From: an uncultured Rickettsiales bacterium
GTDB lineage: Bacteria > Pseudomonadota > Alphaproteobacteria > Rickettsiales > CAIJLX01
Direction: 5' to 3'
NCBI GenBank assembly: GCA_964414595.1
Contig: CAYPXJ010000002.1
Span: 22,328-86,327, forward strand
DNA: 64,000 bases
In this document: piece by piece, positions 1 through 64,000 of the stretch
How the letters are laid out: every line of letters starts with the position of its first letter
Numbering within the stretch: the first letter of the stretch is position 1
Position numbers and translations under genes: made by a program
The notes under the pieces: model-generated
What the model saw: only the letters and a program-made list of their open reading frames with translations
Database searches by the model: none
What the model was told of the DNA's origin: nothing

Positions 1-686
1 CGTCTATCGAAGTGGCGGAAGCCGCCAAAGTGATTGAAAATGCACAGCGCGATCTCAACATTGCTTTTATGAATGAGCTATCCATTATTTTTCATCGTCT
101 TGGTCTGGATACGCAGGAAGTGTTAGCGGCAGCCGAAACCAAATGGAATTTTTTGCGGTTCCGCCCGGGCCTAGTCGGCGGGCATTGTATCGGTGTTGAT
201 CCTTATTATCTCACTTATCGCGCCCAACAAGCAGGCTATCATCCTGAAGTCATTCTTGCAGGACGGCGTATTAACGATACGATGGGTGAATATGTTGCCG
301 AACGCGTCGTGCGTTTGATGTTACGAAATCGCCGACATGTAGCAGAATCGCGTATCCTTGTTCTTGGATTGGCATTCAAAGAAAACTGCTCTGATTTACG
401 GAATTCACGTGTGATTGATGTTATTCGGGGCTTAGAAAATTTTTACGCGAAAGTAGATGTGTATGACCCGTGGGCACGGGCAGATGATGCCTGGCATGAA
501 TATCGTCTGCGCCTGTTGAAAAAACCGCCAGCGGCAAAAACCTATGACGCCGTGGTGCTGGCAGTCAGCCACAAAGAATTTCTAGCAATGGGCGCAAAAA
601 AAATTCGGAACTTTTGTAAGAAAAATGGCGTTTTTTATGATGTCAAAAGCGTATTCGAAAAATCTGCGAGCGAAGAACGCCTATGA
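1..686 (+). CDS. nucleotide-sugar 6-dehydrogenase (UDP-glucose/GDP-mannose dehydrogenase family, TviB/WbpO/VipA-like), 3' part; 5' end outside the window
   Basis: The frame is open from base 3 ([22 protein letters not shown]...), so the track M at 12 is an internal GTG. Family motif [17 protein letters not shown] with the catalytic Cys. The stop overlaps the next start (ATGA 683-686). Confidence 0.85.
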
Positions 687-1705
687 AAATTCTAGTCACG
701 GGAAATGCGGGTTTTATTGGCTTTCATACAGCGATGGCGCTGCTGCACCGCGGCGATGATGTTGTTGGGTTGGATAACGTTAATGCCTATTATGATGTTA
801 AACTCAAGGAATCGCGGCTCGCTTTACTGCAGCAAGAATCTGAAAAAAGCTCTGGCAGTTACCATTTTTATCGGGCGAATTTAAGTGATAAATCTCAAGT
901 GGATCGCTGTTTTACTGAACATCGTTTTGATCGCGTGATTCATCTGGCAGCGCAGGCAGGTGTACGCCATAGCCTTGAACATCCTCACGATTATGTTGAA
1001 TCAAACATAGTGGGTTTTACGAACATACTAGAAGCATGCCGCCATCATGACATACCGCATTTAACCTATGCTTCGACTTCCAGCGTATATGGCGCTAACA
1101 CAACCATGCCCTTTTCGGAACATCACGGCGTTAACCATCCGTTGCAATTTTATGCGGCAACTAAACGCGCAAATGAACTAATGGCGCATGCTTACAGCAA
1201 TTTATTTTCCCTACCGACGACAGGTTTACGTTTTTTTACCGTGTATGGTCCTTGGGGTCGGCCAGATATGGCGCTTTTTTTGTTCACCAAAAATATTCTG
1301 GCTAATAAACCGATCCAATTATTTAACCACGGCAATCACACGCGTGATTTCACTTTTGTCAGTGATATTGTCGAAGGGGTGATCCGGGTCAGCGACAAAA
1401 TTGCAACACCTGATGCGCAATGGAACAGTTATGCCCCCGACCCCGCGACGAGCTCGGCACCCTTCCGAATTTACAACATTGGAAACAATACACCCGTGCT
1501 CTTAGCCGATTATGTGGAGGCGCTTGAAGAAGCTTTGGGGAAAAAGGCTTTGAAGGAATATTTACCCCTACAGGCCGGGGATGTTCCCGATACATTTGCG
1601 GATGTTACTTTGCTGGAAAATACGACAAACTACAAACCCTCCACCTCGGTACGTGAAGGGGTCCAAAAATTTGTTTCTTGGTACCGCGAATATTTTAATA
1701 TTTAG
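683..1705 (+). CDS. NAD-dependent nucleotide-sugar 4-epimerase (UDP-glucuronate / UDP-GlcNAcA 4-epimerase family)
   Basis: N-terminal Rossmann motif GNAGFIGFH and SDR catalytic YAATKRANE (YxxxK). 340 aa, translationally coupled to the dehydrogenase. Confidence 0.88.
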
Positions 1706-1933
1706 CCTTATCGCAAATAATCCCTTTAAATAACAAGATATTAACCATTTTTATGGGCTAATTTTTTGTTGCAATTAGGCTTCCACAAGCTGTTTATTGT
1801 GAGTGACGTAAAATTGCTATCTCTCAATAAGTTGTTATTAAATTTAGTGTACTTTTTCTTCGCCCGTAACTATATATAGTATAGGCATTTAGGTGCTTGT
1901 AATTGAGGGGGAAGTCGAATCGATCCGCGTGCA

Positions 1934-3172
1934 ATGAATCGTGTTCATTACCATTTTCAGTGGATCCCGCCACCAAAAAGCGCGAGTTTTTGGCTGTCTT
2001 TTCACGTCTTTAGCTTAATTTTGATTCTAGCGTTGACGGGTTGTACTGCCATGCCGAGCGCTGGTCCTCGGGGCGTGTCTTTCGACCATATGCGCGCGGA
2101 ACACGTTGGCACTACAGTGGGCGCTGTAGGTGAGGAAGGCTTGCCTTTTGTTTTGGTGGATGTGGATCCCAAAATTCTAGAGGCTTTACAGGGGATTGAA
2201 GACAACTCAGTTTTCAAGGGTGCCTTTACCGATAAAAGCGCGCCTGCCGATAATCTGATTGGTATTGGAGATACGCTCCGGGTGACGATTTTTGAAGCTG
2301 CGGCAGGCGGTTTGTTTGTGCCTTCGGGAGGCGCTATTAATAGTGGCAATTATGTCTCGATGCCGGACCAGGAAGTGGATCAGCACGGTACCATCAGTAT
2401 TCCTTATGCTGATAAAGAGGGCGATGGCGGTTTAATCAAAGTCAATGGTCGCACCCCGATTGACGTACAAAACGATATCCAGAAAAGGCTGCTAAACCGC
2501 GCTATCGAACCGCAGGTTATTGTGACGTTGACCAACCGTATTTCTAATCTTTTCTCGGTGATTGGTGATGTTAATACGCCAGGTCGCTACAGCCTTTCTC
2601 AAGGGGGTATTCGTATCCTCGATGCGCTAAGCATGGCGGGTGGTCCCAAAGGCGCGGATCACAACACGCTAGTAACACTTCAACGCAGTGCTTCTTCTGC
2701 CACGATACGCCTCAGCTCTCTGCTTACACAACCGGAAAACAACATTTTCGTACAGCCGGGCGATATACTGGCTATTAAGAGAGACGAGCGTTTCTACAAT
2801 GTCCTTGGGGCAACACGGGTTAATAACCGCATTCCATTTGAATCTGAGAATCTCACTGTTGCAGATGCTTTGGCTAAAGCCGGAGGTTTGAATGGCGATC
2901 TTGCCGAAGCAGCAACGGTCGTCGTGTTCCGTCGTGAAGAACCTAAACTTTTAGAAGCAATGGGGGTAAAGCTTGCCAATTTTACTCAGGCCGAGCCAAT
3001 CCCCACCGTCTATCGCTTTAACTTAACGCAGCCAGCAGGCATGTTCCTGGCACAAAAAATGGACCTACGAAATAATGATGTGCTCTATGTATCGAATCAT
3101 CCATTTACCGATGCTACAAAACTGCTTGGCGCTTTACGTGATGTTCTGCTTGTCAAGCTGATCAATGATTAG
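1934..3172 (+). CDS. polysaccharide export outer-membrane lipoprotein (Wza/OPX-like)
   Basis: Lipobox LALTGC after a hydrophobic N-terminus. GDTLRVTIFE-type export motif and repeated SLBB-like segments (PGRYSL, FVQPGDILAI, NNDVLYV). Confidence 0.75.
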   Translation: MNRVHYHFQWIPPPKSASFWLSFHVFSLILILALTGCTAMPSAGPRGVSFDHMRAEHVGTTVGAVGEEGLPFVLVDVDPKILEALQGIEDNSVFKGAFTDKSAPADNLIGIGDTLRVTIFEAAAGGLFVPSGGAINSGNYVSMPDQEVDQHGTISIPYADKEGDGGLIKVNGRTPIDVQNDIQKRLLNRAIEPQVIVTLTNRISNLFSVIGDVNTPGRYSLSQGGIRILDALSMAGGPKGADHNTLVTLQRSASSATIRLSSLLTQPENNIFVQPGDILAIKRDERFYNVLGATRVNNRIPFESENLTVADALAKAGGLNGDLAEAATVVVFRREEPKLLEAMGVKLANFTQAEPIPTVYRFNLTQPAGMFLAQKMDLRNNDVLYVSNHPFTDATKLLGALRDVLLVKLIND

Positions 3173-3180
3173 AGGCTAGA

Positions 3181-4620
3181 GTGCAGCGCCTTCATTTAAG
3201 CCCGCTGGATGTTACGGCGCTACTTTTTGCAGCGTTACTATCACTAGCTTGCCTCGCGCGTGGTGCCGTATATGACGCATTGCTGGCGTTCTTTCTATTG
3301 CTTTCTTTGCCTATTTTAATCTTAGGCTTGGGAAGCGCAAAGAGCCTACATCCAACTTTAAAAGTCATTGGCCTCGTGTTTTTATTATGCCTGACGCTGG
3401 TTCTTTTTTTACAGCAGTGGTTACATGGTGCATGGCTAAATGACGGTGCTAATGGGTTAGCCGAACAAACTATTGAAAAACTAACCGCTCCAAACACTCT
3501 TCTTTTTGATCAGGCAGGCTGGTTGAATGCAATAGGCCGGCTTTTGCTCTGTATTATCGCTTATGCTATTGCGCTTTCCATTGGTTCTTCCGAGTCGAGC
3601 GCAAAGCTTTTTCTTCAAGGCCTGTTGGTATGTGGATTGGCTTGTTTGGCATTTACTTTTTTCCTTACTCGCTCGCATGGATCTCAAGCAGTCGTGCAAT
3701 TTTATGCCCATGGATTCATCAACCCCAATAACGCAGGCACCTATCTCGGCGTCATACTTTTATTAGCACTGGCGCAATCGGCGCGTTTTTTTAGAAACCC
3801 ACTCTACACGTCGCACAGAAGGCTGCCGCAACTCATCGATCAACTTACTTTTTTTACTATTGTGCAGGGGTTTTTTCTACTGTTTGCCGTTTTGCTGGTT
3901 TTCGCCGGATTGTTTACGACAGGGTCGCGTGGGGCTATTTTTTTCTCACTGATTTGTAGTTTTGTTTTTTTGATCATCGTTATTTTAAAAGCAAACATGA
4001 CTACGCGCGCGCGCCGTTACACAATTATAGGCTCTTCTTTTTCCATGATATTGTTACTTGGTTGGATTCTTCTTAATTTTGGCCATATCTTTATTAATAC
4101 CCTCGCCCGCGAGGGGTTGGATCACCACACGCGGCTAGAGGTTTTTTCTGCTGTTATTCCTATGATTCAAGATCATAAATGGTTAGGAGTTGGGCTTGGC
4201 GGTTTCCCTTTACTATTTCAACAATATCGCCCGGATAACATTTCTTCCGATGGTATTATTGATAAGGCTCATAATAGTTATCTGGAATTTACGGCGGAGA
4301 TGGGTCTACCGTCGCTTTTACTCCTATTGGTGTGTCTGTTGAGTATCATTTACTTGCTTTTTTGTGGGATAATACGGCGTAAAGAGCGATATATTAACCC
4401 TACATTGGGTTTTGCCGTTTTATTGTTGGGAGCGTCTCATTCGCTGATAGATTTTCCCCTTCAGATACCCTCAATTGCAGCCCTATTCATTGCAATAATC
4501 GTTGTTTGCGCATCACAGTGCGACCCGCGGTTTTCTGCCCCCCCGCATTCTTCCGAAAAACGCACTATGCGACGCATACGTATTCGTAAGAGGAGCCAGA
4601 CTAAACGGATAACATCCTGA
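3181..4620 (+). CDS. O-antigen ligase/polymerase-family (Wzy_C / RfaL-like) integral membrane protein
   Basis: GTG start and about 10-12 hydrophobic segments. TGSRGAIFF loop and DKAHNSYLEFTAEMG loop are typical of the O-antigen ligase family. Confidence 0.7.
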   Translation: MQRLHLSPLDVTALLFAALLSLACLARGAVYDALLAFFLLLSLPILILGLGSAKSLHPTLKVIGLVFLLCLTLVLFLQQWLHGAWLNDGANGLAEQTIEKLTAPNTLLFDQAGWLNAIGRLLLCIIAYAIALSIGSSESSAKLFLQGLLVCGLACLAFTFFLTRSHGSQAVVQFYAHGFINPNNAGTYLGVILLLALAQSARFFRNPLYTSHRRLPQLIDQLTFFTIVQGFFLLFAVLLVFAGLFTTGSRGAIFFSLICSFVFLIIVILKANMTTRARRYTIIGSSFSMILLLGWILLNFGHIFINTLAREGLDHHTRLEVFSAVIPMIQDHKWLGVGLGGFPLLFQQYRPDNISSDGIIDKAHNSYLEFTAEMGLPSLLLLLVCLLSIIYLLFCGIIRRKERYINPTLGFAVLLLGASHSLIDFPLQIPSIAALFIAIIVVCASQCDPRFSAPPHSSEKRTMRRIRIRKRSQTKRITS

Positions 4621-5722
4621 TTTTTTGCTGGTAAGCGTCAATCACCAATTTCTGGTCAAATTCCCGCACGGCCTTTGCACGACTCTCGGCACCCATTTCT
4701 GCACGCTGCTTAGGGGAAAGATTCAAGAAAACAATTATGGCACGCGCCAAATCTTCTACATCTTGCACTTTACACAGCAGCCCGTTTTTTGTGTCTTCTA
4801 CGATCTGCCTACACCCCGGAACGTCGGTAGCTATAAGCGGCTTTCCCATGGCGGCGGCTTCCAGCAATACACGGGACATTCCCTCGCGGTAGGAAGGCAA
4901 CACAATACAATCATGGGCCGCAATTACATCACGCACTGTATTAGTTTCCCCGAGATACTCTACCACTCCCTCGTCCACCCATGCTTGTATCGTTGCTTCG
5001 GAAATGGCAGTTTTATTTTGTATGCCTTGAGGGCCCACAAGTCGAAATACCGTGCGCGGGAATTTTGCTTTTACGATGCGCGCCGCATCTACAAACTCAC
5101 CAATCCCCTTATCCCATAGCATACGCGCGATGAGGACAAAACTTATGGGCGCTTCTGCCTCCTTAGGCGCCCTAACGGCAGGAGAAAAAAAATCTAAATC
5201 CACACCTGAGCCTGGAATTAAGGCTGCCTTAGCGGGCATTACAAGCTTCAACCGAATAAACAAATCCCTATCTTCTGAATTCTGGAAAAATACACAGGCA
5301 GAACGTTGAAAAGCTGCTCGATAAAGCCGTTTTACCAAAAATGTTAGCCAATTATTACGTATAAACGCTGTACCTAGGCCGGATACGTTATTTATAATGG
5401 GAACACCTAACAACCGCGCGGCAAACGATCCATAAATGTTTGGCTTAATGGTATATGTCAGCATAACTGCTGGTTTAACTTCGCGTAATAATTGTATGTA
5501 ACGATATATCAATTTAAGTTCGCCAAGTAAGGAAGTTCCATCTCCTTGCATGGGCAGATGGATATGGCGATCCACTATTTCTTGTAGCTTGGGGGTATAG
5601 CCATCATTAGGCGCGGCGGTAACAATACGATAACCTTGGTTTTTTAGCGACTCGATAAGTTCCCGGCGAAAATTAAAAATATTCCAAGACGTGTTAATAG
5701 AAATCAGAATGGTTTTACTCAT
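4601..5722 (-). CDS. glycosyltransferase family 4 (GT-B)
   Basis: I prefer the start at MSKTILISINTSWNIFNFRRELI (ATG 5722); the track start 5752 adds 10 aa. C-terminal EGMSRVLLEAAAMGKPLIATDVPGCRQIVED motif. Confidence 0.85.
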   Translation of the reverse strand: MSKTILISINTSWNIFNFRRELIESLKNQGYRIVTAAPNDGYTPKLQEIVDRHIHLPMQGDGTSLLGELKLIYRYIQLLREVKPAVMLTYTIKPNIYGSFAARLLGVPIINNVSGLGTAFIRNNWLTFLVKRLYRAAFQRSACVFFQNSEDRDLFIRLKLVMPAKAALIPGSGVDLDFFSPAVRAPKEAEAPISFVLIARMLWDKGIGEFVDAARIVKAKFPRTVFRLVGPQGIQNKTAISEATIQAWVDEGVVEYLGETNTVRDVIAAHDCIVLPSYREGMSRVLLEAAAMGKPLIATDVPGCRQIVEDTKNGLLCKVQDVEDLARAIIVFLNLSPKQRAEMGAESRAKAVREFDQKLVIDAYQQKIRMLSV

Positions 5723-6770
5723 CTTGAAACAACACGTTCTTATAGGGGACATAAGCGAAAGAGTGGTTACCCAGCATTAGCCAGGCTGCCATAATCGTGA
5801 TGTGGAAAACGATAATCAAAAACGCCACAGTGGATTGGGCGCGTTTCCCAAAAATAAACATCAGCGCGGGATAAACCATCATCGGTATAAAATACAGATA
5901 TACCGTTAAGCGGCTCGCTACGGTGGATGAAATAAAGTTAATTACAATAACAATTAATACCGCATATAACCCGTATCGAAGCATCGCCGGGCTATGGATA
6001 TAACTCACAATACGTTTGCGGAATAAAAATCCTATGACCGCCGGAATAGCGATCATCAAAATATGATATAGGGATCCGAATGACATAACTAGCAGCGGCT
6101 CATCCAGATACCGTTGCTTATATCGCGCTACGTTATCGGCATACATCGATACTTCAAAACTCAAATACATCGTGAGAAGAAAAATCAAGGCCCCAAAAAC
6201 AACCTTGTATCGCAATGGAATATTGAGTTTGGTTACAAGAAAAATATTGTTGATGAGCGCACTGGTATGAAACATTGCGGCAATCAGAATATAGGCACAA
6301 CGCGTTAAAAGGCTGTAGCGCTCCCAACGCGAAAACAGCAACAAAATGATTCCCGCCGCCATTGCCTGCCGTACTCCTGACATACCCATTACAATAATAA
6401 AGTACGGTGCGGCTGCTAATACGGCGATCCAAGGATTTGCCGTACGCCTGGCAAAACTAAATACCCCAACCATCATAATGATGGCACCTACTACGTTACT
6501 TAGATACACCTCGAAGCCTAATTTTTCTGAAATCCAAAACAGCAGATAGGAGAGAGGTTCTGCTTGCAGGATAATGTCGCCAAAATCCTGGTTACTTATG
6601 CTTGAATGGATGTAGACATAGGGTTGCCAGTCGGGTCCTACTTCAAAGCGAAAACCTACAAAAACGACAAAAAGAAAAAAGGTAAGAAGCCATAGCAATA
6701 GCGACACTTTGCGCGTATTCACTAGCGCAAATGTTGAAGGAACTAGTAAAAGTAAAAAGTAAGGTATCAC
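5715..6770 (-). CDS. EpsG-family polysaccharide polymerase-like membrane protein
   Basis: 351 aa, about 10 TM segments, aromatic-rich loops. Size and topology fit EpsG/Wzy-like proteins. The stop overlaps the downstream GT start by 8 nt. Confidence 0.65.
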   Translation of the reverse strand: MIPYFLLLLVPSTFALVNTRKVSLLLWLLTFFLFVVFVGFRFEVGPDWQPYVYIHSSISNQDFGDIILQAEPLSYLLFWISEKLGFEVYLSNVVGAIIMMVGVFSFARRTANPWIAVLAAAPYFIIVMGMSGVRQAMAAGIILLLFSRWERYSLLTRCAYILIAAMFHTSALINNIFLVTKLNIPLRYKVVFGALIFLLTMYLSFEVSMYADNVARYKQRYLDEPLLVMSFGSLYHILMIAIPAVIGFLFRKRIVSYIHSPAMLRYGLYAVLIVIVINFISSTVASRLTVYLYFIPMMVYPALMFIFGKRAQSTVAFLIIVFHITIMAAWLMLGNHSFAYVPYKNVLFQDE

Positions 6771-6861
6771 GCGTTAGTTGTAGTTTTTATTGTATTCATG
6801 TAAAGCTCTTGAGGTTACGATAGTGTAATTCGTTTTTACAAAAAAAACAGGAACAAAATCG

Positions 6862-8757
6862 ATGTGCGGAGTTGCTGGGCTGTTATCGTGGTCATCCCGA
6901 TTAAGTGCGGCAGACCTACAAGCAACAGCCGCACACATGGCTGATGCCCTTATTACTCGCGGGCCAGATGGCAGTGGCGTATGGGTCGATGCATCAAGCG
7001 GTATCGCACTTGCGCACCGCCGATTGTCGATCATCGATTTGTCACCCCAAGGTCAGCAACCGATGGCTTCCTCGAATGGCCGTTATGTCATAAGTTTCAA
7101 TGGCGAGATTTATAATTTTGAAGAATTGCGCGCGCAACTCCATGAAACCTGGCGCGGACACTCCGATACCGAGGTGTTGCTTGCTTGCGTTGCGGCGTGG
7201 GGGGTAGAAAAAACCTTACTTAAACTGAATGGCATGTTTGCTTTCGCTTTATGGGATAAAGAAGAGCGAACCTTAACGCTCGCACGCGACCGCATGGGGG
7301 AAAAACCGCTCTATTACGGTTGGGTAGGCGATCAATGTGTATTCGCTTCTGAACTCAAGGCTTTTCAGGGTTTGAGCAACTGGCCGCCTGAGATTAACCG
7401 TGACGCCTTGCATCTATTGATGCGCTACAATTATATCCCTGCACCCTATTCAATTTATACTAACATTTATAAACTCAGGCCGGGCTATTACTTGCGTATC
7501 AAAGCCGGGCAAATGAGCGCGGAACAAACTCCTTATTGGTCGTTTGAGACCATGGTGGAAAGAAGCACGCGCTATCGTTATGTCGGTGGCAAAAAAGAAG
7601 CCATCGACCAGCTCGAGAATTTGCTAAAATATGCAGTGAAGCAGCGCATGGTGGCGGATGTGCCTCTAGGCGCATTTCTCTCGGGGGGGGTTGATTCTTC
7701 CACGCTGGTTTCGCTGATGCAGGCGCAATCGGCGCGCCCTGTAAAAACTTTTACTATTGGCTTTCACGAACCAAAATTCGATGAATCACCTTTTGCCAAA
7801 GCCGTGGCTAAACATTTAGGAACCGAGCATACGGAAATTTACCTTTCTGCCGCGGATACGGAAAATATCATTCCACTACTACCGAACATTTACGACGAAC
7901 CATTTGCTGATTCTTCGCAAATCCCAACTTATTTAGTATCGCGATTTGCCCGCCAGCACGTAACTGTGGCTCTTACAGGGGACGGAGGCGATGAGATATT
8001 CGGAGGTTATAACCGCTATATCAGCGGCGTCCGAATATGGAATGCCGTTTCTGTTTTGCCTTTAGGTTTACGCAAAAAATTAGCGGATATGCTATTGGCA
8101 ACGCGTTCCTCATTTCTATTTCGTTTGGCGCCAGGGGAAACCTTTAAACGCAGACTTTACAAAGATTATGAAAAAATCACAGCCACTTCGCCCGAAGATT
8201 TTTATCATAGCATGTGCTCTCTCAATCCTCATCCCAGTAGAGTGGTCAATGGCGCGCAAGAGCCAGCTTACCAAAAAAGCGGTATGCATCTTGGCCTCGA
8301 TTTTTCTGAGTGGATGATGCTTCAGGATGCGATCACCTATTTTCCAGGTGATATTCTTACCAAAGTGGATCGCGCTTCTATGTCCGTGGGTTTGGAAACA
8401 CGCACTCCCTTTACCGATCCGGAGGTAATGGCTTTTGCCTGGCAGTTACCGCTGAACATGAAAATCCATCAAGGTAAGGGTAAGTGGTTATTACGTCAGC
8501 TACTCTATCGCTATGTGCCGCAAAACTTGATCGAACGGCCAAAAGCCGGCTTCTCTGCGCCTCTAGGTGATTGGTTAAGAGGTTCATTAAAAAGATGGGC
8601 GGCCGACCTTCTTTCGACCGATACACTCAAAAGGCAAGGCTACTTTAACCCTGCGACGGTCGAAAAAATCTGGCAAATACACCAATCCAATCGCCGCGAT
8701 ATGGAACATCAGCTATGGAGTATTCTTATGTTTCAATCCTGGTTAAATAAGGCCTGA
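6862..8757 (+). CDS. asparagine synthase (glutamine-hydrolysing), AsnB-type amidotransferase
   Basis: MCGVAG N-terminus (Cys2 Ntn glutaminase) and PP-loop LSGGVDSS. 631 aa. Confidence 0.9.
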   Translation: MCGVAGLLSWSSRLSAADLQATAAHMADALITRGPDGSGVWVDASSGIALAHRRLSIIDLSPQGQQPMASSNGRYVISFNGEIYNFEELRAQLHETWRGHSDTEVLLACVAAWGVEKTLLKLNGMFAFALWDKEERTLTLARDRMGEKPLYYGWVGDQCVFASELKAFQGLSNWPPEINRDALHLLMRYNYIPAPYSIYTNIYKLRPGYYLRIKAGQMSAEQTPYWSFETMVERSTRYRYVGGKKEAIDQLENLLKYAVKQRMVADVPLGAFLSGGVDSSTLVSLMQAQSARPVKTFTIGFHEPKFDESPFAKAVAKHLGTEHTEIYLSAADTENIIPLLPNIYDEPFADSSQIPTYLVSRFARQHVTVALTGDGGDEIFGGYNRYISGVRIWNAVSVLPLGLRKKLADMLLATRSSFLFRLAPGETFKRRLYKDYEKITATSPEDFYHSMCSLNPHPSRVVNGAQEPAYQKSGMHLGLDFSEWMMLQDAITYFPGDILTKVDRASMSVGLETRTPFTDPEVMAFAWQLPLNMKIHQGKGKWLLRQLLYRYVPQNLIERPKAGFSAPLGDWLRGSLKRWAADLLSTDTLKRQGYFNPATVEKIWQIHQSNRRDMEHQLWSILMFQSWLNKA

Positions 8758-9803
8758 ACCATGTGTGCCACCCGTGGGCCCTGTACTTTAATAGAGTAGA
8801 ATTTTTCAACCCGAGTGCGGCCTGCCTCGCCCATTCTTTTTCGTAACCCTGCATCTGCAAGCAGCCGCTCGATAGCCTGCTGCCACTCCTCCGGAGTTGT
8901 AGCCAAATAGCCATTAACGCCATGCTCCACAATTTCGCGGTTCATTCCCACAGGTGAAGCTATCACCGGAATGCCGCATGCCATGTATTGAATTAGTTTG
9001 AAACCGCATTTGCCTCTTGCCCAAGGTTCGTCAGGCAGTGGCATCACACCTATATCCATTTGCTGCAAATCTGCTATCTCCCGTACTTCTGACCATTCGC
9101 GAAATTCAAAAGGTGCTGCTTGCTTCACTGTAGACCCGGCCCCCACCACGAGGACCGACATTTGGTCTGCTTTCACAAATCGTGAAAAAACGTCCGCGAG
9201 TGGCGCGCCGTATTTCCATGTAGATGGCGAACCTATCCAGCCAAGAACCGGTATAGCCGTTGTAGGTTTTTCCCTTGCCGGAACATAGCATGTCGTATCC
9301 ACTGTCGTCGGAACAATTTCCGTATGGTGACAATAGCGGCTAACATAATCTTGCAGGTATGAATTGCCACAAATGACCAAATCGCTACGGCGTAATAATG
9401 GCGCAAGCTTATTACCTAACACGTTGCGGATGAGCGGATTTTTGTGGTGATCATACTGATGGAAAATTGCATCGTCTAAATCAACAATTACTGGTTTATT
9501 ACAATAAGAAACCAGTGTCTCAAAAATTCCCGGCAGATACGGAAAGCACTCATATTGTACCCAGATAAAGTCGTAATTTCTGCTGCGAATTAAATCGATG
9601 AGTCTTTTTCCATACGAAGAAAAAACGCTAAAAAAACTCTTTTTTCCCGTTGCAAATAAAGTCTCTAGCTGCCGGTCGTCAAGTAGAGGGCAAAATTCCA
9701 GCGTGATGGAAAGTGGTTCTAAATACTTCACCATCTGCACAAAGCGGTAACGCGTGCTTGCTGCGCGCGATCCGTATTTCAAAAGAACAAGCCCTCGTTT
9801 CAT
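8733..9803 (-). CDS. glycosyltransferase (GT-B, family 4/1-like)
   Basis: C-terminal motif ARGKCGFKLIQYMACGIPVIASPVGMNREIVEHGVNG. 356 aa. Confidence 0.8.
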   Translation of the reverse strand: MKRGLVLLKYGSRAASTRYRFVQMVKYLEPLSITLEFCPLLDDRQLETLFATGKKSFFSVFSSYGKRLIDLIRSRNYDFIWVQYECFPYLPGIFETLVSYCNKPVIVDLDDAIFHQYDHHKNPLIRNVLGNKLAPLLRRSDLVICGNSYLQDYVSRYCHHTEIVPTTVDTTCYVPAREKPTTAIPVLGWIGSPSTWKYGAPLADVFSRFVKADQMSVLVVGAGSTVKQAAPFEFREWSEVREIADLQQMDIGVMPLPDEPWARGKCGFKLIQYMACGIPVIASPVGMNREIVEHGVNGYLATTPEEWQQAIERLLADAGLRKRMGEAGRTRVEKFYSIKVQGPRVAHMVQALFNQD

Positions 9804-9930
9804 GGTTTATATACCTTTATGAAATAGCGTCTTTCTCAGCATAAATAGGACTATGTAGACAAAAAGTTTTTAAAATTCTTGGCCTTAAAATGTGGCCATT
9901 TTAATATGGTTTCTATGCGACTCGAATTAA

Positions 9931-11256
9931 ATGATCTCAATGACTATAGCGAAGTTTTGTTTTATTCTGCAAGACATGTTCAAACCTTCAAAATATTTAG
10001 CGGACAATCTTAAATCACTTGGGGGGGGTGGTGCACAATTTTTGATTGTTTTATTTTCTACCCCCGTGATGACACGCCTCTACGATCCGTCAGCCTACGC
10101 GACTTTTGGTCTTATCAATTCTTCTGCTACTGTATTCGTGAGCATTGGCATGCTCTCCTTGCCTTACGCTTACCCGACCGTACAGCGATCGGCAGATCGT
10201 GCACGACTTATGCAGTGTATGCTGTGGATGTTAGTTGGTCTAACTCTACTATCTGTAATGGTTGCGTTAATAATAAGAATCACCGACATGAGGCATGTGG
10301 GTATGGATATTTCGGAAACCGCCTTATTGTTTTTTCCTTTGCTCGTTCTAACAGGCGCTGCACGACAGATTATGTTGATGGTAGCCGTTGAGCGCGCCCA
10401 TTTTAACAGCACCTCATTGGGGCAAATCATTGAGCCTATTTGCTCGCGCGGTGGCGCGATTGCGCTTGGCTCTGTCGCAGGCGGGCACCCGGCATTTGTG
10501 TTAGCTTCGATGGTATTTGGTTATGTAGTAACCACGGTTTCCGTAGGCTTATTAGTTGTTGATAAGGGAATGCGCCACTGGATTGCCACCATACATTCCC
10601 GCAAGCAATTTTTTTCAACTCTTCGACGCTATAAAAATTTTATCTTCTACTCAACGCCTACACAGCAATTATTTCCTCTGACTACTCTTGGTGTACAAAT
10701 GATGGTTGCCCTATTTTTTTCAAGCGAGCAGACCGGTCATTTTATTTTAGCCAGTTCTATCCTTACTTTGCCCGTCACACTGATTGCTTTGACCACCGCA
10801 CCTGTGGTGTATCGGCGTCTTATTGAAATAGAGCGCAAGACTCCTGAAAAACTCCTAGAACATATCGTGATGTTATCCGTTTTGTATCTCATTGGGGGTA
10901 TAGGTCTGGTTACGCCTATATTTTTGTTTGGTGAATCTATTTTTACTTTTATTTTTGGGGCCAACTGGACGGAGGCGGGTGCTATAGCTGAGATCTTAAG
11001 TGTGGCCTATTTTTTTGCGTTTGCCGCTGTAGGTCTACAATCAATTTTCCGGATCATACGGCATCAGGGCACCGAACTTATGTTAGAAATTGTGAGCTGC
11101 TCTATTATCGGGCTTGTGGCTGTCTTATGCTTTGTTACTATGAATTTTTACCAGGCCTTGTTATGCCTCTCTTGCGCTTGGCTTTTGCGTAACTTAATAT
11201 TGTTGTCCAGCGGCTTGCTGTTGACGCGTCGATACATAAAAAATCTCACTGCATAG
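9931..11256 (+). CDS. polysaccharide flippase (Wzx / MOP superfamily)
   Basis: 441 aa with about 12 hydrophobic segments. Sits in a glycan locus. The exact start is uncertain (several early Met codons). Confidence 0.7.
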   Translation: MISMTIAKFCFILQDMFKPSKYLADNLKSLGGGGAQFLIVLFSTPVMTRLYDPSAYATFGLINSSATVFVSIGMLSLPYAYPTVQRSADRARLMQCMLWMLVGLTLLSVMVALIIRITDMRHVGMDISETALLFFPLLVLTGAARQIMLMVAVERAHFNSTSLGQIIEPICSRGGAIALGSVAGGHPAFVLASMVFGYVVTTVSVGLLVVDKGMRHWIATIHSRKQFFSTLRRYKNFIFYSTPTQQLFPLTTLGVQMMVALFFSSEQTGHFILASSILTLPVTLIALTTAPVVYRRLIEIERKTPEKLLEHIVMLSVLYLIGGIGLVTPIFLFGESIFTFIFGANWTEAGAIAEILSVAYFFAFAAVGLQSIFRIIRHQGTELMLEIVSCSIIGLVAVLCFVTMNFYQALLCLSCAWLLRNLILLSSGLLLTRRYIKNLTA

Positions 11257-11258
11257 AT

Positions 11259-12488
11259 ATGAACCAAAAGCCTTATGTACTTTTAATAGCACCCCATGCA
11301 CCTCCTAGAAATGGTGCAGAAGCTATTCAAGTACGGCGCATTCTCAAAGAGTTAGATATACAGGCCACAGGACGCCTCATTACTGTAGCGCCGGAGGCAG
11401 CTTCATGGGTACATCACGATGCGTCTCTCGAGCTAAAGCTCAACCATTTCGATACACAAAGTCTTAGGCTTCCTTTCCATCGCCTGACTAGCCGTGTGTT
11501 TATGTCACAGCGATTCAGACTTTTTCATATGCCTGATTCGCTATGCTGGATCCAGTTGCAAGCAGGGACAGTAATCAAACAGCTTACTAAAAAACCTGAT
11601 ATTTTATACTCCAGATCTTTCCCTCTCAGTGCAGCATTATTGGCGCGAGGGCTTAAAAAGCAGTTATCTATTCCTTGGATTATGCACTTAAGCGATCCCT
11701 GGGCCGATAGTCCCTTTACATTGCCAGATCGGCGGCATGCAAAACTAGAAGCCGCGTGCTTTGAGCAAGCAAACCTTATTACGTTAACTGCACAAGGTCA
11801 GGCAGATTTTTACAAAAACAAATATCCTCAATTCGCAAACAAAATAATCGTTTTACCTAACGTAATGCCTGATGTTGAGGAATCAGGTAAATGGGTGCAA
11901 CACCTACTTGCAGCAGATGACCGCTTACATATTGTTTTCGCAGGTAGCCTTTATGGTAGCCGTTCACCCAAACCTTTATTAGATGCGCTCGATATTATTC
12001 GCCAGTCGCAACCTGAGTTACTAAAAAAACTTCGCATTGATTTTTATGGAAAAACGCAGGATCACATACTTAAGCTATTGCAAAGCAGCCCGGATATTCG
12101 CTATCGCGGTGCCGTTTCTTATGCCGAGGCATGCGCAGTACAATACGCCTCCGATATCGCCCTAACCATCGAAGCGGATAGTGAACATCCCTTAATCAAA
12201 GCAACCTTACTATCTAAAGTGACGGATTGCTTTGCCCTGGGAAAACCAATGCTGTCTATTACACCGGAAGGCAGTGAAACGGAGCGGATTTGCAAGAGTG
12301 GTTATGGTTGGTCTGCGGCGCCTTCAAACCCACAGGAAATTGCAAAACTTCTTTGTGGCCTGGTAGAAAAACTTCCAGAATTGCGTGCAGCAAAACCAAA
12401 GCCAGCTCCTGAATATTATCAGGCTGAGCGTGTTGTCAGCGGTTTACTTACCCAGATGCAAAAACTTATCGAGGAAAGTAATCGGTGA
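11259..12488 (+). CDS. putative glycosyltransferase (GT-B-like)
   Basis: 409 aa, two-lobed Rossmann-like pattern (HIVFAGSLYGSRSP..., LGKPMLSITPEGSE). Operonic, with coupled stop/start on both sides. Motifs are weaker than in the other GTs. Confidence 0.6.
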   Translation: MNQKPYVLLIAPHAPPRNGAEAIQVRRILKELDIQATGRLITVAPEAASWVHHDASLELKLNHFDTQSLRLPFHRLTSRVFMSQRFRLFHMPDSLCWIQLQAGTVIKQLTKKPDILYSRSFPLSAALLARGLKKQLSIPWIMHLSDPWADSPFTLPDRRHAKLEAACFEQANLITLTAQGQADFYKNKYPQFANKIIVLPNVMPDVEESGKWVQHLLAADDRLHIVFAGSLYGSRSPKPLLDALDIIRQSQPELLKKLRIDFYGKTQDHILKLLQSSPDIRYRGAVSYAEACAVQYASDIALTIEADSEHPLIKATLLSKVTDCFALGKPMLSITPEGSETERICKSGYGWSAAPSNPQEIAKLLCGLVEKLPELRAAKPKPAPEYYQAERVVSGLLTQMQKLIEESNR

Positions 12489-13627
12489 CATCTCCTCGTG
12501 TGCTCCTGCTGGGCTATTACGGCAAAGGCAATTTTGGCGATGATGTCTTGCTCACCGTTACCTACAAACTTTTAAAGCGCGAAATACCTCACGGTGTATT
12601 CCATACGATTATTGACGATGAAAAGGGCTATGTGACCTCGTTGTTTCAGGACATCACAATTCTAAAATCCGGCTACCATGGGCATTTTGATGTGATCGTG
12701 CATGGGGGGGGTGGTGTATTTTTTGATTTTAAGGCACATGGGGCTGGCACAAAATTGTTAGAGAATGTTTTTGAAATTCTCGGCGCACCAACTTATCTAA
12801 AGCTAGAGCGATTCGTGCGTAAAATGACGCGTAAACGCCGCACCTCGACCACGCATCGTGTTGGGTTAGGTATCGGCGTTGGCCCTTTTTCTCGTGGTTC
12901 AATAAGCCTGTGGCGTGATCGCCTGCCTATACTTGCTGATTTTGATGCGTTATGGGTACGCGATGCTCAAAGCCTAGATAATCTAAAGCGTTTTGCACCC
13001 GTCATGACTTCAGAAATTATTCGTGGTTCTGATTTAGCTTTTTTAACCGAACATTGGTTACCCGCCTTAGCGCCCAAGCACCGCTCTTTCCGCCCACGTC
13101 TGGGAATCATTCTGCGCGATTGGCCTGAAGAGACTGGGGGCACTCCTTACCCGTTACTTACGTCGATTTTTTCAAAGCTTGCCCAAACTTACGAGGTCAC
13201 GGGCTTTATTTTTGATCAGCGGCAGGATCCTAAATTACGATCCTTACTGGCAGCATTCACCACACATATTTGGCAGCCGCATACCATGCGCCTTGAAGAT
13301 TTTGCCCATCACCTGCACGGGCAGGATGTACTGTTGACCAGTCGGGCCCATGGAGCAATCTGCGGCGCCTGCCTTGGCGTTCCCAGCGTCATCGTCAACA
13401 TCGAACCCAAGCTGGAGCAAGTGCACAAGATGTTGCCGAATGCCACCCAGCTTGTCGCCGCCAATCGCACGGATGATTGGGAACAAGCGATTAAGAACGC
13501 ACTGAACACCTCGAGCGAATCAATCGCTGCTGATGTCGCCCACAATCGCCAATCTTCCACCGAGGCACTCGCAAAAATACGCCCCTATTTCTTAACCAAA
13601 AACGATGTTGGCGATGTGTTTTTATAG
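12485..13627 (+). CDS. polysaccharide pyruvyl transferase (CsaB/WcaK-like)
   Basis: GTG start overlapping the upstream TGA. N-terminal LLLGYYGKGNFGDDVLL signature and C-terminal LLTSRAHGAICGACLGVPSV. Confidence 0.8.
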   Translation: MTSPRVLLLGYYGKGNFGDDVLLTVTYKLLKREIPHGVFHTIIDDEKGYVTSLFQDITILKSGYHGHFDVIVHGGGGVFFDFKAHGAGTKLLENVFEILGAPTYLKLERFVRKMTRKRRTSTTHRVGLGIGVGPFSRGSISLWRDRLPILADFDALWVRDAQSLDNLKRFAPVMTSEIIRGSDLAFLTEHWLPALAPKHRSFRPRLGIILRDWPEETGGTPYPLLTSIFSKLAQTYEVTGFIFDQRQDPKLRSLLAAFTTHIWQPHTMRLEDFAHHLHGQDVLLTSRAHGAICGACLGVPSVIVNIEPKLEQVHKMLPNATQLVAANRTDDWEQAIKNALNTSSESIAADVAHNRQSSTEALAKIRPYFLTKNDVGDVFL

Positions 13628-14523
13628 CCTGTCAGGTAAAATAAATCCGGCGCTGTAGTATAATAATATTCCTTTTGAAACACATCGCATTGCAGACCCT
13701 CTATGTTAGCCTCCGCTTGTCTGCCCCATCGCACCCACTCGAACTGGTGCGGTATTTTGTCATAGTGCATCACCATCTGTACGGTAGGAATCGGTGGCCA
13801 GTCATCCGAATGAATGGCAAATACTGATAAATCATCATCTGCAATGATATACGGAATGCCCTTTGTTCTGCACCATTGCAAGCGGTCATAATGCGACACG
13901 TGGTCATCCAGCAGCGCCAATATTTTATTCCCTACAATCGGTTCCTGAAAGCCTTCTATATCATGCTCAAAATAGCGAGCTTTGGGGGATCGATGTTCCA
14001 CTTTCGAAAGGTTAATATCAAAACAATAGAGCTTCGTCTGCGGTGTGCTGGCCGCATCCAGAAGTGCGGTGCTAAAACCTCGCCACACGCCTGATTCCAC
14101 AACGGCATCTGGATTCACCACCTTCGTGAAACAATAGACAAGCAACCCATTATTATACCCCATTCCACCATGAAGGTTTGAAATTGTGATCTGTTTGAAT
14201 ACTTGGTTATAAGCCGCAATATACTGCTGAATATCTTGAATAGAAGCCTCAAGGCCCAACGATGATAAAAATTCTTTTATTTTTTCTGCCAACGCTTGAT
14301 TCCTATCCGCCAAAACCCGTGGATTGAGTATCACAGAATGCTGTTCATCTCGTTTAAGATTGCTGGTTTTGGAAATCTGAACTCCCAACAATTTTTCAAC
14401 CTGTTGCTTGAAAAACTTGATTAACTGGATGACACGCGATGAAAAACTCTGGCTGGCTTTACCTTCTTCGAATCGCCAATAACCCGTGGTCGTTCGATAC
14501 TGCGCCTTGTCATATGTCTTCAT
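13585..14523 (-). CDS. hypothetical protein, possible class I SAM-dependent methyltransferase fold
   Basis: VVESGVWRGFSTALL followed by KLYCFDIN resembles motif I / the acidic beta-2 end of TylF/CmcI-like methyltransferases. Otherwise unrecognised. Confidence 0.4.
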   Translation of the reverse strand: MKTYDKAQYRTTTGYWRFEEGKASQSFSSRVIQLIKFFKQQVEKLLGVQISKTSNLKRDEQHSVILNPRVLADRNQALAEKIKEFLSSLGLEASIQDIQQYIAAYNQVFKQITISNLHGGMGYNNGLLVYCFTKVVNPDAVVESGVWRGFSTALLDAASTPQTKLYCFDINLSKVEHRSPKARYFEHDIEGFQEPIVGNKILALLDDHVSHYDRLQWCRTKGIPYIIADDDLSVFAIHSDDWPPIPTVQMVMHYDKIPHQFEWVRWGRQAEANIEGLQCDVFQKEYYYTTAPDLFYLTGYKNTSPTSFLVKK

Positions 14524-14594
14524 AGTTTGAACTCACCAAGAATAGTGTATGTATAGTTATCAGGGTGACTATATAGCCTGAGAACAAAAAATCT

Positions 14595-15842
14595 ATGACA
14601 GAAAAAAGTTCATACCGTCCTAAAGTTCTGATGTTGATGACGCACCTAGGGTATGGCGGTGCGGAAACCTCGTTTATTCGCCTGGCAAACTTTCTTTCAA
14701 CCAGGATGGATGTTCGTGTAGCTTTATTCACAGAAAATTATGGTTCGCTCGGTTACTCACTTGGCCATGAAGCATTGCAGCCGCCCATCACGATGCTCAG
14801 TGATTCAGTGAAAAACTTTTTTCAGCGTTGGTGGCAGCGCATCACCACCTTGCGGCGGCTTAAAAAACAGCACGATGTGTGCATCAGTTTTTTATCGGGA
14901 CCCAACCTGTTAAATGTCTTGGCAGGCGTGAACAATAAAACCATCATCTCATTACGCGGGCCGCGGGCACATGATGCCAATGCCATGGGCCTTAAGCGGC
15001 GTATTTTCCAACATCTGTTAGACCCGCTCATTCTCAATTTTGCGGCAAAAATTGTTCCGGTTTCTTCTGGGTTATGCAACGAAGTTCACCAGTTAGGTGG
15101 GCCTTGGAACCTCTCGAAAGTCACCGTCATTCCACCGTTTATTTTTGCACAAACTAACTTTAGCCGCGCGCTGGAAGTGCCTCCAGAACATTTTATTGGG
15201 CTCAAAGGTCAACCCGTGATCGTTGCAGCAGGCCGTGTTTCTGTTGAAAAAAACTTTCAGCATCTCATCCGTGTATTTACTCGTGTAGCACAAAACGTAC
15301 CGGGAGCTAAACTTTTACTGATTGGAGATGGACCCATGTTGCCGGCCCTGCAGCAGCAATGTACTGAGGCTGGGTTAGCGATGGATGATCCCACTCCAGG
15401 CAAAACCTCTGTGCTGTTTGCTGGATACCAAAAAAATCCCCTACAGTTTATGACGCTGGGGCGTGTGTTTGCCTTGCCATCGGGCACCGAGGGTGTGCCC
15501 AATATTTTACTGGAGGCTATGTGCGCCGGCACGCCAGTCATCGCAGCGGATGCGGCCTGGGGTGCCCGTTCCATACTTACGCATGATAATCTTTATAAGA
15601 AAAAGCCTTATCCTCTTGATCGCGTTTATGAAGCTGAATATGGGCTTTTGTTGCCGCGTATTGATAATCCACGCTACGACGAGGAATGGATACGAGCGCT
15701 GACTGATGCCTTGCAAAAGGATAGCTTGAGTGCACATTATGTCGAAAAAGCGCGTCAGCGCGTGCTGGATTATGACTGGGATGTGGTTGCACCGCGCTGG
15801 TTAGCGGTAATTCACGATCTTCTCAAAAGTACCAAGCCATGA
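14595..15842 (+). CDS. glycosyltransferase family 4
   Basis: GYGGAETSFIRLAN N-terminal lobe and SGTEGVPNILLEAMCAGTPVIAAD C-terminal motif. Confidence 0.82.
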   Translation: MTEKSSYRPKVLMLMTHLGYGGAETSFIRLANFLSTRMDVRVALFTENYGSLGYSLGHEALQPPITMLSDSVKNFFQRWWQRITTLRRLKKQHDVCISFLSGPNLLNVLAGVNNKTIISLRGPRAHDANAMGLKRRIFQHLLDPLILNFAAKIVPVSSGLCNEVHQLGGPWNLSKVTVIPPFIFAQTNFSRALEVPPEHFIGLKGQPVIVAAGRVSVEKNFQHLIRVFTRVAQNVPGAKLLLIGDGPMLPALQQQCTEAGLAMDDPTPGKTSVLFAGYQKNPLQFMTLGRVFALPSGTEGVPNILLEAMCAGTPVIAADAAWGARSILTHDNLYKKKPYPLDRVYEAEYGLLLPRIDNPRYDEEWIRALTDALQKDSLSAHYVEKARQRVLDYDWDVVAPRWLAVIHDLLKSTKP

Positions 15843-17788
15843 AATACCGCCCTGAAATTGATGGCTTACGCGCTTTGGCGGTGATACCCGTCATTCTATT
15901 TCATGGCGGGTCGAATATTTTCAGTGGCGGCTTTTTGGGCGTGGATATCTTTTTTGTGATCTCCGGCTATTTGATTACAGGGATTATTCTTGAAGAATTA
16001 TCGCAGGGTCGTTTTTCGCTGAAGCATTTTTATGCCCGCCGGGCGCGACGAATTTTACCGGCACTTTTTTGTGTCATACTAGTGTGTATTCCCTTTGCTT
16101 GGGTTTGGATGTTGCCTTCGCAATATCAGGATTTTTCGCGCAGTTTGCTTGCCGTGATTGGTTTTGTTTCCAATATATTTTTCTGGCAGCAAAGTGGTTA
16201 TTTTGCGGCCGCCGCCGAAGAGAAACCTTTGCTCCACACTTGGAGCCTGGCGGTTGAAGAACAATTCTACTTACTATTCCCGCTGGTGTTATGGCTCGTA
16301 TGGAAATATGGCAAACGGCAGACCTATCTGTGGGTTGGCCTAGCTGCTCTCGCCAGCCTTATGTTGAGTGAATATGCCTCGCGCTACCATGTCAACGCCA
16401 ACTTCTTTTTGTTACCCACTCGCGCCTGGGAATTAATGATCGGCGCGCTTTGTGCGCTGGTTCACCATCAAACGCCTACGCAAAAAAATAATGTAGCGGC
16501 ATCCCTTGGCCTAGGGTTCGTCGTCGTAGCGCTTATTACTTACAACGAATCGATGCGCCTGCCTTCCCTTTATTCTGCTTTACCGGTGGTTGGCACGGCG
16601 CTGATGCTGCTTTATGCCACGCAGAGAACTTGGGTTGCAAAGCTGCTTTCAGTGCGAATCATGGTCGGCATTGGCCTTATCAGTTACAGCGCCTATTTGT
16701 GGCATCAGCCGTTATTTGCCTTTACCCGCATTCGCACCTATCAAGAAATATCCCCCTTCATGGTGCTGGGGCTTACGCTTTTATCCCTCGCGCTGGCCGC
16801 CATCACATGGAAGTACGTTGAGCAGCCATTTCGTAACAAGCAGCACTCACGATATGTACCTAATCGTCGTGCTTTGCCTCTGGCTCTTGTGACAGCCTTT
16901 CTATTGCTTGCCGCTGGAGCGCATGGCGGCTTCACCTCTCAGCACCAAAGCCATTGGGAAAAGCACGCCACACCGCAACAAATACGCGCCTATCAATTAC
17001 TCGAAGAAGCAAAACAGCAACCCGCCTATCATGATAACGATGATTGTGTTTTTCGCATCAAATCCCTGACCTCAGAAGTAGAGTCACGATTGCTTTCTTG
17101 CCACAAGAAATATGGCAAAGGGCTGGCGATTCTTGGTGATTCACACGCGATGGATCTCTACTACATGCTGGAATCGCAATTGGAGCATCGAAAATTCGTG
17201 GCCGATTTTTCGCAAGGCAAATGCCGGGCTCACTCTCCGCTGCCTATCTGCGTTTATGATAAATTTCCGCATTTGATAAAAAACAACTCAGCACTTTTTG
17301 ATACCATCATCTATGAGCAAGCGGGTTCGCACCTGTTGCTCGATAGCCATCAGCGAGAAATTGATAGCTCATTTTTCTCAGGCTTACCTTTGAATTCTGC
17401 TGTGCCTGATCTAGCGTTTAATGGCCCCTATATAGACACGGTGATCGCTTATCTTCTGCCGTTCACGAAGCATAGCAAGGTCATCTGGCTAGGGCCACGT
17501 ATAGAGCCACAAATCAATGAAAATGCCGTGATCCAATTTGGTTGCGATTATCCCTTTATGCTGCGACAAAATCAGGCCGAAACATTCCAGCAACTGGATC
17601 GCGCCATTCAATCTAAACTTTACGATATGCCTATCGTGTATTACTCACAAATTGATATGATAAAATTCGATATGGCCAAAGATTTTATTTCCTGCGACCG
17701 AACCTACTTTATGGATGGCGATCATTATAGTCCTGAGGGCGAACGCTCGTTTGGTCAGCGTATTCCGTCAACATTTTTAGCGCCATGA
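15839..17788 (+). CDS. O-acyltransferase (acyltransferase_3 membrane domain fused to an SGNH-like domain, OafA/YrhL-like)
   Basis: MKYRPEIDGLRALAVIPVILFH signature, about 10 TM segments, and a C-terminal soluble domain with ILGDSHAMD (SGNH block I). Confidence 0.88.
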   Translation: MKYRPEIDGLRALAVIPVILFHGGSNIFSGGFLGVDIFFVISGYLITGIILEELSQGRFSLKHFYARRARRILPALFCVILVCIPFAWVWMLPSQYQDFSRSLLAVIGFVSNIFFWQQSGYFAAAAEEKPLLHTWSLAVEEQFYLLFPLVLWLVWKYGKRQTYLWVGLAALASLMLSEYASRYHVNANFFLLPTRAWELMIGALCALVHHQTPTQKNNVAASLGLGFVVVALITYNESMRLPSLYSALPVVGTALMLLYATQRTWVAKLLSVRIMVGIGLISYSAYLWHQPLFAFTRIRTYQEISPFMVLGLTLLSLALAAITWKYVEQPFRNKQHSRYVPNRRALPLALVTAFLLLAAGAHGGFTSQHQSHWEKHATPQQIRAYQLLEEAKQQPAYHDNDDCVFRIKSLTSEVESRLLSCHKKYGKGLAILGDSHAMDLYYMLESQLEHRKFVADFSQGKCRAHSPLPICVYDKFPHLIKNNSALFDTIIYEQAGSHLLLDSHQREIDSSFFSGLPLNSAVPDLAFNGPYIDTVIAYLLPFTKHSKVIWLGPRIEPQINENAVIQFGCDYPFMLRQNQAETFQQLDRAIQSKLYDMPIVYYSQIDMIKFDMAKDFISCDRTYFMDGDHYSPEGERSFGQRIPSTFLAP

Positions 17789-18912
17789 ACCAACCCCAAA
17801 ACAACACGCTACCTGTATTATATTTGGTTGATGGCTCGGTGGCCGTCACCGGCGCATTTATATCTGCGCGTAATATGGCGCGCGTGTTGAAAAATTCGAT
17901 GCGCGTCGTACTTGTTCTGCCGCGTGAAAGTACGATTCCTGCTGAAGAGTTGAAAGATTTTTGGCGTGTCGACTATCTACCAATCGTGGGTTTATCCAAG
18001 AGGATCTCCCCGTTGCTTCGCTATGTTCCTTCGCTTTTTATCGCCTCGTGGCATTTGCTAAAGAGAATGAGAAACGATGGCGCTGATGCTTTGCTGCTGA
18101 ATGATTTTTATTTGATGCATGGTGCCGTTCTGCGTCTATTTGGGTTTAAGGGAAAAATCATCTCATGGGTGCGGTGTGACCCAAAGCGCTTTGCCGGCTT
18201 TCTGGCACAGCCTATTCTTTGGCTGGCAGCAAATAGCGCTAATCACATAGTTGCTGTGTCCAACTATATTCGGTCGCTTTTACCGGCACATTTCTCGGTT
18301 CAGACGATCCACAATTGTTACCGCGGGACACCCCGAACACCAAGAGTTTGGCAGCCAGATGACATTAAAACCTTCGTCTATATTGGTAACTATATCTATG
18401 GCAAAGGTCAGGATATTGCACTGCAAGCTTTTGCTGTGGCGGCCAAAAACGATTCAACATTGCAGCTGGAATTTTACGGCGGCGATATGGGGCTTGAAAA
18501 AAATTGCCGCTTTCGCGAGCAGTTACAAGCACAGGCGCAACAGCTGTATATTTCCGATCGCGTATCGTTTCATGATTTTCATGCTGATACGTTTTCGATA
18601 CTTGAGAGGGCTTTTGCCGCGCTAAATTTTTCCTTCTCCGAGTCGTTCTCGATGACGGTGCTGGAAGCTTCCGGCGTCGGCGTACCGGTGATTGCCACGG
18701 CTTCCGGTGGGCCGCAGGAAATTACGCAGGAGGGTATCACTGCCTATATTATTCCAGTCGGCGATGTGAATGCCGCAGCCGATCGCATGCTTACGTTGGC
18801 GAAAAACCCTGATCTCGCCGCGAAGATGGGCAAGGCTGGCGCAGTGCATGTACAGCAGCATTTTTCCGCTGATGCGCTTCGTTCTAAACTGCTTTCCATA
18901 CTTACTTTATAA
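17785..18912 (+). CDS. glycosyltransferase family 4
   Basis: SESFSMTVLEASGVGVPVIATASGGPQEI motif. ATGA overlap with the upstream gene. Confidence 0.82.
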   Translation: MNQPQNNTLPVLYLVDGSVAVTGAFISARNMARVLKNSMRVVLVLPRESTIPAEELKDFWRVDYLPIVGLSKRISPLLRYVPSLFIASWHLLKRMRNDGADALLLNDFYLMHGAVLRLFGFKGKIISWVRCDPKRFAGFLAQPILWLAANSANHIVAVSNYIRSLLPAHFSVQTIHNCYRGTPRTPRVWQPDDIKTFVYIGNYIYGKGQDIALQAFAVAAKNDSTLQLEFYGGDMGLEKNCRFREQLQAQAQQLYISDRVSFHDFHADTFSILERAFAALNFSFSESFSMTVLEASGVGVPVIATASGGPQEITQEGITAYIIPVGDVNAAADRMLTLAKNPDLAAKMGKAGAVHVQQHFSADALRSKLLSILTL

Positions 18913-18998
18913 TTCAAGCATAAATCAGCCCCAGCCATGGGCTGCGTAACAAGTCTGATCTTCAGTTTGAGTAGATAGCGGGAAATTGGCTATGGGAT

Positions 18999-19045
18999 TG
19001 GTTGCGGGGGCTGGATTTGAACCAACGACCTTCAGGTTATGAGCC
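18999..19045 (-). repeat. int-distal att repeat: displaced 3' part (47 nt, anticodon stem G31 to CCA) of tRNA-fMet
   Basis: tggttgcgggggctggatttgaaccaacgaccttcaggttatgagcc matches 57548-57594 at 42/47 positions. It lacks the 5' half of the tRNA. Sequence diverges immediately after ...gagcc. Confidence 0.9.
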
Positions 19046-19091
19046 CGCATACCCACATTCTATCCTATTGATATTTTAAGGGCTTTTTTAG

Positions 19092-19135
19092 GCGCGATAT
19101 GTTTTGTGCGAGATTTTGTGCGAAAAATTTGCGCA
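19092..19135 (+). promoter_or_regulatory. candidate arm-type recombinase-binding repeats (GCGCGATA; TGTGCGA x2 plus a degenerate TTGCGCA)
   Basis: GCGCGATA at 19092-19099 and TGTGCGA at 19105-19111 and 19117-19123. The same two motifs recur at the other ICE end (57421-57510). Confidence 0.5.
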
Positions 19136-19164
19136 GAAATCCGCTAATTAGGAAATCCAACCAA

Positions 19165-20337
19165 TTAGATATATTCTCTTCTTGTAACCTGAGCGATTAG
19201 TTTCCAAATTTTGTCGCTGCGCTGATTCATGGGATTACGTAGATCAAGTTGTTCTTCCGCCCACCGTATCCATTGCTCCATTGTTTTGTCGCCTAGCTCT
19301 CTTGAGTCGTCCCTAGGCATTTGCTTTAACTTTGACAGGAACCTACGGGCAGTTTCCACCTCTTGCCATATATTCGCCATATTGATGAAACATTGCCAGC
19401 GGTCATCTTCCTGTTTCCGATACCGCTCCTCCTCCAGGCGTTGTTGTCGCTTGATTTCTGATTGACGCTTTTCCTCTTCTTCTTGTTTTCTCCTTGCAAC
19501 AAAAAGAGGAATTGCGGCAAGAATTGTTGCCACGATATCCGCTAACATATCTTCCATTGTATGATTGGAAGATTCTACCCACTCATGGCGCATATTCTCA
19601 GGCAGCCAGGTTCTTATCGTGAACACCAGGCAACCTGTGGGCACCAACTCACGCATGGTGGTTCTGTCTCTATAGAAAACTGACTCCTTTTCTTCTTCGG
19701 TGAGAGGTCTGTATATTTGTTTCAGCTTCTCTCGCATATTGAATTCCACCTCTTCTTGTTTGAATTCTACAGCCAGCCCTCCCCTATCATTTTGCTTTAT
19801 CTTGCCGCCTTTTGCTTCCAGTGCATTAAACAATCCTTGTAGGATAAGGTGGATGCGCTTATCGGTTCCAGTTAATTTCTCTGGTTTCCATATTTGTCGC
19901 CGCACAGGATCGAATTCCCTCCGATATTGCGCCCATTGGTTCTCATTTTCCTTAAGCCATTTTCCAATGATAGGATGTGGTTTCACCAGTCGCTTTGGTA
20001 TATGAATACGCGGATTCTTAAGGCGCATCTCAGCTATCGCCGCTTTTACCTCTGGCCGCACCTTCTTATTTAATGAAGTGGCACGAATGTAAGCACCCTT
20101 TGGCGTATTTTCTTTCTGTGTCGGCAATTTTCGGGTCGTTACGTTATATCCCGCTGCTTTCTTTGCCCAATATCCACGTGCCGGATATGGCACGTTTAGA
20201 CGGTCACAGATTTTCCGCAGACCGCTATCCGAAACCCCATACTGACCAGCGAGCTTACTCATGGGTGTCTGCCAGACCTGAACATATAATTCTTCACGGG
20301 TGACTAGTTTCCCTTTTGATGGTATCTCAGAATTCAT
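19165..20337 (-). CDS. hypothetical protein (N-terminal conserved basic domain, central region, charged coiled-coil C-terminal part)
   Basis: 390 aa. N-terminus TREELYVQVWQTPMSKLAGQYGVSDSGLRKICDRLNVPYPARGYWAKK. Later RRKQEEEEKRQSEIKRQQRLEEERYRKQ. Divergent from the helicase gene and AT-rich. Confidence 0.6.
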   Translation of the reverse strand: MNSEIPSKGKLVTREELYVQVWQTPMSKLAGQYGVSDSGLRKICDRLNVPYPARGYWAKKAAGYNVTTRKLPTQKENTPKGAYIRATSLNKKVRPEVKAAIAEMRLKNPRIHIPKRLVKPHPIIGKWLKENENQWAQYRREFDPVRRQIWKPEKLTGTDKRIHLILQGLFNALEAKGGKIKQNDRGGLAVEFKQEEVEFNMREKLKQIYRPLTEEEKESVFYRDRTTMRELVPTGCLVFTIRTWLPENMRHEWVESSNHTMEDMLADIVATILAAIPLFVARRKQEEEEKRQSEIKRQQRLEEERYRKQEDDRWQCFINMANIWQEVETARRFLSKLKQMPRDDSRELGDKTMEQWIRWAEEQLDLRNPMNQRSDKIWKLIAQVTRREYI

Positions 20338-20495
20338 GTAGCCTCCCCTTGTCTTCTTTGCTAATCAAACTTCTCTATTATCAATAGATTAAAAGAAATA
20401 TTGGCAAGGTATTAGCATCCTTTATTATATACGCAAGATTTGCCTGAGTATTTATCAGCGACGCTAAAAAAACTTAGAATCAGAATGAGATACCA

Positions 20496-23400
20496 ATGCA
20501 GAATGTAGTTAAAATGCCTAAGCCTCAAATCTTCGAGCATGGCGCTGCATTTTTGAAAGATTTGACCCGATATTACATGGATTTTCTGGAAACAGATTTC
20601 CATAAGAGGCCTCTACCTAAAAGATATATAAGGATCAGAGACTCAAAAGGTCATCTTACCGGCATAAATCTTAGAAAATATGAGAATTGCCGTAAAGCTA
20701 TCTGGAGATTTTTTACGGAAGAAGGAACTGAAAACTCTAATTTAGAAATAAGGAGGGGTCAGTACAAATCCCGAATTAAAACCAGTCTAAAGAACTTCAT
20801 CGATAATAATATTGAAGAACTTAAAGAAGACACTCTAAACGAGACAATAACCCAGGCTGTTAAAGACTTTAGGGAACATAAAAAGAAGTACCGTGACGAT
20901 TGGGATAACTTCTATGAAGAAAGCCTCGAAACAATCCGAAATCTTGTTTTAAGAAATATTATAAGACCGCTTTCTGAGGTACTTGAGAAGCCGCTTATTG
21001 AAGAAAAGTCATTAGGCCTGGAAACGATTTTTGAGCTCGAAGACGATCTAATCGATCTGCTTTGTTCAGATATAAATGAAAGTATAGATAAGTCTCTCAT
21101 CCAGTTTTTTACAAAAAACCAAGCAGAAGAAATTACCAAGTATCTCAAAGACCTTCTGCAACGAGACGTACTGGTAGATAAGCTAAAGGCATTTTTTGAA
21201 AATTTCAGCTCCAGTGATCTCTTCTTAGAATTTAATGAAATATTTGAGAACAACCGCTTAAACGATAAGGAAGATATTTACCTCTATTTTTGTGACATCA
21301 ATTTTAGCAAGCGAACATATCCTCTCTTTTATTTTCCCATACAAATTGAAAAGCAGATTGATAAGTTCGTCATGCATTTCGATCCGCATATCCTTATTAA
21401 TAAGAAAGCCATCGAATATATTGTCCAAGAATATAATAAAGAAGCGCAGAAAACAGGTGGAATTAATAGCCTGAAAGATAGAATTCTCTACGCTACATCA
21501 GAGGAAGAAAAGAGAATTTGTGACCACTTGCAGCCTATTGTCTCTGATATTGCCTCTCATTTTTCTTTGTCCGATACATTAAATCTCGAAGATGAAAAGC
21601 CTTCTCAACAAAAGTCACTATACGCAAATATAACGAATGATATTTATTTTTGCCTTTTTGATAGATCGGACGAAGCATTAGTTAATGATTACGAGGAACT
21701 ACTTCAGTTAATTGAAGAAGGTGACAATCCTCTTTCAGAGATTTTTATTAACCTTATAAATGGCTACATCGTTGATGATCCTGTTTCCTATACCAGCGAA
21801 GTCGAAAGCGAATGGGATGCCAGGAATATTTCTGAACGATTGGTTTATGATTCTCCCATTCCTTTAAATGAAGAACAAAAAAAGATTCTAAGCGCACTTC
21901 AAAAAGAAGGATGCAGGTACATAGCTGTGCAAGGCCCTCCAGGGACAGGAAAGAGCCACACAATTACAGCCATAGCCTTTGATGCCATTATACGTAATAA
22001 CTCAGTTCTTATTCTGTCTGACAAGAAGGAGGCGCTTGATGTAGTGGAAGACAAAATCGTTGATACGATTAATAAAGTCCGTATTTCAGATGATTTTCAG
22101 AACCCTATCCTAAGACTCGATAAGCGTAACTTCGGCAAAATTATTACGGCTTCCTCACTTACGAAAATTAAAGACCATTACAAAGCCTCCAAGCAAAAAG
22201 AAGATGAGGTTGAGGCTCTACTCAAGGAAAAACAAGTTTCACTGCAAGAAGCCATCTCCCATACAATTTCTCAATATGAGTCTGTTGATCTCAAAGGAAT
22301 TAAGGAATTCCTCGATCTTGAAACAGCAGTGGGAAAGAAAGTAGATTTAAAAAAGCTAAAAACAACCAAAGACTGGTCGGCCATCTCCTTGGCGCTGACT
22401 AACTTCTTTGTTTGTATTGGGCAGCACCAGAATAACCAAAATTATCTATTCTTGGTCGATACTCTTCTAAAAGAGCATAAAAACTGGTTTGACGAAGGCA
22501 TTTCTACCACCATACAGATTTTTCGACTAGCTGCTGAGATGAATCAGGAGGGTTATGGTGACCAGTTATCGGTTTTGCTGAATATCACAGAGGAAACGGA
22601 AGGTACCTTACAGGATTATATTCATCAGTATAAGTTGCTGACCTCAGGCTTCTTTAAAGGCTTCTTCAGAAAAGCGGAGATAAAACAGTTAGAGATTCAG
22701 CTAAATTCCTCACTTGAACTAAGAAGGTTCGTTACATTCGCAGAAGATTTAAGGCTCTTGGAGAAAGCATATTTCTGTATATCAGAAATAAAATACCGAC
22801 TGCGTGAGATAGGCGAAAATCATTTTCTGGAATTCTGTCGCATTCTCACGCATCCCGACTGCCCGGATATAGCATTGCTTGACCAGCTTTCCCCAATCCA
22901 AGAGTTTATCAAACTGAACGGGAAGTTGCCCAAGCCCTTGCTTAATAAACTGAAAATGGATTTCAGCATTCAGGGGGCAAAAGATAAAGAGGCCATCCTA
23001 AAATCTTTAAATGCCATTAACCTGCTGCGTTCCTATGAAGATGCAGAGCAAAAATACATGCGCCTTTTTGGGGAAATTCCTGATGTAAGTTACTCCGACG
23101 TATGCCATCAAATGGAGAAGTTGCAGACCACTAAAATGGCAAACCTTATTGATAAGAGGGTTATCGATTTTGTAGAGGGCAGCAGATCTACGGCACAAAC
23201 ACTTAAAAAGATCATATCCAAGAAGCAAAAATTTCCACGTGTTGAGTTTGAAAAAATCAAAGAAGCATTTCCGTGTATCATCGCAGGAATACGTGATTAC
23301 GCGGAGTATATTCCTTTAGAAAGGGAATTATTTGACGTCGTAATCATCGACGAAGCTTCTCAGGTAAGTATTGCACAGGCCTTTCCTGCAATTCTTAGAG

Positions 23401-24692
23401 CCAAGAAAATTATTGTGCTGGGGGATAACAAACAGTTCAGTAACGTAAAAACATCGAATGCCAGCAATGTAATAAATCACCGCTACATGAACGATATTAA
23501 GGCAAGCTTCCTTAGCCATATATCCGCCGATGCTGCAAAATTAGAACGGATTCAGCAATTTAATATCAAAACATCCATACTCGAGTTCTTTCAACATATT
23601 GCTAACTATCACGATATGCTGAGAAAGCATTTCCGTGGGTACAGAGAGTTAATTTCTTTCTCCAGCCGATGGTTCTATGACGGAAATCTTCAGGCAATCA
23701 AAATTCGTGGAAAACCCATAGATGAGGTCATAAAATTTACTATCCTTCAACATGATAAGAAACTGGAAGTTTCGGAAAGAGCAAACACAAATCCATTTGA
23801 AGCAGAATTCATAATTAAGGAGCTGGAGAATATTTTAGAGGGTGAAAACCCACCTAGCGTGGGAGTTATTACTCCTTTTACAAATCAGCAAAAGTATATT
23901 GCCACTGAAATATCAAAATCGGATTACGCAGATGACATCTATTCTAAACTTAAACTTAAAGTAATGACGTTTGACACATGCCAGGGCGAAGAGCGGGATA
24001 TTATTTTCTACTCAATGGTTGCCTCTCCTATATCTGACAGGACAAACTATATATTCGCCAGTGACTTAAAACACGACAATGATGATGAGAAAAAAATACG
24101 GTTACAACGCCTGAACGTTGGGTTTAGCCGGGCAAAAGAGTGCATACATTTTATCCTTAGTAAACCTCTTGAAGAATTCAGCGGTTCTATAAGTACTGCC
24201 CTTAAACACTATCAGAAACAGCTGGAAGTGGGGAGAGAACAACCCTCCGAAGCTGATGTTGATCCCTCATCTCCTATGGAGAAGAAAGTGCTGGAGTGGA
24301 TTAAGGATACAAGCTTCTATCAGGCTAATACAGATTACCTTAATCTCCATGCTCAATTTCCGATCGGAGAATATTTAAAACAACTGGATAATGGTTACAA
24401 ACACCCCAGCTATCGTTGTGACTTTCTTCTGCAATATTTAAAGGAGGGAAAGCCACTCAATATCATCATTGAATATGATGGCTTTAAAGAGCACTTTACT
24501 GATTGGGATGATGTCAACGAACTGAATTACCAAAATTATTATAAAGCTGCCGATGTAGAGAGAGAAAAAATACTGGAAAGCTACGGCTATAAGTTTATCC
24601 GAATCAATCGTTTCAACCTTGGTGATGATCCCGTAGTTACACTTTCAAAACGATTAGAAAATCTCGTAAAAAAAAAACTCAATAACACTTGA
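20496..24692 (+). CDS. large SF1 (Upf1/DNA2-like) helicase fused to a C-terminal Vsr/DUF559-like restriction-endonuclease-fold domain
   Basis: Walker A VQGPPGTGKSHTI, motif II VVIIDEASQV, TFDTCQGEERDIIFYS, RLNVGFSRAKE. C-terminus YRCDFLLQ..IIIEYDGFKEHF..ADVEREKILESYGYKFIRINRF. About 470 aa of the N-terminus are unassigned. Confidence 0.85.
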   Translation: MQNVVKMPKPQIFEHGAAFLKDLTRYYMDFLETDFHKRPLPKRYIRIRDSKGHLTGINLRKYENCRKAIWRFFTEEGTENSNLEIRRGQYKSRIKTSLKNFIDNNIEELKEDTLNETITQAVKDFREHKKKYRDDWDNFYEESLETIRNLVLRNIIRPLSEVLEKPLIEEKSLGLETIFELEDDLIDLLCSDINESIDKSLIQFFTKNQAEEITKYLKDLLQRDVLVDKLKAFFENFSSSDLFLEFNEIFENNRLNDKEDIYLYFCDINFSKRTYPLFYFPIQIEKQIDKFVMHFDPHILINKKAIEYIVQEYNKEAQKTGGINSLKDRILYATSEEEKRICDHLQPIVSDIASHFSLSDTLNLEDEKPSQQKSLYANITNDIYFCLFDRSDEALVNDYEELLQLIEEGDNPLSEIFINLINGYIVDDPVSYTSEVESEWDARNISERLVYDSPIPLNEEQKKILSALQKEGCRYIAVQGPPGTGKSHTITAIAFDAIIRNNSVLILSDKKEALDVVEDKIVDTINKVRISDDFQNPILRLDKRNFGKIITASSLTKIKDHYKASKQKEDEVEALLKEKQVSLQEAISHTISQYESVDLKGIKEFLDLETAVGKKVDLKKLKTTKDWSAISLALTNFFVCIGQHQNNQNYLFLVDTLLKEHKNWFDEGISTTIQIFRLAAEMNQEGYGDQLSVLLNITEETEGTLQDYIHQYKLLTSGFFKGFFRKAEIKQLEIQLNSSLELRRFVTFAEDLRLLEKAYFCISEIKYRLREIGENHFLEFCRILTHPDCPDIALLDQLSPIQEFIKLNGKLPKPLLNKLKMDFSIQGAKDKEAILKSLNAINLLRSYEDAEQKYMRLFGEIPDVSYSDVCHQMEKLQTTKMANLIDKRVIDFVEGSRSTAQTLKKIISKKQKFPRVEFEKIKEAFPCIIAGIRDYAEYIPLERELFDVVIIDEASQVSIAQAFPAILRAKKIIVLGDNKQFSNVKTSNASNVINHRYMNDIKASFLSHISADAAKLERIQQFNIKTSILEFFQHIANYHDMLRKHFRGYRELISFSSRWFYDGNLQAIKIRGKPIDEVIKFTILQHDKKLEVSERANTNPFEAEFIIKELENILEGENPPSVGVITPFTNQQKYIATEISKSDYADDIYSKLKLKVMTFDTCQGEERDIIFYSMVASPISDRTNYIFASDLKHDNDDEKKIRLQRLNVGFSRAKECIHFILSKPLEEFSGSISTALKHYQKQLEVGREQPSEADVDPSSPMEKKVLEWIKDTSFYQANTDYLNLHAQFPIGEYLKQLDNGYKHPSYRCDFLLQYLKEGKPLNIIIEYDGFKEHFTDWDDVNELNYQNYYKAADVEREKILESYGYKFIRINRFNLGDDPVVTLSKRLENLVKKKLNNT

Positions 24693-24726
24693 GCTTACAG
24701 AAGACATTGTTGAAAAGGCCAGAAAA

Positions 24727-25020
24727 TTGGGTGCTGGCGAAGCTAAAGAGTGCCCAATATGTGAAGAAGTAAAACCCCTCTCTGAATTCAAAGATAGCCG
24801 TTTAAAGAGCGGCATAGGCAGAAACTGTAAATCGTGTAAAACAGGCGGGCATAAAACGACCCGTAGCAATCACTACATGACACCTGAATTAGCTGAACTC
24901 CAGTCACCTAATTGCCCTTTATGTAATAAGAAAATGAAAATTAGGTTCCGCAGACGCGACGGTAATCCCTTCTGGGGTTGTCCTGGTTTCCCTTACTGCA
25001 AGGGTACGAAAGAAATATAA
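24727..25020 (+). CDS. double zinc-ribbon protein with a topoisomerase-type C4 finger (may be a frameshifted C-terminal extension of the helicase)
   Basis: CPICx17CKSC and CPLCx18FWGCPGFPYCKGT. There is no ATG start (TTG at 24727). The frame is open back into the A10 run at 24668-24677. Confidence 0.55.
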   Translation: MGAGEAKECPICEEVKPLSEFKDSRLKSGIGRNCKSCKTGGHKTTRSNHYMTPELAELQSPNCPLCNKKMKIRFRRRDGNPFWGCPGFPYCKGTKEI

Positions 25021-26088
25021 TTACGCGCAAACTTTTGCCAGTGCTTTTACGGCACGCTGGAAGTGATCGCCTTTATCAGTCTTTGATAGACTAATACGCT
25101 CATTAAGTCCGGTTTTGCTGGATAATTCTATATATCCATATTCCGCTATTGGAATTTCAGGATTATCACTAAATCTCCGATCGGGTCCGCCACCTTTATT
25201 CACGTATTTCCATGTTCTACCAACTATATTTGCATCACTAGGCACGCCGTCTTGCTCAATAAAATTGCTTGAGTAAATATTAAAATCCAAATCTCTGTAA
25301 GAAACTGCTCCAACAGCGTTATTTTCAAAGACCAATAGTCTGTCAGGAAAGAAAAAAAGTGTTTGTCTTCCCGCGCCAATCGCAGGGGTAAGAATATTTG
25401 TTTTGACGAAAGGTGCTTGTCTCTTAGCTATAAAGGTAGTTTTACGTTCTATTAAATTATCGGCACCCGCATGATATTTTTTATCATACACTCTGCCCTG
25501 CGCCTCGATATGCCAAACCTTCTTACAGGATGCCATTTCATCGATGGCATGGTGAAGCGCCTCATATAAGGGCTCTATATCGCCCTCTAATTCGTAGAAT
25601 AACACCACCGTTTTCCGCATCTGATCGTAATAATATGCTGCTAACGTCACTATAGCAGTCACAATAATTCCAATTAAATGCCAGGCAGACAACCAAGTGA
25701 GTACAAGTCCGACGGTAAGAGCTACAGGCCATATCCTCCATTTTTTACGTTTTGCATTCAACTCATTAAGTAATTCTGATGAGTCTGAATCCGTCATAGC
25801 AAAAACGGTTGTGCTTTCAATTTCTTCTAAAGGCGCATGTGTAGCATTGTCAGCTTCCTGAGATTTATACGGCAGCGGCTCAGATTTTGAATGTCTTGTT
25901 TTGTTGTCGGCAATCGGGGATAAGGTTTTTCGATAGTAAATCCCACCTCTGCCCATATGAACATAATTGCCACGAGGCCCCATACCAACCCGGAACCCCT
26001 TAATGCCTGCAGATACGCCGACCCCTGACTTTGAAAGATTAAACCTTAGAGGGCCTACAGTAATGCTTTTTCTTAAATAAAACCCCAT
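25021..26088 (-). CDS. DUF4236-domain membrane protein
   Basis: N-terminus MGFYLRKSITVGPLRFNLSKSGVGVSAGIKGFRVG (DUF4236 signature as I recall it). Two TM helices (WRIWPVALTVGLVLTWLSAWHLIGIIVTAIVTLAAYYY). About 190-aa C-terminal domain with FFFPDRLLVF...GGGPDRRF. Confidence 0.7.
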   Translation of the reverse strand: MGFYLRKSITVGPLRFNLSKSGVGVSAGIKGFRVGMGPRGNYVHMGRGGIYYRKTLSPIADNKTRHSKSEPLPYKSQEADNATHAPLEEIESTTVFAMTDSDSSELLNELNAKRKKWRIWPVALTVGLVLTWLSAWHLIGIIVTAIVTLAAYYYDQMRKTVVLFYELEGDIEPLYEALHHAIDEMASCKKVWHIEAQGRVYDKKYHAGADNLIERKTTFIAKRQAPFVKTNILTPAIGAGRQTLFFFPDRLLVFENNAVGAVSYRDLDFNIYSSNFIEQDGVPSDANIVGRTWKYVNKGGGPDRRFSDNPEIPIAEYGYIELSSKTGLNERISLSKTDKGDHFQRAVKALAKVCA

Positions 26089-26109
26089 ATAAGAAGTGAA
26101 ATTAAATTC

Positions 26110-26253
26110 TTATTTTTTCTTAGGTGGCGGCGGTTTTATATCTGATGTAGGCGTTACCTTGCCAGACTGTGGCATAGGTTTCTGAGTGGTGCTAGTTAAT
26201 GTGGCATACCCTTTATGCTGGAAAGCAGGAGCAAGAGAATCTTTTTCTGACAT
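26110..26253 (-). CDS. possible small Pro/Lys-rich protein (47 aa), not in the ORF track
   Basis: The ATG immediately follows the TAA of the upstream gene (TAAATG). The tail GKVTPTSDIKPPPPKKK echoes the upstream protein tail GLVTPSSALKPPAPTQKSK. Low-complexity, so uncertain. Confidence 0.3.
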   Translation of the reverse strand: MSEKDSLAPAFQHKGYATLTSTTQKPMPQSGKVTPTSDIKPPPPKKK

Positions 26254-26790
26254 TTATTTACTTTTCTGCGTAGGCGCGGGAGGTTTTAGTGCGCTACTGG
26301 GTGTGACCAATCCTTTTATGGTATCTTGCTTGCTTGAAGCAGCTGGCGGCGGCGCTTTCGTTTCTTCTTGTCGAGAATTTGAGTTATTCATACTTACCGA
26401 GAAAGTTAGAGTAGCATAAGTCAAAAAGACAATAATACCAAAACAGATTAGAAACAAGCTTACACAGTTGAACACCGTCGTGCAGCTATTCCAACGCATT
26501 GTTTGTTTATACATTTCGTTCGTTCTCTTTGTGGGCTTAGTATTCCTATAATTATACGCTAAATGATTATGTCTCTCAGAAGTCCCATGTGAAAGTAGTA
26601 CAGAAACAATAGCCAAACCAAAACACCACCACGATGCGACTAAAAGTTCATAATAAGCAGCTACAGATATTCCAATAATGTTAACAAAATAAACTGAAAA
26701 GCCTAATGCAGTAGTAGAAAGTACCAGAAGCTCTTTATCTAGTGTTTTCCTAGATTCATCAAGATTTTGATAAAATTTATCTTTACCCAT
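26254..26790 (-). CDS. hypothetical integral membrane protein
   Basis: 178 aa with 3-4 hydrophobic segments and a Pro-rich C-terminal tail. AT-rich and co-oriented with the DUF4236 gene. Confidence 0.55.
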   Translation of the reverse strand: MGKDKFYQNLDESRKTLDKELLVLSTTALGFSVYFVNIIGISVAAYYELLVASWWCFGLAIVSVLLSHGTSERHNHLAYNYRNTKPTKRTNEMYKQTMRWNSCTTVFNCVSLFLICFGIIVFLTYATLTFSVSMNNSNSRQEETKAPPPAASSKQDTIKGLVTPSSALKPPAPTQKSK

Positions 26791-26853
26791 TTTCTGCTTT
26801 GCTATCTATTCCGGGTATCCTCTAGCCTTCTTTATACAAAATTCTGCAATTAA

Positions 26854-27243
26854 CTACAATGTCTCCTGATACTTCTCCGTCAGGCTGTCTGCTATTGCGC
26901 GGACAATACCGCATACCCGGTTTCGCACGGCGCGTGAACGGATACGGTGGAAATGCGCAATCAACATATCGACACCGTGCGGGTTCCATAATTTTTCCTT
27001 AGCCAGGCGGGTTTCTTCTAGCACATCTTCGCATAGCTCATCCACGGAACATTTATAGAAAGCCGCAAGCTCAATCAGTCGTGCGGCGGTGATATTATTT
27101 GCCCCGCTTTCGTATTTTTGCAGCTGCTGGAAGCTGATTTGAAGATGTCCAGCGACGGTTTTCTGTGAAAGACCTGCCAGCATTCGCCGGTGGCGAACGT
27201 TTTTACCGATACGTGCATTGAGGGCAGAGAGGCGATCTTTCAT
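26854..27243 (-). CDS. XRE-family HTH transcriptional regulator (paralogue of 44207-44581)
   Basis: HTH core LAGLSQKTVAGHLQISFQQLQKYESGANNITAARL. About 40% identical by eye to the regulator at 44207-44581. GC is backbone-like, unlike its neighbours. Confidence 0.8.
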   Translation of the reverse strand: MKDRLSALNARIGKNVRHRRMLAGLSQKTVAGHLQISFQQLQKYESGANNITAARLIELAAFYKCSVDELCEDVLEETRLAKEKLWNPHGVDMLIAHFHRIRSRAVRNRVCGIVRAIADSLTEKYQETL

Positions 27244-27281
27244 ATACCGAATAGAACAATCGTATCTTTATATAGATTTCA

Positions 27282-27298
27282 TATCGTGCAATACGATA
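27282..27298. promoter_or_regulatory. candidate operator palindrome TATCGT-N5-ACGATA in a divergent promoter region
   Basis: Lies in the 133-bp gap between the divergent HTH genes (27243 / 27377). Related ATCGT/ATCGC half-sites are nearby. Confidence 0.35.
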
Positions 27299-27376
27299 CC
27301 ATATATCGCTACGGGAGTTAAGAAAATTCATTACCTGATAATTTTGGGACGATCCAATCCCAATGAAGGTAATGGT

Positions 27377-27643
27377 ATGAAAAAGAAAAAAGCGAGCGAA
27401 GCAACAAATCTTTGCGGCAAACGCATCAAGATTGCACGAATTTCTAAAGATATGAAACAAATCGACGTAGCGTCTGCGATGAATGTGGAATACGGCATCG
27501 ACATTACGCAGAATGGAATCTCTTATATTGAACGCAACCGCCGCTTTGTTAAAGATTACGAGCTGGTAGCGCTGGCGAAAATACTTGGGGTTAGTCCCCT
27601 CTGGCTGTTATTCGGCGATAAAATTCCGGCGGAATATAAATGA
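27377..27643 (+). CDS. XRE-family HTH protein (88 aa), first gene of a three-gene cassette
   Basis: I prefer the start at MKKKKASE (ATG 27377, GAAGG upstream) over the track start 27218. HTH MKQIDVASAMNVEYGIDITQNGISYIERN. The stop overlaps the next start (ATGA). Confidence 0.75.
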   Translation: MKKKKASEATNLCGKRIKIARISKDMKQIDVASAMNVEYGIDITQNGISYIERNRRFVKDYELVALAKILGVSPLWLLFGDKIPAEYK

Positions 27644-28158
27644 GAACAAGAATGAACTACTCTGATACTTCTACTTTGGAGCTTCTGAAAAGCTATGACG
27701 CAATACTCGAAGAATTGCGCAAAAGGAAAGTTGTACGCAATTCAAATCCGCCAGCAGGAGGGTATGCAGAACACTTGGCCGCCAAGGCACTCCAACTCAC
27801 TCTCGAAAACAATTCTAACGCAGGGTATGACGCAACCGACAAGAATAATTTTCGTTACGAAATAAAGGGTCGCCGTATAACTCAGCACAACCCGTCAAGG
27901 CAATTAAGTGCAATAAGAAACATTAAAAACGCTCACTTTGATTTTTTAATCGGCATTTTATTTGCGGCGGATTTTGCTGTTTTAAAGGCCGCGCAGATCC
28001 CGCACGCTGTGGTAGCCGAGAAATGTAGATTCTCAGGCCACACGAACTCCTCTATCTTTATTTTGAACGATTCAATCTGGCAATGTGATGGGGTAAAAGA
28101 TTTAACAACCACGCTTCAGGAAGCGCAATTACTCAACGATAAAATTCTAGCAAAGTAA
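27640..28158 (+). CDS. hypothetical protein with a PD-(D/E)xK-like nuclease motif pattern
   Basis: 172 aa. E44 (GYAEHL), D64 (GYDATD), E74-I-K76 (RYEIKGRR). Its TAA abuts the next ATG. Confidence 0.55.
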   Translation: MRTRMNYSDTSTLELLKSYDAILEELRKRKVVRNSNPPAGGYAEHLAAKALQLTLENNSNAGYDATDKNNFRYEIKGRRITQHNPSRQLSAIRNIKNAHFDFLIGILFAADFAVLKAAQIPHAVVAEKCRFSGHTNSSIFILNDSIWQCDGVKDLTTTLQEAQLLNDKILAK

Positions 28159-29241
28159 ATGGGTGGAACACTGAAGCTTTACGGAATCAATAGGATATTT
28201 ATCTTAGGTGCCGGTTTCTCCGCCCCTCTAGGCATGCCTTTAACAAGTGAGCTATTAGGATTAGTTTATAAAATAGCTGTAAAAAGTCCTTGGTACGATG
28301 AACACAGTAAATCTGTTCCTCATGGAATGGGTGCTTGGCTGGTTGAAGAGCTTGAGTGGTATTTTCCATTGGAAGACTTCTCTCATCAAAAACTCCAAAA
28401 GGGAAATTTTCCTGAGAATGTAGATGTTGAAAAATTTTTATCCTACGCATATGCAACATCCGCTTTTGGGGAGCAGTGGGATGAACAAGGTGATAAGTTC
28501 ACGTGCTTCCTCAGAAAATTTATGGGCGAGGCAATATATAATAGACAAGTAGAGTGCTTCCAAAACGGAATACCGCCTGTTTACCAGAGTTTTATAAATA
28601 GTCTGCAAGGTTCTCTGATAATGACTTTCAATTGGGATACAGTTGTTGAGAATCTTCTGAATCAAGATCAGAAGCAATACTCATACGACTTTCCAGCCAC
28701 GTATAAAACGCAACTTATTCCAATTATCAAACTGCATGGATCGATAGATTGGTTTTCCAATTTGCAATACAAGAAGCAAGATTGGATGAAATTTGTTCCG
28801 GTTTACCGGCCGACCACCGGCATTGAAGATGGAGAAATCAAATATGGCGATCCCGTTTTGTTTAAGGCTCAAGGAAATCTTCTAGATTATTATAAAGCCT
28901 ATATGAGCCCTCGGTTAATAGCGCCCGGTTATGACAAACTCAGCCAAGTCACTGCGTTAGGAGATTATTGGAAATACCCTTGGATGTTATTGCAGGATAA
29001 TCTTGAGGTAATCGTTATTGGCTTCAGTATGCGCCCGGACGATTATCACAGTCGTGCTTTTATTTATCCTCAGTTGGTAGATGGTTCAAGAAATAAGCGC
29101 TTAAAGGTAAAGGTTATTGATCATGCTACTGATGACAGAAAAAGAGAAGAGGTTCGGGCAAGGTTTGAAGGTGTTGATAATATTGAATTTTGGTTTGACG
29201 GCTTCAATGAGGGGGCAATCAATTTCATAAATTCAAAATAA
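28159..29241 (+). CDS. SIR2-like (SIR2_2 / AbiH-like) putative NADase effector
   Basis: IFILGAGFSAPLGMPL (aa 13-28), IMTFNWDTVVENLL (N158), IIKLHGSIDW (H193). The N-to-H spacing of 35 aa is close to that in defence SIR2 proteins. 360 aa. Confidence 0.7.
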   Translation: MGGTLKLYGINRIFILGAGFSAPLGMPLTSELLGLVYKIAVKSPWYDEHSKSVPHGMGAWLVEELEWYFPLEDFSHQKLQKGNFPENVDVEKFLSYAYATSAFGEQWDEQGDKFTCFLRKFMGEAIYNRQVECFQNGIPPVYQSFINSLQGSLIMTFNWDTVVENLLNQDQKQYSYDFPATYKTQLIPIIKLHGSIDWFSNLQYKKQDWMKFVPVYRPTTGIEDGEIKYGDPVLFKAQGNLLDYYKAYMSPRLIAPGYDKLSQVTALGDYWKYPWMLLQDNLEVIVIGFSMRPDDYHSRAFIYPQLVDGSRNKRLKVKVIDHATDDRKREEVRARFEGVDNIEFWFDGFNEGAINFINSK

Positions 29242-29311
29242 TTTAAGTTGCATATATTTTATATCGCTCTATTTATGGTTGAGAGTATTTTTTACCTTTT
29301 GCCTATGTAGA

Positions 29312-30292
29312 ATGCTTATGTATGCACAGCTTGAGTTAGAGCCAGATATTTCTACTCATAAGCACCGGCTTCTTGAAAAACTCCGGCGCGACTTAGGCAA
29401 CCCGCTACTTAACGCCCTCTCCGATCCCCACACCATCGAAATCATGCTGAACGCCGACGGCACACTCTGGCAGGAGTGTTTAGGCAAACGGATGCGCATG
29501 ATTGGAAAAATGCAGGCAAGCCGGGCCGAAGCGGTGATGCGCACCATCGCCACGTATCTTGATTCCACCATCACGCGGCAGAAACCGATGCTGGAGGGCG
29601 AACTTCCGCTCGACGGCTCGCGTTTCGCCGGGCAGATTCCGCCGATTGTTCATGCGCCGACTTTCGCCATACGCAAGCGGGCCAGCGCGATTTTCTTGCT
29701 CGGTAAATACGTGGCGGAAAAAATCATCACGGCGCAGCAGAAGGAAATCATTGTCCAGACCGTCCGTGATCACCGGAATATCCTCGTTATCGGCGGCACC
29801 GGCTCAGGCAAAACGACCCTGACCAACGCCATTATTCAGCAGATGGTCGAGGATAACGAGGACGAACGCATCTTTATCATTGAGGATACCGGTGAAATCC
29901 AGTGTTCGGCAAAGAATCTCGTGCAATATCACACGACGCTCGACATCAACATGCTGCAACTATTGCGGACGACGCTGCGTATGCGCCCCGACCGTATTCT
30001 GGTCGGCGAAGTGCGCGGGCCGGAAGCACTCGACCTGTTGATGGCGTGGAATACCGGACATGAAGGCGGCGTGGCGACTCTCCACGCCAATAACGCCAGG
30101 GCGGGACTTGATCGCCTGGCGATGCTCATCAGCATGAACCGCGATGCGCCCTCACCTATTGAGCCGCTGATCGGCGATGTGGTGCATCTCATCATCCATA
30201 TCGCCAAAACGCCGGAAGGCGGGCGCAAAGTGCAGGAAATTCTCGAAGTCTCAGGTTACGCGAACGGAAAATACAAAACACGAAAACTTTAA
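29312..30292 (+). CDS. trbB: TrbB, VirB11-family T4SS ATPase
   Basis: Walker [22 protein letters not shown], His box TLHANNA. The start is uncertain (TTG 29279, or ATG 29312/29318). The first ~55 nt are AT-rich, unlike the rest of the gene. Confidence 0.9.
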
Positions 30293-30306
30293 CAAGGGAG
30301 CGTCTT

Positions 30307-30654
30307 ATGCCGTATCGTCTTTTACTTCTGCTCGGATTATTTACCATCATCATCTTCGCGGGAAGCGACGCTATCGCGGGAACGGCGACGGGCGGCTCAC
30401 TCCCTTATGAAAGCTGGCTTACCGGCTTACGGAACAGCGTCACCGGCCCTGTCGCGTTCACGCTCTCCATCGTCGGGATCATCGTGGCCGGTGGCGTTCT
30501 GATTTTCGGCGGCGATTTAAACGGCTTCTTCCGCACGCTGATTTTCATTGTGCTGGTGATGGCGCTTCTGGTTGGCGCGCAGAACATGATGAGCACGTTC
30601 TTCGGCAGCGCCGCCGTTATCTCTTCGGTTAGCGAACCTGTACGCATCGGCTGA
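30307..30654 (+). CDS. trbC: TrbC, VirB2-type pilin precursor
   Basis: Signal peptide, then [38 protein letters not shown], typical of TrbC/VirB2. Confidence 0.88.
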
Positions 30655-30965
30655 TGTCGCTGCGCACGATACCGATTCGCCGCGCCGGAAACCGCCCCAA
30701 TCTTTTCATGGGCGGCGACCGGGAAATGGTGATGTTCTCCGGCTTGCTGGCAGGCGCGCTGATATTTTCCGCGCAGGAATGGAAGGCGTCCCTTTTTGGG
30801 ACAATCCTCTGGTTCACCTCTCTTTACCTGCTGCGGCTGATGGCGAAATCCGATCCGCAGATGCGCGCGGTCTATATACGTCACCGGCGTTATAAAACCT
30901 ACTACCCGCCGCGCGCGACGCCGTTCCGGGAAAACTCCAACGCGCAAGGGAGCCGTTACAAATGA
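30654..30965 (+). CDS. trbD: TrbD, VirB3-like
   Basis: IRRAGNRPNLFMGGDREMV motif. 103 aa. 1-nt and 4-nt overlaps with its neighbours. Confidence 0.88.
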   Translation: MSLRTIPIRRAGNRPNLFMGGDREMVMFSGLLAGALIFSAQEWKASLFGTILWFTSLYLLRLMAKSDPQMRAVYIRHRRYKTYYPPRATPFRENSNAQGSRYK

Positions 30966-33517
30966 TAACCTTCCTTGCCTGTCTTATCGCAGTTTCCGGC
31001 ACCGCGTTGCTGGCGATGCTGGCGGCAAGGCTTTGGGAAATGGAAAAAGACAAGCGTCTTGCCAAACATCGGGCAAAAGACGCGGGCATGGCCGACCTGC
31101 TCAATTATGCCGCCGCCGTGGACGATGGCGTTATCGTCGGTAAAAACGGCGCACTGCTGGCCGCCTGGCTCTATCAGGGCGAAGACAACGCCAGCAGCAC
31201 CGACGAACAACGCGAAATCATTTCCTACCGCATCAATCAGGCGCTCGCCGGTTTAGGTAACGGCTGGATGCTGCATATCGACGCCGTGCGCCGCGACGCA
31301 CCCAATTACAGCGACCCCGGACTTTCGCATTTTCCCGATACCGTCACCCAGGCGATAGACGAAGAACGCCGCCGCTATTTCAATAATCTCGGCACATTGT
31401 ATGAGGGGTTCTTTGTGCTGACGGTGACGTATTTCCCGCCGATTCTCATTCAGACCAAATTCATCGAAATGATGTTTGATGACGAAACCGAAACGGCGGA
31501 CAAAAAATCGCGGACGCTGCATCTGCTCGATTACTTCAGGCAGGAGGTAAACAATATCGAAACGCGGCTTTCCACTGCGTTCAGAATGGAACGGCTGCGC
31601 GGCAGAAAAGTCGTCACCGAAGAAGGCGCGATGCAGACCGAGGACGATTTCCTGCGCTATCTGCAATTCTGCGTCACCGGCCTCAATCATCCGGTATTGC
31701 TGCCTTCCAGCCCCGTTTATCTCGATGCGCTGATCGGCGGGCAGGAACTCTGGGGCGGCGTCATCCCGAAAATCGGCCGCAAATTCATTCAGACGGTTTC
31801 CATCGACGGCCTGCCGCTGGAATCCTATCCGGGGATTCTTTCCCAACTGGCGGAACTGCCGGTGGAATATCGCTGGAACACGCGCTTTATCTTCATGGAT
31901 ACGCACGAAGCGGTCAGTCATCTCGAAAAATTCCGCAAGAAATGGCGGCAGAAAATCCGTGGATTCTTCGATCAGGTCTTCAATACCAACAGCGGCCCCA
32001 TCGATCAGGACGCCGCCGCGATGGTGGCCGACGCCGAAGCGGCGATTGCCGACGTCAACAGCGGCATGACGGTGGCGGGATATTACACCAGCGTCGTCGT
32101 TCTCATGGATGAAAACCGGCTCAAGCTGGAAGCCGCTTCCAAACAGATAGAGAAAGCGCTGCATAGTCTCGGTTTCGGCGCGCGCATCGAAACCATCAAC
32201 ACGATGGAAGCCTATCTGGGCAGTCTGCCGGGTCACGGCGTGGAAAATGTCCGCCGCCCGATTCTCAACGCGATGAATCTGGCGGACTTGCTGCCGACCA
32301 GTTCCATCTGGACGGGCGAGAACACCGCGCCCTGCCCTTTCTATCCGCCTTCCTCGCCGCCGCTTCTGCATTGCGTCACGACCGGCCACACGCCCTTCCG
32401 CCTTAATCTGCATGTGCGCGACCTCGGCCATACCATCCTGTTCGGGCCGACAGGCAACGGAAAATCCACGCATCTGGCGCTGCTGGCTTCCCAGCTTCGG
32501 CGCTATCCCGGTATGAGTATTTTCGCGTTCGACAAAGGTATGTCACTTTACCCGCTGACCAAAGCGACCGGCGGCAAACATCATACGGTCGCAGGCGATA
32601 GCGAAGCGCTTTCCTTCTGCCCCCTGCAATTTCTGGAAACTCCCGGCGATCGCGCCTGGGCAATGGAATGGATCGATACGATGCTTGCACTTAACGGGCT
32701 GAATTCATCGCCCGCCCAGCGCAACGAAATCGGCAGCGCGATTCTCAACATGCACGAGACACATTCGCGCAGCCTGACCGAATTTGCTTCCAGTATTCAG
32801 GATAAATCCATCCGCGAGGCGCTCAAGCAATATACGGTCGAAGGTTCCATGGGTCACTTGCTCGACGCCGAATCGGACGGGCTGGCGCTCAGCAATTTTA
32901 TGACGTTCGAGATCGAAGAACTGATGGGCCTCGGAGAAAAATACGCACTGCCGGTGCTGCTTTACCTGTTCCGCCGCATCGAACGGTCACTGCGCGGGCA
33001 ACCGGCGGCTATCATTCTCGATGAAGCCTGGCTGATGCTGGGCCACGAAGCTTTCCGCGAAAAAATCCGCGAATGGCTGAAAGCGCTGCGCAAAGCGAAT
33101 TGCATGGTCATCATGGCGACGCAAAGCCTTACCGATGCGTCCCGTTCCGGTATTCTCGATGTGATTGTCGAATCGACGGCGACGAAAATCTTTCTGCCGA
33201 ACGTGTTTGCGCGGGATGAAGATACGGCGGTGCTTTACCGCCGTATGGGACTCAATAACCGGCAAATCGACATTATCGCCGCTTCCACACCGAAGCGTCA
33301 TTACTATTACGTTTCGGAAAAAGGACGCCGTCTTTACGACCTGGCGCTCGGCCCCCTGGCGCTGGCGTTCGTCGGCGCATCGGACAAGGAATCCATCGCG
33401 TCGATGCAGGCGCTGGAAGCCAAACACGGGCGGCGATGGGTCAGCGAATGGCTGAAAGCGCGTAACCTGAACCTGCGGGATTACGTCGAAGACGCCGTAG
33501 AGGAGATGGCGGCATGA
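30962..33517 (+). CDS. trbE: TrbE, VirB4-family ATPase
   Basis: 851 aa. Walker A GPTGNGKST and Walker B AIILDEAW. Confidence 0.93.
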   Translation: MITFLACLIAVSGTALLAMLAARLWEMEKDKRLAKHRAKDAGMADLLNYAAAVDDGVIVGKNGALLAAWLYQGEDNASSTDEQREIISYRINQALAGLGNGWMLHIDAVRRDAPNYSDPGLSHFPDTVTQAIDEERRRYFNNLGTLYEGFFVLTVTYFPPILIQTKFIEMMFDDETETADKKSRTLHLLDYFRQEVNNIETRLSTAFRMERLRGRKVVTEEGAMQTEDDFLRYLQFCVTGLNHPVLLPSSPVYLDALIGGQELWGGVIPKIGRKFIQTVSIDGLPLESYPGILSQLAELPVEYRWNTRFIFMDTHEAVSHLEKFRKKWRQKIRGFFDQVFNTNSGPIDQDAAAMVADAEAAIADVNSGMTVAGYYTSVVVLMDENRLKLEAASKQIEKALHSLGFGARIETINTMEAYLGSLPGHGVENVRRPILNAMNLADLLPTSSIWTGENTAPCPFYPPSSPPLLHCVTTGHTPFRLNLHVRDLGHTILFGPTGNGKSTHLALLASQLRRYPGMSIFAFDKGMSLYPLTKATGGKHHTVAGDSEALSFCPLQFLETPGDRAWAMEWIDTMLALNGLNSSPAQRNEIGSAILNMHETHSRSLTEFASSIQDKSIREALKQYTVEGSMGHLLDAESDGLALSNFMTFEIEELMGLGEKYALPVLLYLFRRIERSLRGQPAAIILDEAWLMLGHEAFREKIREWLKALRKANCMVIMATQSLTDASRSGILDVIVESTATKIFLPNVFARDEDTAVLYRRMGLNNRQIDIIAASTPKRHYYYVSEKGRRLYDLALGPLALAFVGASDKESIASMQALEAKHGRRWVSEWLKARNLNLRDYVEDAVEEMAA

Positions 33518-34209
33518 AGAAGCAAGCCAAATCCGCAGCGGTTTCAACGAATCCCTACCTGAACGCGCGCAAAATCTGGAATGACCACACCAGAGGAATT
33601 CTAAACAACATGCGCCTCTGGCAAGGTATCGCGTTGCTCTCGCTGATGATCACGCTGGCCGCCGTCGGCGGGATGATTCATTACGCCAGCCAATCCAAAT
33701 TCGTTCCTTACGTCGTCGAAGTCGATAAACTAGGCCAGACGATGGCAGTCGCACCGGCGCAGAAAGCCGCGCCGGTCGATCGACGGATTATTCAGGCGAG
33801 TCTCGCCGCATTTGTCAGCAATGCACGGCTGGTTACACCCGACATTGCCCTGCAAAGAAAAGCGATATTCAGTGTGTACGCCATGTTGAAAGGCGGCGAT
33901 CCGGCTGTTTCCAAAATGACTTCCTGGCTGAACGGCAACGAGGACAACAATCCTTTCCACCGCGCCGCAAAGGAAACAGTGGAAACCGAAATCGTTTCGG
34001 TGATTCCGCAATCTACCGACACATGGCAAATCGAATGGAATGAAAAAGTGTTTGATCGTCAGGGCGCGCCGGTACGTCCGCCCTACCGCATGAAAGCGCT
34101 GGCAACGGTGACTATCGTGCCCCCGGACGACGGCACTTCCGAAGAAACGTTACGGCAGAACCCGCTCGGCGTGTATGTGCGGGATTTCAGCTGGTCGAAA
34201 CAAAACTGA
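33514..34209 (+). CDS. trbF: TrbF, VirB8-like
   Basis: NPYLNARKIWNDH N-terminus, a single TM and a periplasmic domain. Position matches RP4 order. Confidence 0.85.
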   Translation: MKKQAKSAAVSTNPYLNARKIWNDHTRGILNNMRLWQGIALLSLMITLAAVGGMIHYASQSKFVPYVVEVDKLGQTMAVAPAQKAAPVDRRIIQASLAAFVSNARLVTPDIALQRKAIFSVYAMLKGGDPAVSKMTSWLNGNEDNNPFHRAAKETVETEIVSVIPQSTDTWQIEWNEKVFDRQGAPVRPPYRMKALATVTIVPPDDGTSEETLRQNPLGVYVRDFSWSKQN

Positions 34210-34220
34210 CAGGAGCCTGT

Positions 34221-35105
34221 ATGAAAATCCTTCTTTCTCTGTTTATTCTATTAGTGCCGCTGGCCGCCTATTCCGGCTCGGATCATTTCGACGACCAGTA
34301 TTTCTCGGACGACGAACTGGACTACACGCCGCAGGAAGAGGCCGGGCTTGCTATCGGCAAAAACTGGAAGGCCGCGGACGGCAAAGGGCTGAAACCCAGC
34401 CCCGGCCCCGACGGCTCGGTCAGTTTCGTCTTCGGCGCGTCACAACCAAGCGTCATCTGCGCAGTTATGCAGGTCTGCGACATTGAATTACAGGCGGGCG
34501 AGCAGGTCAATTCCATCCATATCGGCGACAGCGCGCGCTGGACGGTGGAACCGGCTATCACCGGTATTACCGGAAATCAAATCCAGCATCTCATCATCAA
34601 ACCGATGGATGTGGGGCTGAATACGTCGCTGATCGTCACGACCGACCGCCGCACCTATCACCTGCGCCTGCGCTCGACGAAAAACGACTACATGCCGCGC
34701 ATAACGTTTGTGTACGCGGACGAAGCGATGAAGCAAATCAACGAAGCGAGGGCGGCGCAGAAGCAGGAATATGAGCGAAAAATCATCCCCGAAACCGGCG
34801 AATATCTGGGCAACCTCGATTTCAAATACCGCGTGGAGGGCAATACAAGCTGGAAGCCCGTGCGCGTCTATAACGACGGGGAAAAAACCATTCTCGAAAT
34901 GCCGACTTCAATGGTGGGCCGCGAAGCGCCCACCTTGCTCGTCGTGCGCAGGGAAGGCGATATTTTTAGCGACGACGAACAGGTCATGGTCAATTATCGC
35001 GTACAGAATAACCGCTATATCGTCGATAGTTTGTTCGATAAGGCAATTCTCATTGCCGGTGTAGGGCAACATCAGGATCGCGTCACGATTACGAGGGAAC
35101 AATGA
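34221..35105 (+). CDS. trbG: TrbG, VirB9-like
   Basis: Signal peptide, then DSARWTVEP...RTYHLRLRS and the C-terminal VirB9 region. Confidence 0.88.
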   Translation: MKILLSLFILLVPLAAYSGSDHFDDQYFSDDELDYTPQEEAGLAIGKNWKAADGKGLKPSPGPDGSVSFVFGASQPSVICAVMQVCDIELQAGEQVNSIHIGDSARWTVEPAITGITGNQIQHLIIKPMDVGLNTSLIVTTDRRTYHLRLRSTKNDYMPRITFVYADEAMKQINEARAAQKQEYERKIIPETGEYLGNLDFKYRVEGNTSWKPVRVYNDGEKTILEMPTSMVGREAPTLLVVRREGDIFSDDEQVMVNYRVQNNRYIVDSLFDKAILIAGVGQHQDRVTITREQ

Positions 35106-35641
35106 TGCAGAAATTCCTCACCGCGATATTCACGCTCGCTTCGCTCACCGCCTGCGTTTCTCATTACGGAAATTACGCGGCGATACCCGAAGAATATAAT
35201 GCACAACTGGCGGCGGACAGCGCCAACGAACTCGTGACGCTTTACCCGCCCGCTTCCACGCAGCTTGTGCTCGTACAATCCGCCGAAGACCCTTACGGCA
35301 CGGAACTCATAGGCCGCCTGCGCGAGCAAGGTTACGCGGTGAAAGAGGCGAGCCAATTCAGTTTTCGTGCATCGCCGCCGCCTTATTGCCCTTCTACGAA
35401 CGGCGCACATAGCTTGTCGCCGCGCGATAAATATAAACCCGTAACGCTCACCCTGCCGCCGGCAGAAGAAAAAGAAACCGTGCCTGTTTCAAATTCGGAC
35501 ACATCGTTCGGCTACGTGGTCGATCAGGTCGATGAATTCTACCGCGTCAAACTCACGGTCGGCTCGAGAATCCTGAGCCGCATGTATGAAATTTCCGGCA
35601 CCGGCGTTCATCCCGCCGGTTACTGGACACAAATGGAGTAA
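35102..35641 (+). CDS. trbH: TrbH-like lipoprotein (VirB7 functional analogue)
   Basis: Lipobox ASLTAC. Lies between trbG and trbI, as in RP4. Confidence 0.7.
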   Translation: MMQKFLTAIFTLASLTACVSHYGNYAAIPEEYNAQLAADSANELVTLYPPASTQLVLVQSAEDPYGTELIGRLREQGYAVKEASQFSFRASPPPYCPSTNGAHSLSPRDKYKPVTLTLPPAEEKETVPVSNSDTSFGYVVDQVDEFYRVKLTVGSRILSRMYEISGTGVHPAGYWTQME

Positions 35642-35643
35642 CC

Positions 35644-36909
35644 ATGCCGGAAAATCCCGAAACCGTTTCCAGACATTCCGGCGTAAGGCGCGTCAATAAT
35701 CTGCCGATCTATCTTATCGGTGGGGCGATTGCGATGTTCCTGATTCTCATCATGCTGGTCGCTATCGACCGCGCCAAAACTTCGCAGGAAAATGCAGAAG
35801 CGACGCCGGAAACGCCGACCGATACGTCGCGGCTGGCGCAATCCATCGTCGGCGACAAGACAGGCGGCGTCATCCCTCCCGCAGATGCGCCGTCTTCTCT
35901 GCCTCCCGACCTGCCGGTTGTCCTGCCTGAAACACTGGATACCGAGCCTATGCCGGTCTATTTGCAGGAACCGGTGGAAACGACCGACCCGGAAAGCGAA
36001 CGTATCCGGCAGAATAAAATGCAGCGTTTTGAAAGCGCGGTTACGGCGAAAACCAATGTTCCCTTTGCCGAACCCAAACTCCGCGACGCCACCGACCGGC
36101 GTGCGCAGACTTTGCAGCGCATCGCCGATGCGAGGTTCCAGGTCGCCTCGGCACAGCAGAACGATGTCAACGCAGCGTTCAAAGCCCGGCTTGCCGAACT
36201 TCAGGGCGGCGATGCTCTTGATCTGATTTCCAACAGTCAGCGCAACGACATTACGCAGTTCGATACGAAGGAAGGAACGGATCGCTGGAAGCTGAATGCC
36301 CAGGTGGAAGCACCTGAATCGCCTTATACACTGCGGGCGGGTTTCGTTATCCCCGCCTCGCTTATTTCCGGTATCAATTCGGATTTACCCGGCCAGATTA
36401 TCGGTCAGGTCAGTCAGAACGTGTACGACACGGCGACCGGCAAATATCTCCTGATTCCACAAGGCTCGCGTCTCGTCGGCACTTATACGTCGGATGTGGC
36501 GTATGGGCAGTCCCGCGTGCTGGTCGCCTGGCAGCGCATCGTCTTTCCCGATGGAAAAGCGCTCGATATAGGCGCAATGCCGGGCGCAGACGAAGCGGGT
36601 TATGCCGGAATGAACGACAAGGTGAACAACCATTACTGGCGTCTCTTCGGCTCGGCGATTCTGATGTCCGGCATTACGGCAGGCGTTACGTTAAGCCAGA
36701 ATGATAACAACAGCGTGTTCGAGCAACAGTCGGCGCGGTCGGCGTTAAGCGAAGCGCTCGGCCAGCAACTCGGCACCGTCACCGCGCAGATGATCAGCAA
36801 GAATCTGAATATCTCGCCGACTTTGGAAATCCGCCCAGGCTTCCGATTCAACGTGATGTGCGTCAAAGACCTGGTGCTGCCAAAACCCTATGCCCTGTTC
36901 GATTACTGA
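35644..36909 (+). CDS. trbI: TrbI, VirB10-like
   Basis: N-terminal TM, Pro-rich linker, and C-terminal IPQGSRLVGTYTSDVAYGQSRV...RPGFRFNVMCVKDLVL. Confidence 0.9.
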   Translation: MPENPETVSRHSGVRRVNNLPIYLIGGAIAMFLILIMLVAIDRAKTSQENAEATPETPTDTSRLAQSIVGDKTGGVIPPADAPSSLPPDLPVVLPETLDTEPMPVYLQEPVETTDPESERIRQNKMQRFESAVTAKTNVPFAEPKLRDATDRRAQTLQRIADARFQVASAQQNDVNAAFKARLAELQGGDALDLISNSQRNDITQFDTKEGTDRWKLNAQVEAPESPYTLRAGFVIPASLISGINSDLPGQIIGQVSQNVYDTATGKYLLIPQGSRLVGTYTSDVAYGQSRVLVAWQRIVFPDGKALDIGAMPGADEAGYAGMNDKVNNHYWRLFGSAILMSGITAGVTLSQNDNNSVFEQQSARSALSEALGQQLGTVTAQMISKNLNISPTLEIRPGFRFNVMCVKDLVLPKPYALFDY

Positions 36910-36919
36910 AAGGCGCACC

Positions 36920-37690
36920 ATGAAACATCTCTCCGCCCTTTTTGCTTTTCTTATCGCGCTTTACTCCCCGCTGGCAGCCGCGCAGATAGCTACGATTGAC
37001 GTTTCCAACATCGCGCAGACGACTATCGCAGCGCAGGAAGCGCTGACGCAGACGGCGCGGCAGCTTGAGCAATACCAGACGCAGTTGCAGCAGTTGGAAA
37101 ACCAAATCCAGAATACGACAAATCCCAGCAATTTCCTCTGGGACGACGCCAATGCGACGATCAACAACGTGCTGGCGACGGTCAACGCTCTCAACGCTTA
37201 CGAAAATCAGGCGGGAAGTCTCTCCTCCTACTTAGGCAAATACTCCGGCGCAAGCCAGTATAAGACTTCCTCCTGCATCGGTAACGGCGGCTGCACCGGC
37301 ACAGATATTCAACAGCTTCTTGCCAGCCAATATACCGGCTCGGATTCCCAGAAAGTCGCCAACGACAATATGCTGCGCAATATCAAAGCGCAGCAACAGC
37401 AGTTGCAGAACGATGCGGCGAATCTGGCGACGCTGCAACAGCACGCGCAGAATTCGACGGGGCAGATGCAGGCATTGCAGGCGGCCAATCAGCTTGCCAG
37501 CAATCAGGCGGCGCAGCTGATGCAGATACGCGCGCTGATGATTGCGCAGCAGACCGCCGAAGCGATACGCGCAGAAACGCTGGTGGATCGTGAAGCACAG
37601 CAACGCGCGGCGTCCGATGCTTTTATCGGCACCGCGCCAACCGCCAGTCAACCTTACAACGTTCTCACATACACAGGAGCTTCCCAATGA
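36920..37690 (+). CDS. trbJ: TrbJ (VirB5-like, Gln-rich coiled coil)
   Basis: I prefer the start at MKHLSALFAF (ATG 36920), which has a signal peptide. AQIATIDVSNIAQTTIAAQEAL is typical of TrbJ. Confidence 0.85.
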   Translation: MKHLSALFAFLIALYSPLAAAQIATIDVSNIAQTTIAAQEALTQTARQLEQYQTQLQQLENQIQNTTNPSNFLWDDANATINNVLATVNALNAYENQAGSLSSYLGKYSGASQYKTSSCIGNGGCTGTDIQQLLASQYTGSDSQKVANDNMLRNIKAQQQQLQNDAANLATLQQHAQNSTGQMQALQAANQLASNQAAQLMQIRALMIAQQTAEAIRAETLVDREAQQRAASDAFIGTAPTASQPYNVLTYTGASQ

Positions 37691-37848
37691 TACGCAAGAT
37701 TCTATTAAGCCTGCTTGTTCTCTTCTCTCTCACCGCCTGCCCGTGGGACGATAAGAAGGAAAAACACGATGCGTTTGTCGGCGACGCGCCGGAAGAGAGC
37801 AAGCCATACAACATCATGGACTACACCAAACCCGCGCCCAAACCATGA
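37687..37848 (+). CDS. trbK: TrbK-like entry-exclusion lipoprotein (53 aa), absent from the ORF track
   Basis: MIRKILLSLLVLFSLTACPWDD with lipobox LTAC. ATGA overlaps at both ends (37687-37690 and 37845-37848). Occupies the RP4 trbK position. Confidence 0.65.
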   Translation: MIRKILLSLLVLFSLTACPWDDKKEKHDAFVGDAPEESKPYNIMDYTKPAPKP

Positions 37849-39158
37849 ACCAAGCGAAGAAATACGCTGCCGGATTTCTCTTCGCGCTTTCGCTGGTCGC
37901 CTGCGATGCGTTTGCGGCGGCTTCTTCCAGCAATATCCTCAATAACGTCACCGACCAGTTCTATACGCAAGCCTCCACCTGGGCAGGCATCATCACCGGA
38001 TACGCCACATGGATTTTCTGGGTGCTGGGCGCAATCAGCCTGGTATGGACGGGCGGCACGCTCATTCTCAAACGGGCAGACATCGGAGAATTCTTCGCCG
38101 AACTCATCCGCTTCTGTCTGTTCTTCGGCTTTTTCCTCTGGCTGTTGCAGAACGCCGCCCCTATCGGCACGGCGATTATCAATTCGCTGATTCAAATCGG
38201 GGCGAACGCGAGCGCATCCGGCGCGTCGAATCCTTCCGCCGTGATGGATATAGGCTTTCAGATTTTCTACAAGGTCATGCAGCAAACGAGCATATGGAGT
38301 CCGGTGGACAGTATGATCGGCATGTTGCTGGCGGGCATTATTCTCATCTGCATCGCGCTCATCGCCGCCAATATGACAATTCTGCTCTGCTCGGCGTGGA
38401 TTCTTCTCTATGCCGGGATATTTTTCCTCGGCTTCGGCGGCTCGCGCTGGACGTCGGATATTGCCCTTCACTACTACAAAACCCTGCTCGGTGTCGGGGT
38501 CAGCCTCATGGCGATGGTGCTGATGATCGGCATCGCCCAAAGCATCGTCACGAACTATTACAATCAAATGAGCGTCGGCCTCCAGGTCAGCGAAATCGCT
38601 ACGGTGATGGTCGTCGCGGTTATTCTGCTTCTGCTCATTCACCGCGTACCGGGGCTTATCTCCGGCGTCATCACCGGCGCTACTATCGGCCATTCGGGAA
38701 TCGGGACGTTCAGCGCTGGCGCCGCTCTCGGTGCCGCCAGCGTCGCTGCGGCTGTCGCCACCACTTCCGGCGCGATGACGCGCGCGGGTGCCAGCAACAT
38801 CAGCGGCGGCGGACAGGCGATGAAAGCCGCATTTCAAAGCGCCCAGCAGAATATGGCGATACGTGAAAACGCCGCCAACGGCTCCTCAAACGGCGGGCTG
38901 GCCTCGGCGATGGGAACCGGCAGACGGTTCGTCGCCGATATGGGAAAAAGTCTCGCAAGCAGCGCGGGCAATGTAATGAAGCAATCGGTGGGCGATAAAG
39001 CACAGGATACATTTCTCGGCAGAGTGGCAACACATATCAAACACGATATGGCGACCAAGGCGGACAGCGCACCCGCCGCGCCCGCCATGCCCAATGCTAT
39101 CGGCGGCAATTCCCCCAAAGATGAAATCGCGGCTTTCGTCAACAAACGGCCTAACTAA
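37845..39158 (+). CDS. trbL: TrbL, VirB6-like polytopic membrane protein
   Basis: 437 aa, several TM segments, Gly/Ala-rich C-terminal tail. Confidence 0.9.
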   Translation: MNQAKKYAAGFLFALSLVACDAFAAASSSNILNNVTDQFYTQASTWAGIITGYATWIFWVLGAISLVWTGGTLILKRADIGEFFAELIRFCLFFGFFLWLLQNAAPIGTAIINSLIQIGANASASGASNPSAVMDIGFQIFYKVMQQTSIWSPVDSMIGMLLAGIILICIALIAANMTILLCSAWILLYAGIFFLGFGGSRWTSDIALHYYKTLLGVGVSLMAMVLMIGIAQSIVTNYYNQMSVGLQVSEIATVMVVAVILLLLIHRVPGLISGVITGATIGHSGIGTFSAGAALGAASVAAAVATTSGAMTRAGASNISGGGQAMKAAFQSAQQNMAIRENAANGSSNGGLASAMGTGRRFVADMGKSLASSAGNVMKQSVGDKAQDTFLGRVATHIKHDMATKADSAPAAPAMPNAIGGNSPKDEIAAFVNKRPN

Positions 39159-39168
39159 AGGAGCATCT

Positions 39169-39471
39169 ATGAAAATCTTTCGCGTCGCCTTCCTTTCTCT
39201 CGTTCTGACTTTTGCCGTGGGCGCAGCCAATGCCGAACCGTGCGAAACCCTGCTCTGCATGGCCGGAAAACTTCACGGACAAAGTGGCGGTTCTTCCTGC
39301 AACGGGCCGATTAAGGATTATTTCAACATCATCAAATTCAAGAAACACGGGAAATTCAGCCCCAGCGCGACCGCTGCCGCACGTCTCAGCTTCCTAAACC
39401 GCTGCCCTGCGCCGGGCATAGGCGATCTACCGTCGCAGATTAACGCGGTGTATGGAACGCTGCTGTTGTAA
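39169..39471 (+). CDS. trbM: TrbM/KikA-like periplasmic protein
   Basis: I prefer the start at MKIFRVAFLSLVLTFAVGAANA (AAAGGAG 8 nt upstream). Cys pattern EPCETLLCMAG...C...RCP. Confidence 0.6.
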   Translation: MKIFRVAFLSLVLTFAVGAANAEPCETLLCMAGKLHGQSGGSSCNGPIKDYFNIIKFKKHGKFSPSATAAARLSFLNRCPAPGIGDLPSQINAVYGTLLL

Positions 39472-39996
39472 TGCTCGCCACGTCCATACGGGGCGGAGGG
39501 CGCTGATAATATTGCCCTTATCCATCAACCCGAAATACCGCGCGTCGAACGACTTGGGATTATAGTCGGACATCAGCAGCACCGAGTGCGCGTTCAGCGT
39601 CGTTTTCAGCCGGATATGCGGTAAGGGCTTACCTGCCGTATCCTGTTTCATCGGCTGGCTGTTGGGTAGCAGCGTTCCGTTCACCGAAACGCCCACCGCC
39701 GATATTTCCACCTTATCGTTTTCTGCCGCTAGGATTTTCTTAATCATATAGCCGTATCCGCCGGGGCAGAAACCCGCGCCGATATAGCCGCGTTCGCGCG
39801 CCTGTCGGAACACTTCATTGTCCGCAGGGCAGAAAATAACCAGCGATCCTTTACCGATGGGTTCGTTTGTCATGCGGTAAATGCCGAGGGGATAGCTTTC
39901 CGTCATGTTGAGGCGGATTCCGCCTATCCATGCCGCCGCCAAAGACACGGCGAGAACGCCGCCGACAATCAACGTCCATCGCACGGGCGTTTTCAT
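39427..39996 (-). CDS. traF: TraF, conjugative-transfer signal peptidase (S26 family, pilin maturation)
   Basis: IRLNMTESYPLGIY..., SFDARYFG, PVWTW. ATGA overlap with the traG stop. Confidence 0.85.
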   Translation of the reverse strand: MKTPVRWTLIVGGVLAVSLAAAWIGGIRLNMTESYPLGIYRMTNEPIGKGSLVIFCPADNEVFRQARERGYIGAGFCPGGYGYMIKKILAAENDKVEISAVGVSVNGTLLPNSQPMKQDTAGKPLPHIRLKTTLNAHSVLLMSDYNPKSFDARYFGLMDKGNIISALRPVWTWRALQQQRSIHRVNLRR

Positions 39997-41822
39997 GCCG
40001 CCATAAGCTTATCGCTGGTTTTCGGGGCAGGAATCGCCGCGCGCTCCTGGAAAACCGCATCCTGAAAATAAAGCGGCTGCTGGCCGTAAATGGCGGGGAA
40101 ACCTGCGCAGTAAATCACCATATCGCCCGCCTCGCGTATCATGCCGTCGCTGTCTTTCTTCGGCCCCGGCATACGCATCGTTTCATCGACCGTAAGCAAT
40201 GGCCTCTGCACTTCCTGCATCACGCGCGACACCTGACCGTGCAGCGGGCCGATGCGTTTGCCGCTGGTGGTAATCTGCTCTTTGACGATGGTGGTCTGTC
40301 CCGTCAGTTTGGAAAGATGTTCCGCCGTTTCCAGTCGGTTCGGCGGAAAGGCGACCTGAATATGGCAGTTGGAGGTAATGCTTTCCTCCTTGCCGTAGCC
40401 GGTGACGGGATTCTGCAACTGGTTGATGTCCTGTACGATAATGTAACACTTGATGCCGTAACCGGCGACGAACGCCAGCGATTCCTGCATGATTTCCAGT
40501 TTGCCGAGGCTTGGAAACTCGTCCAGCATCATCAACAGCCGGTGGCGGTAATGCGGCTTATGGCGTCCGTTCTCGAATTCCATACGGTCGGCCAGCAACC
40601 GCAATATCATATTCACCACGATGCGCATCAACGGACGCAGGCGCGACTTGTCGTTGGGCTGCGTCACGATATAGAGGCTGACGGGCCTCTCGTGATTCAT
40701 CAGGTCACGAATCCGAAACTCGGATTTGCCGACATTGCGCGCCACCACCGGGTCACGGTAGAGCGAAAGATAGGATTTCGTGGTGGAAAGCACGCTGCCC
40801 GCCTCCTCTTCCGGGCGATCCAGCATATCGCGCCCCGCTGCGGCGACGGCGGGATGCGGCGCGTTGTTCCGGTGCTTATAGATCGTCATTTCTTTCCATA
40901 GCTCATGCACCGGCTTTTCCGGGTTGGAAAGCATGGCGTCAAGCATGGGCAGATTGGCAATCTTTCCCTCATGCGCGCTTTTATAAAGCAGATGAAGAAT
41001 TGCGCCGACAATCAGCGATTGCGCCGTCTTCTGCCAGTGGTCGGTGAGACCCTTCCCGTCCGGATCGACCATCAGCGTCGCAAGATTCTGCACGTCGCCC
41101 ACTTCGTATTCCGTGCCCAGGCGGATTTCTTCCAGCGGATTGAAGCCGACGCTCGCAATCGTACTGGCCGGATCGAAACGCAGCACTTTATGCCCGGCGG
41201 ACTTTCTCCATCCGGCGGTCATTTCCCAAAGTTCGCCTTTGAGATCGAGAATCACTGCGCTGTGTTCCCAACTCAGCAGCGTCGGCACCACCAGACCGAC
41301 GCCCTTGCCGCTTCGGGTCGGCGCGAAACATAACACATGCTCCGGGCCGTTATGCCGCAAATAATGACGGCGGCGGTGTTTATCAATCCACGCGCCGACG
41401 ATAACGCCCCGGTTATTCAGCAAAGACGCCGCTTCAATATCGCGCCTGTCCGCCCAGCGCGCCGAACCGTGAATAAACTCGTTCGCCTTCGCGCTGTTGG
41501 ATGTCACGAGGATGCGGAAAAACGCAAGCAACATCAGCCCCGCCGAAACCATAATCCCGACCGAGGCGGCTTTTTTGATGGCGAAAGGATACGTGTCGTA
41601 ATAATGCCCCGCCCATTCCACGATTTTCCAGGGCGCGTAAACATCATGGAACGAACTGCCAAGCCCCGCCTGGTATGCAAAATCATGCGCAAACATCTGC
41701 GTAGCCGCCATAAAGCCGAAAATCAGCGAGGTCGCCACGAGAACGCTGCGCATGGCGCGGTCGGACGTTTTCGCTACCGCGCGAATTTGCGGGCCGACCC
41801 GGTTATTGCGTTTCTCGCTCAA
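39993..41822 (-). CDS. traG: TraG, type IV coupling protein (VirD4 family)
   Basis: TTG start directly after the traI TAG, with AAGGAGG upstream. Walker A APTRSGKGVG and Walker B MMLDEFPSLG. Confidence 0.92.
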   Translation of the reverse strand: MSEKRNNRVGPQIRAVAKTSDRAMRSVLVATSLIFGFMAATQMFAHDFAYQAGLGSSFHDVYAPWKIVEWAGHYYDTYPFAIKKAASVGIMVSAGLMLLAFFRILVTSNSAKANEFIHGSARWADRRDIEAASLLNNRGVIVGAWIDKHRRRHYLRHNGPEHVLCFAPTRSGKGVGLVVPTLLSWEHSAVILDLKGELWEMTAGWRKSAGHKVLRFDPASTIASVGFNPLEEIRLGTEYEVGDVQNLATLMVDPDGKGLTDHWQKTAQSLIVGAILHLLYKSAHEGKIANLPMLDAMLSNPEKPVHELWKEMTIYKHRNNAPHPAVAAAGRDMLDRPEEEAGSVLSTTKSYLSLYRDPVVARNVGKSEFRIRDLMNHERPVSLYIVTQPNDKSRLRPLMRIVVNMILRLLADRMEFENGRHKPHYRHRLLMMLDEFPSLGKLEIMQESLAFVAGYGIKCYIIVQDINQLQNPVTGYGKEESITSNCHIQVAFPPNRLETAEHLSKLTGQTTIVKEQITTSGKRIGPLHGQVSRVMQEVQRPLLTVDETMRMPGPKKDSDGMIREAGDMVIYCAGFPAIYGQQPLYFQDAVFQERAAIPAPKTSDKLMAA

Positions 41823-43646
41823 CTACATCCTCCTTGTCCGGCTGCGAATGCGGCCCTGGGGGGTGATGTCGATGGGTGTATCTATCGACATGCGGCGGAC
41901 ACGGTTAGCGGTGGGTTCGTCGATGGGCAGCACCAGCATTTCGGAGTGGTTTTTCAGAAGCAGCAGGGTCTTATCCTCGATATAGCGCAGACCCGCATAG
42001 GCGAATTTTCCGGCGTCCGCGCTTGTGAATGGCCGGTGCGGTAAAATATCGCTGCATTTTTCGCGCTTGCCGTTTCTCTCGGCGATGTAACGCTGCGTGG
42101 CGTCTTCACTTGTGAGTTTATTATCGTTCGCCGTGAGCGCCTGCCGTTGCTTCTCCATCTCCGGTTCCAGAAACATGATGTTCATCTTCGCTCCGGCCTC
42201 GATGGCCTGTCTGCGGAACTCTTCCGTACCCGTCACGTTGAGCTTCGGGCCGAAGCGCAGTATGGCAAGTTTCAGGGACGCTTCTATTACCTCACTGCTT
42301 ACCTTCTCGGCCAGTCGGAATACTCTGCCGTCGTCGCGCAACACCGTCTGCGCCACCTGATAATGCACGGTGCCGCGTTTTGTGACCGCCTCAATCTTTG
42401 CACCCGCGCGGTAATTCACCCGCTCGACATTCTCGCCGCCGATGGCGTTCGCCTGCACCGGCGTGCGCTCGTAGCGATTGCGCAATACTTCCAGCGCTTG
42501 GCTATCGCCCTCCCATGCTTTTGCTTTGAGCCAGTCGTACCAGACGACATGCCTGCCCTTCTCATAGACTTTTTGCTGATCCTTACGGTAGTCCTGATGA
42601 ATCGCCGCCACCTCCCGGTTAAAACTTTCCGAGACGGCGCGGTAGAGCATGTTCTTCGCCTTCCGCCCCTTGGTGAGCGTAATCATCGCGCGCTTCGCCT
42701 TCGCGTTCTGAATGGCGACCGAGACTCTCCGCTCTTTGCGCTGCCTTGCCCGTTCCTTCAACACCGCATGGCGCTGCTTACGCTGCGATTTCTCCTGCTG
42801 ATACTGTTCCCATAATTGCCGCGTATCCACGTTGGAGACGACCGGCTTCGCCTCATACCGCGCCACCGGCGTCACCTGCTGCGTCATCGCTCTATACGGG
42901 CCCAACTTTTTCTCCAGCGCGTTCTTCGATCGATTCCGCGATACCGACCTCGCTTTGGCGGCACTCGTACCATCCGTCACCACCAGCCCGTTGCCGCGCT
43001 CCTGCAGACTTAGTCCGTTCCGTGCCAATGCGTGATGCAATTCTTCCCAGCCGGTCGCCGCCAGCAATTCCTTCAAACATCCCCGCTTCATCCAGCCGAT
43101 TAAACTCTCGATACCGGCGGCTCTTTCCATATCCTGCGCCCTGGCTTCTCCCTGCGTCTGATACGGGATATGGTTATCGACCGCCAGATCGTAATCCCGT
43201 TCCAGCACCTCGCATAACGTACCGAGCGTCCGCTTGTCGTAATAGGGTTCATGGGCGGTAAAGCGTGTTGGATGGATTTTATTGATGGCGATATGGATAT
43301 GGACATGATCCGTATCATAATGCACCGCGCTTACCCGCTGGTGCTCGCCATAGCCGAGCGCCTTGCAGATACGTTCCTCCACTGCGGTAAGCACTTCCGG
43401 CGACGGGTTCTCCCCCGCGCGGAACGACAGCAACAGATGATAGGTCTTATCTATGGTGGTGCGCATGTTCCTGGCCTGCACCGCCTCCACTTCCTCGGTC
43501 GCCCAATCGGGATTCTCATTATGGCAGTTGGTCACGCGCACCGTACCCACCCGTTCGTTCTTATCCTGCCCGTTGGTGATATAGGCGACCAGTTTGGCGA
43601 AGCTGCTGCGGTTCACATTCCGAAACTCGATGCGCTTGGCGATCAT
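41823..43646 (-). CDS. traI: TraI, MOB(P) relaxase
   Basis: I prefer the start at MIAKRIEFRN (ATGA overlap with the traJ stop). FAKLVAYITN (catalytic Tyr region) and His triad HYDTDHVHIHIAINKIHP, closely resembling RP4 TraI as I recall it. Confidence 0.92.
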   Translation of the reverse strand: MIAKRIEFRNVNRSSFAKLVAYITNGQDKNERVGTVRVTNCHNENPDWATEEVEAVQARNMRTTIDKTYHLLLSFRAGENPSPEVLTAVEERICKALGYGEHQRVSAVHYDTDHVHIHIAINKIHPTRFTAHEPYYDKRTLGTLCEVLERDYDLAVDNHIPYQTQGEARAQDMERAAGIESLIGWMKRGCLKELLAATGWEELHHALARNGLSLQERGNGLVVTDGTSAAKARSVSRNRSKNALEKKLGPYRAMTQQVTPVARYEAKPVVSNVDTRQLWEQYQQEKSQRKQRHAVLKERARQRKERRVSVAIQNAKAKRAMITLTKGRKAKNMLYRAVSESFNREVAAIHQDYRKDQQKVYEKGRHVVWYDWLKAKAWEGDSQALEVLRNRYERTPVQANAIGGENVERVNYRAGAKIEAVTKRGTVHYQVAQTVLRDDGRVFRLAEKVSSEVIEASLKLAILRFGPKLNVTGTEEFRRQAIEAGAKMNIMFLEPEMEKQRQALTANDNKLTSEDATQRYIAERNGKREKCSDILPHRPFTSADAGKFAYAGLRYIEDKTLLLLKNHSEMLVLPIDEPTANRVRRMSIDTPIDITPQGRIRSRTRRM

Positions 43647-43987
43647 ACCTGCTTCACCTTCTCGTATAACAGCGCCTGCGCGTTCTGAATTTCTTTCAGC
43701 ACTTCGCGTATCTCGGGGGTAACTTCCGGCGTCAGACGGTTCTCGTTGGTCAGCCACATTTTTAGCAACCCGCCAAGCCGTCCCAAATCCCCGTTGACCT
43801 TCGCAAGCTCCAGCACCGCGTCCGCATCGAAAATGGATTTGGGCTGATAGGAAAGGCCAAGCTCGCGCAGGTACGCGGAAACCGACATACTGCAATCAGC
43901 CGCTTTCTCTTTTATTGCCACTTCTTCCGTAGGCAAGGCCCATACTTTCAGTGGCCGCACGCGACATCTGGATGGTTTTTTCATCAC
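43643..43987 (-). CDS. traJ: TraJ/MobC-like relaxosome accessory protein
   Basis: LPTEEVAIKEKAADCSMSVSAYLRE and ELAKVNGDLGRLGGLLKMWL, resembling RP4 TraJ. Immediately downstream of oriT. Confidence 0.8.
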   Translation of the reverse strand: MMKKPSRCRVRPLKVWALPTEEVAIKEKAADCSMSVSAYLRELGLSYQPKSIFDADAVLELAKVNGDLGRLGGLLKMWLTNENRLTPEVTPEIREVLKEIQNAQALLYEKVKQV

Positions 43988-44053
43988 ACCTCCTAAGACG
44001 GTAGTCGTCCCTCAGGGCAGGTTTACTGTTGAGCGTGAAGCGCGAATAAAAAC

Positions 44054-44084
44054 GTAATGTAGGCCTACATTACACATCCTGCCC
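44054..44084 (+). other. oriT: perfect 20-bp palindrome plus IncP-type nick region
   Basis: gtaatgtagg/cctacattac (44054-44073) followed by ACATCCTG|CCCGC. ATCCTG is at 44076-44081 and the predicted nick lies 8 nt after the repeat. Confidence 0.75.
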
Positions 44085-44206
44085 GCTTCAACCCCCTCTT
44101 CAATCACTACTATTAGTACAGTAAAACTTATCCCTCTGCCACCAAAAGTTGCAGCAGCCAAATCGCTATGGCAAATATGTTACAGCTATGGGGATGGAAC
44201 TTGGGG

Positions 44207-44581
44207 CTACTGACCCTGCGTCAGTCGCTTCTCGAACTTACCAATGGCTTTAATGAGGCTCATCACTTGCTTCACCAGGCCCTCATCAGAAATATCTTTA
44301 AACGGCTGGATAATGTCCCGGTAATATTTTGGTTCAGACTCCATGAACACTGACTCTTCTTCCTCCGGCAAGCCTTCATAAAAATATTCCAGCGGTACGT
44401 TGAGGGACTGGCAAAACCGGTAGAGGTTCGCCGCGCTGATGCGATTCGTGCCGTGCTCGTATTTCTGAATCTGCTGGAACGAAAGACCCAATGGCGCACC
44501 CAAAGATGCCTGACTCACGCCCAACTCTACTCTCCGCGATTTCAAACGTCTGCCGATATAGATATTAATCGGGTCGGCCAT
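44207..44581 (-). CDS. XRE-family HTH transcriptional regulator
   Basis: LGVSQASLGAPLGLSFQQIQKYEHGTNRISAANL. AAAGGAGG RBS. Confidence 0.82.
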   Translation of the reverse strand: MADPINIYIGRRLKSRRVELGVSQASLGAPLGLSFQQIQKYEHGTNRISAANLYRFCQSLNVPLEYFYEGLPEEEESVFMESEPKYYRDIIQPFKDISDEGLVKQVMSLIKAIGKFEKRLTQGQ

Positions 44582-44672
44582 AGCGCACCTCCTTTATGTA
44601 AACGAACATTGCCATTGCGTACCAACCTCTGTATTTATTCTCTGTTTATGAAGGGTTTAGCTTCACTCCAAA

Positions 44673-44713
44673 TCCATCCAGATATGGATTTATATTATCC
44701 ATATCTGGATGGA
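44673..44713. promoter_or_regulatory. large inverted repeat (17-bp arms, 7-nt spacer), candidate operator
   Basis: tccatccagatatggat (44673-44689) and atccatatctggatgga (44697-44713) are exact reverse complements. Lies between divergent regulator genes. Confidence 0.6.
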
Positions 44714-44747
44714 AATCAAGCATGATCTCTCTTATTTGGATAAATTT

Positions 44748-45200
44748 ATGAGCGATAGTGAAATTTCCCAAAGATTGCGCGCCATACGGGAGTTCACCGG
44801 CCTCAGCCGCGAGCGGTTCGCCAATTTGCTCGGTGTCGGTATGAGTTCCTGGCAAAAATATGAAGATAATCTGGCGTTTCCCGGCGGCAACGTTCTGTTG
44901 TCCTTATGCGAAAAAGGCTATAGCGCCGATTGGGTTCTGACCGGCAACGGCAGTATGCTGCTGAAAGATGTGAAAGGCACATTTCCATTTGATGCGGCAC
45001 TGCTGGCGCAAATCGTTGCCGAAGTGGATGACGCGCTTAAATCCCAGAAACCAAAAATTTCCGATAGCAGGCGCAGCAAGCTATACGGCCTGATTTACGA
45101 AGAAGTGATGAACCAGCGCATGGAAGACGGGGCGAGAGGAAATGCAAAAACCACCCTGGACACCGATAAGATTGCCCGGCTGGTCAAACTCGCAATGTAA
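44748..45200 (+). CDS. CI-like HTH repressor (no S24 peptidase domain)
   Basis: I prefer the start at MSDSEISQRL, because the track ATG 44709 lies inside the operator palindrome. LSRERFANLLGVGMSSWQKYE...GYSADWVLTGNGSM. Confidence 0.7.
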   Translation: MSDSEISQRLRAIREFTGLSRERFANLLGVGMSSWQKYEDNLAFPGGNVLLSLCEKGYSADWVLTGNGSMLLKDVKGTFPFDAALLAQIVAEVDDALKSQKPKISDSRRSKLYGLIYEEVMNQRMEDGARGNAKTTLDTDKIARLVKLAM

Positions 45201-45215
45201 CCCGGCGTTCAGGCA

Positions 45216-46025
45216 ATGGCGAAGAAGAAAGACAAAATCGTTACGCTACACCCGGAGCGCGTTGCACAGGCCCGCGCCAAACAGAAACGCGATGCGGCTT
45301 CGGAAGAACGGCGATCGGAGATTCGCAAGATTTTCGAGGAAGCCGGGGTAACGGGTAGACACGTTCCGAACAAAAAGCTCTGGTGGATTGGCGTAGCCGC
45401 CGTCGCGCTCGTCGCTATCGCCATAGGTTACTTCCTCCCGCGCGGCGGCGTTCCTACGAACAATGCCGCTATCTTCTATAGCGCCGACAAGAAATCCGAG
45501 AGTGCGCAGATCGTAAATCCCGGCACTATCAGCAAGTCGGATAGTTTGCTCAGTCAGTTCGATGGAATTGCCGTCAAACGGTTAAGCAAAACGGACGCAT
45601 CGGGCAATCGCTTCTGGGGTGTAAGAAAATTAAAAGAACTCCTGGGCAAGGAAGATGGAACATTTAAAACGCAGTTCCTCTATTTCGGTAACAATGGGGC
45701 ATTCAGCGACAAAGGAATTGTCACCTGGAGTGATATACGGAAACACGATCCCAGCCGCTCCGAACATGTATTGGATTACGAATCCAACATCGTCACCGAT
45801 AAAGCCCGGCAGGGCGATACGATGATTGTTGGAAAACGAAATAACACTCTTTTTATCATTATCACCGGACAACAAAGCATAGCCGAACATGAATTGCTCG
45901 GCAAATTGGGCATCGACAACGATATTGTGCAGAATGTGCCCATGCAGATTGTCGATGCTCCCGAAGACAAAAAGCAACCGGCGAAATCGGCTGAAGCCAT
46001 TATCCTGGAAAAACTTTCCGAGTAG
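45216..46025 (+). CDS. hypothetical single-pass membrane protein
   Basis: Basic N-terminus, TM WWIGVAAVALVAIAIGYF, about 190-aa extracytoplasmic domain. No motif recognised. Confidence 0.5.
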   Translation: MAKKKDKIVTLHPERVAQARAKQKRDAASEERRSEIRKIFEEAGVTGRHVPNKKLWWIGVAAVALVAIAIGYFLPRGGVPTNNAAIFYSADKKSESAQIVNPGTISKSDSLLSQFDGIAVKRLSKTDASGNRFWGVRKLKELLGKEDGTFKTQFLYFGNNGAFSDKGIVTWSDIRKHDPSRSEHVLDYESNIVTDKARQGDTMIVGKRNNTLFIIITGQQSIAEHELLGKLGIDNDIVQNVPMQIVDAPEDKKQPAKSAEAIILEKLSE

Positions 46026-46862
46026 CTAATCCAGCCCCAGCCGCTTCTTGGCTATTTTTATATATTCTGCGTTCAACTCTATCCCGATGCAGTTTCTGCC
46101 GGTTCTTTCGGTGACCAGCGCCGTTGTACCGGCCCCGAAAAACGGGTCGAGCACCGTGCCACCTTTCGGGCAGCCCGCCAGAATACACGGCTCGATTAAA
46201 TCCGGTGGATAGGTCGCAAAATGCCCTTCCCTGAAGGGTTGCACCGGCACCGACCAGACATTGCGCTTATTCTTTCCCTTGGGATGTTTCCAGCTTTGAT
46301 TTCCTTGTGTTTCGTAGGGTTCACGAATCGCATCCGCATCGTAAAAATATTTCTTCGATCTGGTCAGGAGGAAAATATACTCAAGCGCTCGGGTAGGCCG
46401 ATCTTTCACCGTTTCGGGGATAGGGTTCGGCTTATGCCACACGATTTCCGTGCGCAGGTACCAGCCGTCTTTTTGCAAAGCGAACGCGACCCGCCACGGG
46501 ATACCGATTAAGTTCTTTACCGGCAGACCCTGCCATTTTCCCTTCGGCATGACTTTTACACCCTTCCGGCCCCGGATGGGTACGCTACGATCGCTGAATT
46601 CGACATGGTTCGGCCCGACGAAGCAGTCTCCGAGATTAAGCCACACCGTGCCTTTTGGGTGAAGCACACGCTTTATCTCTCGGAAGATGCGCACGAGATT
46701 GCGCGCATAGGCTTCCGGCGTCGTCTCCATCCCCAGCTGACCGGGGATGCCGTAATCGCGCAAACCCCAATAAGGCGGACTCGTCACCACGCAATGAACG
46801 GAATTCGCTTCCAGCGTTTTCAAAACATCTTTGCACGAACCCTGTAGTATTTTGATACTCAT
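46026..46862 (-). CDS. orphan beta-class DNA methyltransferase (N4-C or N6-A)
   Basis: Motif IV TSPPYW near the N-terminus and motif I DPFFGAGTT near the C-terminus (beta order). No endonuclease gene adjacent. Confidence 0.85.
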   Translation of the reverse strand: MSIKILQGSCKDVLKTLEANSVHCVVTSPPYWGLRDYGIPGQLGMETTPEAYARNLVRIFREIKRVLHPKGTVWLNLGDCFVGPNHVEFSDRSVPIRGRKGVKVMPKGKWQGLPVKNLIGIPWRVAFALQKDGWYLRTEIVWHKPNPIPETVKDRPTRALEYIFLLTRSKKYFYDADAIREPYETQGNQSWKHPKGKNKRNVWSVPVQPFREGHFATYPPDLIEPCILAGCPKGGTVLDPFFGAGTTALVTERTGRNCIGIELNAEYIKIAKKRLGLD

Positions 46863-47028
46863 TTATTACCTGCCGTTAACCATTTAAGGCGCATTTCCTT
46901 AAAGCCGGAAGTCCGCTTGTTTATAAAACCCGCAAAAAACGGCCAGAATAATTACCAACTAAAACTTAACGCGTTGATAATCTGCGGGTTTCCTGTTAAA
47001 TATAGAGGACAATTTCAGGATACTTAGG

Positions 47029-47637
47029 ATGCTTGCTCCTGCATATGACGTGGATAACATACATTTTACCTTCACCCGCGATCCCCTGCTTCTACAGCAG
47101 TATTTCAAGGTGCGGGATGAAGTTTATGAAGAATATTTCCGTCTCCCCAGCGCTTCGCTGATTCACGATGACTACGATGACAATTTAGGTACTGACTTTC
47201 TCATCGTCAGTGATGGGAAAGAAGTGATCGGTGGCGCAAGAATTATCTTCCGGCTGCCGAAAAGTTCGTTTCTTCTACCTTTTGAGAGTGACGATTTTCT
47301 ATTGATCCGCGTATTGCCGGATTACGATCTGGACTCAAAAATGTACTGTGAGGTAGATCGTACTGTATTGAGAGAGCCTTACCGCCGTGGGCACGTAGGG
47401 CGGGAGATCGTTCGCCAGGTAGCCTATTACAGCAAGAATAAAGGCGCGGATTATCTCTTCACGGTCGATCCGCCGGTGCAGGCGCGGAATAACAAGCGTC
47501 ATTGCTCCGCACTCGGTATCGATTTTCGTATCTGTACGGATATTGACGTGCCGGATACGCCCGCTTTCAATGGGGTTAAAATGTTCCTGACGATTACGGA
47601 CTTGAAATGCCCCGTTCCCGAAGCGCCGTGGTTTTGA
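47029..47637 (+). CDS. GNAT-fold acyltransferase resembling autoinducer synthase (LuxI) / N-acyl amino acid synthase families
   Basis: FKVRDEVYEEYFRL...HDDYDDNLGTDFLIVSDGKEVIGGARI and CEVDRTVL parallel the LuxI-type RxxVF...ExDxyD...G..RL and ExSRf blocks. 202 aa. Confidence 0.5.
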   Translation: MLAPAYDVDNIHFTFTRDPLLLQQYFKVRDEVYEEYFRLPSASLIHDDYDDNLGTDFLIVSDGKEVIGGARIIFRLPKSSFLLPFESDDFLLIRVLPDYDLDSKMYCEVDRTVLREPYRRGHVGREIVRQVAYYSKNKGADYLFTVDPPVQARNNKRHCSALGIDFRICTDIDVPDTPAFNGVKMFLTITDLKCPVPEAPWF

Positions 47638-47640
47638 TTT

Positions 47641-49620
47641 CTAGAAGTTAACCCGAACCTGTCCGTACACGGCGCGCTCCAATTCCGACTGTAACAGAAC
47701 AGGAATCGGCGCGAATTCCGGATGGCTGTCATCCAAGAGATTCTGCCCGACTAAACTGACTTCAAGATTATCTGTCGCTTGCCAGGCGATACGGGTATCA
47801 AAGCGGACATAATTAGGTATGTTGATAGAGGAAAGATTGTCCACGTAGTACACCATATTATCCATCTCGACATTGTAAGGCAGAATGAGGTGAGAACGCA
47901 GATTAAACTGGTGCTGGGGCGACCGGCCTTCCTCCTTCACCAGTTCCGTATCGGTGCTGAAAGAAGGAATATCGGTATCAATGGTAAGGAACGTATATCC
48001 GCCCGTCAGTTGCCAATTCGTTGTCACATCCCATGAGGCCGATAACTCAATCCCGTAACTGCTGGCCTCACCGTAATTATGCACCACCAGAGGAACTGCC
48101 GTTGTGCCAAAAGGCGCACCTATTTCAAACGTGCGCAGACTGTCATAGTCGTTATAGAAAGTCGTTATATCGAAAAGCGTGTCTATCGTGGGGCGGATAC
48201 GGTAGCCAAGTTCATATGCAATCAACTCTTCCGAATCGAAATCGCGGCTGCCGACCAATGAGATAAAACCAGTATTCGGTATAGCGCCGACAATCTGAAC
48301 AATATCGTCTTCCGACCGGCTGGGCACACGCACGGCGCGCGATACCGAGCCCCAGACCGTCTGTATATCGTCGGGATACCAAGCCAGTCTTGCCGATGGC
48401 TGGAATTCAGCACCGGTATAATCGTTAGACTCCGCTTTCGTTCCAACCGTCAGATATAATTGATTCTGAATAAGAGCGATTTTATCCTGAATGAACGCAC
48501 TCAAAATATCGTCCGTGCGATTGGTGGGATCGAAAAGGAAATATTGGCGGGCGGGCTCATCCTGATCAACCAGACGATACCCTAACCCCCAGGTAATTTC
48601 GTTATAGTTATTCACCTCGAAAGAATGTTGGAAATCCACATCGAACGTGGAAACCCGTACCTGTGAAATATCGAAATTACGCTGAAAGTGATCGAAATAG
48701 GTTTGCAGCACGGTCTGCGATCCGTCATCGAAATTATGCGTCCAGCGGCTAAGAATATTGCCTCCGCGCAGTATATTGTCATCGACCGTCGGGTCAAAGA
48801 ACGGCGGCGTAGTGACGGGTAAGAAACTGGTACGGTCATCCTGCCCCTGATAGTAATCCCCCTGTACCGTCACTGCATCGCTCGGTGTGGTGTACCAATC
48901 GACGCGGAAGCCGGTTTGCCAGCGATCCCATCTATCATTGACGTCGCCACCCATTGCCGCATCGGTGCTGTTGCGTTCAAATGCTTTTGCGTACATGCGG
49001 TAATACGCATCTTTGCCAAGCTTGCCGCCATTTCTTGCACGCATTTCTTTTTCTTCGCTACCGGCAAGAAATGTCACAAGGTTTCCTTGCGTATTCACCG
49101 CTTCTTCCGTGATGATGTTGATCACGCCGTTGACGGCGTTCGCACCCCAAAGCGTACCGCCCGGCCCGCGCACGACTTCAATCTGCTTGATGTCGTCGAT
49201 ATTCACATCCACGGTATCCCAATCGACCCCGGAAAAGACCGGCGTATAAACGGTGCGCCCGTCAATCAACACCAATAATTTGTTTGCAATGTTATCATTG
49301 AAGCCACGCGAGGATATAGACCATCGCTCCGAACCGGCGCGGGCGACATTCAACCCCGGCGCAAGACGCAGCGCTTCGGCTACTGTCGTTGCACCCGACC
49401 GACGAATATCTTCGCGGGAAATAACGTACACCGCAGCGGCGGCGCGGAACGGGTCTTCGCCTTTTTTAGAAACGGTCGTAACTTCCGTATTGAGTAATTC
49501 CTGTAAGCGGGAAAGGTCTTTGGGTCTGTCCTGTGCATAGGCACCGGACGAATATGCAACACACGCCGCGACGATGGCTGCACTATATTTAAGTTCCCTC
49601 AGACTTGCAAAAACCTTCAT
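47641..49620 (-). CDS. TonB-dependent outer-membrane receptor
   Basis: Signal peptide, plug domain (VSKKGEDPFRAAAAVYVISREDIRRSGATTVAEALRLAPG), beta-barrel, C-terminal ...QVRVNF. Confidence 0.9.
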   Translation of the reverse strand: MKVFASLRELKYSAAIVAACVAYSSGAYAQDRPKDLSRLQELLNTEVTTVSKKGEDPFRAAAAVYVISREDIRRSGATTVAEALRLAPGLNVARAGSERWSISSRGFNDNIANKLLVLIDGRTVYTPVFSGVDWDTVDVNIDDIKQIEVVRGPGGTLWGANAVNGVINIITEEAVNTQGNLVTFLAGSEEKEMRARNGGKLGKDAYYRMYAKAFERNSTDAAMGGDVNDRWDRWQTGFRVDWYTTPSDAVTVQGDYYQGQDDRTSFLPVTTPPFFDPTVDDNILRGGNILSRWTHNFDDGSQTVLQTYFDHFQRNFDISQVRVSTFDVDFQHSFEVNNYNEITWGLGYRLVDQDEPARQYFLFDPTNRTDDILSAFIQDKIALIQNQLYLTVGTKAESNDYTGAEFQPSARLAWYPDDIQTVWGSVSRAVRVPSRSEDDIVQIVGAIPNTGFISLVGSRDFDSEELIAYELGYRIRPTIDTLFDITTFYNDYDSLRTFEIGAPFGTTAVPLVVHNYGEASSYGIELSASWDVTTNWQLTGGYTFLTIDTDIPSFSTDTELVKEEGRSPQHQFNLRSHLILPYNVEMDNMVYYVDNLSSINIPNYVRFDTRIAWQATDNLEVSLVGQNLLDDSHPEFAPIPVLLQSELERAVYGQVRVNF

Positions 49621-49691
49621 ATATTAGGCTTTTATTCCCTCGGCTCAGTATATGCGGCATATGAACAACATTCAACTATCAATATGCCGAC

Positions 49692-51359
49692 CTACTTAAT
49701 CCCATAATGATTAGGAGAAAAAATGCTGAAAGGGTCTAGGGCTTTCTTAATTTTTTTCAGCAGACCGTTATATTCTTTGTTGGCCGTGATACAGCCCTCT
49801 CGCATGGATTGAGTACCGAGGCGGTAGAGATGGTAGCCGCTTTCTTCAAGTTGATCTTTCATTGCGTTATAGCACTGCATGGCACGACGTTCCTGTGAAG
49901 ATTCATCACGGTCATAGATAATTGCCGCAGTAAACGCGACGACCCGCTCCGATAAAAAATTCATCCCCAGATTAGGTTCCAACTCATGTTGTTGGTATGT
50001 TCGCTTCATAATATCCAGTGCTTTCGCTATATCTTCTCCCTGAAACGGCACCAACGGCGAACACCAGATGACGCCGCAATGATCGCGATCTAAATCCATC
50101 GTTTCCGGCACTTTGCTTTCCTTGCGGAAATAACACATGGCAACCTGTCTGGTTAGCGGCTTACCCAAGTAAAGCGAATTGAAATGAAAGTAAGCCAGAA
50201 ACCCTAAATCTATGCCGGTAAGCCACTGGATAGGTTTCGTGACCGCATAAATCAGCTTTGCTTTTGCGTTATTCATAAAAAGAAGATGTCGCACATGCGG
50301 GCCAAGAATCTGCTTGATTCTTTTCCTGCGGGATTTGCCAATGTCCTTGGTCGCCGAAAGAATCGCATCGTCGCCTACCCACTGCGCTTCGGCCAGTTCT
50401 TTCCTCACCGTTGCCAGCTTTTTTTCTGGCAGGACTTTATCCGCCGGACACTCCTGAAAAGGAAATTGCTGCTTAATGGCATAAATACGATAATCGTTCG
50501 ACAAAGTGGAGGTCGTCGTAATCGTCCCCTCCTGTCGAAGTTGGCGCAGTGCTTCAACCACATTGGGAATCTGCTCGTCGCTTTTAACCGTATAGTAGAA
50601 GGTCTGAAAATCGCCCGGCTTGGGTTGCAGCCAGAACGTCATGCGCGTAACGATGCCGAAATTCGACTGCGAGAAAATTCCATCCAGCGTTGGCCCCACA
50701 CCATAACGGGATAATTTGGAGAGAAAATTCTCTCCACGGTTGCCAAAACTCGTATGAATCAAACTCCCGTCCGGCAATACGACTTCCATATTGCACGCAT
50801 GATGAAAACGGTCGCCATATACGCCCTTTCCTATCCCGCGTTCCAGTGCATTGCCTATAACGCTTGCATCCGGCACTGCACCGACCGCCGGTGCCAACCA
50901 GTTCGCATTCCGTGATTCAAGATATTCATACACCTGCGCAAACGTCACGCCCGGCTCCACCGTCAACGTTCCCATCTTCGCATCGAAATCGACAATCTGG
51001 TTCATTTGTTCCAGCGAAATCAGCGTACAATTATCCTCCGCCGGAACTCGTGATCCATAGCCCCAATTCTTTCCTCTACTTATTGGATAAAGTGGCTCCC
51101 GAAATTCGACCGCAATACGCACAACCGACTGCACCTGTTTAGCCGATTGCGGGTATAGGATAGCCTGAATTCTCGCCTCGGTAGAATATGTGGCCTGTAC
51201 TGCCTCCCCTAATCGGGAAGGATCGGTGATTACCCGATCGTGCCCCAAAATAGCCTGCCAAGCCTGAATCGCTGCTTTCATACCGTATCCATACGCAGTT
51301 AGATTAGTCTTTTTTAGGCCATTTGCAAACTCCCCGCTAGAATGAATCCCGCCGATCAT
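49692..51359 (-). CDS. FAD-binding oxidoreductase (VAO/PCMH-type, FAD_binding_4)
   Basis: PISRGKNWGYGS and the PCMH-type FAD-binding region. 555 aa. GGAG RBS before ATG 51359. Confidence 0.75.
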   Translation of the reverse strand: MIGGIHSSGEFANGLKKTNLTAYGYGMKAAIQAWQAILGHDRVITDPSRLGEAVQATYSTEARIQAILYPQSAKQVQSVVRIAVEFREPLYPISRGKNWGYGSRVPAEDNCTLISLEQMNQIVDFDAKMGTLTVEPGVTFAQVYEYLESRNANWLAPAVGAVPDASVIGNALERGIGKGVYGDRFHHACNMEVVLPDGSLIHTSFGNRGENFLSKLSRYGVGPTLDGIFSQSNFGIVTRMTFWLQPKPGDFQTFYYTVKSDEQIPNVVEALRQLRQEGTITTTSTLSNDYRIYAIKQQFPFQECPADKVLPEKKLATVRKELAEAQWVGDDAILSATKDIGKSRRKRIKQILGPHVRHLLFMNNAKAKLIYAVTKPIQWLTGIDLGFLAYFHFNSLYLGKPLTRQVAMCYFRKESKVPETMDLDRDHCGVIWCSPLVPFQGEDIAKALDIMKRTYQQHELEPNLGMNFLSERVVAFTAAIIYDRDESSQERRAMQCYNAMKDQLEESGYHLYRLGTQSMREGCITANKEYNGLLKKIKKALDPFSIFSPNHYGIK

Positions 51360-51385
51360 GTAATCTCCAGGTTGTAGGTAATGCT

Positions 51386-51943
51386 ATGTTCCGAAGGCTT
51401 TTTTGTATCAAATTTACGCTTCTTATCGGCCTCATAGCCTTCGCTCCCTTACCGGCCTCGGCACAATTCGATTCGGAGAGCGAACTCGTCGCAAACTGGG
51501 TATATAACCTGATTCCCTACATCAAATGGCCGGGAAATAAACACCACGAGATCACCGTCTGCACAGTAGGCCCCACGCCTATTATGAATAATTATCTGGA
51601 AGAATTGATCGAAAAGGAAAAAAAGCAGGCTGCACGGCAAGGTAGAAAATTGCCGCCCACTTACGTTCGCCAGAAAAACCCGATCAGCGACTTCAAAGAT
51701 TGCGACATACTTTTTATTGCCCCCTCGGAACGCGACATTGTGGATGATCTTTTCTATCGCGTTCGCAGCAACCCCGTACTCACTGTCAGCACACTGAGCG
51801 ATTTCGCCGCCAAGGGAGGGATGATAGAATTCTCGGTGCAAAAAAACGAGCGCGTTAAACTATTCATCAATGCGACTATAGCGCAGAATGCCGGACTCGT
51901 TATCGACGGCGATCTTCTGGGCATTGCCCAATCGGTGCGGTAG
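51386..51943 (+). CDS. YfiR-family (DUF4154) periplasmic protein
   Basis: Signal peptide, ELVANWVYNLIPYIKWP, TLSDFAAKGGMIEF, VKLFINATIAQNAGLVI. Confidence 0.7.
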   Translation: MFRRLFCIKFTLLIGLIAFAPLPASAQFDSESELVANWVYNLIPYIKWPGNKHHEITVCTVGPTPIMNNYLEELIEKEKKQAARQGRKLPPTYVRQKNPISDFKDCDILFIAPSERDIVDDLFYRVRSNPVLTVSTLSDFAAKGGMIEFSVQKNERVKLFINATIAQNAGLVIDGDLLGIAQSVR

Positions 51944-52135
51944 GAAAACAAAAGCGGATTCTGCTTAATAAACAACACTATAGCACTCTTGTTCTCGCTG
52001 CATAGATATACTCGTTTCCCTAAACTAATTTACATTTTGGAATTTATAAATATACTAACGACTAAATACCATATGTAGTCTAGGTGTAGCATTTAAGCTC
52101 TATATTTAGAGAATAACGGGAGGGAGGCTACTTGT

Positions 52136-52393
52136 ATGAGCGAAGCTGTGGAAGTTGCGGACTTAGCCGTAAAGAACTATGTCCATGAAGCTCAAGAAAG
52201 CTTCAACAAACTAATAATGGTTAAGTATACGAATTGGCGCGGAGAAACAAGCCTACGTAAAATTTTACCTATAAGAATATGGTATGGTGCTACAGAATGG
52301 CATCCTCAAAGCCAGTGGTTTATGGATGCATACGATACTGATAAAGAGGCACTTCGTTCTTTTGCATTAAAAGATATAGAAAAAATTTCATAG
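52136..52393 (+). CDS. small WYL-like beta-barrel protein (85 aa)
   Basis: IMVKYTNWRGETSLRKILPIRIWYG...QWFMDAYDTDKEALRSFALKDI follows the WYL-domain pattern (Y..rGe..R.i.P......W.l.a.d.....R.F.l..I). GGGAGG RBS. Confidence 0.55.
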   Translation: MSEAVEVADLAVKNYVHEAQESFNKLIMVKYTNWRGETSLRKILPIRIWYGATEWHPQSQWFMDAYDTDKEALRSFALKDIEKIS

Positions 52394-52398
52394 ACAGA

Positions 52399-53304
52399 AT
52401 GTCTGACAAAGAAGCAGTAATTAAAGAGCATTGCGGCGAGAAAGCCTTGGAATATGTAAAGCATAAGTCCAAGGGTGGAGAAAGTAATCGCAAGGGTAAT
52501 AGATACGAAGATTTCTTCGTCGTATATAAAATATGTGAACTCGCCCCTAGGGTTCTAGAAAAAGGTGAAGAAATACTTTTTACTTCTCAAGAGACTTTGG
52601 GGTTTGTAGATGATTTAGTCATAGTTGCAAATGACAACAACTATGATCACTATCAACTAAAAGATTCCGCCAATGTGTCATGGGGTGTGGGCGAAACATC
52701 TTTAGCGCAAAATTTTGAGTGGCAATTTATCACTAATGATAAGCTTGGCTATGACACATCTTTGTCGTTGGTCGTTTCTGATTCTGAATTAAGAGACAGG
52801 TTAGAACAAAAAAAACCTTCAGAAATTACTGTCTATACGAATGTGGTGTTTTTCCCTTCTACGGAGAGTATGACACAGATTATTAGTAGTGATAAAAACT
52901 TTAGCGAAAAAATCCAATACCTGTGCGCCAATAAAGATTTCTCAATCGATAAAATGGAGTGTGTGGCTGCTGTAATTTTAGGGGCATGGTGCGCAAATGG
53001 TCAGAAGAAAGTTTCTTTAAGAGAGCTATTGAAACGTGCAAAAGAGGCGGCTAATCCCTCTTATATACGGGCTTTGGAACCAGTTGAGCCAATACCAGCC
53101 GATGTAGAAGATATACTTCGAGCTGTACCAGGATTTTCCTATTGGGTTGAGAAAGGCCTATTTTATTGGTCATATAAAGATGGATTAGACTCTGGAAATC
53201 TACTGTACACTTGTGATAATGCTAGCTTCAAAGAATTTCTAGAGCACATAAGGCACACTAAACCCAAAGATTTTGATGCCATAGAGGCGCTTCTATATGA
53301 GTAG
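52399..53304 (+). CDS. Cap4/DUF4297-like PD-(D/E)xK nuclease-domain protein with an unknown C-terminal domain
   Basis: KGGESNRKGNRYEDFFVVYKI then SQETLGFVDDLVIV...YDHYQLKD (E65, D71/72, Q86-x-K88). 301 aa. 5-nt gap upstream and 8-nt overlap downstream. Confidence 0.55.
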   Translation: MSDKEAVIKEHCGEKALEYVKHKSKGGESNRKGNRYEDFFVVYKICELAPRVLEKGEEILFTSQETLGFVDDLVIVANDNNYDHYQLKDSANVSWGVGETSLAQNFEWQFITNDKLGYDTSLSLVVSDSELRDRLEQKKPSEITVYTNVVFFPSTESMTQIISSDKNFSEKIQYLCANKDFSIDKMECVAAVILGAWCANGQKKVSLRELLKRAKEAANPSYIRALEPVEPIPADVEDILRAVPGFSYWVEKGLFYWSYKDGLDSGNLLYTCDNASFKEFLEHIRHTKPKDFDAIEALLYE

Positions 53305-53983
53305 AAACTACACACAATTAGCAGATAAAAAAACTAGGGAATACCTAGAGGCACTTGCAGATAAAAAATGCTCAGTAGATAGTTACAAAGATTTGCTATT
53401 AAAATTAGGTGAGAAATTAGGTAAAGCCTTAGACAGCGAAATCCCCAAAGATTTTAAAGACTTATATGTAGCGTGTACGGTAGAGGATGCAGATTTTCTG
53501 GCTAAGGGCATAATAGAGAAATTACAAACGTCACATAAAATTTCGTTTGCATGTTTCTGGAACCAACGGTTTTCACCTTTTGACTTGGCTAATCTAAAAG
53601 TTGCCCCCATTATTCGACGGTACAAAGAAAAATCTTCGGCCCCTGTCAAAGCATTAGTAATTATAAAGTCCATTATATCAGGAGCATGTGTTGTAAGAAC
53701 AAATTTAACCGATCTCATACAAGACTCTATGCCGGAAAAAATCTATGTGGTGGCTCCTGTAATTTACTCGGAATCAAAAGAAAAACTTGAGGCAGGATTC
53801 GATAAAAACATTTCAGAAAAATTTGAATACATTTACTTCGCCGAAGATGACAAACGGGATGAAGAGGGTAACGTAATCCCAGGAATAGGTGGAGATATAT
53901 ACGTTAGGTTAGGTTTTGCAGACTCTAAAAGCAAAAATAAGTACATTCCTGATATAGTAAAAAAACGCAGAATAGCCGCATAA
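53297..53983 (+). CDS. uracil-phosphoribosyltransferase-like (PRTase fold) protein with a degenerate PRPP motif
   Basis: C-terminal VIPGIGGDIYVRLGF parallels UPRTase vPGLGDaGDRlFG. The expected acidic PRPP loop reads ALVIIKSIISGACV (no Asp/Glu pair). 228 aa. Confidence 0.5.
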   Translation: MSRNYTQLADKKTREYLEALADKKCSVDSYKDLLLKLGEKLGKALDSEIPKDFKDLYVACTVEDADFLAKGIIEKLQTSHKISFACFWNQRFSPFDLANLKVAPIIRRYKEKSSAPVKALVIIKSIISGACVVRTNLTDLIQDSMPEKIYVVAPVIYSESKEKLEAGFDKNISEKFEYIYFAEDDKRDEEGNVIPGIGGDIYVRLGFADSKSKNKYIPDIVKKRRIAA

Positions 53984-53996
53984 GCGCGTAAAAAAT

Positions 53997-54875
53997 TTAG
54001 TCTATTTCTTGGTTCTGATACCCATGCAGGTAATCCGCCGCTTTTTGCGCATGGCTGGCTGCCGTGAAAATCGCACGTTTGTCGTCTTTCAGCACTTTCA
54101 GCCACGAAGCAACGTAGGCTGCGTGATCCTCGCGCGTCTCCGGCGTGATACCGAGGTCGGCGCAAAGAAACGCCGCGCCGATTTCTGCCACGAGTTCTTC
54201 CATTGCATAACCGGCGTCGCCGAAGCGTTTACCGCCAAGCTCGCGGTCGAGGCGTGATTTATGCGACGTCCAGTGCGTCATCTCGTGAGCAAGCGTTGCG
54301 TAATAGCTTTCGCTATCGCGGAACCGCTCTAACTGTGGCATTTGTACGATGTCCCTGGAAGGGCTGTAATAGGCTTTGTCGCCGCCGTGGTGAATACTGG
54401 CGGAGGTTGCGGCGAAGAATCGCTCTGCCTCTTCCATGCGCGCCACTTTCACCGGCGCAAGGTTCGGATAGAAATGTCCGGGCAGATTTTCTACCTGCTC
54501 GGCGTTGAACACCGTGTAACCTTTCATAAACGGGACGGTGGTTTCCACGTCTTCGCCTGCTTCGTCTTTTTCGCAGCGGGTGAACGTATCGGCATAAACG
54601 ACCAGCGAACCTTTCTGGCCTTTACGCACCTGGCCGCCAAACTCTGCGGCCTGCCTGTAGGTCATCCAGAACGGGCTGTGAAAACCGGCTTCGATTGCAG
54701 ATGCCCAAAGCATCAGGATATTAATGCCCCGGTAGGGTTTTCCGGCAGCGCGAAGTGGACGACCGACCAGCCCATGCCCGGATTGCCAGGGCTTTATCCA
54801 GGTGAGATTGCCGCGTTCGAGATCGGCGATGATTTTGTTGGTAACTTTGCTGTAAACGTCAGGTTTTGCAGTCAT
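53997..54875 (-). CDS. ardC: ArdC-like antirestriction protein (ssDNA-binding N-domain plus zincin metalloprotease domain)
   Basis: I prefer the start at MTAKPDVYSKVTNKII (GGAG RBS). WIKPW, YRGINILML, HEMTHW (HExxH). Confidence 0.85.
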   Translation of the reverse strand: MTAKPDVYSKVTNKIIADLERGNLTWIKPWQSGHGLVGRPLRAAGKPYRGINILMLWASAIEAGFHSPFWMTYRQAAEFGGQVRKGQKGSLVVYADTFTRCEKDEAGEDVETTVPFMKGYTVFNAEQVENLPGHFYPNLAPVKVARMEEAERFFAATSASIHHGGDKAYYSPSRDIVQMPQLERFRDSESYYATLAHEMTHWTSHKSRLDRELGGKRFGDAGYAMEELVAEIGAAFLCADLGITPETREDHAAYVASWLKVLKDDKRAIFTAASHAQKAADYLHGYQNQEID

Positions 54876-54928
54876 AACGGCTCCATGAAATTTCTGGGCG
54901 GACACAAGGCCCGCCCAGAGGTTGCGGG

Positions 54929-55132
54929 CTATTGATTTTCGGATGCGACGCGAAGCGTGATCCGACCATCGAGCGGGATGGAATCAAGCTGGAGGCCGAA
55001 GCCTTTGCCGTCCTTATGCGCCCAGGCAGCGCCGATGCGCGTCCAGTAGGCTTTCGGGTTCCCTTCGCGCACCTGATACGCGATGTGGGTTGGCGCGTTG
55101 CCGTTGGTGGTTTGTGTTTCTGTATTGCTCAT
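54929..55132 (-). CDS. DUF736-like small protein
   Basis: I prefer the start at MSNTETQT (AGGAG RBS). Core RIGAAWAHKDGKGFGLQLDSIPLDGRITL. Typical neighbour of ardC on alphaproteobacterial elements. Confidence 0.6.
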   Translation of the reverse strand: MSNTETQTTNGNAPTHIAYQVREGNPKAYWTRIGAAWAHKDGKGFGLQLDSIPLDGRITLRVASENQ

Positions 55133-55478
55133 GTTCGTTCTCCTTTGTTTATAAGGATGCGGAAGTGCGTCCTTATGAGAGCGAAAAGAGGCCGCCTGAG
55201 ACGGGGCGAAGCGCACCGGTCAACCGAAACTCGGAGGCTCTACGCAGTGGAAACCGTGTTGGCAGGTTTACCGGCACGTCGGCGGCTTCAGCTTCTCATG
55301 CAAAGGACGTGAAAAAGCAGCGTGACATAACAAAAGAACGCACAGGGGAATCAGTCACTCCACCGGCGCAATGCAAAAACCGGGAGCGGGGAAAGGCGGA
55401 GAGTGTGGAACAAGCGGACTGGAGAGAATAGGAAGAAATCGGCTATAGAAAGTAATTGAGAAAACTCTGCGACATGGA

Positions 55479-55949
55479 CTAAAACTCAATATCCGCCGCC
55501 GCCCACCTTTCTTCCGGTGTCTTGAATATTTTTTTGGCAACCATATTGAGCCGTCTATCTTCCTCATGCGTGATTACGGCCACCTTCCACAAAGTTCCAC
55601 AATGGTTATCCATCCAATCCTGGGTGAGTTTGCCTTCTTGGTATGCTTCATATACCAGTCTTGCAAACCGGCGTCGGGGTGTGCCGTGTTCTACACGCAA
55701 GTATTGCCCATATTTTAGATTCGGATTAGCTTTCTTTGCAGCTAACGCCGCTTTTGACCATAGAGGATATTCATCTGCATAATCGGGGCTTAACTTGCCG
55801 ACAATTTTTTGTTTCGCATAATTATTTACTAAAAACTCTAAGTGACGAATTGCAAAATTTTCCGTCATCCTGGCGTGAAGCAATTCTTTCATTCCACGAC
55901 ATGCAATTTCGAGATGGAGAATCTTTACGGTATTAATGCTACTGGGCAT
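55479..55949 (-). CDS. hypothetical protein (start uncertain; ORF is open to 56042)
   Basis: AT-rich ORF between the DUF736 gene and int. No recognised motif. Candidate starts are M32/M51/M59 of the track ORF. Confidence 0.4.
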   Translation of the reverse strand: MPSSINTVKILHLEIACRGMKELLHARMTENFAIRHLEFLVNNYAKQKIVGKLSPDYADEYPLWSKAALAAKKANPNLKYGQYLRVEHGTPRRRFARLVYEAYQEGKLTQDWMDNHCGTLWKVAVITHEEDRRLNMVAKKIFKTPEERWAAADIEF

Positions 55950-56105
55950 GAAGATGCTTATATATCTTTGAAGTGAATTTCTGCAATAGGCACTGCATTG
56001 TCTGCTTCCAGACTGCTGGCGGTGCTTCCCGTCCAGCGCCAAAATGCCCCACGGGCTGGCTACTGGCGGCTCGGCAGGCTTCCCCTTGAGCCTGACGGGA
56101 TAAGG

Positions 56106-57407
56106 TTAAGCCGGAACTTTTTCCCTGGCTTGATTCTTCTTAGTCTTTTTGTTTTTAGGCTCCGGTTTTTTGCGTGTGGTATTGACCAAGGAGGTATCGA
56201 TCATATCTTTCAGGTGCGCCGCGTAGTGTTTTTCAATCATTTCGACGCTGGTACGGCAGTTCTTCGCCACCTGATAAATATCCGCGCCTTCCAAAAGCCG
56301 GAAACATATATAGCTGTGGCGCAGACTATAGGCTGTGCGGGCTTTGCCATTTCGATCCAGCTTTATATTCTTCTCCGTGAGAATCCGGTTAAACATTTTT
56401 TTGTACTCACTCGGAAAGAGCCGGTCTGTCGGTTGCGTCGGCCGCGTCTGGATTATTTCTATTTCTTTGCCCTCAGCATCTTCCGAGATGACGTGTACCG
56501 GGCGCTGCCGATCACGCAGTCGCTCGAACGGACGCACCGCGCCGGGCATACTCTTGCAATAGCCGACACCCCTCTTTCCGCGTACTCCGATTTCGAGAAT
56601 CTTCTCACCGGAATATTCATCATCGACAATTTCTACATCGCGGAACTCGACATACTTCACTTCATCAGGACGCAGCCCCGTATTCGCCATGAGAAGCACA
56701 AAGTCGTGTAGCTGTTCGGCATACCACTTATGGCCTTTGCTCTTCGGATTCTTCGCGTTGTCACGGGTCGCCTGATAGAGTTGCTCGTATTCCTTCGGTG
56801 TGAACCAAGGCCGGTGTTCTACCTTGCTTTGACGCCGGTAAGGATCGGACAGATCAGGAAGTACCTCCAGCCATCCGCGCCGCATCGATGTTTTCAGCAC
56901 CATATTCATAGTGACCATTTCGTTATGGAGCGTTTTGCGGGCGGGTGGCTTCCAGGGTTTCGGTTCCTTATCCGTGGGCGGCAAAGGAACCGACTCATCG
57001 GGCTTCGGCTCCGTCATCCGATGCACACGGTATTCCTGCCACAGGCCCGAAGTGACCTGGTTCACGCTTTTGTCACCGAAGAACGGCATAAGATGCAGGC
57101 GGATGCGGTCTTTGTGACCCTGAATCCATTTCTGGCTACGGTGGCCGCGGTTGATGGCTTCATATTCTTCTTCAAACGCCGCCGCCGCTTCCGTAAAGGG
57201 TTTGCCTTTATGTAATTCGCCTGCCCGTTTCTTACCGCACAGTTCGAGATACCAGTCTTCTGCCACGTCCTTTGCGCGGGCAAGACTAGTCTCCTTCGTG
57301 CTCTTACGAAATTCCTGATTATTGAACGAAGTGGAGCAATGCCATTTGCCGCCGTCTCTGCGCCGGTAAAGGCTGACTTTATTCCCTAAAATTCGATGCC
57401 TTTCCAT
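56106..57407 (-). CDS. int: tyrosine site-specific recombinase (ICE integrase)
   Basis: C-terminal catalytic region NTGLRPDE...AYSLRHSYICFRLLEGADIYQVAKNCRTSVEMIEKHYAAHL (R..HxxR..Y). GAGGAGGAGGGG RBS. 140 nt from the tRNA. Confidence 0.93.
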   Translation of the reverse strand: MERHRILGNKVSLYRRRDGGKWHCSTSFNNQEFRKSTKETSLARAKDVAEDWYLELCGKKRAGELHKGKPFTEAAAAFEEEYEAINRGHRSQKWIQGHKDRIRLHLMPFFGDKSVNQVTSGLWQEYRVHRMTEPKPDESVPLPPTDKEPKPWKPPARKTLHNEMVTMNMVLKTSMRRGWLEVLPDLSDPYRRQSKVEHRPWFTPKEYEQLYQATRDNAKNPKSKGHKWYAEQLHDFVLLMANTGLRPDEVKYVEFRDVEIVDDEYSGEKILEIGVRGKRGVGYCKSMPGAVRPFERLRDRQRPVHVISEDAEGKEIEIIQTRPTQPTDRLFPSEYKKMFNRILTEKNIKLDRNGKARTAYSLRHSYICFRLLEGADIYQVAKNCRTSVEMIEKHYAAHLKDMIDTSLVNTTRKKPEPKNKKTKKNQAREKVPA

Positions 57408-57420
57408 CCCCTCCTCCTCT

Positions 57421-57510
57421 TGTGCGATTTTGTGCGAGGTTTGTGCGAGCTATTTTTTGTATATCACAGGGGGTTTTTCGAGAAAATAGGCAAGCGCCGA
57501 TAGCGCGATA
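57421..57510 (+). promoter_or_regulatory. candidate arm-type repeats at the int-proximal end (TGTGCGA x3; GCGCGATA)
   Basis: TGTGCGA at 57421-57427, 57431-57437 and 57442-57448. GCGCGATA at 57503-57510. Same motifs as 19092-19123. Confidence 0.5.
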
Positions 57511-57547
57511 AAACGTTGTAAATCAAGGAGTTGTTGTTTGGTTGACT

Positions 57548-57624
<77 letters not shown>

Positions 57625-57762
57625 TCACCGTATCAAACCGGTTATTGATGTAAGCTTGGACCATCTAGGGCCGGTTTGCCACTAAGAGTGCGGAGATTTA
57701 GTCTGGAAAGCCCTAAGAATCAAGTGTAATTTAGTTTTTATTACATAAGGTTTGGGGTTTTA

Positions 57763-58953
57763 GTGTCTTACAGTCGGCAAGAAGTCGAATCAAAGCTATT
57801 AAAGCTTTTTCCGCATTCAATTATTCCTTTGGATTCTAACGCCATTGAAAGCATTAATCGCCGAAAAAACAATAATTACGGTTTTAGTTATTTAGGGCTT
57901 CGTTCAAGCTGCCGGCCGGAAGACCCTAGCATGCCTAGCAAAGCATTTCCTCAAGGCATGCTTTATCATGATAATCATATTACTTTTGGCATCCGTATTG
58001 CAGCTTACCAACCTAAGCCAGGCTTTACGGCTCTTGTGGTTATAGCTCCCCAGGCAGAAGCCGATTTTCTTACCGAAGAACTTGGCCGATTCGGCCAGAA
58101 AGTAGAAGAAGCCCTTCCTGGATTGTTGTTATTTGTGCGTCACCTTAATCTGGAAGATAGGAAAGCGTTGAACGTTAAAACAAATCTGGATGCGATTATA
58201 AAACCTGAAAATATCCAATGGCTTGAAATGGATTTTACGCCATGGCAACAACGTTTATTGCAAGGCTACCGTATGCCTTCTTTTATTGTTTCCGACGATC
58301 AAGAATTCGGCCATCGCCTGCTGGATGCTACTCAAGTTTCCACCGAATTTCAGGGCAATATTACAACGCGTACCTCAAAGCGTAAAAAGCGCATTGCCAC
58401 TTTCTTTGATAAAAACCAAATAACCCTTGATTGGCACGATCTGTCACCTACGAACCTAAAGTCTGCAGGTGCGTTGGTTGGCGATTATTTTCAGGATGAT
58501 ATTAGTCAATCTTTCTACCGAAATGTCATGCTTGAGAATGAGGGGGAACGTAGGCATGCGCGCGCTTTCTGCAAGCTCGCAACCTTACAGCATAAGCCCT
58601 CGGGCAAAAACTTGCCTATCGGCTACTTTGCAAGTGAAGACATTTCGCAAAACGGAACCCGCTTTGCAATCTATTCCGGCTTTAGTCATCATAAACCAGA
58701 GTATGTTTCATCCATTGTAAATGACCCTCATCATATGGAACAAACCCACCGTTTTATACTCTGGTCTTTTTTACAAGAATTGAGGCAGATGTTTCCGCAG
58801 ATACGTCATATCGACTTCGGCGGTTCTGAAACGATGACTTTAGATAATTTTAAGAGAGATATTGGCTGCCAGCCACTAGACACGTTTTGGGCTTCCAGTC
58901 TTCGTACTGCGCGTCTGGCATCTAACGAGAAGGATTTATTGCCGGGATCTTAG
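57763..58953 (+). CDS. hypothetical protein
   Basis: 396-aa ORF with a GTG start. No motif recognised. Confidence 0.45.
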   Translation: MSYSRQEVESKLLKLFPHSIIPLDSNAIESINRRKNNNYGFSYLGLRSSCRPEDPSMPSKAFPQGMLYHDNHITFGIRIAAYQPKPGFTALVVIAPQAEADFLTEELGRFGQKVEEALPGLLLFVRHLNLEDRKALNVKTNLDAIIKPENIQWLEMDFTPWQQRLLQGYRMPSFIVSDDQEFGHRLLDATQVSTEFQGNITTRTSKRKKRIATFFDKNQITLDWHDLSPTNLKSAGALVGDYFQDDISQSFYRNVMLENEGERRHARAFCKLATLQHKPSGKNLPIGYFASEDISQNGTRFAIYSGFSHHKPEYVSSIVNDPHHMEQTHRFILWSFLQELRQMFPQIRHIDFGGSETMTLDNFKRDIGCQPLDTFWASSLRTARLASNEKDLLPGS

Positions 58954-59578
58954 CTTGTGACCATACATGCTCAAACTGTTGCCGGTAACTTTTTGCGATA
59001 TCATTATTTTCAACCAGAACAATCTTCGGTGTTTTATTTCGCATAATATTAATCGCGTATTTATTTGCGTAAACACAGTAAGGCACTTGTTCAAATAGCT
59101 CCCGAGATATCCAGCGGTAATGCGAAACCGGTTCAACAAAATAAGTATCCCCGTCCTGAATAAGAATGCGGCTTGTAATGTTATGCTTTTTAAATTTCTC
59201 CATCATTTGACGAAAGAATTTATCACCCGCGAGTTCGTCAATTCGTCTTTCGTCAACGCCGAAAAATAGCCTCTCGCCACCCGTCTTTTTGAGTGTTTCA
59301 AATTGATCTTCCCACAAGCGGAAAAGCGCATTTCTGCCCTCAAATACTTCTACTTTAAGAATTTCACCCCGTAACCTTACGCCGGTTCCTTCTGTGAATT
59401 CCACACCACCCTCTTCAAGGGCCACCTGTAGCGATTGAATAGTATCTATTCTGGGCATGGAAGTGCCCCGCTCAATATTGGCCAAGGCGGGCTTGGAAAG
59501 ACCGGCAGCTTTGGCTAAATCTTCTTGGCTCCAGTTTAAGAGGGCTCTAGCAGCCCGAATTTGCTCGATTGCGACCAT
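58922..59578 (-). CDS. XRE-family HTH regulator with a C-terminal domain of unknown function
   Basis: I prefer the start at MVAIEQIRAARALLNWSQEDLAKAAGLSKPALANIERG (GGGAGG RBS). Confidence 0.75.
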   Translation of the reverse strand: MVAIEQIRAARALLNWSQEDLAKAAGLSKPALANIERGTSMPRIDTIQSLQVALEEGGVEFTEGTGVRLRGEILKVEVFEGRNALFRLWEDQFETLKKTGGERLFFGVDERRIDELAGDKFFRQMMEKFKKHNITSRILIQDGDTYFVEPVSHYRWISRELFEQVPYCVYANKYAINIMRNKTPKIVLVENNDIAKSYRQQFEHVWSQAKIPAINPSR

Positions 59579-59698
59579 TTTTACCTCCCTAAGAGTCATT
59601 TTGTAATAAAACTTTAATATAGTCAACTATACTATTAGTATTGACTTTAACTGAAAATTAAGCTAAATTAGACTAATCGGAAACAAGGAGAGATGACG

Positions 59699-59863
59699 AT
59701 GAAAAAGACCAGTTCAGTACAGAAAAAAATCAAGGAAATGCAGGGCCGTATTCGAGCTAGCAAAGAACGTGCAAAAGCACTTTGGGTTATCTGTGTTGCT
59801 TATCGTAAAGCAGATGAAGTTATGGCGAATCTGATTATTCGCCAGCTTAGTACCGTGAACTAA
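59699..59863 (+). CDS. possible small basic protein (54 aa), not in the ORF track
   Basis: AAGGAG sits 8 nt before the ATG. Sequence MKKTSSVQKKIKEMQGRIRASKERAKALWV.... Divergent from the XRE gene. Confidence 0.35.
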   Translation: MKKTSSVQKKIKEMQGRIRASKERAKALWVICVAYRKADEVMANLIIRQLSTVN

Positions 59864-59866
59864 GCG

Positions 59867-60943
59867 TTAATGCGTTTGCAGAATTTCGTCCACCGATACC
59901 TGATTACGTCCGGTGTGTTTAGCGATGTATAAACGCGTATCCGCCATTTTATAAATTTCAGTCGCATCCAATTCATCGTGCACTGTTGCCGTGGCGGCGC
60001 CAATCGAAACCGTTACACCAACAGGCGTTTTATCCGCACCCACCATCATGAGCGCCTTCGCGATAGAAAGACGAATTCGTTCGGCGACCCAATAGGCCCC
60101 CTCAATCGGGGTGTCCGGTAAGAACACCCCGAATTCCTCTCCCCCTATACGCGCGGCCAGGTCGGTCTCACGTAACTGTTTTCGGATGATATCGGCCACC
60201 TGCATAATCACGGCGTCTCCAATATCATGCCCAAATTGCTCATTAATACGTCGGAAGTGATCAATATCGATCACAAGAATAGACACCTCGCTCTGATTGC
60301 GGCGAATGCGTTTCATTTCATGGTCGAGGCGATAAAAAAATTCGCGGCGATTCGCCAGATCCGTCAACGCGTCGATATTGGTGAGCTTCTCCAGCTCTTC
60401 CTTAATTTCACTTTCTACCTGAACACGCTCAGTAATGTCACGCAGCGAACCAATCGAGCCAATAATTTTGCCACGATCGTCAAACCACGGATACGAAATA
60501 TCGGAAACCCAAATTTTGCGACCGTCTTTCGTGCGCACTAAATAATCGGCCTGCCATTTATTCACATCGCCTTCTTTGCGTTGGCGTTCGAGATCGTCAT
60601 ACGATTCCACCGCCTTCATGCCGTTGGTGACAATACGCGTTTCCAAAATCAATTCGCGGAAATTTAATTTTTTCATTTCCTGCGGTGAGAATCCGAGCAA
60701 ACGCGTGATCGAAGGGCTCACATAATCGTAATGCATCGTTTCGTAATGCAGACGATAGATCGTATCCGCGGAATAGGAAGTGAGCAGATCAAGTTCAGAT
60801 TGTAGTGCAGAAATTTTTGTGGAGTGGCGGCTAAATGGAAAGAGAGAACGTAGATTGAATCTTTTTTGCTGGCTCGGCTTCTCGGTGGTGCCGATGATTT
60901 TTTTTACTAATAACGCGTGTGCCGGATGTTTGAATTTTGCCAT
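59867..60943 (-). CDS. PAS-GGDEF diguanylate cyclase
   Basis: PAS-like region, active-site GGEEF, and I-site RETD five residues upstream. Confidence 0.88.
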   Translation of the reverse strand: MAKFKHPAHALLVKKIIGTTEKPSQQKRFNLRSLFPFSRHSTKISALQSELDLLTSYSADTIYRLHYETMHYDYVSPSITRLLGFSPQEMKKLNFRELILETRIVTNGMKAVESYDDLERQRKEGDVNKWQADYLVRTKDGRKIWVSDISYPWFDDRGKIIGSIGSLRDITERVQVESEIKEELEKLTNIDALTDLANRREFFYRLDHEMKRIRRNQSEVSILVIDIDHFRRINEQFGHDIGDAVIMQVADIIRKQLRETDLAARIGGEEFGVFLPDTPIEGAYWVAERIRLSIAKALMMVGADKTPVGVTVSIGAATATVHDELDATEIYKMADTRLYIAKHTGRNQVSVDEILQTH

Positions 60944-61055
60944 TGCGTCAAACTACCTGTTTATTTTTTGATGGCAAGTAAAAACTACAACATCTTGTTG
61001 GCTACCTGCCTGACTCTTACTATATAATGAAATTCACCTAGGCTCAAGCGGAAGC

Positions 61056-62747
61056 TTAAACAGCGCGCTGCTCTTCAACATTGCCATCTGCTTTTACTGT
61101 AAAGCGCTGCTTTTTTTGCGCTGTGTCTCTGAGATCTTTTAATGCACCTTCGTCGCCTAATTGACGTACTAATTGCTTCATGGTGAGGGTTGTTACCAAT
61201 CCCAACAATTCATTATTACCACCCGGTTGCTTTTGTGCTTGTGTTTCTGCTAAACGCATTCTTGCTTCATCTGATCTGGCTTTTGCTTCCGCAATTTGTG
61301 CTTCAGCAGCGCGCTCTGCTTGCTTCGCTTCAATATCTAATTTTCTTCGTTGCATCTCACGTGCAAATTCTCTCTCTTCCTTATCGCCGCCACCTTTAAT
61401 TTTCTCAAGGTCATGCTCAAGCTGTGCAAGTTCTCTTTCTTGCTGACCGCGGCGCAGACGTTCTGCAACGGTTTCCGCCGGCTTTCCGTCTTCATCTAGT
61501 TTCGCTTTAGAATCCATGCGGTATTTTTCCTGCGCATCCGTAGGATCCATTCCATCTACGACTACGGCCCTTTTGATTTGTGCCAATTTCCATTTATTAA
61601 CTACTTCGGGATCGGTCGGATCATTTACATAGGCAGCATACGCAGCCGCTAACTCTGCCTCGACTTTTTTATGGTTTTTTTCTGTAGAAGGATCTTTCTT
61701 TTTCGCATGCAATTCCGCTTCTTTGATGACGCGCGCAAAATAACCTGTGACGGGCTTACTGCCCTCTTCAGCTAATCTTGCCATGGAGTCTTTACCCACT
61801 GTATTGAAAGCCTTGGTAGCCACTATATCAAACCGCTCCATTTCAAATTTATCGTGAGCAACAAATGCGGCCTTCATTGAATTTGATATTTCTGCGCCGT
61901 GTTCGCCGCGCAGCATTTCATTCATATGCAGCACGAAATTATATTTGAATTTTTCTACATAGCGGTCTTCTTTGGTTTTATCGCTAAGCGTAATTCTAGA
62001 TGCCGCATCATTTGCCATTTCCAACAATACTTGCTTATGCACTTCAGGAACTAGTTTTTGGTGGAGAGTTTTCATCTCCTTTTCTAATTGCGTCTTAGTA
62101 AGACTATGAAGACCTTTTATATCGGTTGATTTGAACGGATAACGCTCAGCTAATTTCCCGCCTAAGCGATATCCCAAAATGCTGCCAGCAACAACGGTAG
62201 CAAGTGTGGCTCCCGTCATTATAGTGGATGATAAAGCAGTTGCACCCGCCGCAACGCCAAGAGCGCCCGCGCCTAAACCTAATGCACCGGCAACAAGCGG
62301 TAAACCTATCGTGGTTGCGACCGCTACCGTCACTGCTACGCCCGCCCATTTCCCAAATCGGACCGTACGCTCTTTATAAAGTGCATTCTTTTCTGCAAGA
62401 GCGTTCTCATAGCCAGACTCAGCTACTTTATTTTTATAATCATTGTCGCGGTCGAGAATTGCCTGCTCAATTTTCTGCGCGTAAATTTCTTTGAACTTTG
62501 CACTATAGGTGTTGGCGTATTCTTCCCGGCCCTCTTTCAATTCCGGAAAAGTATGCACATCGGAATATTTACGGACTTCATCCTCCTTCATGCGCTTCTG
62601 CATTTCTGCTAGGCTCGCCTCTGCGTTTTCAGCGCGGGCTTTTTCTGCGGCAAGCTCGGCTTCCGCTTTTTTTGTATCCGGCGATACTTCTTCTGGTGTC
62701 GGCGTGGTACTTACCACTTCATCCGTTTTTTTTGTTTCTTCAGCCAT
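61056..62747 (-). CDS. hypothetical coiled-coil membrane protein
   Basis: 563 aa. Charged coiled-coil N- and C-terminal parts flank a Gly/Ala-rich hydrophobic block (WAGVAVTVAVATTIGLPLVAGALGLGAGALGVAAG...). Confidence 0.55.
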   Translation of the reverse strand: MAEETKKTDEVVSTTPTPEEVSPDTKKAEAELAAEKARAENAEASLAEMQKRMKEDEVRKYSDVHTFPELKEGREEYANTYSAKFKEIYAQKIEQAILDRDNDYKNKVAESGYENALAEKNALYKERTVRFGKWAGVAVTVAVATTIGLPLVAGALGLGAGALGVAAGATALSSTIMTGATLATVVAGSILGYRLGGKLAERYPFKSTDIKGLHSLTKTQLEKEMKTLHQKLVPEVHKQVLLEMANDAASRITLSDKTKEDRYVEKFKYNFVLHMNEMLRGEHGAEISNSMKAAFVAHDKFEMERFDIVATKAFNTVGKDSMARLAEEGSKPVTGYFARVIKEAELHAKKKDPSTEKNHKKVEAELAAAYAAYVNDPTDPEVVNKWKLAQIKRAVVVDGMDPTDAQEKYRMDSKAKLDEDGKPAETVAERLRRGQQERELAQLEHDLEKIKGGGDKEEREFAREMQRRKLDIEAKQAERAAEAQIAEAKARSDEARMRLAETQAQKQPGGNNELLGLVTTLTMKQLVRQLGDEGALKDLRDTAQKKQRFTVKADGNVEEQRAV

Positions 62748-62838
62748 AATTCATAACCCCTAATACAGAGTGCTTTCAGTATCACTCTACGTGCGGAATG
62801 TTACAAATTCATGACAGTTTGCTAAATTCTTGAAAAAC

Positions 62839-64000
62839 TTATAAATCGCGGGCGATAAGCGCGCTCAGACGGGAAGAAAATCCTTTTATATCAGCAGGTT
62901 GCTCACCCTCAAAAAGAGCCGCCTGTGCATAGAGCAAGTGCACGATATCGGCTGTTTTGTCGTCTGTTTTTTCTTCTGTAATACGTTTTGCGAGAGACTT
63001 TATCACCCCATGCTCTGGGTTTATTTCGAGTATTTTTGCCGACTTTCCTTGTATCTGCATTTGCTCAGCTAAAAACCGCTCCATACGAAAATCCATGCCC
63101 TTCTCGTATGCGGCTAAGCATACGGGCGTGCTCGCCAATTTTGTGGTTATTCGTACATCTGCGACTTGTTCACCAAGAATCTGCTTTATATAATTCACCA
63201 AACCATCGAGATTTTCAGACTGGGCTGTTTTTTCTGTTGGATTGGAAGAAATTTTAGAAAGATCAATGCCCGATCGGGTGATGGATTTTAGATTCTTTTC
63301 TTTATATTCTGGGAAAACAACCGTCCAAAAATCATCCACATGGTCAGACAGCAGCAATACTTCGACGCCACGTGTCGTAAACCCTTCCAGAAGCGGATGC
63401 TTACGAAGCTCTTCTAGGGAATCACCTGTAAGGTAGTATATATCTTCCTGTTCCTTGGGCATACGAGCGATATAGGTATCGAGGCTAGTAAGCTCTTCGC
63501 CGTGCGTAGAATGAAAACGGCAAATTTCAATAATAGCTTCTTTGTCTTCAAGCGTATCGCAAAGACCCTCTTTTACTGCGCCACCAAATTCCTGCCAGAA
63601 TATTTCATATGATTTTGGATCGTTTTCTGCCTTCTTTTTGAGTTCTGTAAGAACACGCTTTGTAACGGCTTTACGAATCTTCGTAAGAATGGGATTATGC
63701 TGAAGAGTTTCTCTACTGATGTTGAGGGGCAAATCTTCAGAATCCACAACGCCTCGCAGAAAACGAAGCCATTGCGGCACAATATCAATATCTTTATCTG
63801 TAATGAACACCCGCTTCACATAGAGTTTAACTCGTCGGGCACGCTCAGGATGATATAAATCAAAAGGCCGTTTCTGGGGTATAAAAAGCAGATTGGTAAA
63901 CTCCAGTGTACCTTCGTTTTTATTATGCAAGGTGAGCCACGGTTCACCTGGCATATGAGCCACATGTGTAAAAAATTCTTTGTATTGCTGTTCGCTTACT
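62839..64000 (-). CDS. htpG: molecular chaperone HtpG (Hsp90), C-terminal ~60%; 5' end outside the window
   Basis: LYVKRVFITD, LRFLRGVVDSEDLPLNISRE, TLQHNPIL. The frame stays open to the window edge. Confidence 0.92.
   Translation of the reverse strand, partial: VSEQQYKEFFTHVAHMPGEPWLTLHNKNEGTLEFTNLLFIPQKRPFDLYHPERARRVKLYVKRVFITDKDIDIVPQWLRFLRGVVDSEDLPLNISRETLQHNPILTKIRKAVTKRVLTELKKKAENDPKSYEIFWQEFGGAVKEGLCDTLEDKEAIIEICRFHSTHGEELTSLDTYIARMPKEQEDIYYLTGDSLEELRKHPLLEGFTTRGVEVLLLSDHVDDFWTVVFPEYKEKNLKSITRSGIDLSKISSNPTEKTAQSENLDGLVNYIKQILGEQVADVRITTKLASTPVCLAAYEKGMDFRMERFLAEQMQIQGKSAKILEINPEHGVIKSLAKRITEEKTDDKTADIVHLLYAQAALFEGEQPADIKGFSSRLSALIARDL

Follow-up and report, generated by a model that had tools for sequence, protein, structure and literature searches.

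Variable cargo at one end of a Trb-type ICE in an uncultured Rickettsiales bacterium: a probable mosaic of defence-type genes

The window, which is the whole stretch of 64,000 nucleotides analysed, comes from an uncultured Rickettsiales bacterium and contains an ICE of ~38.5 kb. This ICE encodes Trb-type mating-pair formation proteins, a TraG coupling protein, a TraI-like relaxase, a tyrosine integrase and ArdC. Its left end is marked by a 48-nt att repeat (18999-19046, no strand assigned), which is a partial copy of the tRNA-Met 3' half and pairs over its full length with 57548-57595, including an identical 20-nt core, CGACCTTCAGGTTATGAGCC. The att end proposed in the first-pass annotation is therefore real. 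The other end (56106-57624, minus strand) consists of an integrase ORF (56106-57407; Phage_integrase match) and the adjoining intact tRNA-Met(CAT) gene (57548-57624). The TTTGTGCGA motif occurs exactly four times in the window, against a mean of 1.13 in shuffled sequence. Two copies are located just within the left end of the ICE (19103-19123, plus strand) and two are located beside the integrase gene (57429-57448). These repeats are candidate arm sites for a recombinase or excisionase.

The zone between the att end and trbB (19047-29278) has a GC content of 40.2%, compared with 56.4% in the trb genes (29279-44000) and 46.1% and 44.1% in the left and right host flanks respectively. Its far border is TrbB (29279-30292, plus strand; T2SSE, E 7.5e-37), the first gene of the conserved conjugation backbone. 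The AT-rich region of ~10 kb that had been noticed earlier is thus confirmed, with the hand-counted GC contents reproduced exactly (35.0% at 21001-21100 and 58.0% at 31021-31120) and all of the named ORFs present. Its interpretation as a stack of several candidate immunity modules stands in part: at least three putative defence-type genes are present in the zone, but their grouping into modules and operons is not supported and has to be corrected.

The SF1 helicase B1398 (20496-24692, plus strand) consists of a conserved unannotated N-terminal domain, a Upf1-like helicase core (AAA_11, E 2e-15; AAA_12, E 3e-21) and a C-terminal Vsr/DUF559-like nuclease domain with a weak MTES_1575/DUF559 match. 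It has more than 1900 homologues. Its Walker A motif (G480-H488) and DEASQ motif (952-956) are invariant in 25 homologues, as are the nuclease residues D1309, E1326, D1328 and H1333. B1398 resembles Hhe, Mokosh MkoA/MkoC, PDC-S37, ProA and Nhi in that it is a large single polypeptide combining an AAA_11/AAA_12 helicase with a nuclease domain and is carried on mobile elements as a lone gene. However, its partial matches to these models (PADLOC PDC-S37, MkoA, MkoC and Hhe; NCBIfam ProA and Hhe) are confined to the helicase core and are all far below the cut-offs, with scores 10-20 fold under the curated values (135 against 1500 bits for ProA; 92 against 2000 for Hhe). It also lacks the DUF4011, DUF3320 and PLD domains. 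A conserved N-terminal domain of ~450 aa is peculiar to its family, which also has a topoisomerase-type Zn ribbon. No tested member of this family was found in the literature as far as it was searched. B1398 is a single polypeptide and would, by prediction, act against invading nucleic acid by recognising and degrading it. The partners previously assigned to it fall away: the 390-aa upstream gene A390 is absent beside every helicase homologue examined, and the 97-aa ORF encodes the C-terminal Zn ribbon that belongs to the helicase's own family, shifted out of frame.

This topoisomerase-I type Zn ribbon is encoded by frame C (24676-25020, plus strand), which is +1 relative to B1398 and is listed as an ORF of 97 aa from TTG 24727. 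Frame C matches Zn_ribbon_Top1 (E 7.8e-5), and is homologous to the C-terminus of the fused homologue P0130, starting inside an A10 homopolymer at the helicase/Zn-ribbon junction (24668-24677, plus strand). The A10 tract is the sole A run of at least nine in the 4.5 kb gene and is a candidate slippage or phase-variation site; at the corresponding codons, three relatives (L099, L102 and L106) carry A9. Because the Zn ribbon is out of frame behind the tract, production of a full-length helicase-nuclease-Zn ribbon protein would require slippage, in transcription or translation, or a different tract length. Known slippage types are the dnaX −1 frameshift at A AAA AAG, transcriptional slippage on A9 runs, and phase-variable restriction-modification genes. 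The tract resembles these in that it lies exactly at a domain boundary, is followed by a conserved frame, varies in length among relatives (A9 or A10) as phase-variable tracts do, and includes the dnaX-like zero-frame heptamer A AAA AAG in three relatives. It differs from programmed frameshift sites in that no stem-loop or SD-like stimulator is conserved. In-frame fusion requires −1 at A9 but +1 or −2 at the A10 of the window, so that the latter is at odds with a −1 shift of the dnaX type. A Zn-ribbon tail lying in another frame after a conserved A9/A10 tract is the one unusual feature of the zone.

Downstream of the Zn ribbon, the gene for D355 (25021-26088, minus strand) abuts the helicase gene. 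D355 has a DUF4236 N-terminus (PF14020, E 5e-16), two TM helices and a C-terminal domain with a confident model (block-mean pLDDT 78-97, mostly at least 89, at residues 80-355), for which no significant match was found in PDB or BFVD. It has more than 2500 homologues. A DUF4236/membrane operon had been proposed, but at 77 DUF4236 loci neither a conserved neighbour nor a homologue of E178 is present. A large SF1 helicase gene is directly beside the DUF4236 gene at 4 of the 41 well-flanked loci and also at L108 and L092, and such helicases are occasional same-strand neighbours elsewhere. The DUF4236 gene is therefore autonomous, with helicase-nuclease genes as its only recurrent neighbours and not the adjacent membrane ORF. 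This ORF encodes E178 (26254-26790, minus strand), a small membrane protein with multiple passes, whose family is uncharacterised and has 297 homologues at E<=1e-3. No plasmid homologue was found. A hint of SLATT_1 in E178 falls below the cut-off, with SLATT_1 matches in 0 of 41 homologues.

A390 (19165-20337, minus strand) and the XRE-family regulator F129 (26854-27243, minus strand; HTH_3, E 2.7e-11) are, like E178, zone genes to which no role is assigned. A390 matches no Pfam, NCBIfam or PADLOC family. Its homologues are found in 103 plasmid records, mostly alphaproteobacterial, and the three contexts inspected contain AbiE, Abi, RES-Xre and Fic genes nearby without a conserved partner. A390 is regarded as an autonomous gene. 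F129, which is divergent from the HTH-BisI unit, is the GC outlier of the zone as stated earlier (50.8% GC; GC3 53%, compared with 30-47% in its neighbours). Another regulator of the ICE (44207-44581) shares 30% identity with it along the full length of F129, and none of 80 relatives has an F129 homologue near trbB.

H172 (27640-28158, plus strand) matches Eco15I (8q5m, E 5.7e-34) and NhoI (8q5n, E 1.1e-19) in PDB, and PADLOC mREase_II (PDLC03212) over its full length with E 3e-56. Residues 11-148 align with Eco15I, about half of them identical by eye, and residues 5-161 align with NhoI. H172 (172 aa) is similar in size to these enzymes and, like them, has no methyltransferase gene adjacent to it. 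The published active-site and methyl-pocket residues (PMC11347163) align with the alpha-helix Glu E44, the 'PD' Asp (Y63-D64), the (D/E)XK motif E74-I75-K76, the proximal Arg R93 and the (H/R)(V/I/T/M) pair H134-T135. With all of these residues kept, H172 is identified as a BisI-family 5-methylcytosine-dependent restriction enzyme, and the earlier statement that the modules match no system that can be named does not hold for this nuclease-like gene. It differs from Eco15I and NhoI in that the (D/E)XK motif has the canonical Glu instead of Gln, and from Eco15I in that the extra C-terminal domain is missing. It also differs from both in its location in an operon-like string on an ICE, preceded by an HTH gene and followed by a SIR2 gene. 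H172 is predicted to cut GCNGC sites with several 5-methyl- or 5-hydroxymethylcytosines, as in modified phage or plasmid DNA. Among the zone families, the BisI family alone is backed by experiments, which were done on homologues. The preceding gene G (27377-27643, plus strand; HTH_3, E 1e-6) encodes a small HTH protein. Its stop codon overlaps the start codon of H172 (ATGA, 27640-27643), suggesting translational coupling, and an Eco15I-like gene on an E. coli plasmid is also preceded by an HTH gene. G is probably the controller of the restriction gene.

I360 (28159-29241, plus strand; SIR2_2, E 2e-5) is a stand-alone SIR2-type protein and a predicted NADase effector. G17, A18, G19, F20, T156, N158, K191, H193, G194 and S195 are invariant in 43 homologues, in which W159 and D160 are nearly invariant. 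Its model (pLDDT 92.2) has an antiphage-type SIR2 fold: the top 50 PDB matches in Foldseek are all antiphage SIR2 proteins, with SIR2-HerA as the best (8sub, E 4.4e-9). I360 resembles the SIR2 NADases of SIR2-HerA, Kongming (KomC), ThsA, DSR2, SPARSA and AVAST5 in its predicted fold (TM about 0.5) and in its GAGFS, TFNWD and KLHGS motifs, and its length is close to that of the SIR2 subunit of SIR2-HerA. Unlike these proteins, it has no HerA, KomA/KomB, SLOG, Ago/APAZ or STAND partner or domain, and its homologues are single genes. I360 would deplete NAD+ once activated, leading to abortive infection.

The helicase/Zn-ribbon split might represent a homopolymer sequencing error, or an inactivating frameshift accompanying decay of the C-terminal domain, instead of recoding. 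This explanation is possible but somewhat unlikely. Some platforms are prone to errors in homopolymers of 9-10 bases, the Zn ribbon is truly lost in a relative of 50% identity (L107), and no conserved RNA structure was found 3' of the tract. However, four independent sources share a break at this tract (the window from NCBI; L099-L101 from Logan, with the L099 contig present in 13 samples; L102 from JGI; L106 from ENA). The frame behind the tract is open for 113-120 codons with 8 of 8 Cys conserved, and its pN is 0.21-0.37 against a pS of 0.79-0.96, at which synonymous sites are saturated. No ATG, GTG or TTG is present between the tract and the first Cys at three of the four split loci, and at least 10 short-form clusters (41-71% identical) terminate 1-20 residues past the conserved VKKK. 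These results argue against error or decay. Similarly, the HTH, nuclease-like and SIR2 genes, which had been regarded as one operon, might form a three-gene system coupling restriction of methylated DNA to NAD+ depletion. They are on the same strand with overlapping or abutting stop and start codons (27640-27643; 28158/28159), and SIR2 effectors of this size usually have partners, as in SIR2-HerA and KomBC. Such a system is nevertheless quite improbable. I360 homologues (48-67% identical) are alone in four contexts without a BisI homologue, the BisI gene matches 110 plasmid records while the SIR2 gene matches one other (overlap 0), and in vitro the enzymes of the BisI family need no partner for activity (PMC11347163). 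The SIR2 gene is therefore rejected as a conserved partner of the BisI gene, and a G-H172 unit followed by a stand-alone I360 is preferred.

TrbB is 62-84% identical across 80 related loci, none of which has a homologue of the nine zone proteins within 10 kb of trbB, indicating that the zone is cargo and not backbone. The related elements carry unrelated, variable cargo at the same backbone position, which is partly AT-rich and defence-like: ECF sigma, Czc-type efflux and WYL-like regulator genes at L001 (WYL being read from sequence), AbiEi/AbiEii at L004, an integrase and a repressor at L002 and L003, a PDC-S68 helicase within a 36-41% GC stretch at L026, and a STAND-like AAA_22+TPR NTPase within a 32-37% GC stretch at L043. 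At a 90% identity threshold, every zone protein for which a look-up was possible is a singleton in a collection of ~15 billion proteins. Thus, the zone is probably the variable cargo end of an ICE at tRNA-Met, and a mosaic defence island of independently circulating genes, of which D355 would be one element.

Serial insertion of this cargo at one hotspot, as proposed earlier, is plausible but no firmer, because no insertion scars, repeats, IS elements or recombinase genes that would separate the modules were found inside the zone. The same result is consistent with acquisition of the whole 10 kb block in one step, as a defence island already assembled in another element, which appears possible but somewhat unlikely. 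Helicase and DUF4236 homologues, each about 50-55% identical to its counterpart in the window, are already adjacent in the alphaproteobacterial element L108, and this pair, at least, may therefore travel together. However, every other module occurs elsewhere without the rest, GC3 varies from 30% to 53% among the zone genes, the strand changes four times, and relatives hold different cargo at this site. It is very unlikely that the zone serves transfer and establishment of the ICE itself (anti-defence, exclusion or addiction) instead of immunity of the host cell, because restriction endonuclease activity has been characterised in the BisI family (PMC11347163, PMC4926085), the I360 model matches antiphage SIR2 effectors only, the best matches of the helicase core are defence models, and searches of the zone with Pfam, NCBIfam and PADLOC yielded no anti-defence family. 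ArdC on the ICE and the toxin-antitoxin genes near plasmid homologues of A390 point towards such a function. Some plasmid BisI homologues are located beside psiB in leading-region-like stretches, others within a group of numerous small hypothetical genes that precedes a large helicase-domain gene, so that a role of the BisI gene in the element's own transfer biology is possible. A mosaic of host-defence cargo is preferred for the zone as a whole.

Separately distributed defence-type genes are a familiar theme in ICE cargo, whereas the slippery-tract split is unusual. The variable hotspots of SXT/R391 ICEs are an example of defence-gene hotspots on mobile elements. The present ICE is of another lineage, Trb-type and at tRNA-Met, its cargo is located at the att-distal end upstream of trbB, and most of its zone genes belong to unvalidated families. 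It resembles the SXT/R391-type elements in that compositionally deviant, variable cargo occupies a fixed position on a conserved conjugation backbone and is enriched in restriction and abortive-infection type genes.

The AT-rich zone at 19047-29278, which occupies the att-distal end of a Trb-type ICE of ~38.5 kb, is a mosaic island of defence-type cargo, and the feature of this zone that deserves follow-up is a conserved A-tract split of its helicase-nuclease gene. The only tRNA gene in the window, tRNA-Met(CAT) (57548-57624, minus strand), adjoins a tyrosine-recombinase (integrase) ORF (56106-57407), and a partial copy of the 3' half of this tRNA gene, with an identical 20-nt core, is present as a direct repeat at the far end (18999-19046). 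The type IV secretion genes from trbB to trbL, including those for TrbB, TrbE and TrbL, are located at 29279-39158 and are followed by genes for a TraF-type peptidase, a TraG-type coupling protein (39993-41822) and a TraI-like relaxase (41823-43895), which together occupy 39427-43895; the remainder between the ends consists of regulators, further cargo and ArdC. This combination of an integrase gene beside a tRNA gene and a far-end repeat with type IV secretion, coupling protein and relaxase genes is that of an ICE of the MPF_T/Trb type. The sequence TTTGTGCGA occurs exactly four times in the 64 kb, always on the plus strand, as two copies just inside each ICE end (19103-19123 and 57429-57448), as compared with a mean of 1.1 copies in shuffled sequence. 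These copies are probably recombination arm sites for the integrase/excisionase. The GC content is 35.0% at 21001-21100 and 58.0% at 31021-31120, exactly as hand-counted in the first-pass annotation (35% and 58%). The mean GC content is 40.2% for the zone, 56.4% for the conjugation genes (29279-44000), and 46.1% and 44.1% for the chromosomal flanks, indicating that three compositional classes meet here: the host, an ICE backbone that is GC-richer than the host, and cargo that is AT-richer than the host.

The zone was compared with related elements by scanning 185,579 species genomes for TrbB, which gave 80 loci with 62-84% identity. The best relatives are uncultured Alphaproteobacteria MAGs with identities of 84% at most. 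Of these loci, 74-77 also have TrbC and TrbE. Homologues of the nine zone proteins are detected within 10 kb of trbB in none of the 80 loci by relaxed tblastn, in which the reported matches were filtered at E < 0.05. The region upstream of trbB contains a WYL-like regulator (our own reading), an ECF sigma factor and a Czc-type efflux pump in one relative (L001), a tRNA, an integrase, an excisionase-like gene, an S24 repressor and a replication-like gene in two others (L002 and L003), and AbiEi/AbiEii with unknown genes, followed by the host valS, in a fourth (L004). In L026 it contains a helicase that matches PADLOC PDC-S68 over its full length (1608 bits), within a stretch of 36-41% GC, and in L043 an AAA_22+TPR NTPase within a stretch of 32-37% GC. 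Because the cargo upstream of trbB differs in this way, the position is variable; in the relatives, too, its content is often AT-rich and defence-like. The first-pass annotation had read the zone as cargo, and the variable content of this position, with no zone homologue near trbB in the 80 relatives, bears this out. Seven zone proteins are singletons at 90% identity among ~15 billion proteins by exact look-up; exact-sequence look-up of the window's proteins in the contig index gave no match, though they are present in the protein collection.

The largest zone protein, B1398 (20496-24692), consists of a conserved, unannotated N-terminal domain of ~450 residues, an Upf1-like SF1 helicase with Walker A at 480-488 and DEASQ at 952-956, and a Vsr/DUF559-like nuclease, of which the residues D1309, E1326, D1328 and H1333 are invariant in 25 homologues. 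It matches the defence models PDC-S37, MkoA/C, Hhe and ProA only at the helicase core and far below the curated cut-offs. Hhe is rejected, with a score of 91.8 bits against a cut-off of 2000 and a match confined to model positions 1195-1538; Hhe carries a DUF4011 N-terminus, a helicase, a Vsr-like nuclease and DUF3320, whereas B1398 contains neither DUF4011 nor DUF3320. Mokosh, either as MkoA+MkoB or as MkoC, is rejected as well: the helicase cores match with E values of 1e-39 (MkoA) and 7e-36 (MkoC), but Mokosh combines its helicase with a PLD-family nuclease, separate or fused, and neither a PLD domain in B1398 nor a PLD gene in the zone is found. PDC-S37, the model of which is similar to B1398 in overall length, matches with an E value of 2.7e-42, the best stretch pairing residues 936-1272 with positions 928-1252 of a 1550-position model that has no gathering threshold. 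Because these matches are restricted to the core and lie below the cut-offs, B1398 is predicted to work like the single-gene helicase-nucleases of the PDC-S37/Mko/Hhe/ProA type but probably stands outside each of these named families. The B1398 family itself has more than 1900 members, most of which are 1510-1570 residues long and end in a fused C-terminal Zn ribbon of the topoisomerase type. Full-length fused relatives of B1398 are also present on four IMG/VR contigs classified as viral (L189-L192), with identities of 31-39% in single full-length alignments (L189 and L192) or up to 53-55% over the C-terminal part (L190 and L191), indicating that the family also resides on prophage-like elements.

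The alignment of B1398 with a fused homologue (P0130, 55% identical) is continuous across the boundary between B1398 and the 97-aa ORF C that follows it, and ORF C is therefore the Zn ribbon of the B1398 family. The helicase-nuclease had been described as accompanied by partners; the 97-aa ORF is instead the family's own ribbon, and A390, the product of the divergent upstream gene, never adjoins a helicase homologue. Between the two ORFs the reading frame changes within an A10 tract (24668-24677), which leaves the ribbon in the +1 frame; a peptide read across the junction would be ...LVKK(K)NSITLELTEDIVEK.... In relatives with 71% (L099-L101), 66% (L102) and 55% (L106) identity, an A9 tract is formed by the same codons, the zero-frame heptamer is A AAA AAG, and the ribbon is in the -1 frame. 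This tract is the single A run of at least nine in each gene, though synonymous sites are saturated elsewhere. The ribbon frame is open and retains all eight Cys residues, with pN of 0.21-0.37 against a saturated pS of 0.79-0.96, values from which it is judged to be under purifying selection. At least 10 short-form clusters, which are 41-71% identical, terminate 1-20 residues past the conserved VKKK, and a comparable tract is not found in the fused relatives.

The B/C split could possibly result from a homopolymer sequencing error or from simple decay, but both explanations fit poorly with the conservation of the tract in four independent sources. The most economical reading is homopolymer slippage, or phase variation of the tract length, that would make the Zn ribbon conditional. 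Two hallmarks of such a process are found together: a tract of at least nine A's is kept at the frame junction across diverged relatives, and the selected downstream frame is poor in starts, since three of the four loci have neither ATG, GTG nor TTG between the tract and the first Cys, and the window has a single TTG there. A consensus energy of -1.7 kcal/mol 3' of the A tract, where no conserved RNA structure is detected, gives no support for a downstream stimulatory structure. It is conceivable, at somewhat less than an even chance in our judgement, that the lineage with its ribbon behind an A9/A10 tract in another frame produces short and long isoforms by transcriptional or ribosomal slippage, or switches between them by phase variation, so that the tract would act as a recoding or contingency switch in a candidate antiphage enzyme, and that the abutting DUF4236 protein may serve helicase-nucleases of this kind as a facultative accessory. 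Slippage tracts in defence genes of the helicase type were not reported in the literature searched, and the A-tract split provides a compact test case for recoding or phase variation that tunes a defence enzyme outside the classical restriction-modification systems.

The DUF4236 protein D355 (25021-26088), the gene of which abuts ORF C tail to tail, contains a poorly modelled N-terminal DUF4236 (59.4 bits to PF14020 at residues 3-53, against a gathering score of 27), two TM helices, and a C-terminal domain (residues 80-355) modelled with confidence, for which neither PDB nor viral structures give a significant match and a weak PH-like similarity is all that is seen. DUF4236 has more than 2500 members, and a literature search yielded no study of it and one incidental mention. 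A DUF4236/membrane operon had been proposed from D355 and the small membrane protein E178, but a conserved neighbour, E178 included, is absent from 77 metagenome DUF4236 loci, and E178 is rejected as a conserved DUF4236 partner. The one gene that recurs beside DUF4236 is that of a large SF1 helicase(-nuclease): in 4 of the 41 loci with flanks of at least 4 kb, it lies immediately next to the DUF4236 gene, on the same strand and 13-204 nt away; in L108 it encodes a fused homologue of B1398 at a gap of 13 nt. The arrangement is also present on a P. aeruginosa plasmid. Because helicase genes recur as neighbours and E178 homologues do not, D355 is tied more to B1398 than to E178. This link may be functional or may reflect the clustering of genes in defence islands. 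E178 belongs to a genuine, uncharacterised family of small membrane proteins with 297 homologues; it is not a SLATT protein, since it scores 15.7-20.5 bits against cut-offs of 26.3 and 41 and none of 41 homologues matches SLATT. Directly adjoining, same-strand pairs of DUF4236 and large SF1 helicase(-nuclease) genes are seen in six independent loci (L108 4001-9706, L124 7001-12684, L185, L151, L138 and L092).

The modules had been thought to match no nameable system, but H172 (27640-28158) gives a full-length match to PADLOC mREase_II (E 3e-56, residues 5-162 on a 161-position model) and also matches the crystallised BisI-family enzymes Eco15I (E 5.7e-34, residues 11-148) and NhoI (E 1.1e-19, residues 5-161). 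The motifs of the active site and methyl pocket of this family have been defined in a structural paper (PMC11347163), and according to the alignment every residue so defined is kept by H172. Its PD-(D/E)XK site is complete, with the helix Glu E44, the 'xD' Asp D64 and E74-I75-K76 pairing with the E, 'AD' and 'QIK' of Eco15I, which has QIK in place of the canonical E74-I75-K76. In the methyl pocket, H134-T135, which fits (H/R)(V/I/T/M), lies opposite H-V of Eco15I, and R93 lies opposite the conserved proximal Arg. H172 is thus assigned, by homology, to the BisI-family (Type IIM) modification-dependent REases, and it should cut GCNGC with several 5mC or 5hmC. An MTase gene does not adjoin H172, an m5C-MTase motif IV is not found within the 64 kb window, and the ICE's own MTase (46026-46862) is of the N6/N4 type. 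The 88-aa HTH gene G upstream of H172 overlaps it by ATGA, and an Eco15I-like gene on E. coli plasmids is also preceded by an HTH gene, which suggests controller-type regulation of H172 by G. A BisI-family enzyme carried on a conjugative element under a putative HTH controller bears on which methylated DNAs the host will exclude. BisI homologues are also present on the plasmids of Rhizobium sp. 007 (L083, 4010-5286) and B. vietnamiensis (pBVIE03, L081), near psiB or within strings of small hypothetical genes that precede a large gene with a helicase domain, a setting that looks like a leading region.

The first codon of the SIR2-type gene I360 (28159-29241) adjoins the stop codon of H172. The I360 protein carries the sirtuin NAD-binding and catalytic motifs GAGFS (17-21), TFNWD (156-160) and KLHGS (191-195), of which G17, A18, G19, F20, T156, N158, K191, H193, G194 and S195 are invariant, and W159 and D160 nearly invariant, across 43 homologues. 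The structure model (pLDDT 92.2) is a single SIR2 domain, and a further Pfam domain is not detected. The best 50 PDB matches of this model are all antiphage SIR2 proteins, with SIR2-HerA at the top (E 4.4e-9) and KomC, ThsA, DSR2, SPARSA and AVAST5 among the others, so that the predicted fold is closest to the defence SIR2 proteins. I360 is not assigned to a SIR2-HerA system, because HerA is found neither among the zone proteins nor beside the homologues examined, nor to ThsA, DSR2, SPARSA or AVAST5, because it lacks a fused sensor (SLOG, large C-terminal domain or STAND NTPase) and an APAZ/Ago partner. Homologues with 48-67% identity stand alone in four contexts: one follows dprA, one is beside an integrase, one is flanked by chromosomal genes and one is on a conjugative element close to AbiEii. 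A BisI homologue adjoins none of them; in the plasmid collection, the SIR2 gene matches one record and the BisI gene 110 others. Because the homologues of I360 and BisI occur separately, a conserved BisI-SIR2 pair is rejected, and the HTH-BisI-SIR2 string, previously taken for one operon, is a local juxtaposition of two autonomous units rather than a conserved system.

A390 is likewise rejected as a helicase partner; on alphaproteobacterial plasmids it has no conserved partner and lies near AbiE, Abi, RES-Xre and Fic genes. The XRE regulator F129 is the GC outlier of the zone and is 30% identical over its full length to an ICE regulator (44207-44581), and its description as backbone-like is therefore reasonable in these two respects, but no homologue lies near trbB in the relatives. 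F129 may regulate the HTH-BisI unit, from which it is divergent. The Rhizobium plasmid (L083) carries, at ~400 nt from its BisI homologue, an XRE gene with 30% identity to F129.

None of the gene sets into which the zone had been divided (helicase with partners, DUF4236/membrane, HTH/nuclease/SIR2) is conserved, and these groupings are wrong. The variable cargo of the relatives, the separate distribution of each module and a GC3 spread of 30-53% are all compatible with serial accretion at a hotspot, but such accretion is not demonstrated, because insertion scars are absent: the search for direct and inverted repeats as cassette boundaries at 18800-29400 gave only short, low-identity chance matches. 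A promoter and terminator scan, with fewer promoter-like sites than in shuffles, is uninformative. ICE-borne defence islands are already known, so that the zone adds an example rather than a principle. Three large families, namely the helicase-nuclease with its Zn ribbon, the solo SIR2 of ~350 residues and the DUF4236 membrane protein, can now each be tested as one well-delimited gene.

The ICE carries a further defence-type locus (44709-46862) with a layout like that of a C-R-M type II restriction-modification system: an XRE gene (44709-45200) precedes an unannotated ORF of 269 aa (45216-46025) that is convergent with and abuts the N6/N4 DNA methyltransferase gene (PADLOC MTase_II, E 4.5e-102). 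A second AT-rich patch (52399-53983, 37% GC) contains two overlapping ORFs (301 and 228 aa) that match no Pfam family; the second of them matches PADLOC PRTase_III-A weakly (E 8.5e-4), and ArdC (53997-54905) lies just after it. Non-defence cargo at 47641-51943 encodes a TonB-dependent receptor, an FAD-binding oxidoreductase and a YfiR/HmsC-like protein. The chromosomal flank to the left of the ICE (12485-18912) carries a polysaccharide biosynthesis cluster, the ORFs of which are read as glycosyltransferases and an acyltransferase; its last gene (17785-18912) is confirmed as a group 1 glycosyltransferase and also matches the 'GT4-conflict' Pfam model.

What the first reader, a model, noticed from the sequence alone, without database searches (positions are those of the whole stretch)
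19165..25020. Giant SF1 helicase / Vsr-DUF559-like nuclease with a divergent 390-aa partner and a trailing zinc-ribbon ORF
The 1398-aa protein has an unassigned ~470-aa N-terminus, a complete Upf1/DNA2-like SF1 motif set and a C-terminal DUF559/Vsr-like endonuclease fold (DFLLQ..IEYDG..H..D..RE). Helicase-nuclease fusions of this kind underlie single-protein defences, as I recall them (Hhe, Nhi, Mokosh type II, Hna). However, the N-terminal region lacks the DUF4011-type LRNRLLNF motif I associate with Hhe. The divergently transcribed 390-aa protein has a conserved basic N-domain (PYPARGYWAKK) and a charged coiled coil; it shares a 158-bp promoter region with the helicase gene and could be a partner or regulator.
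Basis: partly seen in the sequence, partly recalled or inferred. Interest (0 to 1): 0.6.

Follow-up and report, generated by a model that had tools for sequence, protein, structure and literature searches.

The report
Helicase-nuclease gene split by poly-A frameshift
A giant helicase-nuclease carried as cargo on a conjugative element belongs to a large uncharacterised, defence-like family, and its "trailing zinc-ribbon ORF" is really the family's own C-terminal tail, put out of frame at a run of ten A's that recurs at the same spot in a dozen diverged relatives, so the gene probably makes a short and a long protein by slippage.

Summary
The three ORFs exist as described, and the SF1 (Upf1-like) helicase core and a divergent Vsr/DUF559/MTES_1575-type nuclease domain are confirmed. 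Two interpretations fail. (1) The 390-aa divergent gene is not a partner. Its 42-member family never sits beside a helicase, and none of 40 helicase-family loci has it. It is the terminal gene of a probable ~38.5-kb tRNA-Met-integrated Trb-type ICE. (2) The 97-aa zinc-ribbon ORF is not a separate gene. About 90% of 120 family representatives carry this tail, or at least its first ribbon, fused in frame. In the window, homology runs upstream of the nominal TTG start right to an A10 run (24668-24677) where the frame changes. Twelve independent lineages have the tail out of frame, and each has a 9-10-nt homopolymer exactly at the junction. Eleven of the twelve are in the -1 frame, mostly with A_AAA_AAG. 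The window is the +1 exception. The shifted tails are intact and under purifying selection, and seven lack any start codon. No locus without such a run is shifted. The best reading is a single-gene, defence-like helicase-nuclease with a family-specific N-domain of unknown fold. Transcriptional slippage or frameshifting at the run would give isoforms with and without the tail. Phase variation is the main rival. It is not a member of Hhe, PDC-S37, Mokosh or ProA.

The parts
19000..19047 (-). tRNA-Met 3'-half-like fragment, the likely distal att end of an integrated element whose other end is the intact tRNA-Met at 57548-57624
   Evidence: It has the same orientation as the tRNA-Met, shares a 20-nt exact core and is similar over ~47 nt. 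It is the only part of 19000-26200 that matches a public plasmid-collection record (Proteus, 48 bp).
19165..20337 (-). 390-aa protein of unknown function. It is the terminal gene of the element and not a partner of the helicase.
   Evidence: Small family of 42 clusters with no Pfam, PDB or PADLOC hit. Homologues sit at island edges without a helicase, and tblastn finds none in the helicase loci held at that point.
20401..20428 (+). Promoter-like site upstream of the helicase gene
   Evidence: TTGGCA-16-TATTAT, 10 of 12 matches. This is a consensus match only.
20496..21863 (+). Family-specific N-terminal domain (aa 1-456): a helical bundle plus an alpha/beta module, fold unassigned
   Evidence: AlphaFold model pLDDT 81. 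No PDB or BFVD match below E=0.06. 441 representative clusters carry it, always at the N-terminus where the protein is long enough to judge (1400-1700 aa). Invariant motifs listed.
21864..24167 (+). Upf1-like SF1 helicase core (aa 457-1224) with a ~330-aa variable helical insertion (about aa 545-860) between Walker A (aa 480-487) and DEASQ (aa 952-956)
   Evidence: AAA_11 and AAA_12, invariant motifs, PDB sequence hits to Upf1, IGHMBP2, Sen1 and DNA2.
24168..24692 (+). Divergent MTES_1575/DUF559 (Vsr-like PD-(D/E)xK) nuclease domain, followed by the 0-frame ending LVKKKLNNT*
   Evidence: Model pLDDT 89. Weak Foldseek matches, mostly restriction endonucleases and related nucleases. Pfam evidence. 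Invariant D1309, E1326, D1328, H1333 and R1356.
24668..24677 (+). A10 homopolymer, the frameshift or slippage site between nuclease domain and zinc-ribbon tail
   Evidence: It is the only homopolymer of 9 nt or more in the 64-kb window. A 9-10-nt run lies at the same position in all 12 shifted lineages.
24670..25020 (+). C-terminal linker plus two zinc ribbons (the second is topoisomerase-I C4 type) in the +1 frame.
   Evidence: It aligns to the fused tail of about 90% of family members. PF01396 hit. It is conserved at 64% and 51% identity in L001 and L005. Codon-position differences of 26/23/75 show purifying selection.
25021..26088 (-). DUF4236 protein (phrog_17982), convergent with a 0-nt gap. 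It is a neighbouring cargo gene and not shown to be part of the system.
   Evidence: Homologues lie directly downstream of other SF1 helicase-nuclease genes in L053, L038 and a P. aeruginosa plasmid, but are absent from most contexts.

Best explanation
One gene, not three. The locus encodes a single-protein helicase-nuclease of a large, uncharacterised family. Its parts are a family-specific N-domain, a Upf1-like SF1 helicase with a big insertion, a Vsr/DUF559-type nuclease, and a tail of two zinc ribbons. It is carried as low-GC cargo at the far end of a tRNA-Met-integrated Trb-type conjugative element. Ordinary translation stops nine codons into the A10 run (LVKKKLNNT*) and gives a 1398-aa protein without the tail. 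The tail lies in the +1 frame and can only be joined to the body if the frame changes at the run. In 11 related lineages the same junction carries A9, A10 or T9 with the tail in the -1 frame. RNA-polymerase slippage (one extra A), or -1 ribosomal slippage on A_AAA_AAG, would therefore give a longer isoform carrying the predicted nucleic-acid-binding tail. In the window, one A fewer or two more would do the same. Inferred, not shown: the enzyme translocates on foreign nucleic acid, cuts with the nuclease domain, and acts in defence against phages or plasmids. The N-domain would be the sensor, and the zinc-ribbon tail would tune nucleic-acid binding.
For: Tail is the family C-terminus: 96 of 120 representatives carry both ribbons fused and 11 carry one. 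Window homology continues from the TTG back to the run. Frameshift tied to the homopolymer: 12 of 12 shifted lineages have a 9-10-nt run at the junction. None of about 38 loci without such a run is shifted. Two loci carry an in-frame A9. All 12 'short' proteins among the top 120 stop within 17 aa after KK(K). Expression of the tail: all shifted tails are intact ORFs of 112-231 aa. pN is 0.22 against a saturated pS of 0.92. Seven of 12 have no ATG, GTG or TTG before the first zinc Cys, and in all 12 the tail frame opens at or before the run. Stability and direction: 11 of 12 are in the -1 frame, and the state persists through clades that are only ~50% identical. No conserved downstream hairpin was found, which favours transcriptional slippage. 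Precedents are runs of 9 A or T in the Thermus thermophilus dnaX gene and the A11 run in the Citrobacter rodentium tssM1 gene (PMC1088944, PMC4256274). Single-gene, mobile context: no neighbour is conserved among 260 flanking ORFs of 40 loci. Neighbours include seven integrases, transposases, methylases, GajB-like helicases, AbiEii and SoFic. The window shows a GC drop to 0.38-0.41, Trb, TraG, TraI and ArdC genes, and a tRNA-Met plus its fragment. Nuclease mutation abolishes defence in the architecturally similar Hhe (bioRxiv 10.1101/2022.06.16.496414).
Against: No experiment shows defence, helicase or nuclease activity for any member. PADLOC and NCBIfam hits cover only the helicase core. The window itself is the odd one out: A10 with the tail in +1, so -1 frameshifting cannot rescue it. 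That state could be a recent mutation, a phase-variable OFF state or a one-base assembly error. The window has a TTG with a weak AAAAGG 8 nt upstream, so independent initiation of a 97-aa product is not excluded here. Two relatives with A9 are in frame, and the frame state toggles within clades, as phase variation would also produce. The lineages are not fully independent phylogenetically.
Confidence: 0.55

Rival explanations
1. Phase variation. The poly-A tract is a contingency locus. DNA replication slippage switches the zinc-ribbon tail ON (fused) or OFF (truncated) heritably, and there is no programmed recoding at the RNA or ribosome level.
For: The frame state toggles within two clades, and in-frame A9 members exist (L022, L177). 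The window needs a different correction from its relatives. The same window has three G8 runs inside intact polysaccharide genes, typical of organisms that use homopolymer switches. Purifying selection on the tail is equally expected under this model.
Against: Eleven of 12 shifted lineages share one frame (-1) and only 2 of 14 run-bearing loci are in frame. A freely switching tract should scatter across states, especially across clades with saturated dS. Four contigs of the P0002 gene from four sequencing runs all carry A9.
Confidence: 0.25
2. In this particular genome the split is a plain loss-of-function frameshift or a one-base homopolymer assembly error. The tail is then either not made, or is really fused (A9) or in the -1 frame (A11).
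For: The window is the only +1 case. Relative to L001 it has two extra bases (A10 against A9, CTCA against GAC). One lineage (L174) has lost the tail altogether. The sequencing technology of the source assembly is unknown.
Against: The tail ORF is intact over 113 codons. No other homopolymer-linked ORF break was seen in the window. An error cannot explain 11 other lineages from independent projects.
Confidence: 0.12
3. The protein serves the mobile element or the host in DNA repair, replication or transfer rather than defence.
For: It sits on an ICE next to transfer genes. L001 places it beside a relaxase and ArdA. The sequence is unusually conserved across phyla for a defence gene (42% identity over the full length). 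No defence model matches the full length.
Against: There is no conserved housekeeping or transfer-gene neighbour in 40 loci. Distribution is patchy across Proteobacteria, Patescibacteria, Atribacterota and archaea. The architecture parallels the validated defence protein Hhe.
Confidence: 0.15
4. One reading: a multi-gene system in which the divergent 390-aa protein regulates or partners the helicase, with a separate zinc-ribbon protein.
For: Divergent arrangement with a shared 158-bp region. An HTH-like N-terminal module in p390.
Against: There is no co-occurrence in either direction. The closest helicase homologues (71% and 66% identity) lack p390 but keep the tail. The zinc-ribbon sequence is fused in most of the family.
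Confidence: 0.03

Closest known systems
Hhe (DUF4011 helicase with Vsr-like nuclease; single-protein anti-phage system of E. coli)
   Same: One large protein with an SF1 AAA_11/AAA_12 helicase core followed by a Vsr/DUF559/MTES_1575-type nuclease. In Hhe the nuclease residue E1731 is needed for defence (bioRxiv 10.1101/2022.06.16.496414).
   Different: No DUF4011; a different ~456-aa N-domain; a zinc-ribbon tail instead of DUF3320. Scores are 92 bits against a 2000-bit NCBIfam cut-off, and 62 bits in PADLOC over the core only.
PDC-S37 (PADLOC single-gene defence candidate)
   Same: Best PADLOC hit, with a collinear helicase-nuclease region (model positions 928-1252).
   Different: Only 143 bits over the core, whereas a true member (L038) scores 585 bits. 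The N-domain and tail do not match. No paper on PDC-S37 was found.
CoCoNuT type III-B CnuH (UPF1-like helicase fused to a Vsr-like nuclease; PMC11090510)
   Same: A UPF1-like SF1 helicase with a helical insertion, fused directly to a Vsr-like PD-(D/E)xK effector.
   Different: CoCoNuTs are McrBC-linked operons. Here no neighbour is conserved in 40 loci, and no McrB- or McrC-type family appears among the 25 commonest neighbour families.
Transcriptional slippage genes: T. thermophilus dnaX (A9), C. rodentium tssM1 (A11), S. flexneri mxiE, IS elements (PMC1088944, PMC4256274)
   Same: A run of 9-11 A or T inside a coding sequence at a domain boundary, a nearby 0-frame stop, and two length variants of which the longer needs a non-templated base.
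   Different: Not demonstrated here. The host gene is a defence-like helicase-nuclease. The site recurs in at least 12 diverged lineages. The window's own configuration (+1) differs from the family norm (-1).
E. coli dnaX -1 programmed ribosomal frameshift
   Same: The identical in-phase slippery heptamer A_AAA_AAG occurs in seven shifted relatives.
   Different: No conserved upstream SD-like or downstream hairpin stimulator. Here the shifted product is the longer one. The window cannot use a -1 shift.

Membership tests
Upf1-like SF1 helicases | Walker A, DEAxQ, motifs III-VI; AAA_11 and AAA_12 above Pfam thresholds | tested here: met
   AAA_12 at 76 bits and AAA_11 at 58 bits against a cut-off of 27. 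Motifs are invariant in 22 sequences. Best PDB hits are Upf1, IGHMBP2, Sen1 and DNA2.
Hhe | N-terminal DUF4011 domain | tested here: not met
   No DUF4011 hit even at E<=10 on aa 1-453.
Hhe | Full-length match to NCBIfam NF042953 (cut-off 2000 bits) or the PADLOC Hhe model | tested here: not met
   92 bits and 62 bits, helicase core only.
PDC-S37 | Full-length match to PADLOC model PDLC05009 | tested here: not met
   143 bits over aa 936-1272. All 22 family members score E>=8.7e-46, against 1e-175 for the true member L038.
Mokosh (MkoA/MkoC) | MkoA/MkoB pair, or MkoC with a PLD nuclease; full-length model match | tested here: not met
   Hits of 122-134 bits restricted to the helicase C-terminal core. 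The nuclease is Vsr-like, not PLD.
ProA (NCBIfam NF058533) | Equivalog cut-off of 1500 bits | tested here: not met
   135 bits. No literature found.
MTES_1575 / DUF559 (Vsr-like PD-(D/E)xK nucleases) | Pfam gathering score reached by the window protein | tested here: not met
   MTES_1575 at 18.4 bits against 38.2, and DUF559 at 13.7 against 20.6.
MTES_1575 / DUF559 (Vsr-like PD-(D/E)xK nucleases) | Homology at family level, and a conserved D...ExD..H...RE core | tested here: met
   Family member L014 reaches DUF559 at 22.4 bits, above 20.6. Members hit MTES_1575 at 3.5e-5. tblastn at 1e-5 links to relatives whose domain scores MTES_1575 at 1e-33. Invariant D1309, E1326, D1328, H1333 and R1356. 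Foldseek's top hits are mostly restriction enzymes, but at E>=0.014.
CoCoNuT type III-B | Conserved association with McrB-like GTPase (CnuB) and McrC (CnuC) | tested here: not met
   No neighbour cluster is shared by more than 2 of 40 loci. No such family appears among the 25 commonest neighbour families.
Programmed transcriptional slippage genes | Run of 9 or more A or T in the coding sequence, with ORF continuity restored by +/-1 nt and conserved among homologues | tested here: met
   A10 in the window; A9, A10 or T9 in 11 other shifted lineages at the same junction.
Programmed transcriptional slippage genes | Heterogeneous mRNA run lengths and two protein products | not testable with these tools
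   Needs cDNA sequencing and protein analysis.
-1 programmed ribosomal frameshift (dnaX type) | In-phase X_XXY_YYZ heptamer leading into the extended frame | tested here: inconclusive
   Met in 11 relatives (A_AAA_AAG, A_AAA_AAC, A_AAA_AAA, T_TTT_TTG). Not met in the window, whose tail is in the +1 frame.
-1 programmed ribosomal frameshift (dnaX type) | Conserved downstream stimulatory structure | tested here: not met
   MFE z-scores of the 50 nt downstream are -0.8 to +1.5 in 11 of the 12 shifted members and -2.3 in L121.
Phase-variable contingency locus | Run-length polymorphism among near-identical genomes | tested here: inconclusive
   Four contigs of P0002 from four runs all carry A9. No read-level data were available.

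The most novel reading that the evidence does not exclude
A deeply conserved recoding site in an immune-type gene. RNA-polymerase slippage (or -1 frameshifting) at a poly-A run between the nuclease domain and the zinc-ribbon tail sets a fixed ratio of tail-less and tailed helicase-nuclease isoforms, and both are needed for function, as with dnaX tau/gamma or TssM1. This would sit in a large, unstudied single-protein family (441 clusters at 50% identity) whose N-terminal domain has no match in the PDB or viral structure libraries searched.
Probability: 0.4. Interest if true: 0.75.

Novelty: new variant of a known kind. Interest (0 to 1): 0.62.

Why it matters
SF1 helicase plus Vsr-like nuclease fusions are a known kind of single-protein defence. 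This family is distinct, with its own N-domain and zinc-ribbon tail. It is large, spread across bacterial phyla including CPR and into archaea, and entirely unstudied. The recurrent homopolymer frameshift matters in three ways. First, it corrects annotation: these genes are split into a 'helicase' and, at best, a small orphan zinc-ribbon ORF. In L001 and L005 the tail is not called at all. Second, if programmed, I know of no described case of transcriptional or translational recoding controlling the domain make-up of a defence-type enzyme, and the literature searches here found none. Third, it gives a simple experimental handle (locked short, locked long, native) for asking what a zinc-ribbon DNA-binding tail does in such enzymes.

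Tried and rejected
- **Sequence searches against solved structures.** A phmmer search of the C-domain against PDB sequences found nothing. A p390 profile against PDB found nothing.
- **Source organism.** An exact look-up of the window protein's contig failed, and the cluster members carried no organism names. The source organism stays unknown.
- **Literature.** Searches for PDC-S37 and ProA found nothing usable.
- **Similar DNA in plasmids.** A megablast of 19000-26200 matched only the 48-bp tRNA-like piece. The Trb backbone has only distant relatives.
- **Integrase.** No integrase could be recognised beside the tRNA-Met, so the ICE boundaries are inferred from the tRNA fragment alone.
- **HTH_17 gene as a conserved regulator.** Rejected, because it is present in only two lineages.
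- **DUF4236 protein as the true partner.** Considered because of four adjacencies to related helicases. Rejected for this family, because it is absent from 39 of 40 family loci and from six of seven plasmid contexts.
- **Structure-stimulated -1 PRF.** No conserved hairpin was found.


Full report
**1. What is in the sequence**

The three ORFs are present as described: 19165-20337(-) of 390 aa, 20496-24692(+) of 1398 aa, and 24727-25020(+) of 97 aa with a TTG start.

The 1398-aa protein has these features:
- It hits AAA_11 (aa 457-598) and AAA_12 (aa 1026-1218).
- All SF1 motifs are invariant in a 22-sequence family alignment: GPPGTGKS 480-487, DEASQ 952-956, GD..Q, TFD.CQGEE and QRLNVG.SR.
- The nearest solved sequences are Upf1, IGHMBP2, Sen1 and DNA2.
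- About 330 variable residues (roughly aa 545-860) are inserted between Walker A and motif II.
- Residues 1-456 match no Pfam family, DUF4011 included, even at E<=10.

**2. The C-terminal nuclease domain**

- The window protein alone is sub-threshold for MTES_1575 (E=0.0023) and DUF559 (E=0.058).
- Other family members reach MTES_1575 at 3.5e-5 and DUF559 at 22.4 bits, above the 20.6 cut-off.
- tblastn links the domain (E=1e-5) to the C-termini of distant helicase relatives. Those C-termini are canonical MTES_1575 domains (E=1e-33).
- An AlphaFold model (pLDDT 89) finds only weak Foldseek matches. The leading ones are mostly nucleases: BstEII (E=0.014), MspJI, SwaI, RecU-like PrfA, VRR_NUC, PaqCI and FokI.
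- D1309, E1326, D1328, H1333 and R1356 are invariant.

I accept a divergent Vsr/DUF559-type PD-(D/E)xK nuclease.

**3. The family**

- More than 2000 clusters at 90% identity match over the full length, typically at 42-44% identity and ~1520 aa.
- The N-domain alone finds 441 clusters at 50% identity. Where the protein is long enough to judge, the domain is always at the N-terminus of a 1400-1700-aa protein.
- Its model (pLDDT 81) has no match in PDB or BFVD.
- Members occur in Alpha- and Betaproteobacteria, Saccharibacteria, Parcubacteria and other Patescibacteria, Atribacterota, Latescibacterota, Zixibacteria, Syntrophaceae and an Aenigmarchaeote. A few lie on IMG/VR contigs.
- The family is not a member of any known system. 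Scores are PDC-S37 143 bits (a true member, L038, scores 585), MkoA/MkoC 122-134, Hhe 62 in PADLOC and 92 of 2000 in NCBIfam, and ProA 135 of 1500. All cover only the helicase core.

**4. The zinc-ribbon "ORF" is the protein's own tail**

Of the 120 best family representatives, 96 carry two zinc ribbons fused after the nuclease domain and 11 carry one. The first ribbon is KECPKC...GRxCxxCK. The second is the topoisomerase-I C4 type, PF01396.

The window's 97-aa ORF aligns to this tail. In the window, homology to the fused linker continues upstream of the TTG to an A10 run at 24668-24677. The fused linker in P0004 reads LYLDVTEDIIEKAKKLSTGDAKECP.
- Frame 0 reads LVKKKLNNT* and stops.
- Frame +1 reads KKNSITLELTEDIVEKARKLGAGEAKECP and continues into the tail.

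This run is the only homopolymer of 9 nt or more in the 64 kb. No promoter-like site lies between the helicase stop and the TTG.

**5. The same junction in relatives**

I fetched DNA for about 52 independent family loci and tabulated the junction.

| State of the tail | Loci | Homopolymer at the junction |
|---|---|---|
| Out of frame, +1 | window | A10 |
| Out of frame, -1 | L001, L005, L172, L173, L176, L019, L121, L132 | A9 |
| Out of frame, -1 | L175, L013 | A10 |
| Out of frame, -1 | L113 | T9 |
| In frame | L022, L177 | A9 |
| In frame | about 38 loci | no run of 9 nt or more |
| Tail lost | L174 | A7 only |

- In the eleven -1 cases, the 0-frame heptamer is A_AAA_AAG in seven, A_AAA_AAA in two, and A_AAA_AAC and T_TTT_TTG in one each.
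- The 0-frame stop follows 1-19 codons later.
- All 12 "short" proteins among the top 120 stop within 17 residues after KK(K).

**6. The shifted tails are functional sequence, not debris**

- All are intact ORFs of 112-231 aa with CxxC motifs.
- Between the window and L001, differences by codon position in the tail frame are 26/23/75. pN is 0.22 against a saturated pS of 0.92.
- In seven of the 12 lineages there is no ATG, GTG or TTG in the tail frame before the first zinc-binding Cys. In all 12 the tail frame opens at or before the run.
- A neighbour-joining tree puts the shifted members in two deep clades together with a few in-frame members that keep KK or KKK. The arrangement is therefore old and has been kept through ~50% protein divergence.

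**7. Mechanism of the frame change**

Runs of nine or more A or T are the classic RNA-polymerase slippage sites. They are counter-selected in coding regions unless they are used (PMC1088944). Known uses include the A9 run in the Thermus thermophilus dnaX gene and the A11 run in the Citrobacter rodentium tssM1 gene, where both length variants are required (PMC4256274).

- Transcriptional slippage explains every case here, including the T9 run and the window's +1 configuration.
- A -1 ribosomal shift on A_AAA_AAG could contribute in the relatives but cannot rescue the window. I found no conserved downstream hairpin: z-scores were -0.8 to +1.5 in 11 of the 12 shifted lineages and -2.3 in L121.
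- DNA-level phase variation is the main rival. It fits the toggling within clades and the window's three G8 runs in polysaccharide genes. It fits less well with the 11:1 frame bias, with only 2 of 14 run-bearing loci being in frame, and with identical A9 in four contigs from four sequencing runs.
- For the window alone, a recent mutation or a one-base assembly error cannot be excluded. A9 would be in frame and A11 would be the family's -1 state.

**8. The 390-aa protein is not a partner**

- Its family is small, with 42 clusters and no Pfam, PADLOC or PDB match.
- In homologous loci it lies next to a ParB-methylase and DUF5681, or next to a large serine recombinase and R-M genes. It sits at island edges and never with a helicase.
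- tblastn found it in none of the 40 family loci or the roughly 130 related helicase loci held at that point.
- The closest helicase homologues (71% and 66% identity) lack it but keep the tail.
- In the window it is the last gene before a tRNA-Met 3'-half-like fragment at 19000-19047.

**9. Genomic context**

- An intact tRNA-Met at 57548-57624 and the fragment at 19000-19047, in the same orientation, bracket about 38.5 kb.
- This stretch contains TrbB and TrbE, TraG, a TraI relaxase, the traJ-II RNA, ArdC and a methylase. It is probably an ICE, although no integrase was recognised.
- The helicase lies in a low-GC cargo block (0.38-0.41 against 0.57 for the Trb genes).
- Across 40 family loci no neighbour is conserved; no neighbour cluster is shared by more than two loci.
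- The commonest neighbouring domains are tyrosine integrases (7), transposases, methylases, GajB-like helicases, AAA_15/21, AbiEii, SoFic and type IIG R-M.

This supports a self-contained, horizontally mobile, defence-type gene, but it does not prove defence.

**10. Verdict**

The finding that deserves attention is the conserved homopolymer frameshift that separates the zinc-ribbon tail from the enzyme.

Noticed in passing
window 7683-7690, 10021-10028, 12704-12711: Three G8 runs lie inside intact ORFs of the polysaccharide or glycosyltransferase cluster (ORFs 6862-8757, 9931-11256, 12485-13627). They may be phase-variable contingency loci.
   Followed up: no
window 19000-19047 and 57548-57624: A tRNA-Met 3'-half-like fragment and an intact tRNA-Met in the same orientation bracket ~38.5 kb holding Trb, TraG, TraI, ArdC and methylase genes. 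This is probably an integrated conjugative element. No integrase was recognised next to the tRNA (ORF 56106-57407 has no family hit).
   Followed up: partly
window 25021-26088 (-); L053 13488-14564; L038 13466-13990; L181 (P. aeruginosa pHPA0875-2): The DUF4236 protein (phrog_17982) abuts the zinc-tail stop with no gap, in convergent orientation. Full-length homologues lie directly downstream, on the same strand, of other SF1 helicase-nuclease genes: a true PDC-S37 member, a Chromobacterium relative, and a 2221-aa DUF3320 protein. Six other plasmid contexts show no helicase.
   Followed up: partly
L117, about 5590-5600 (tail linker): An in-frame TGA sits where the family has a conserved Gly (GLEN*DMKECP against GLQNGEMKECP). 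This suggests a host that uses genetic code 25.
   Followed up: no
L001 2982-3173; L177 1313-1504: A 63-aa HTH_17 (AlpA/excisionase-like) gene overlaps the helicase start by 4 nt in two distant clades (52-56% identical to each other). It is absent from the window and from the other loci.
   Followed up: partly
L019, L121, L132 (tails after the A9 run); L174; L111: Three shifted members have longer tails of a different kind (200-231 aa, up to six CxxC motifs). L174 (A7) has lost the tail in every frame. In L111 the second zinc ribbon is in another frame.
   Followed up: no
window 19165-20337 (-); P0134, P0138: The N-terminal ~45-aa module of the 390-aa protein (LYxxVWxxP...GLxKxC...IPxPxxGYWxK) is duplicated in two longer homologues. 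It weakly matches the C-terminal end of a PHROG annotated as HNH endonuclease (E=3.6e-4), so it may be a DNA-binding module.
   Followed up: partly
window 26254-27643: Further cargo lies between the helicase and the Trb genes: a membrane protein with a weak SLATT-like hit (26254-26790), an XRE/RstR-type HTH repressor (26854-27243), and an ORF overlapping its 5' end on the opposite strand that matches phage repressor families (27218-27643).
   Followed up: no
window 44006-44084 (-): A traJ-II RNA motif (RF01760, 47 bits against a gathering score of 40) lies about 110 bp beyond the start-codon end of the TraI relaxase gene.
   Followed up: no
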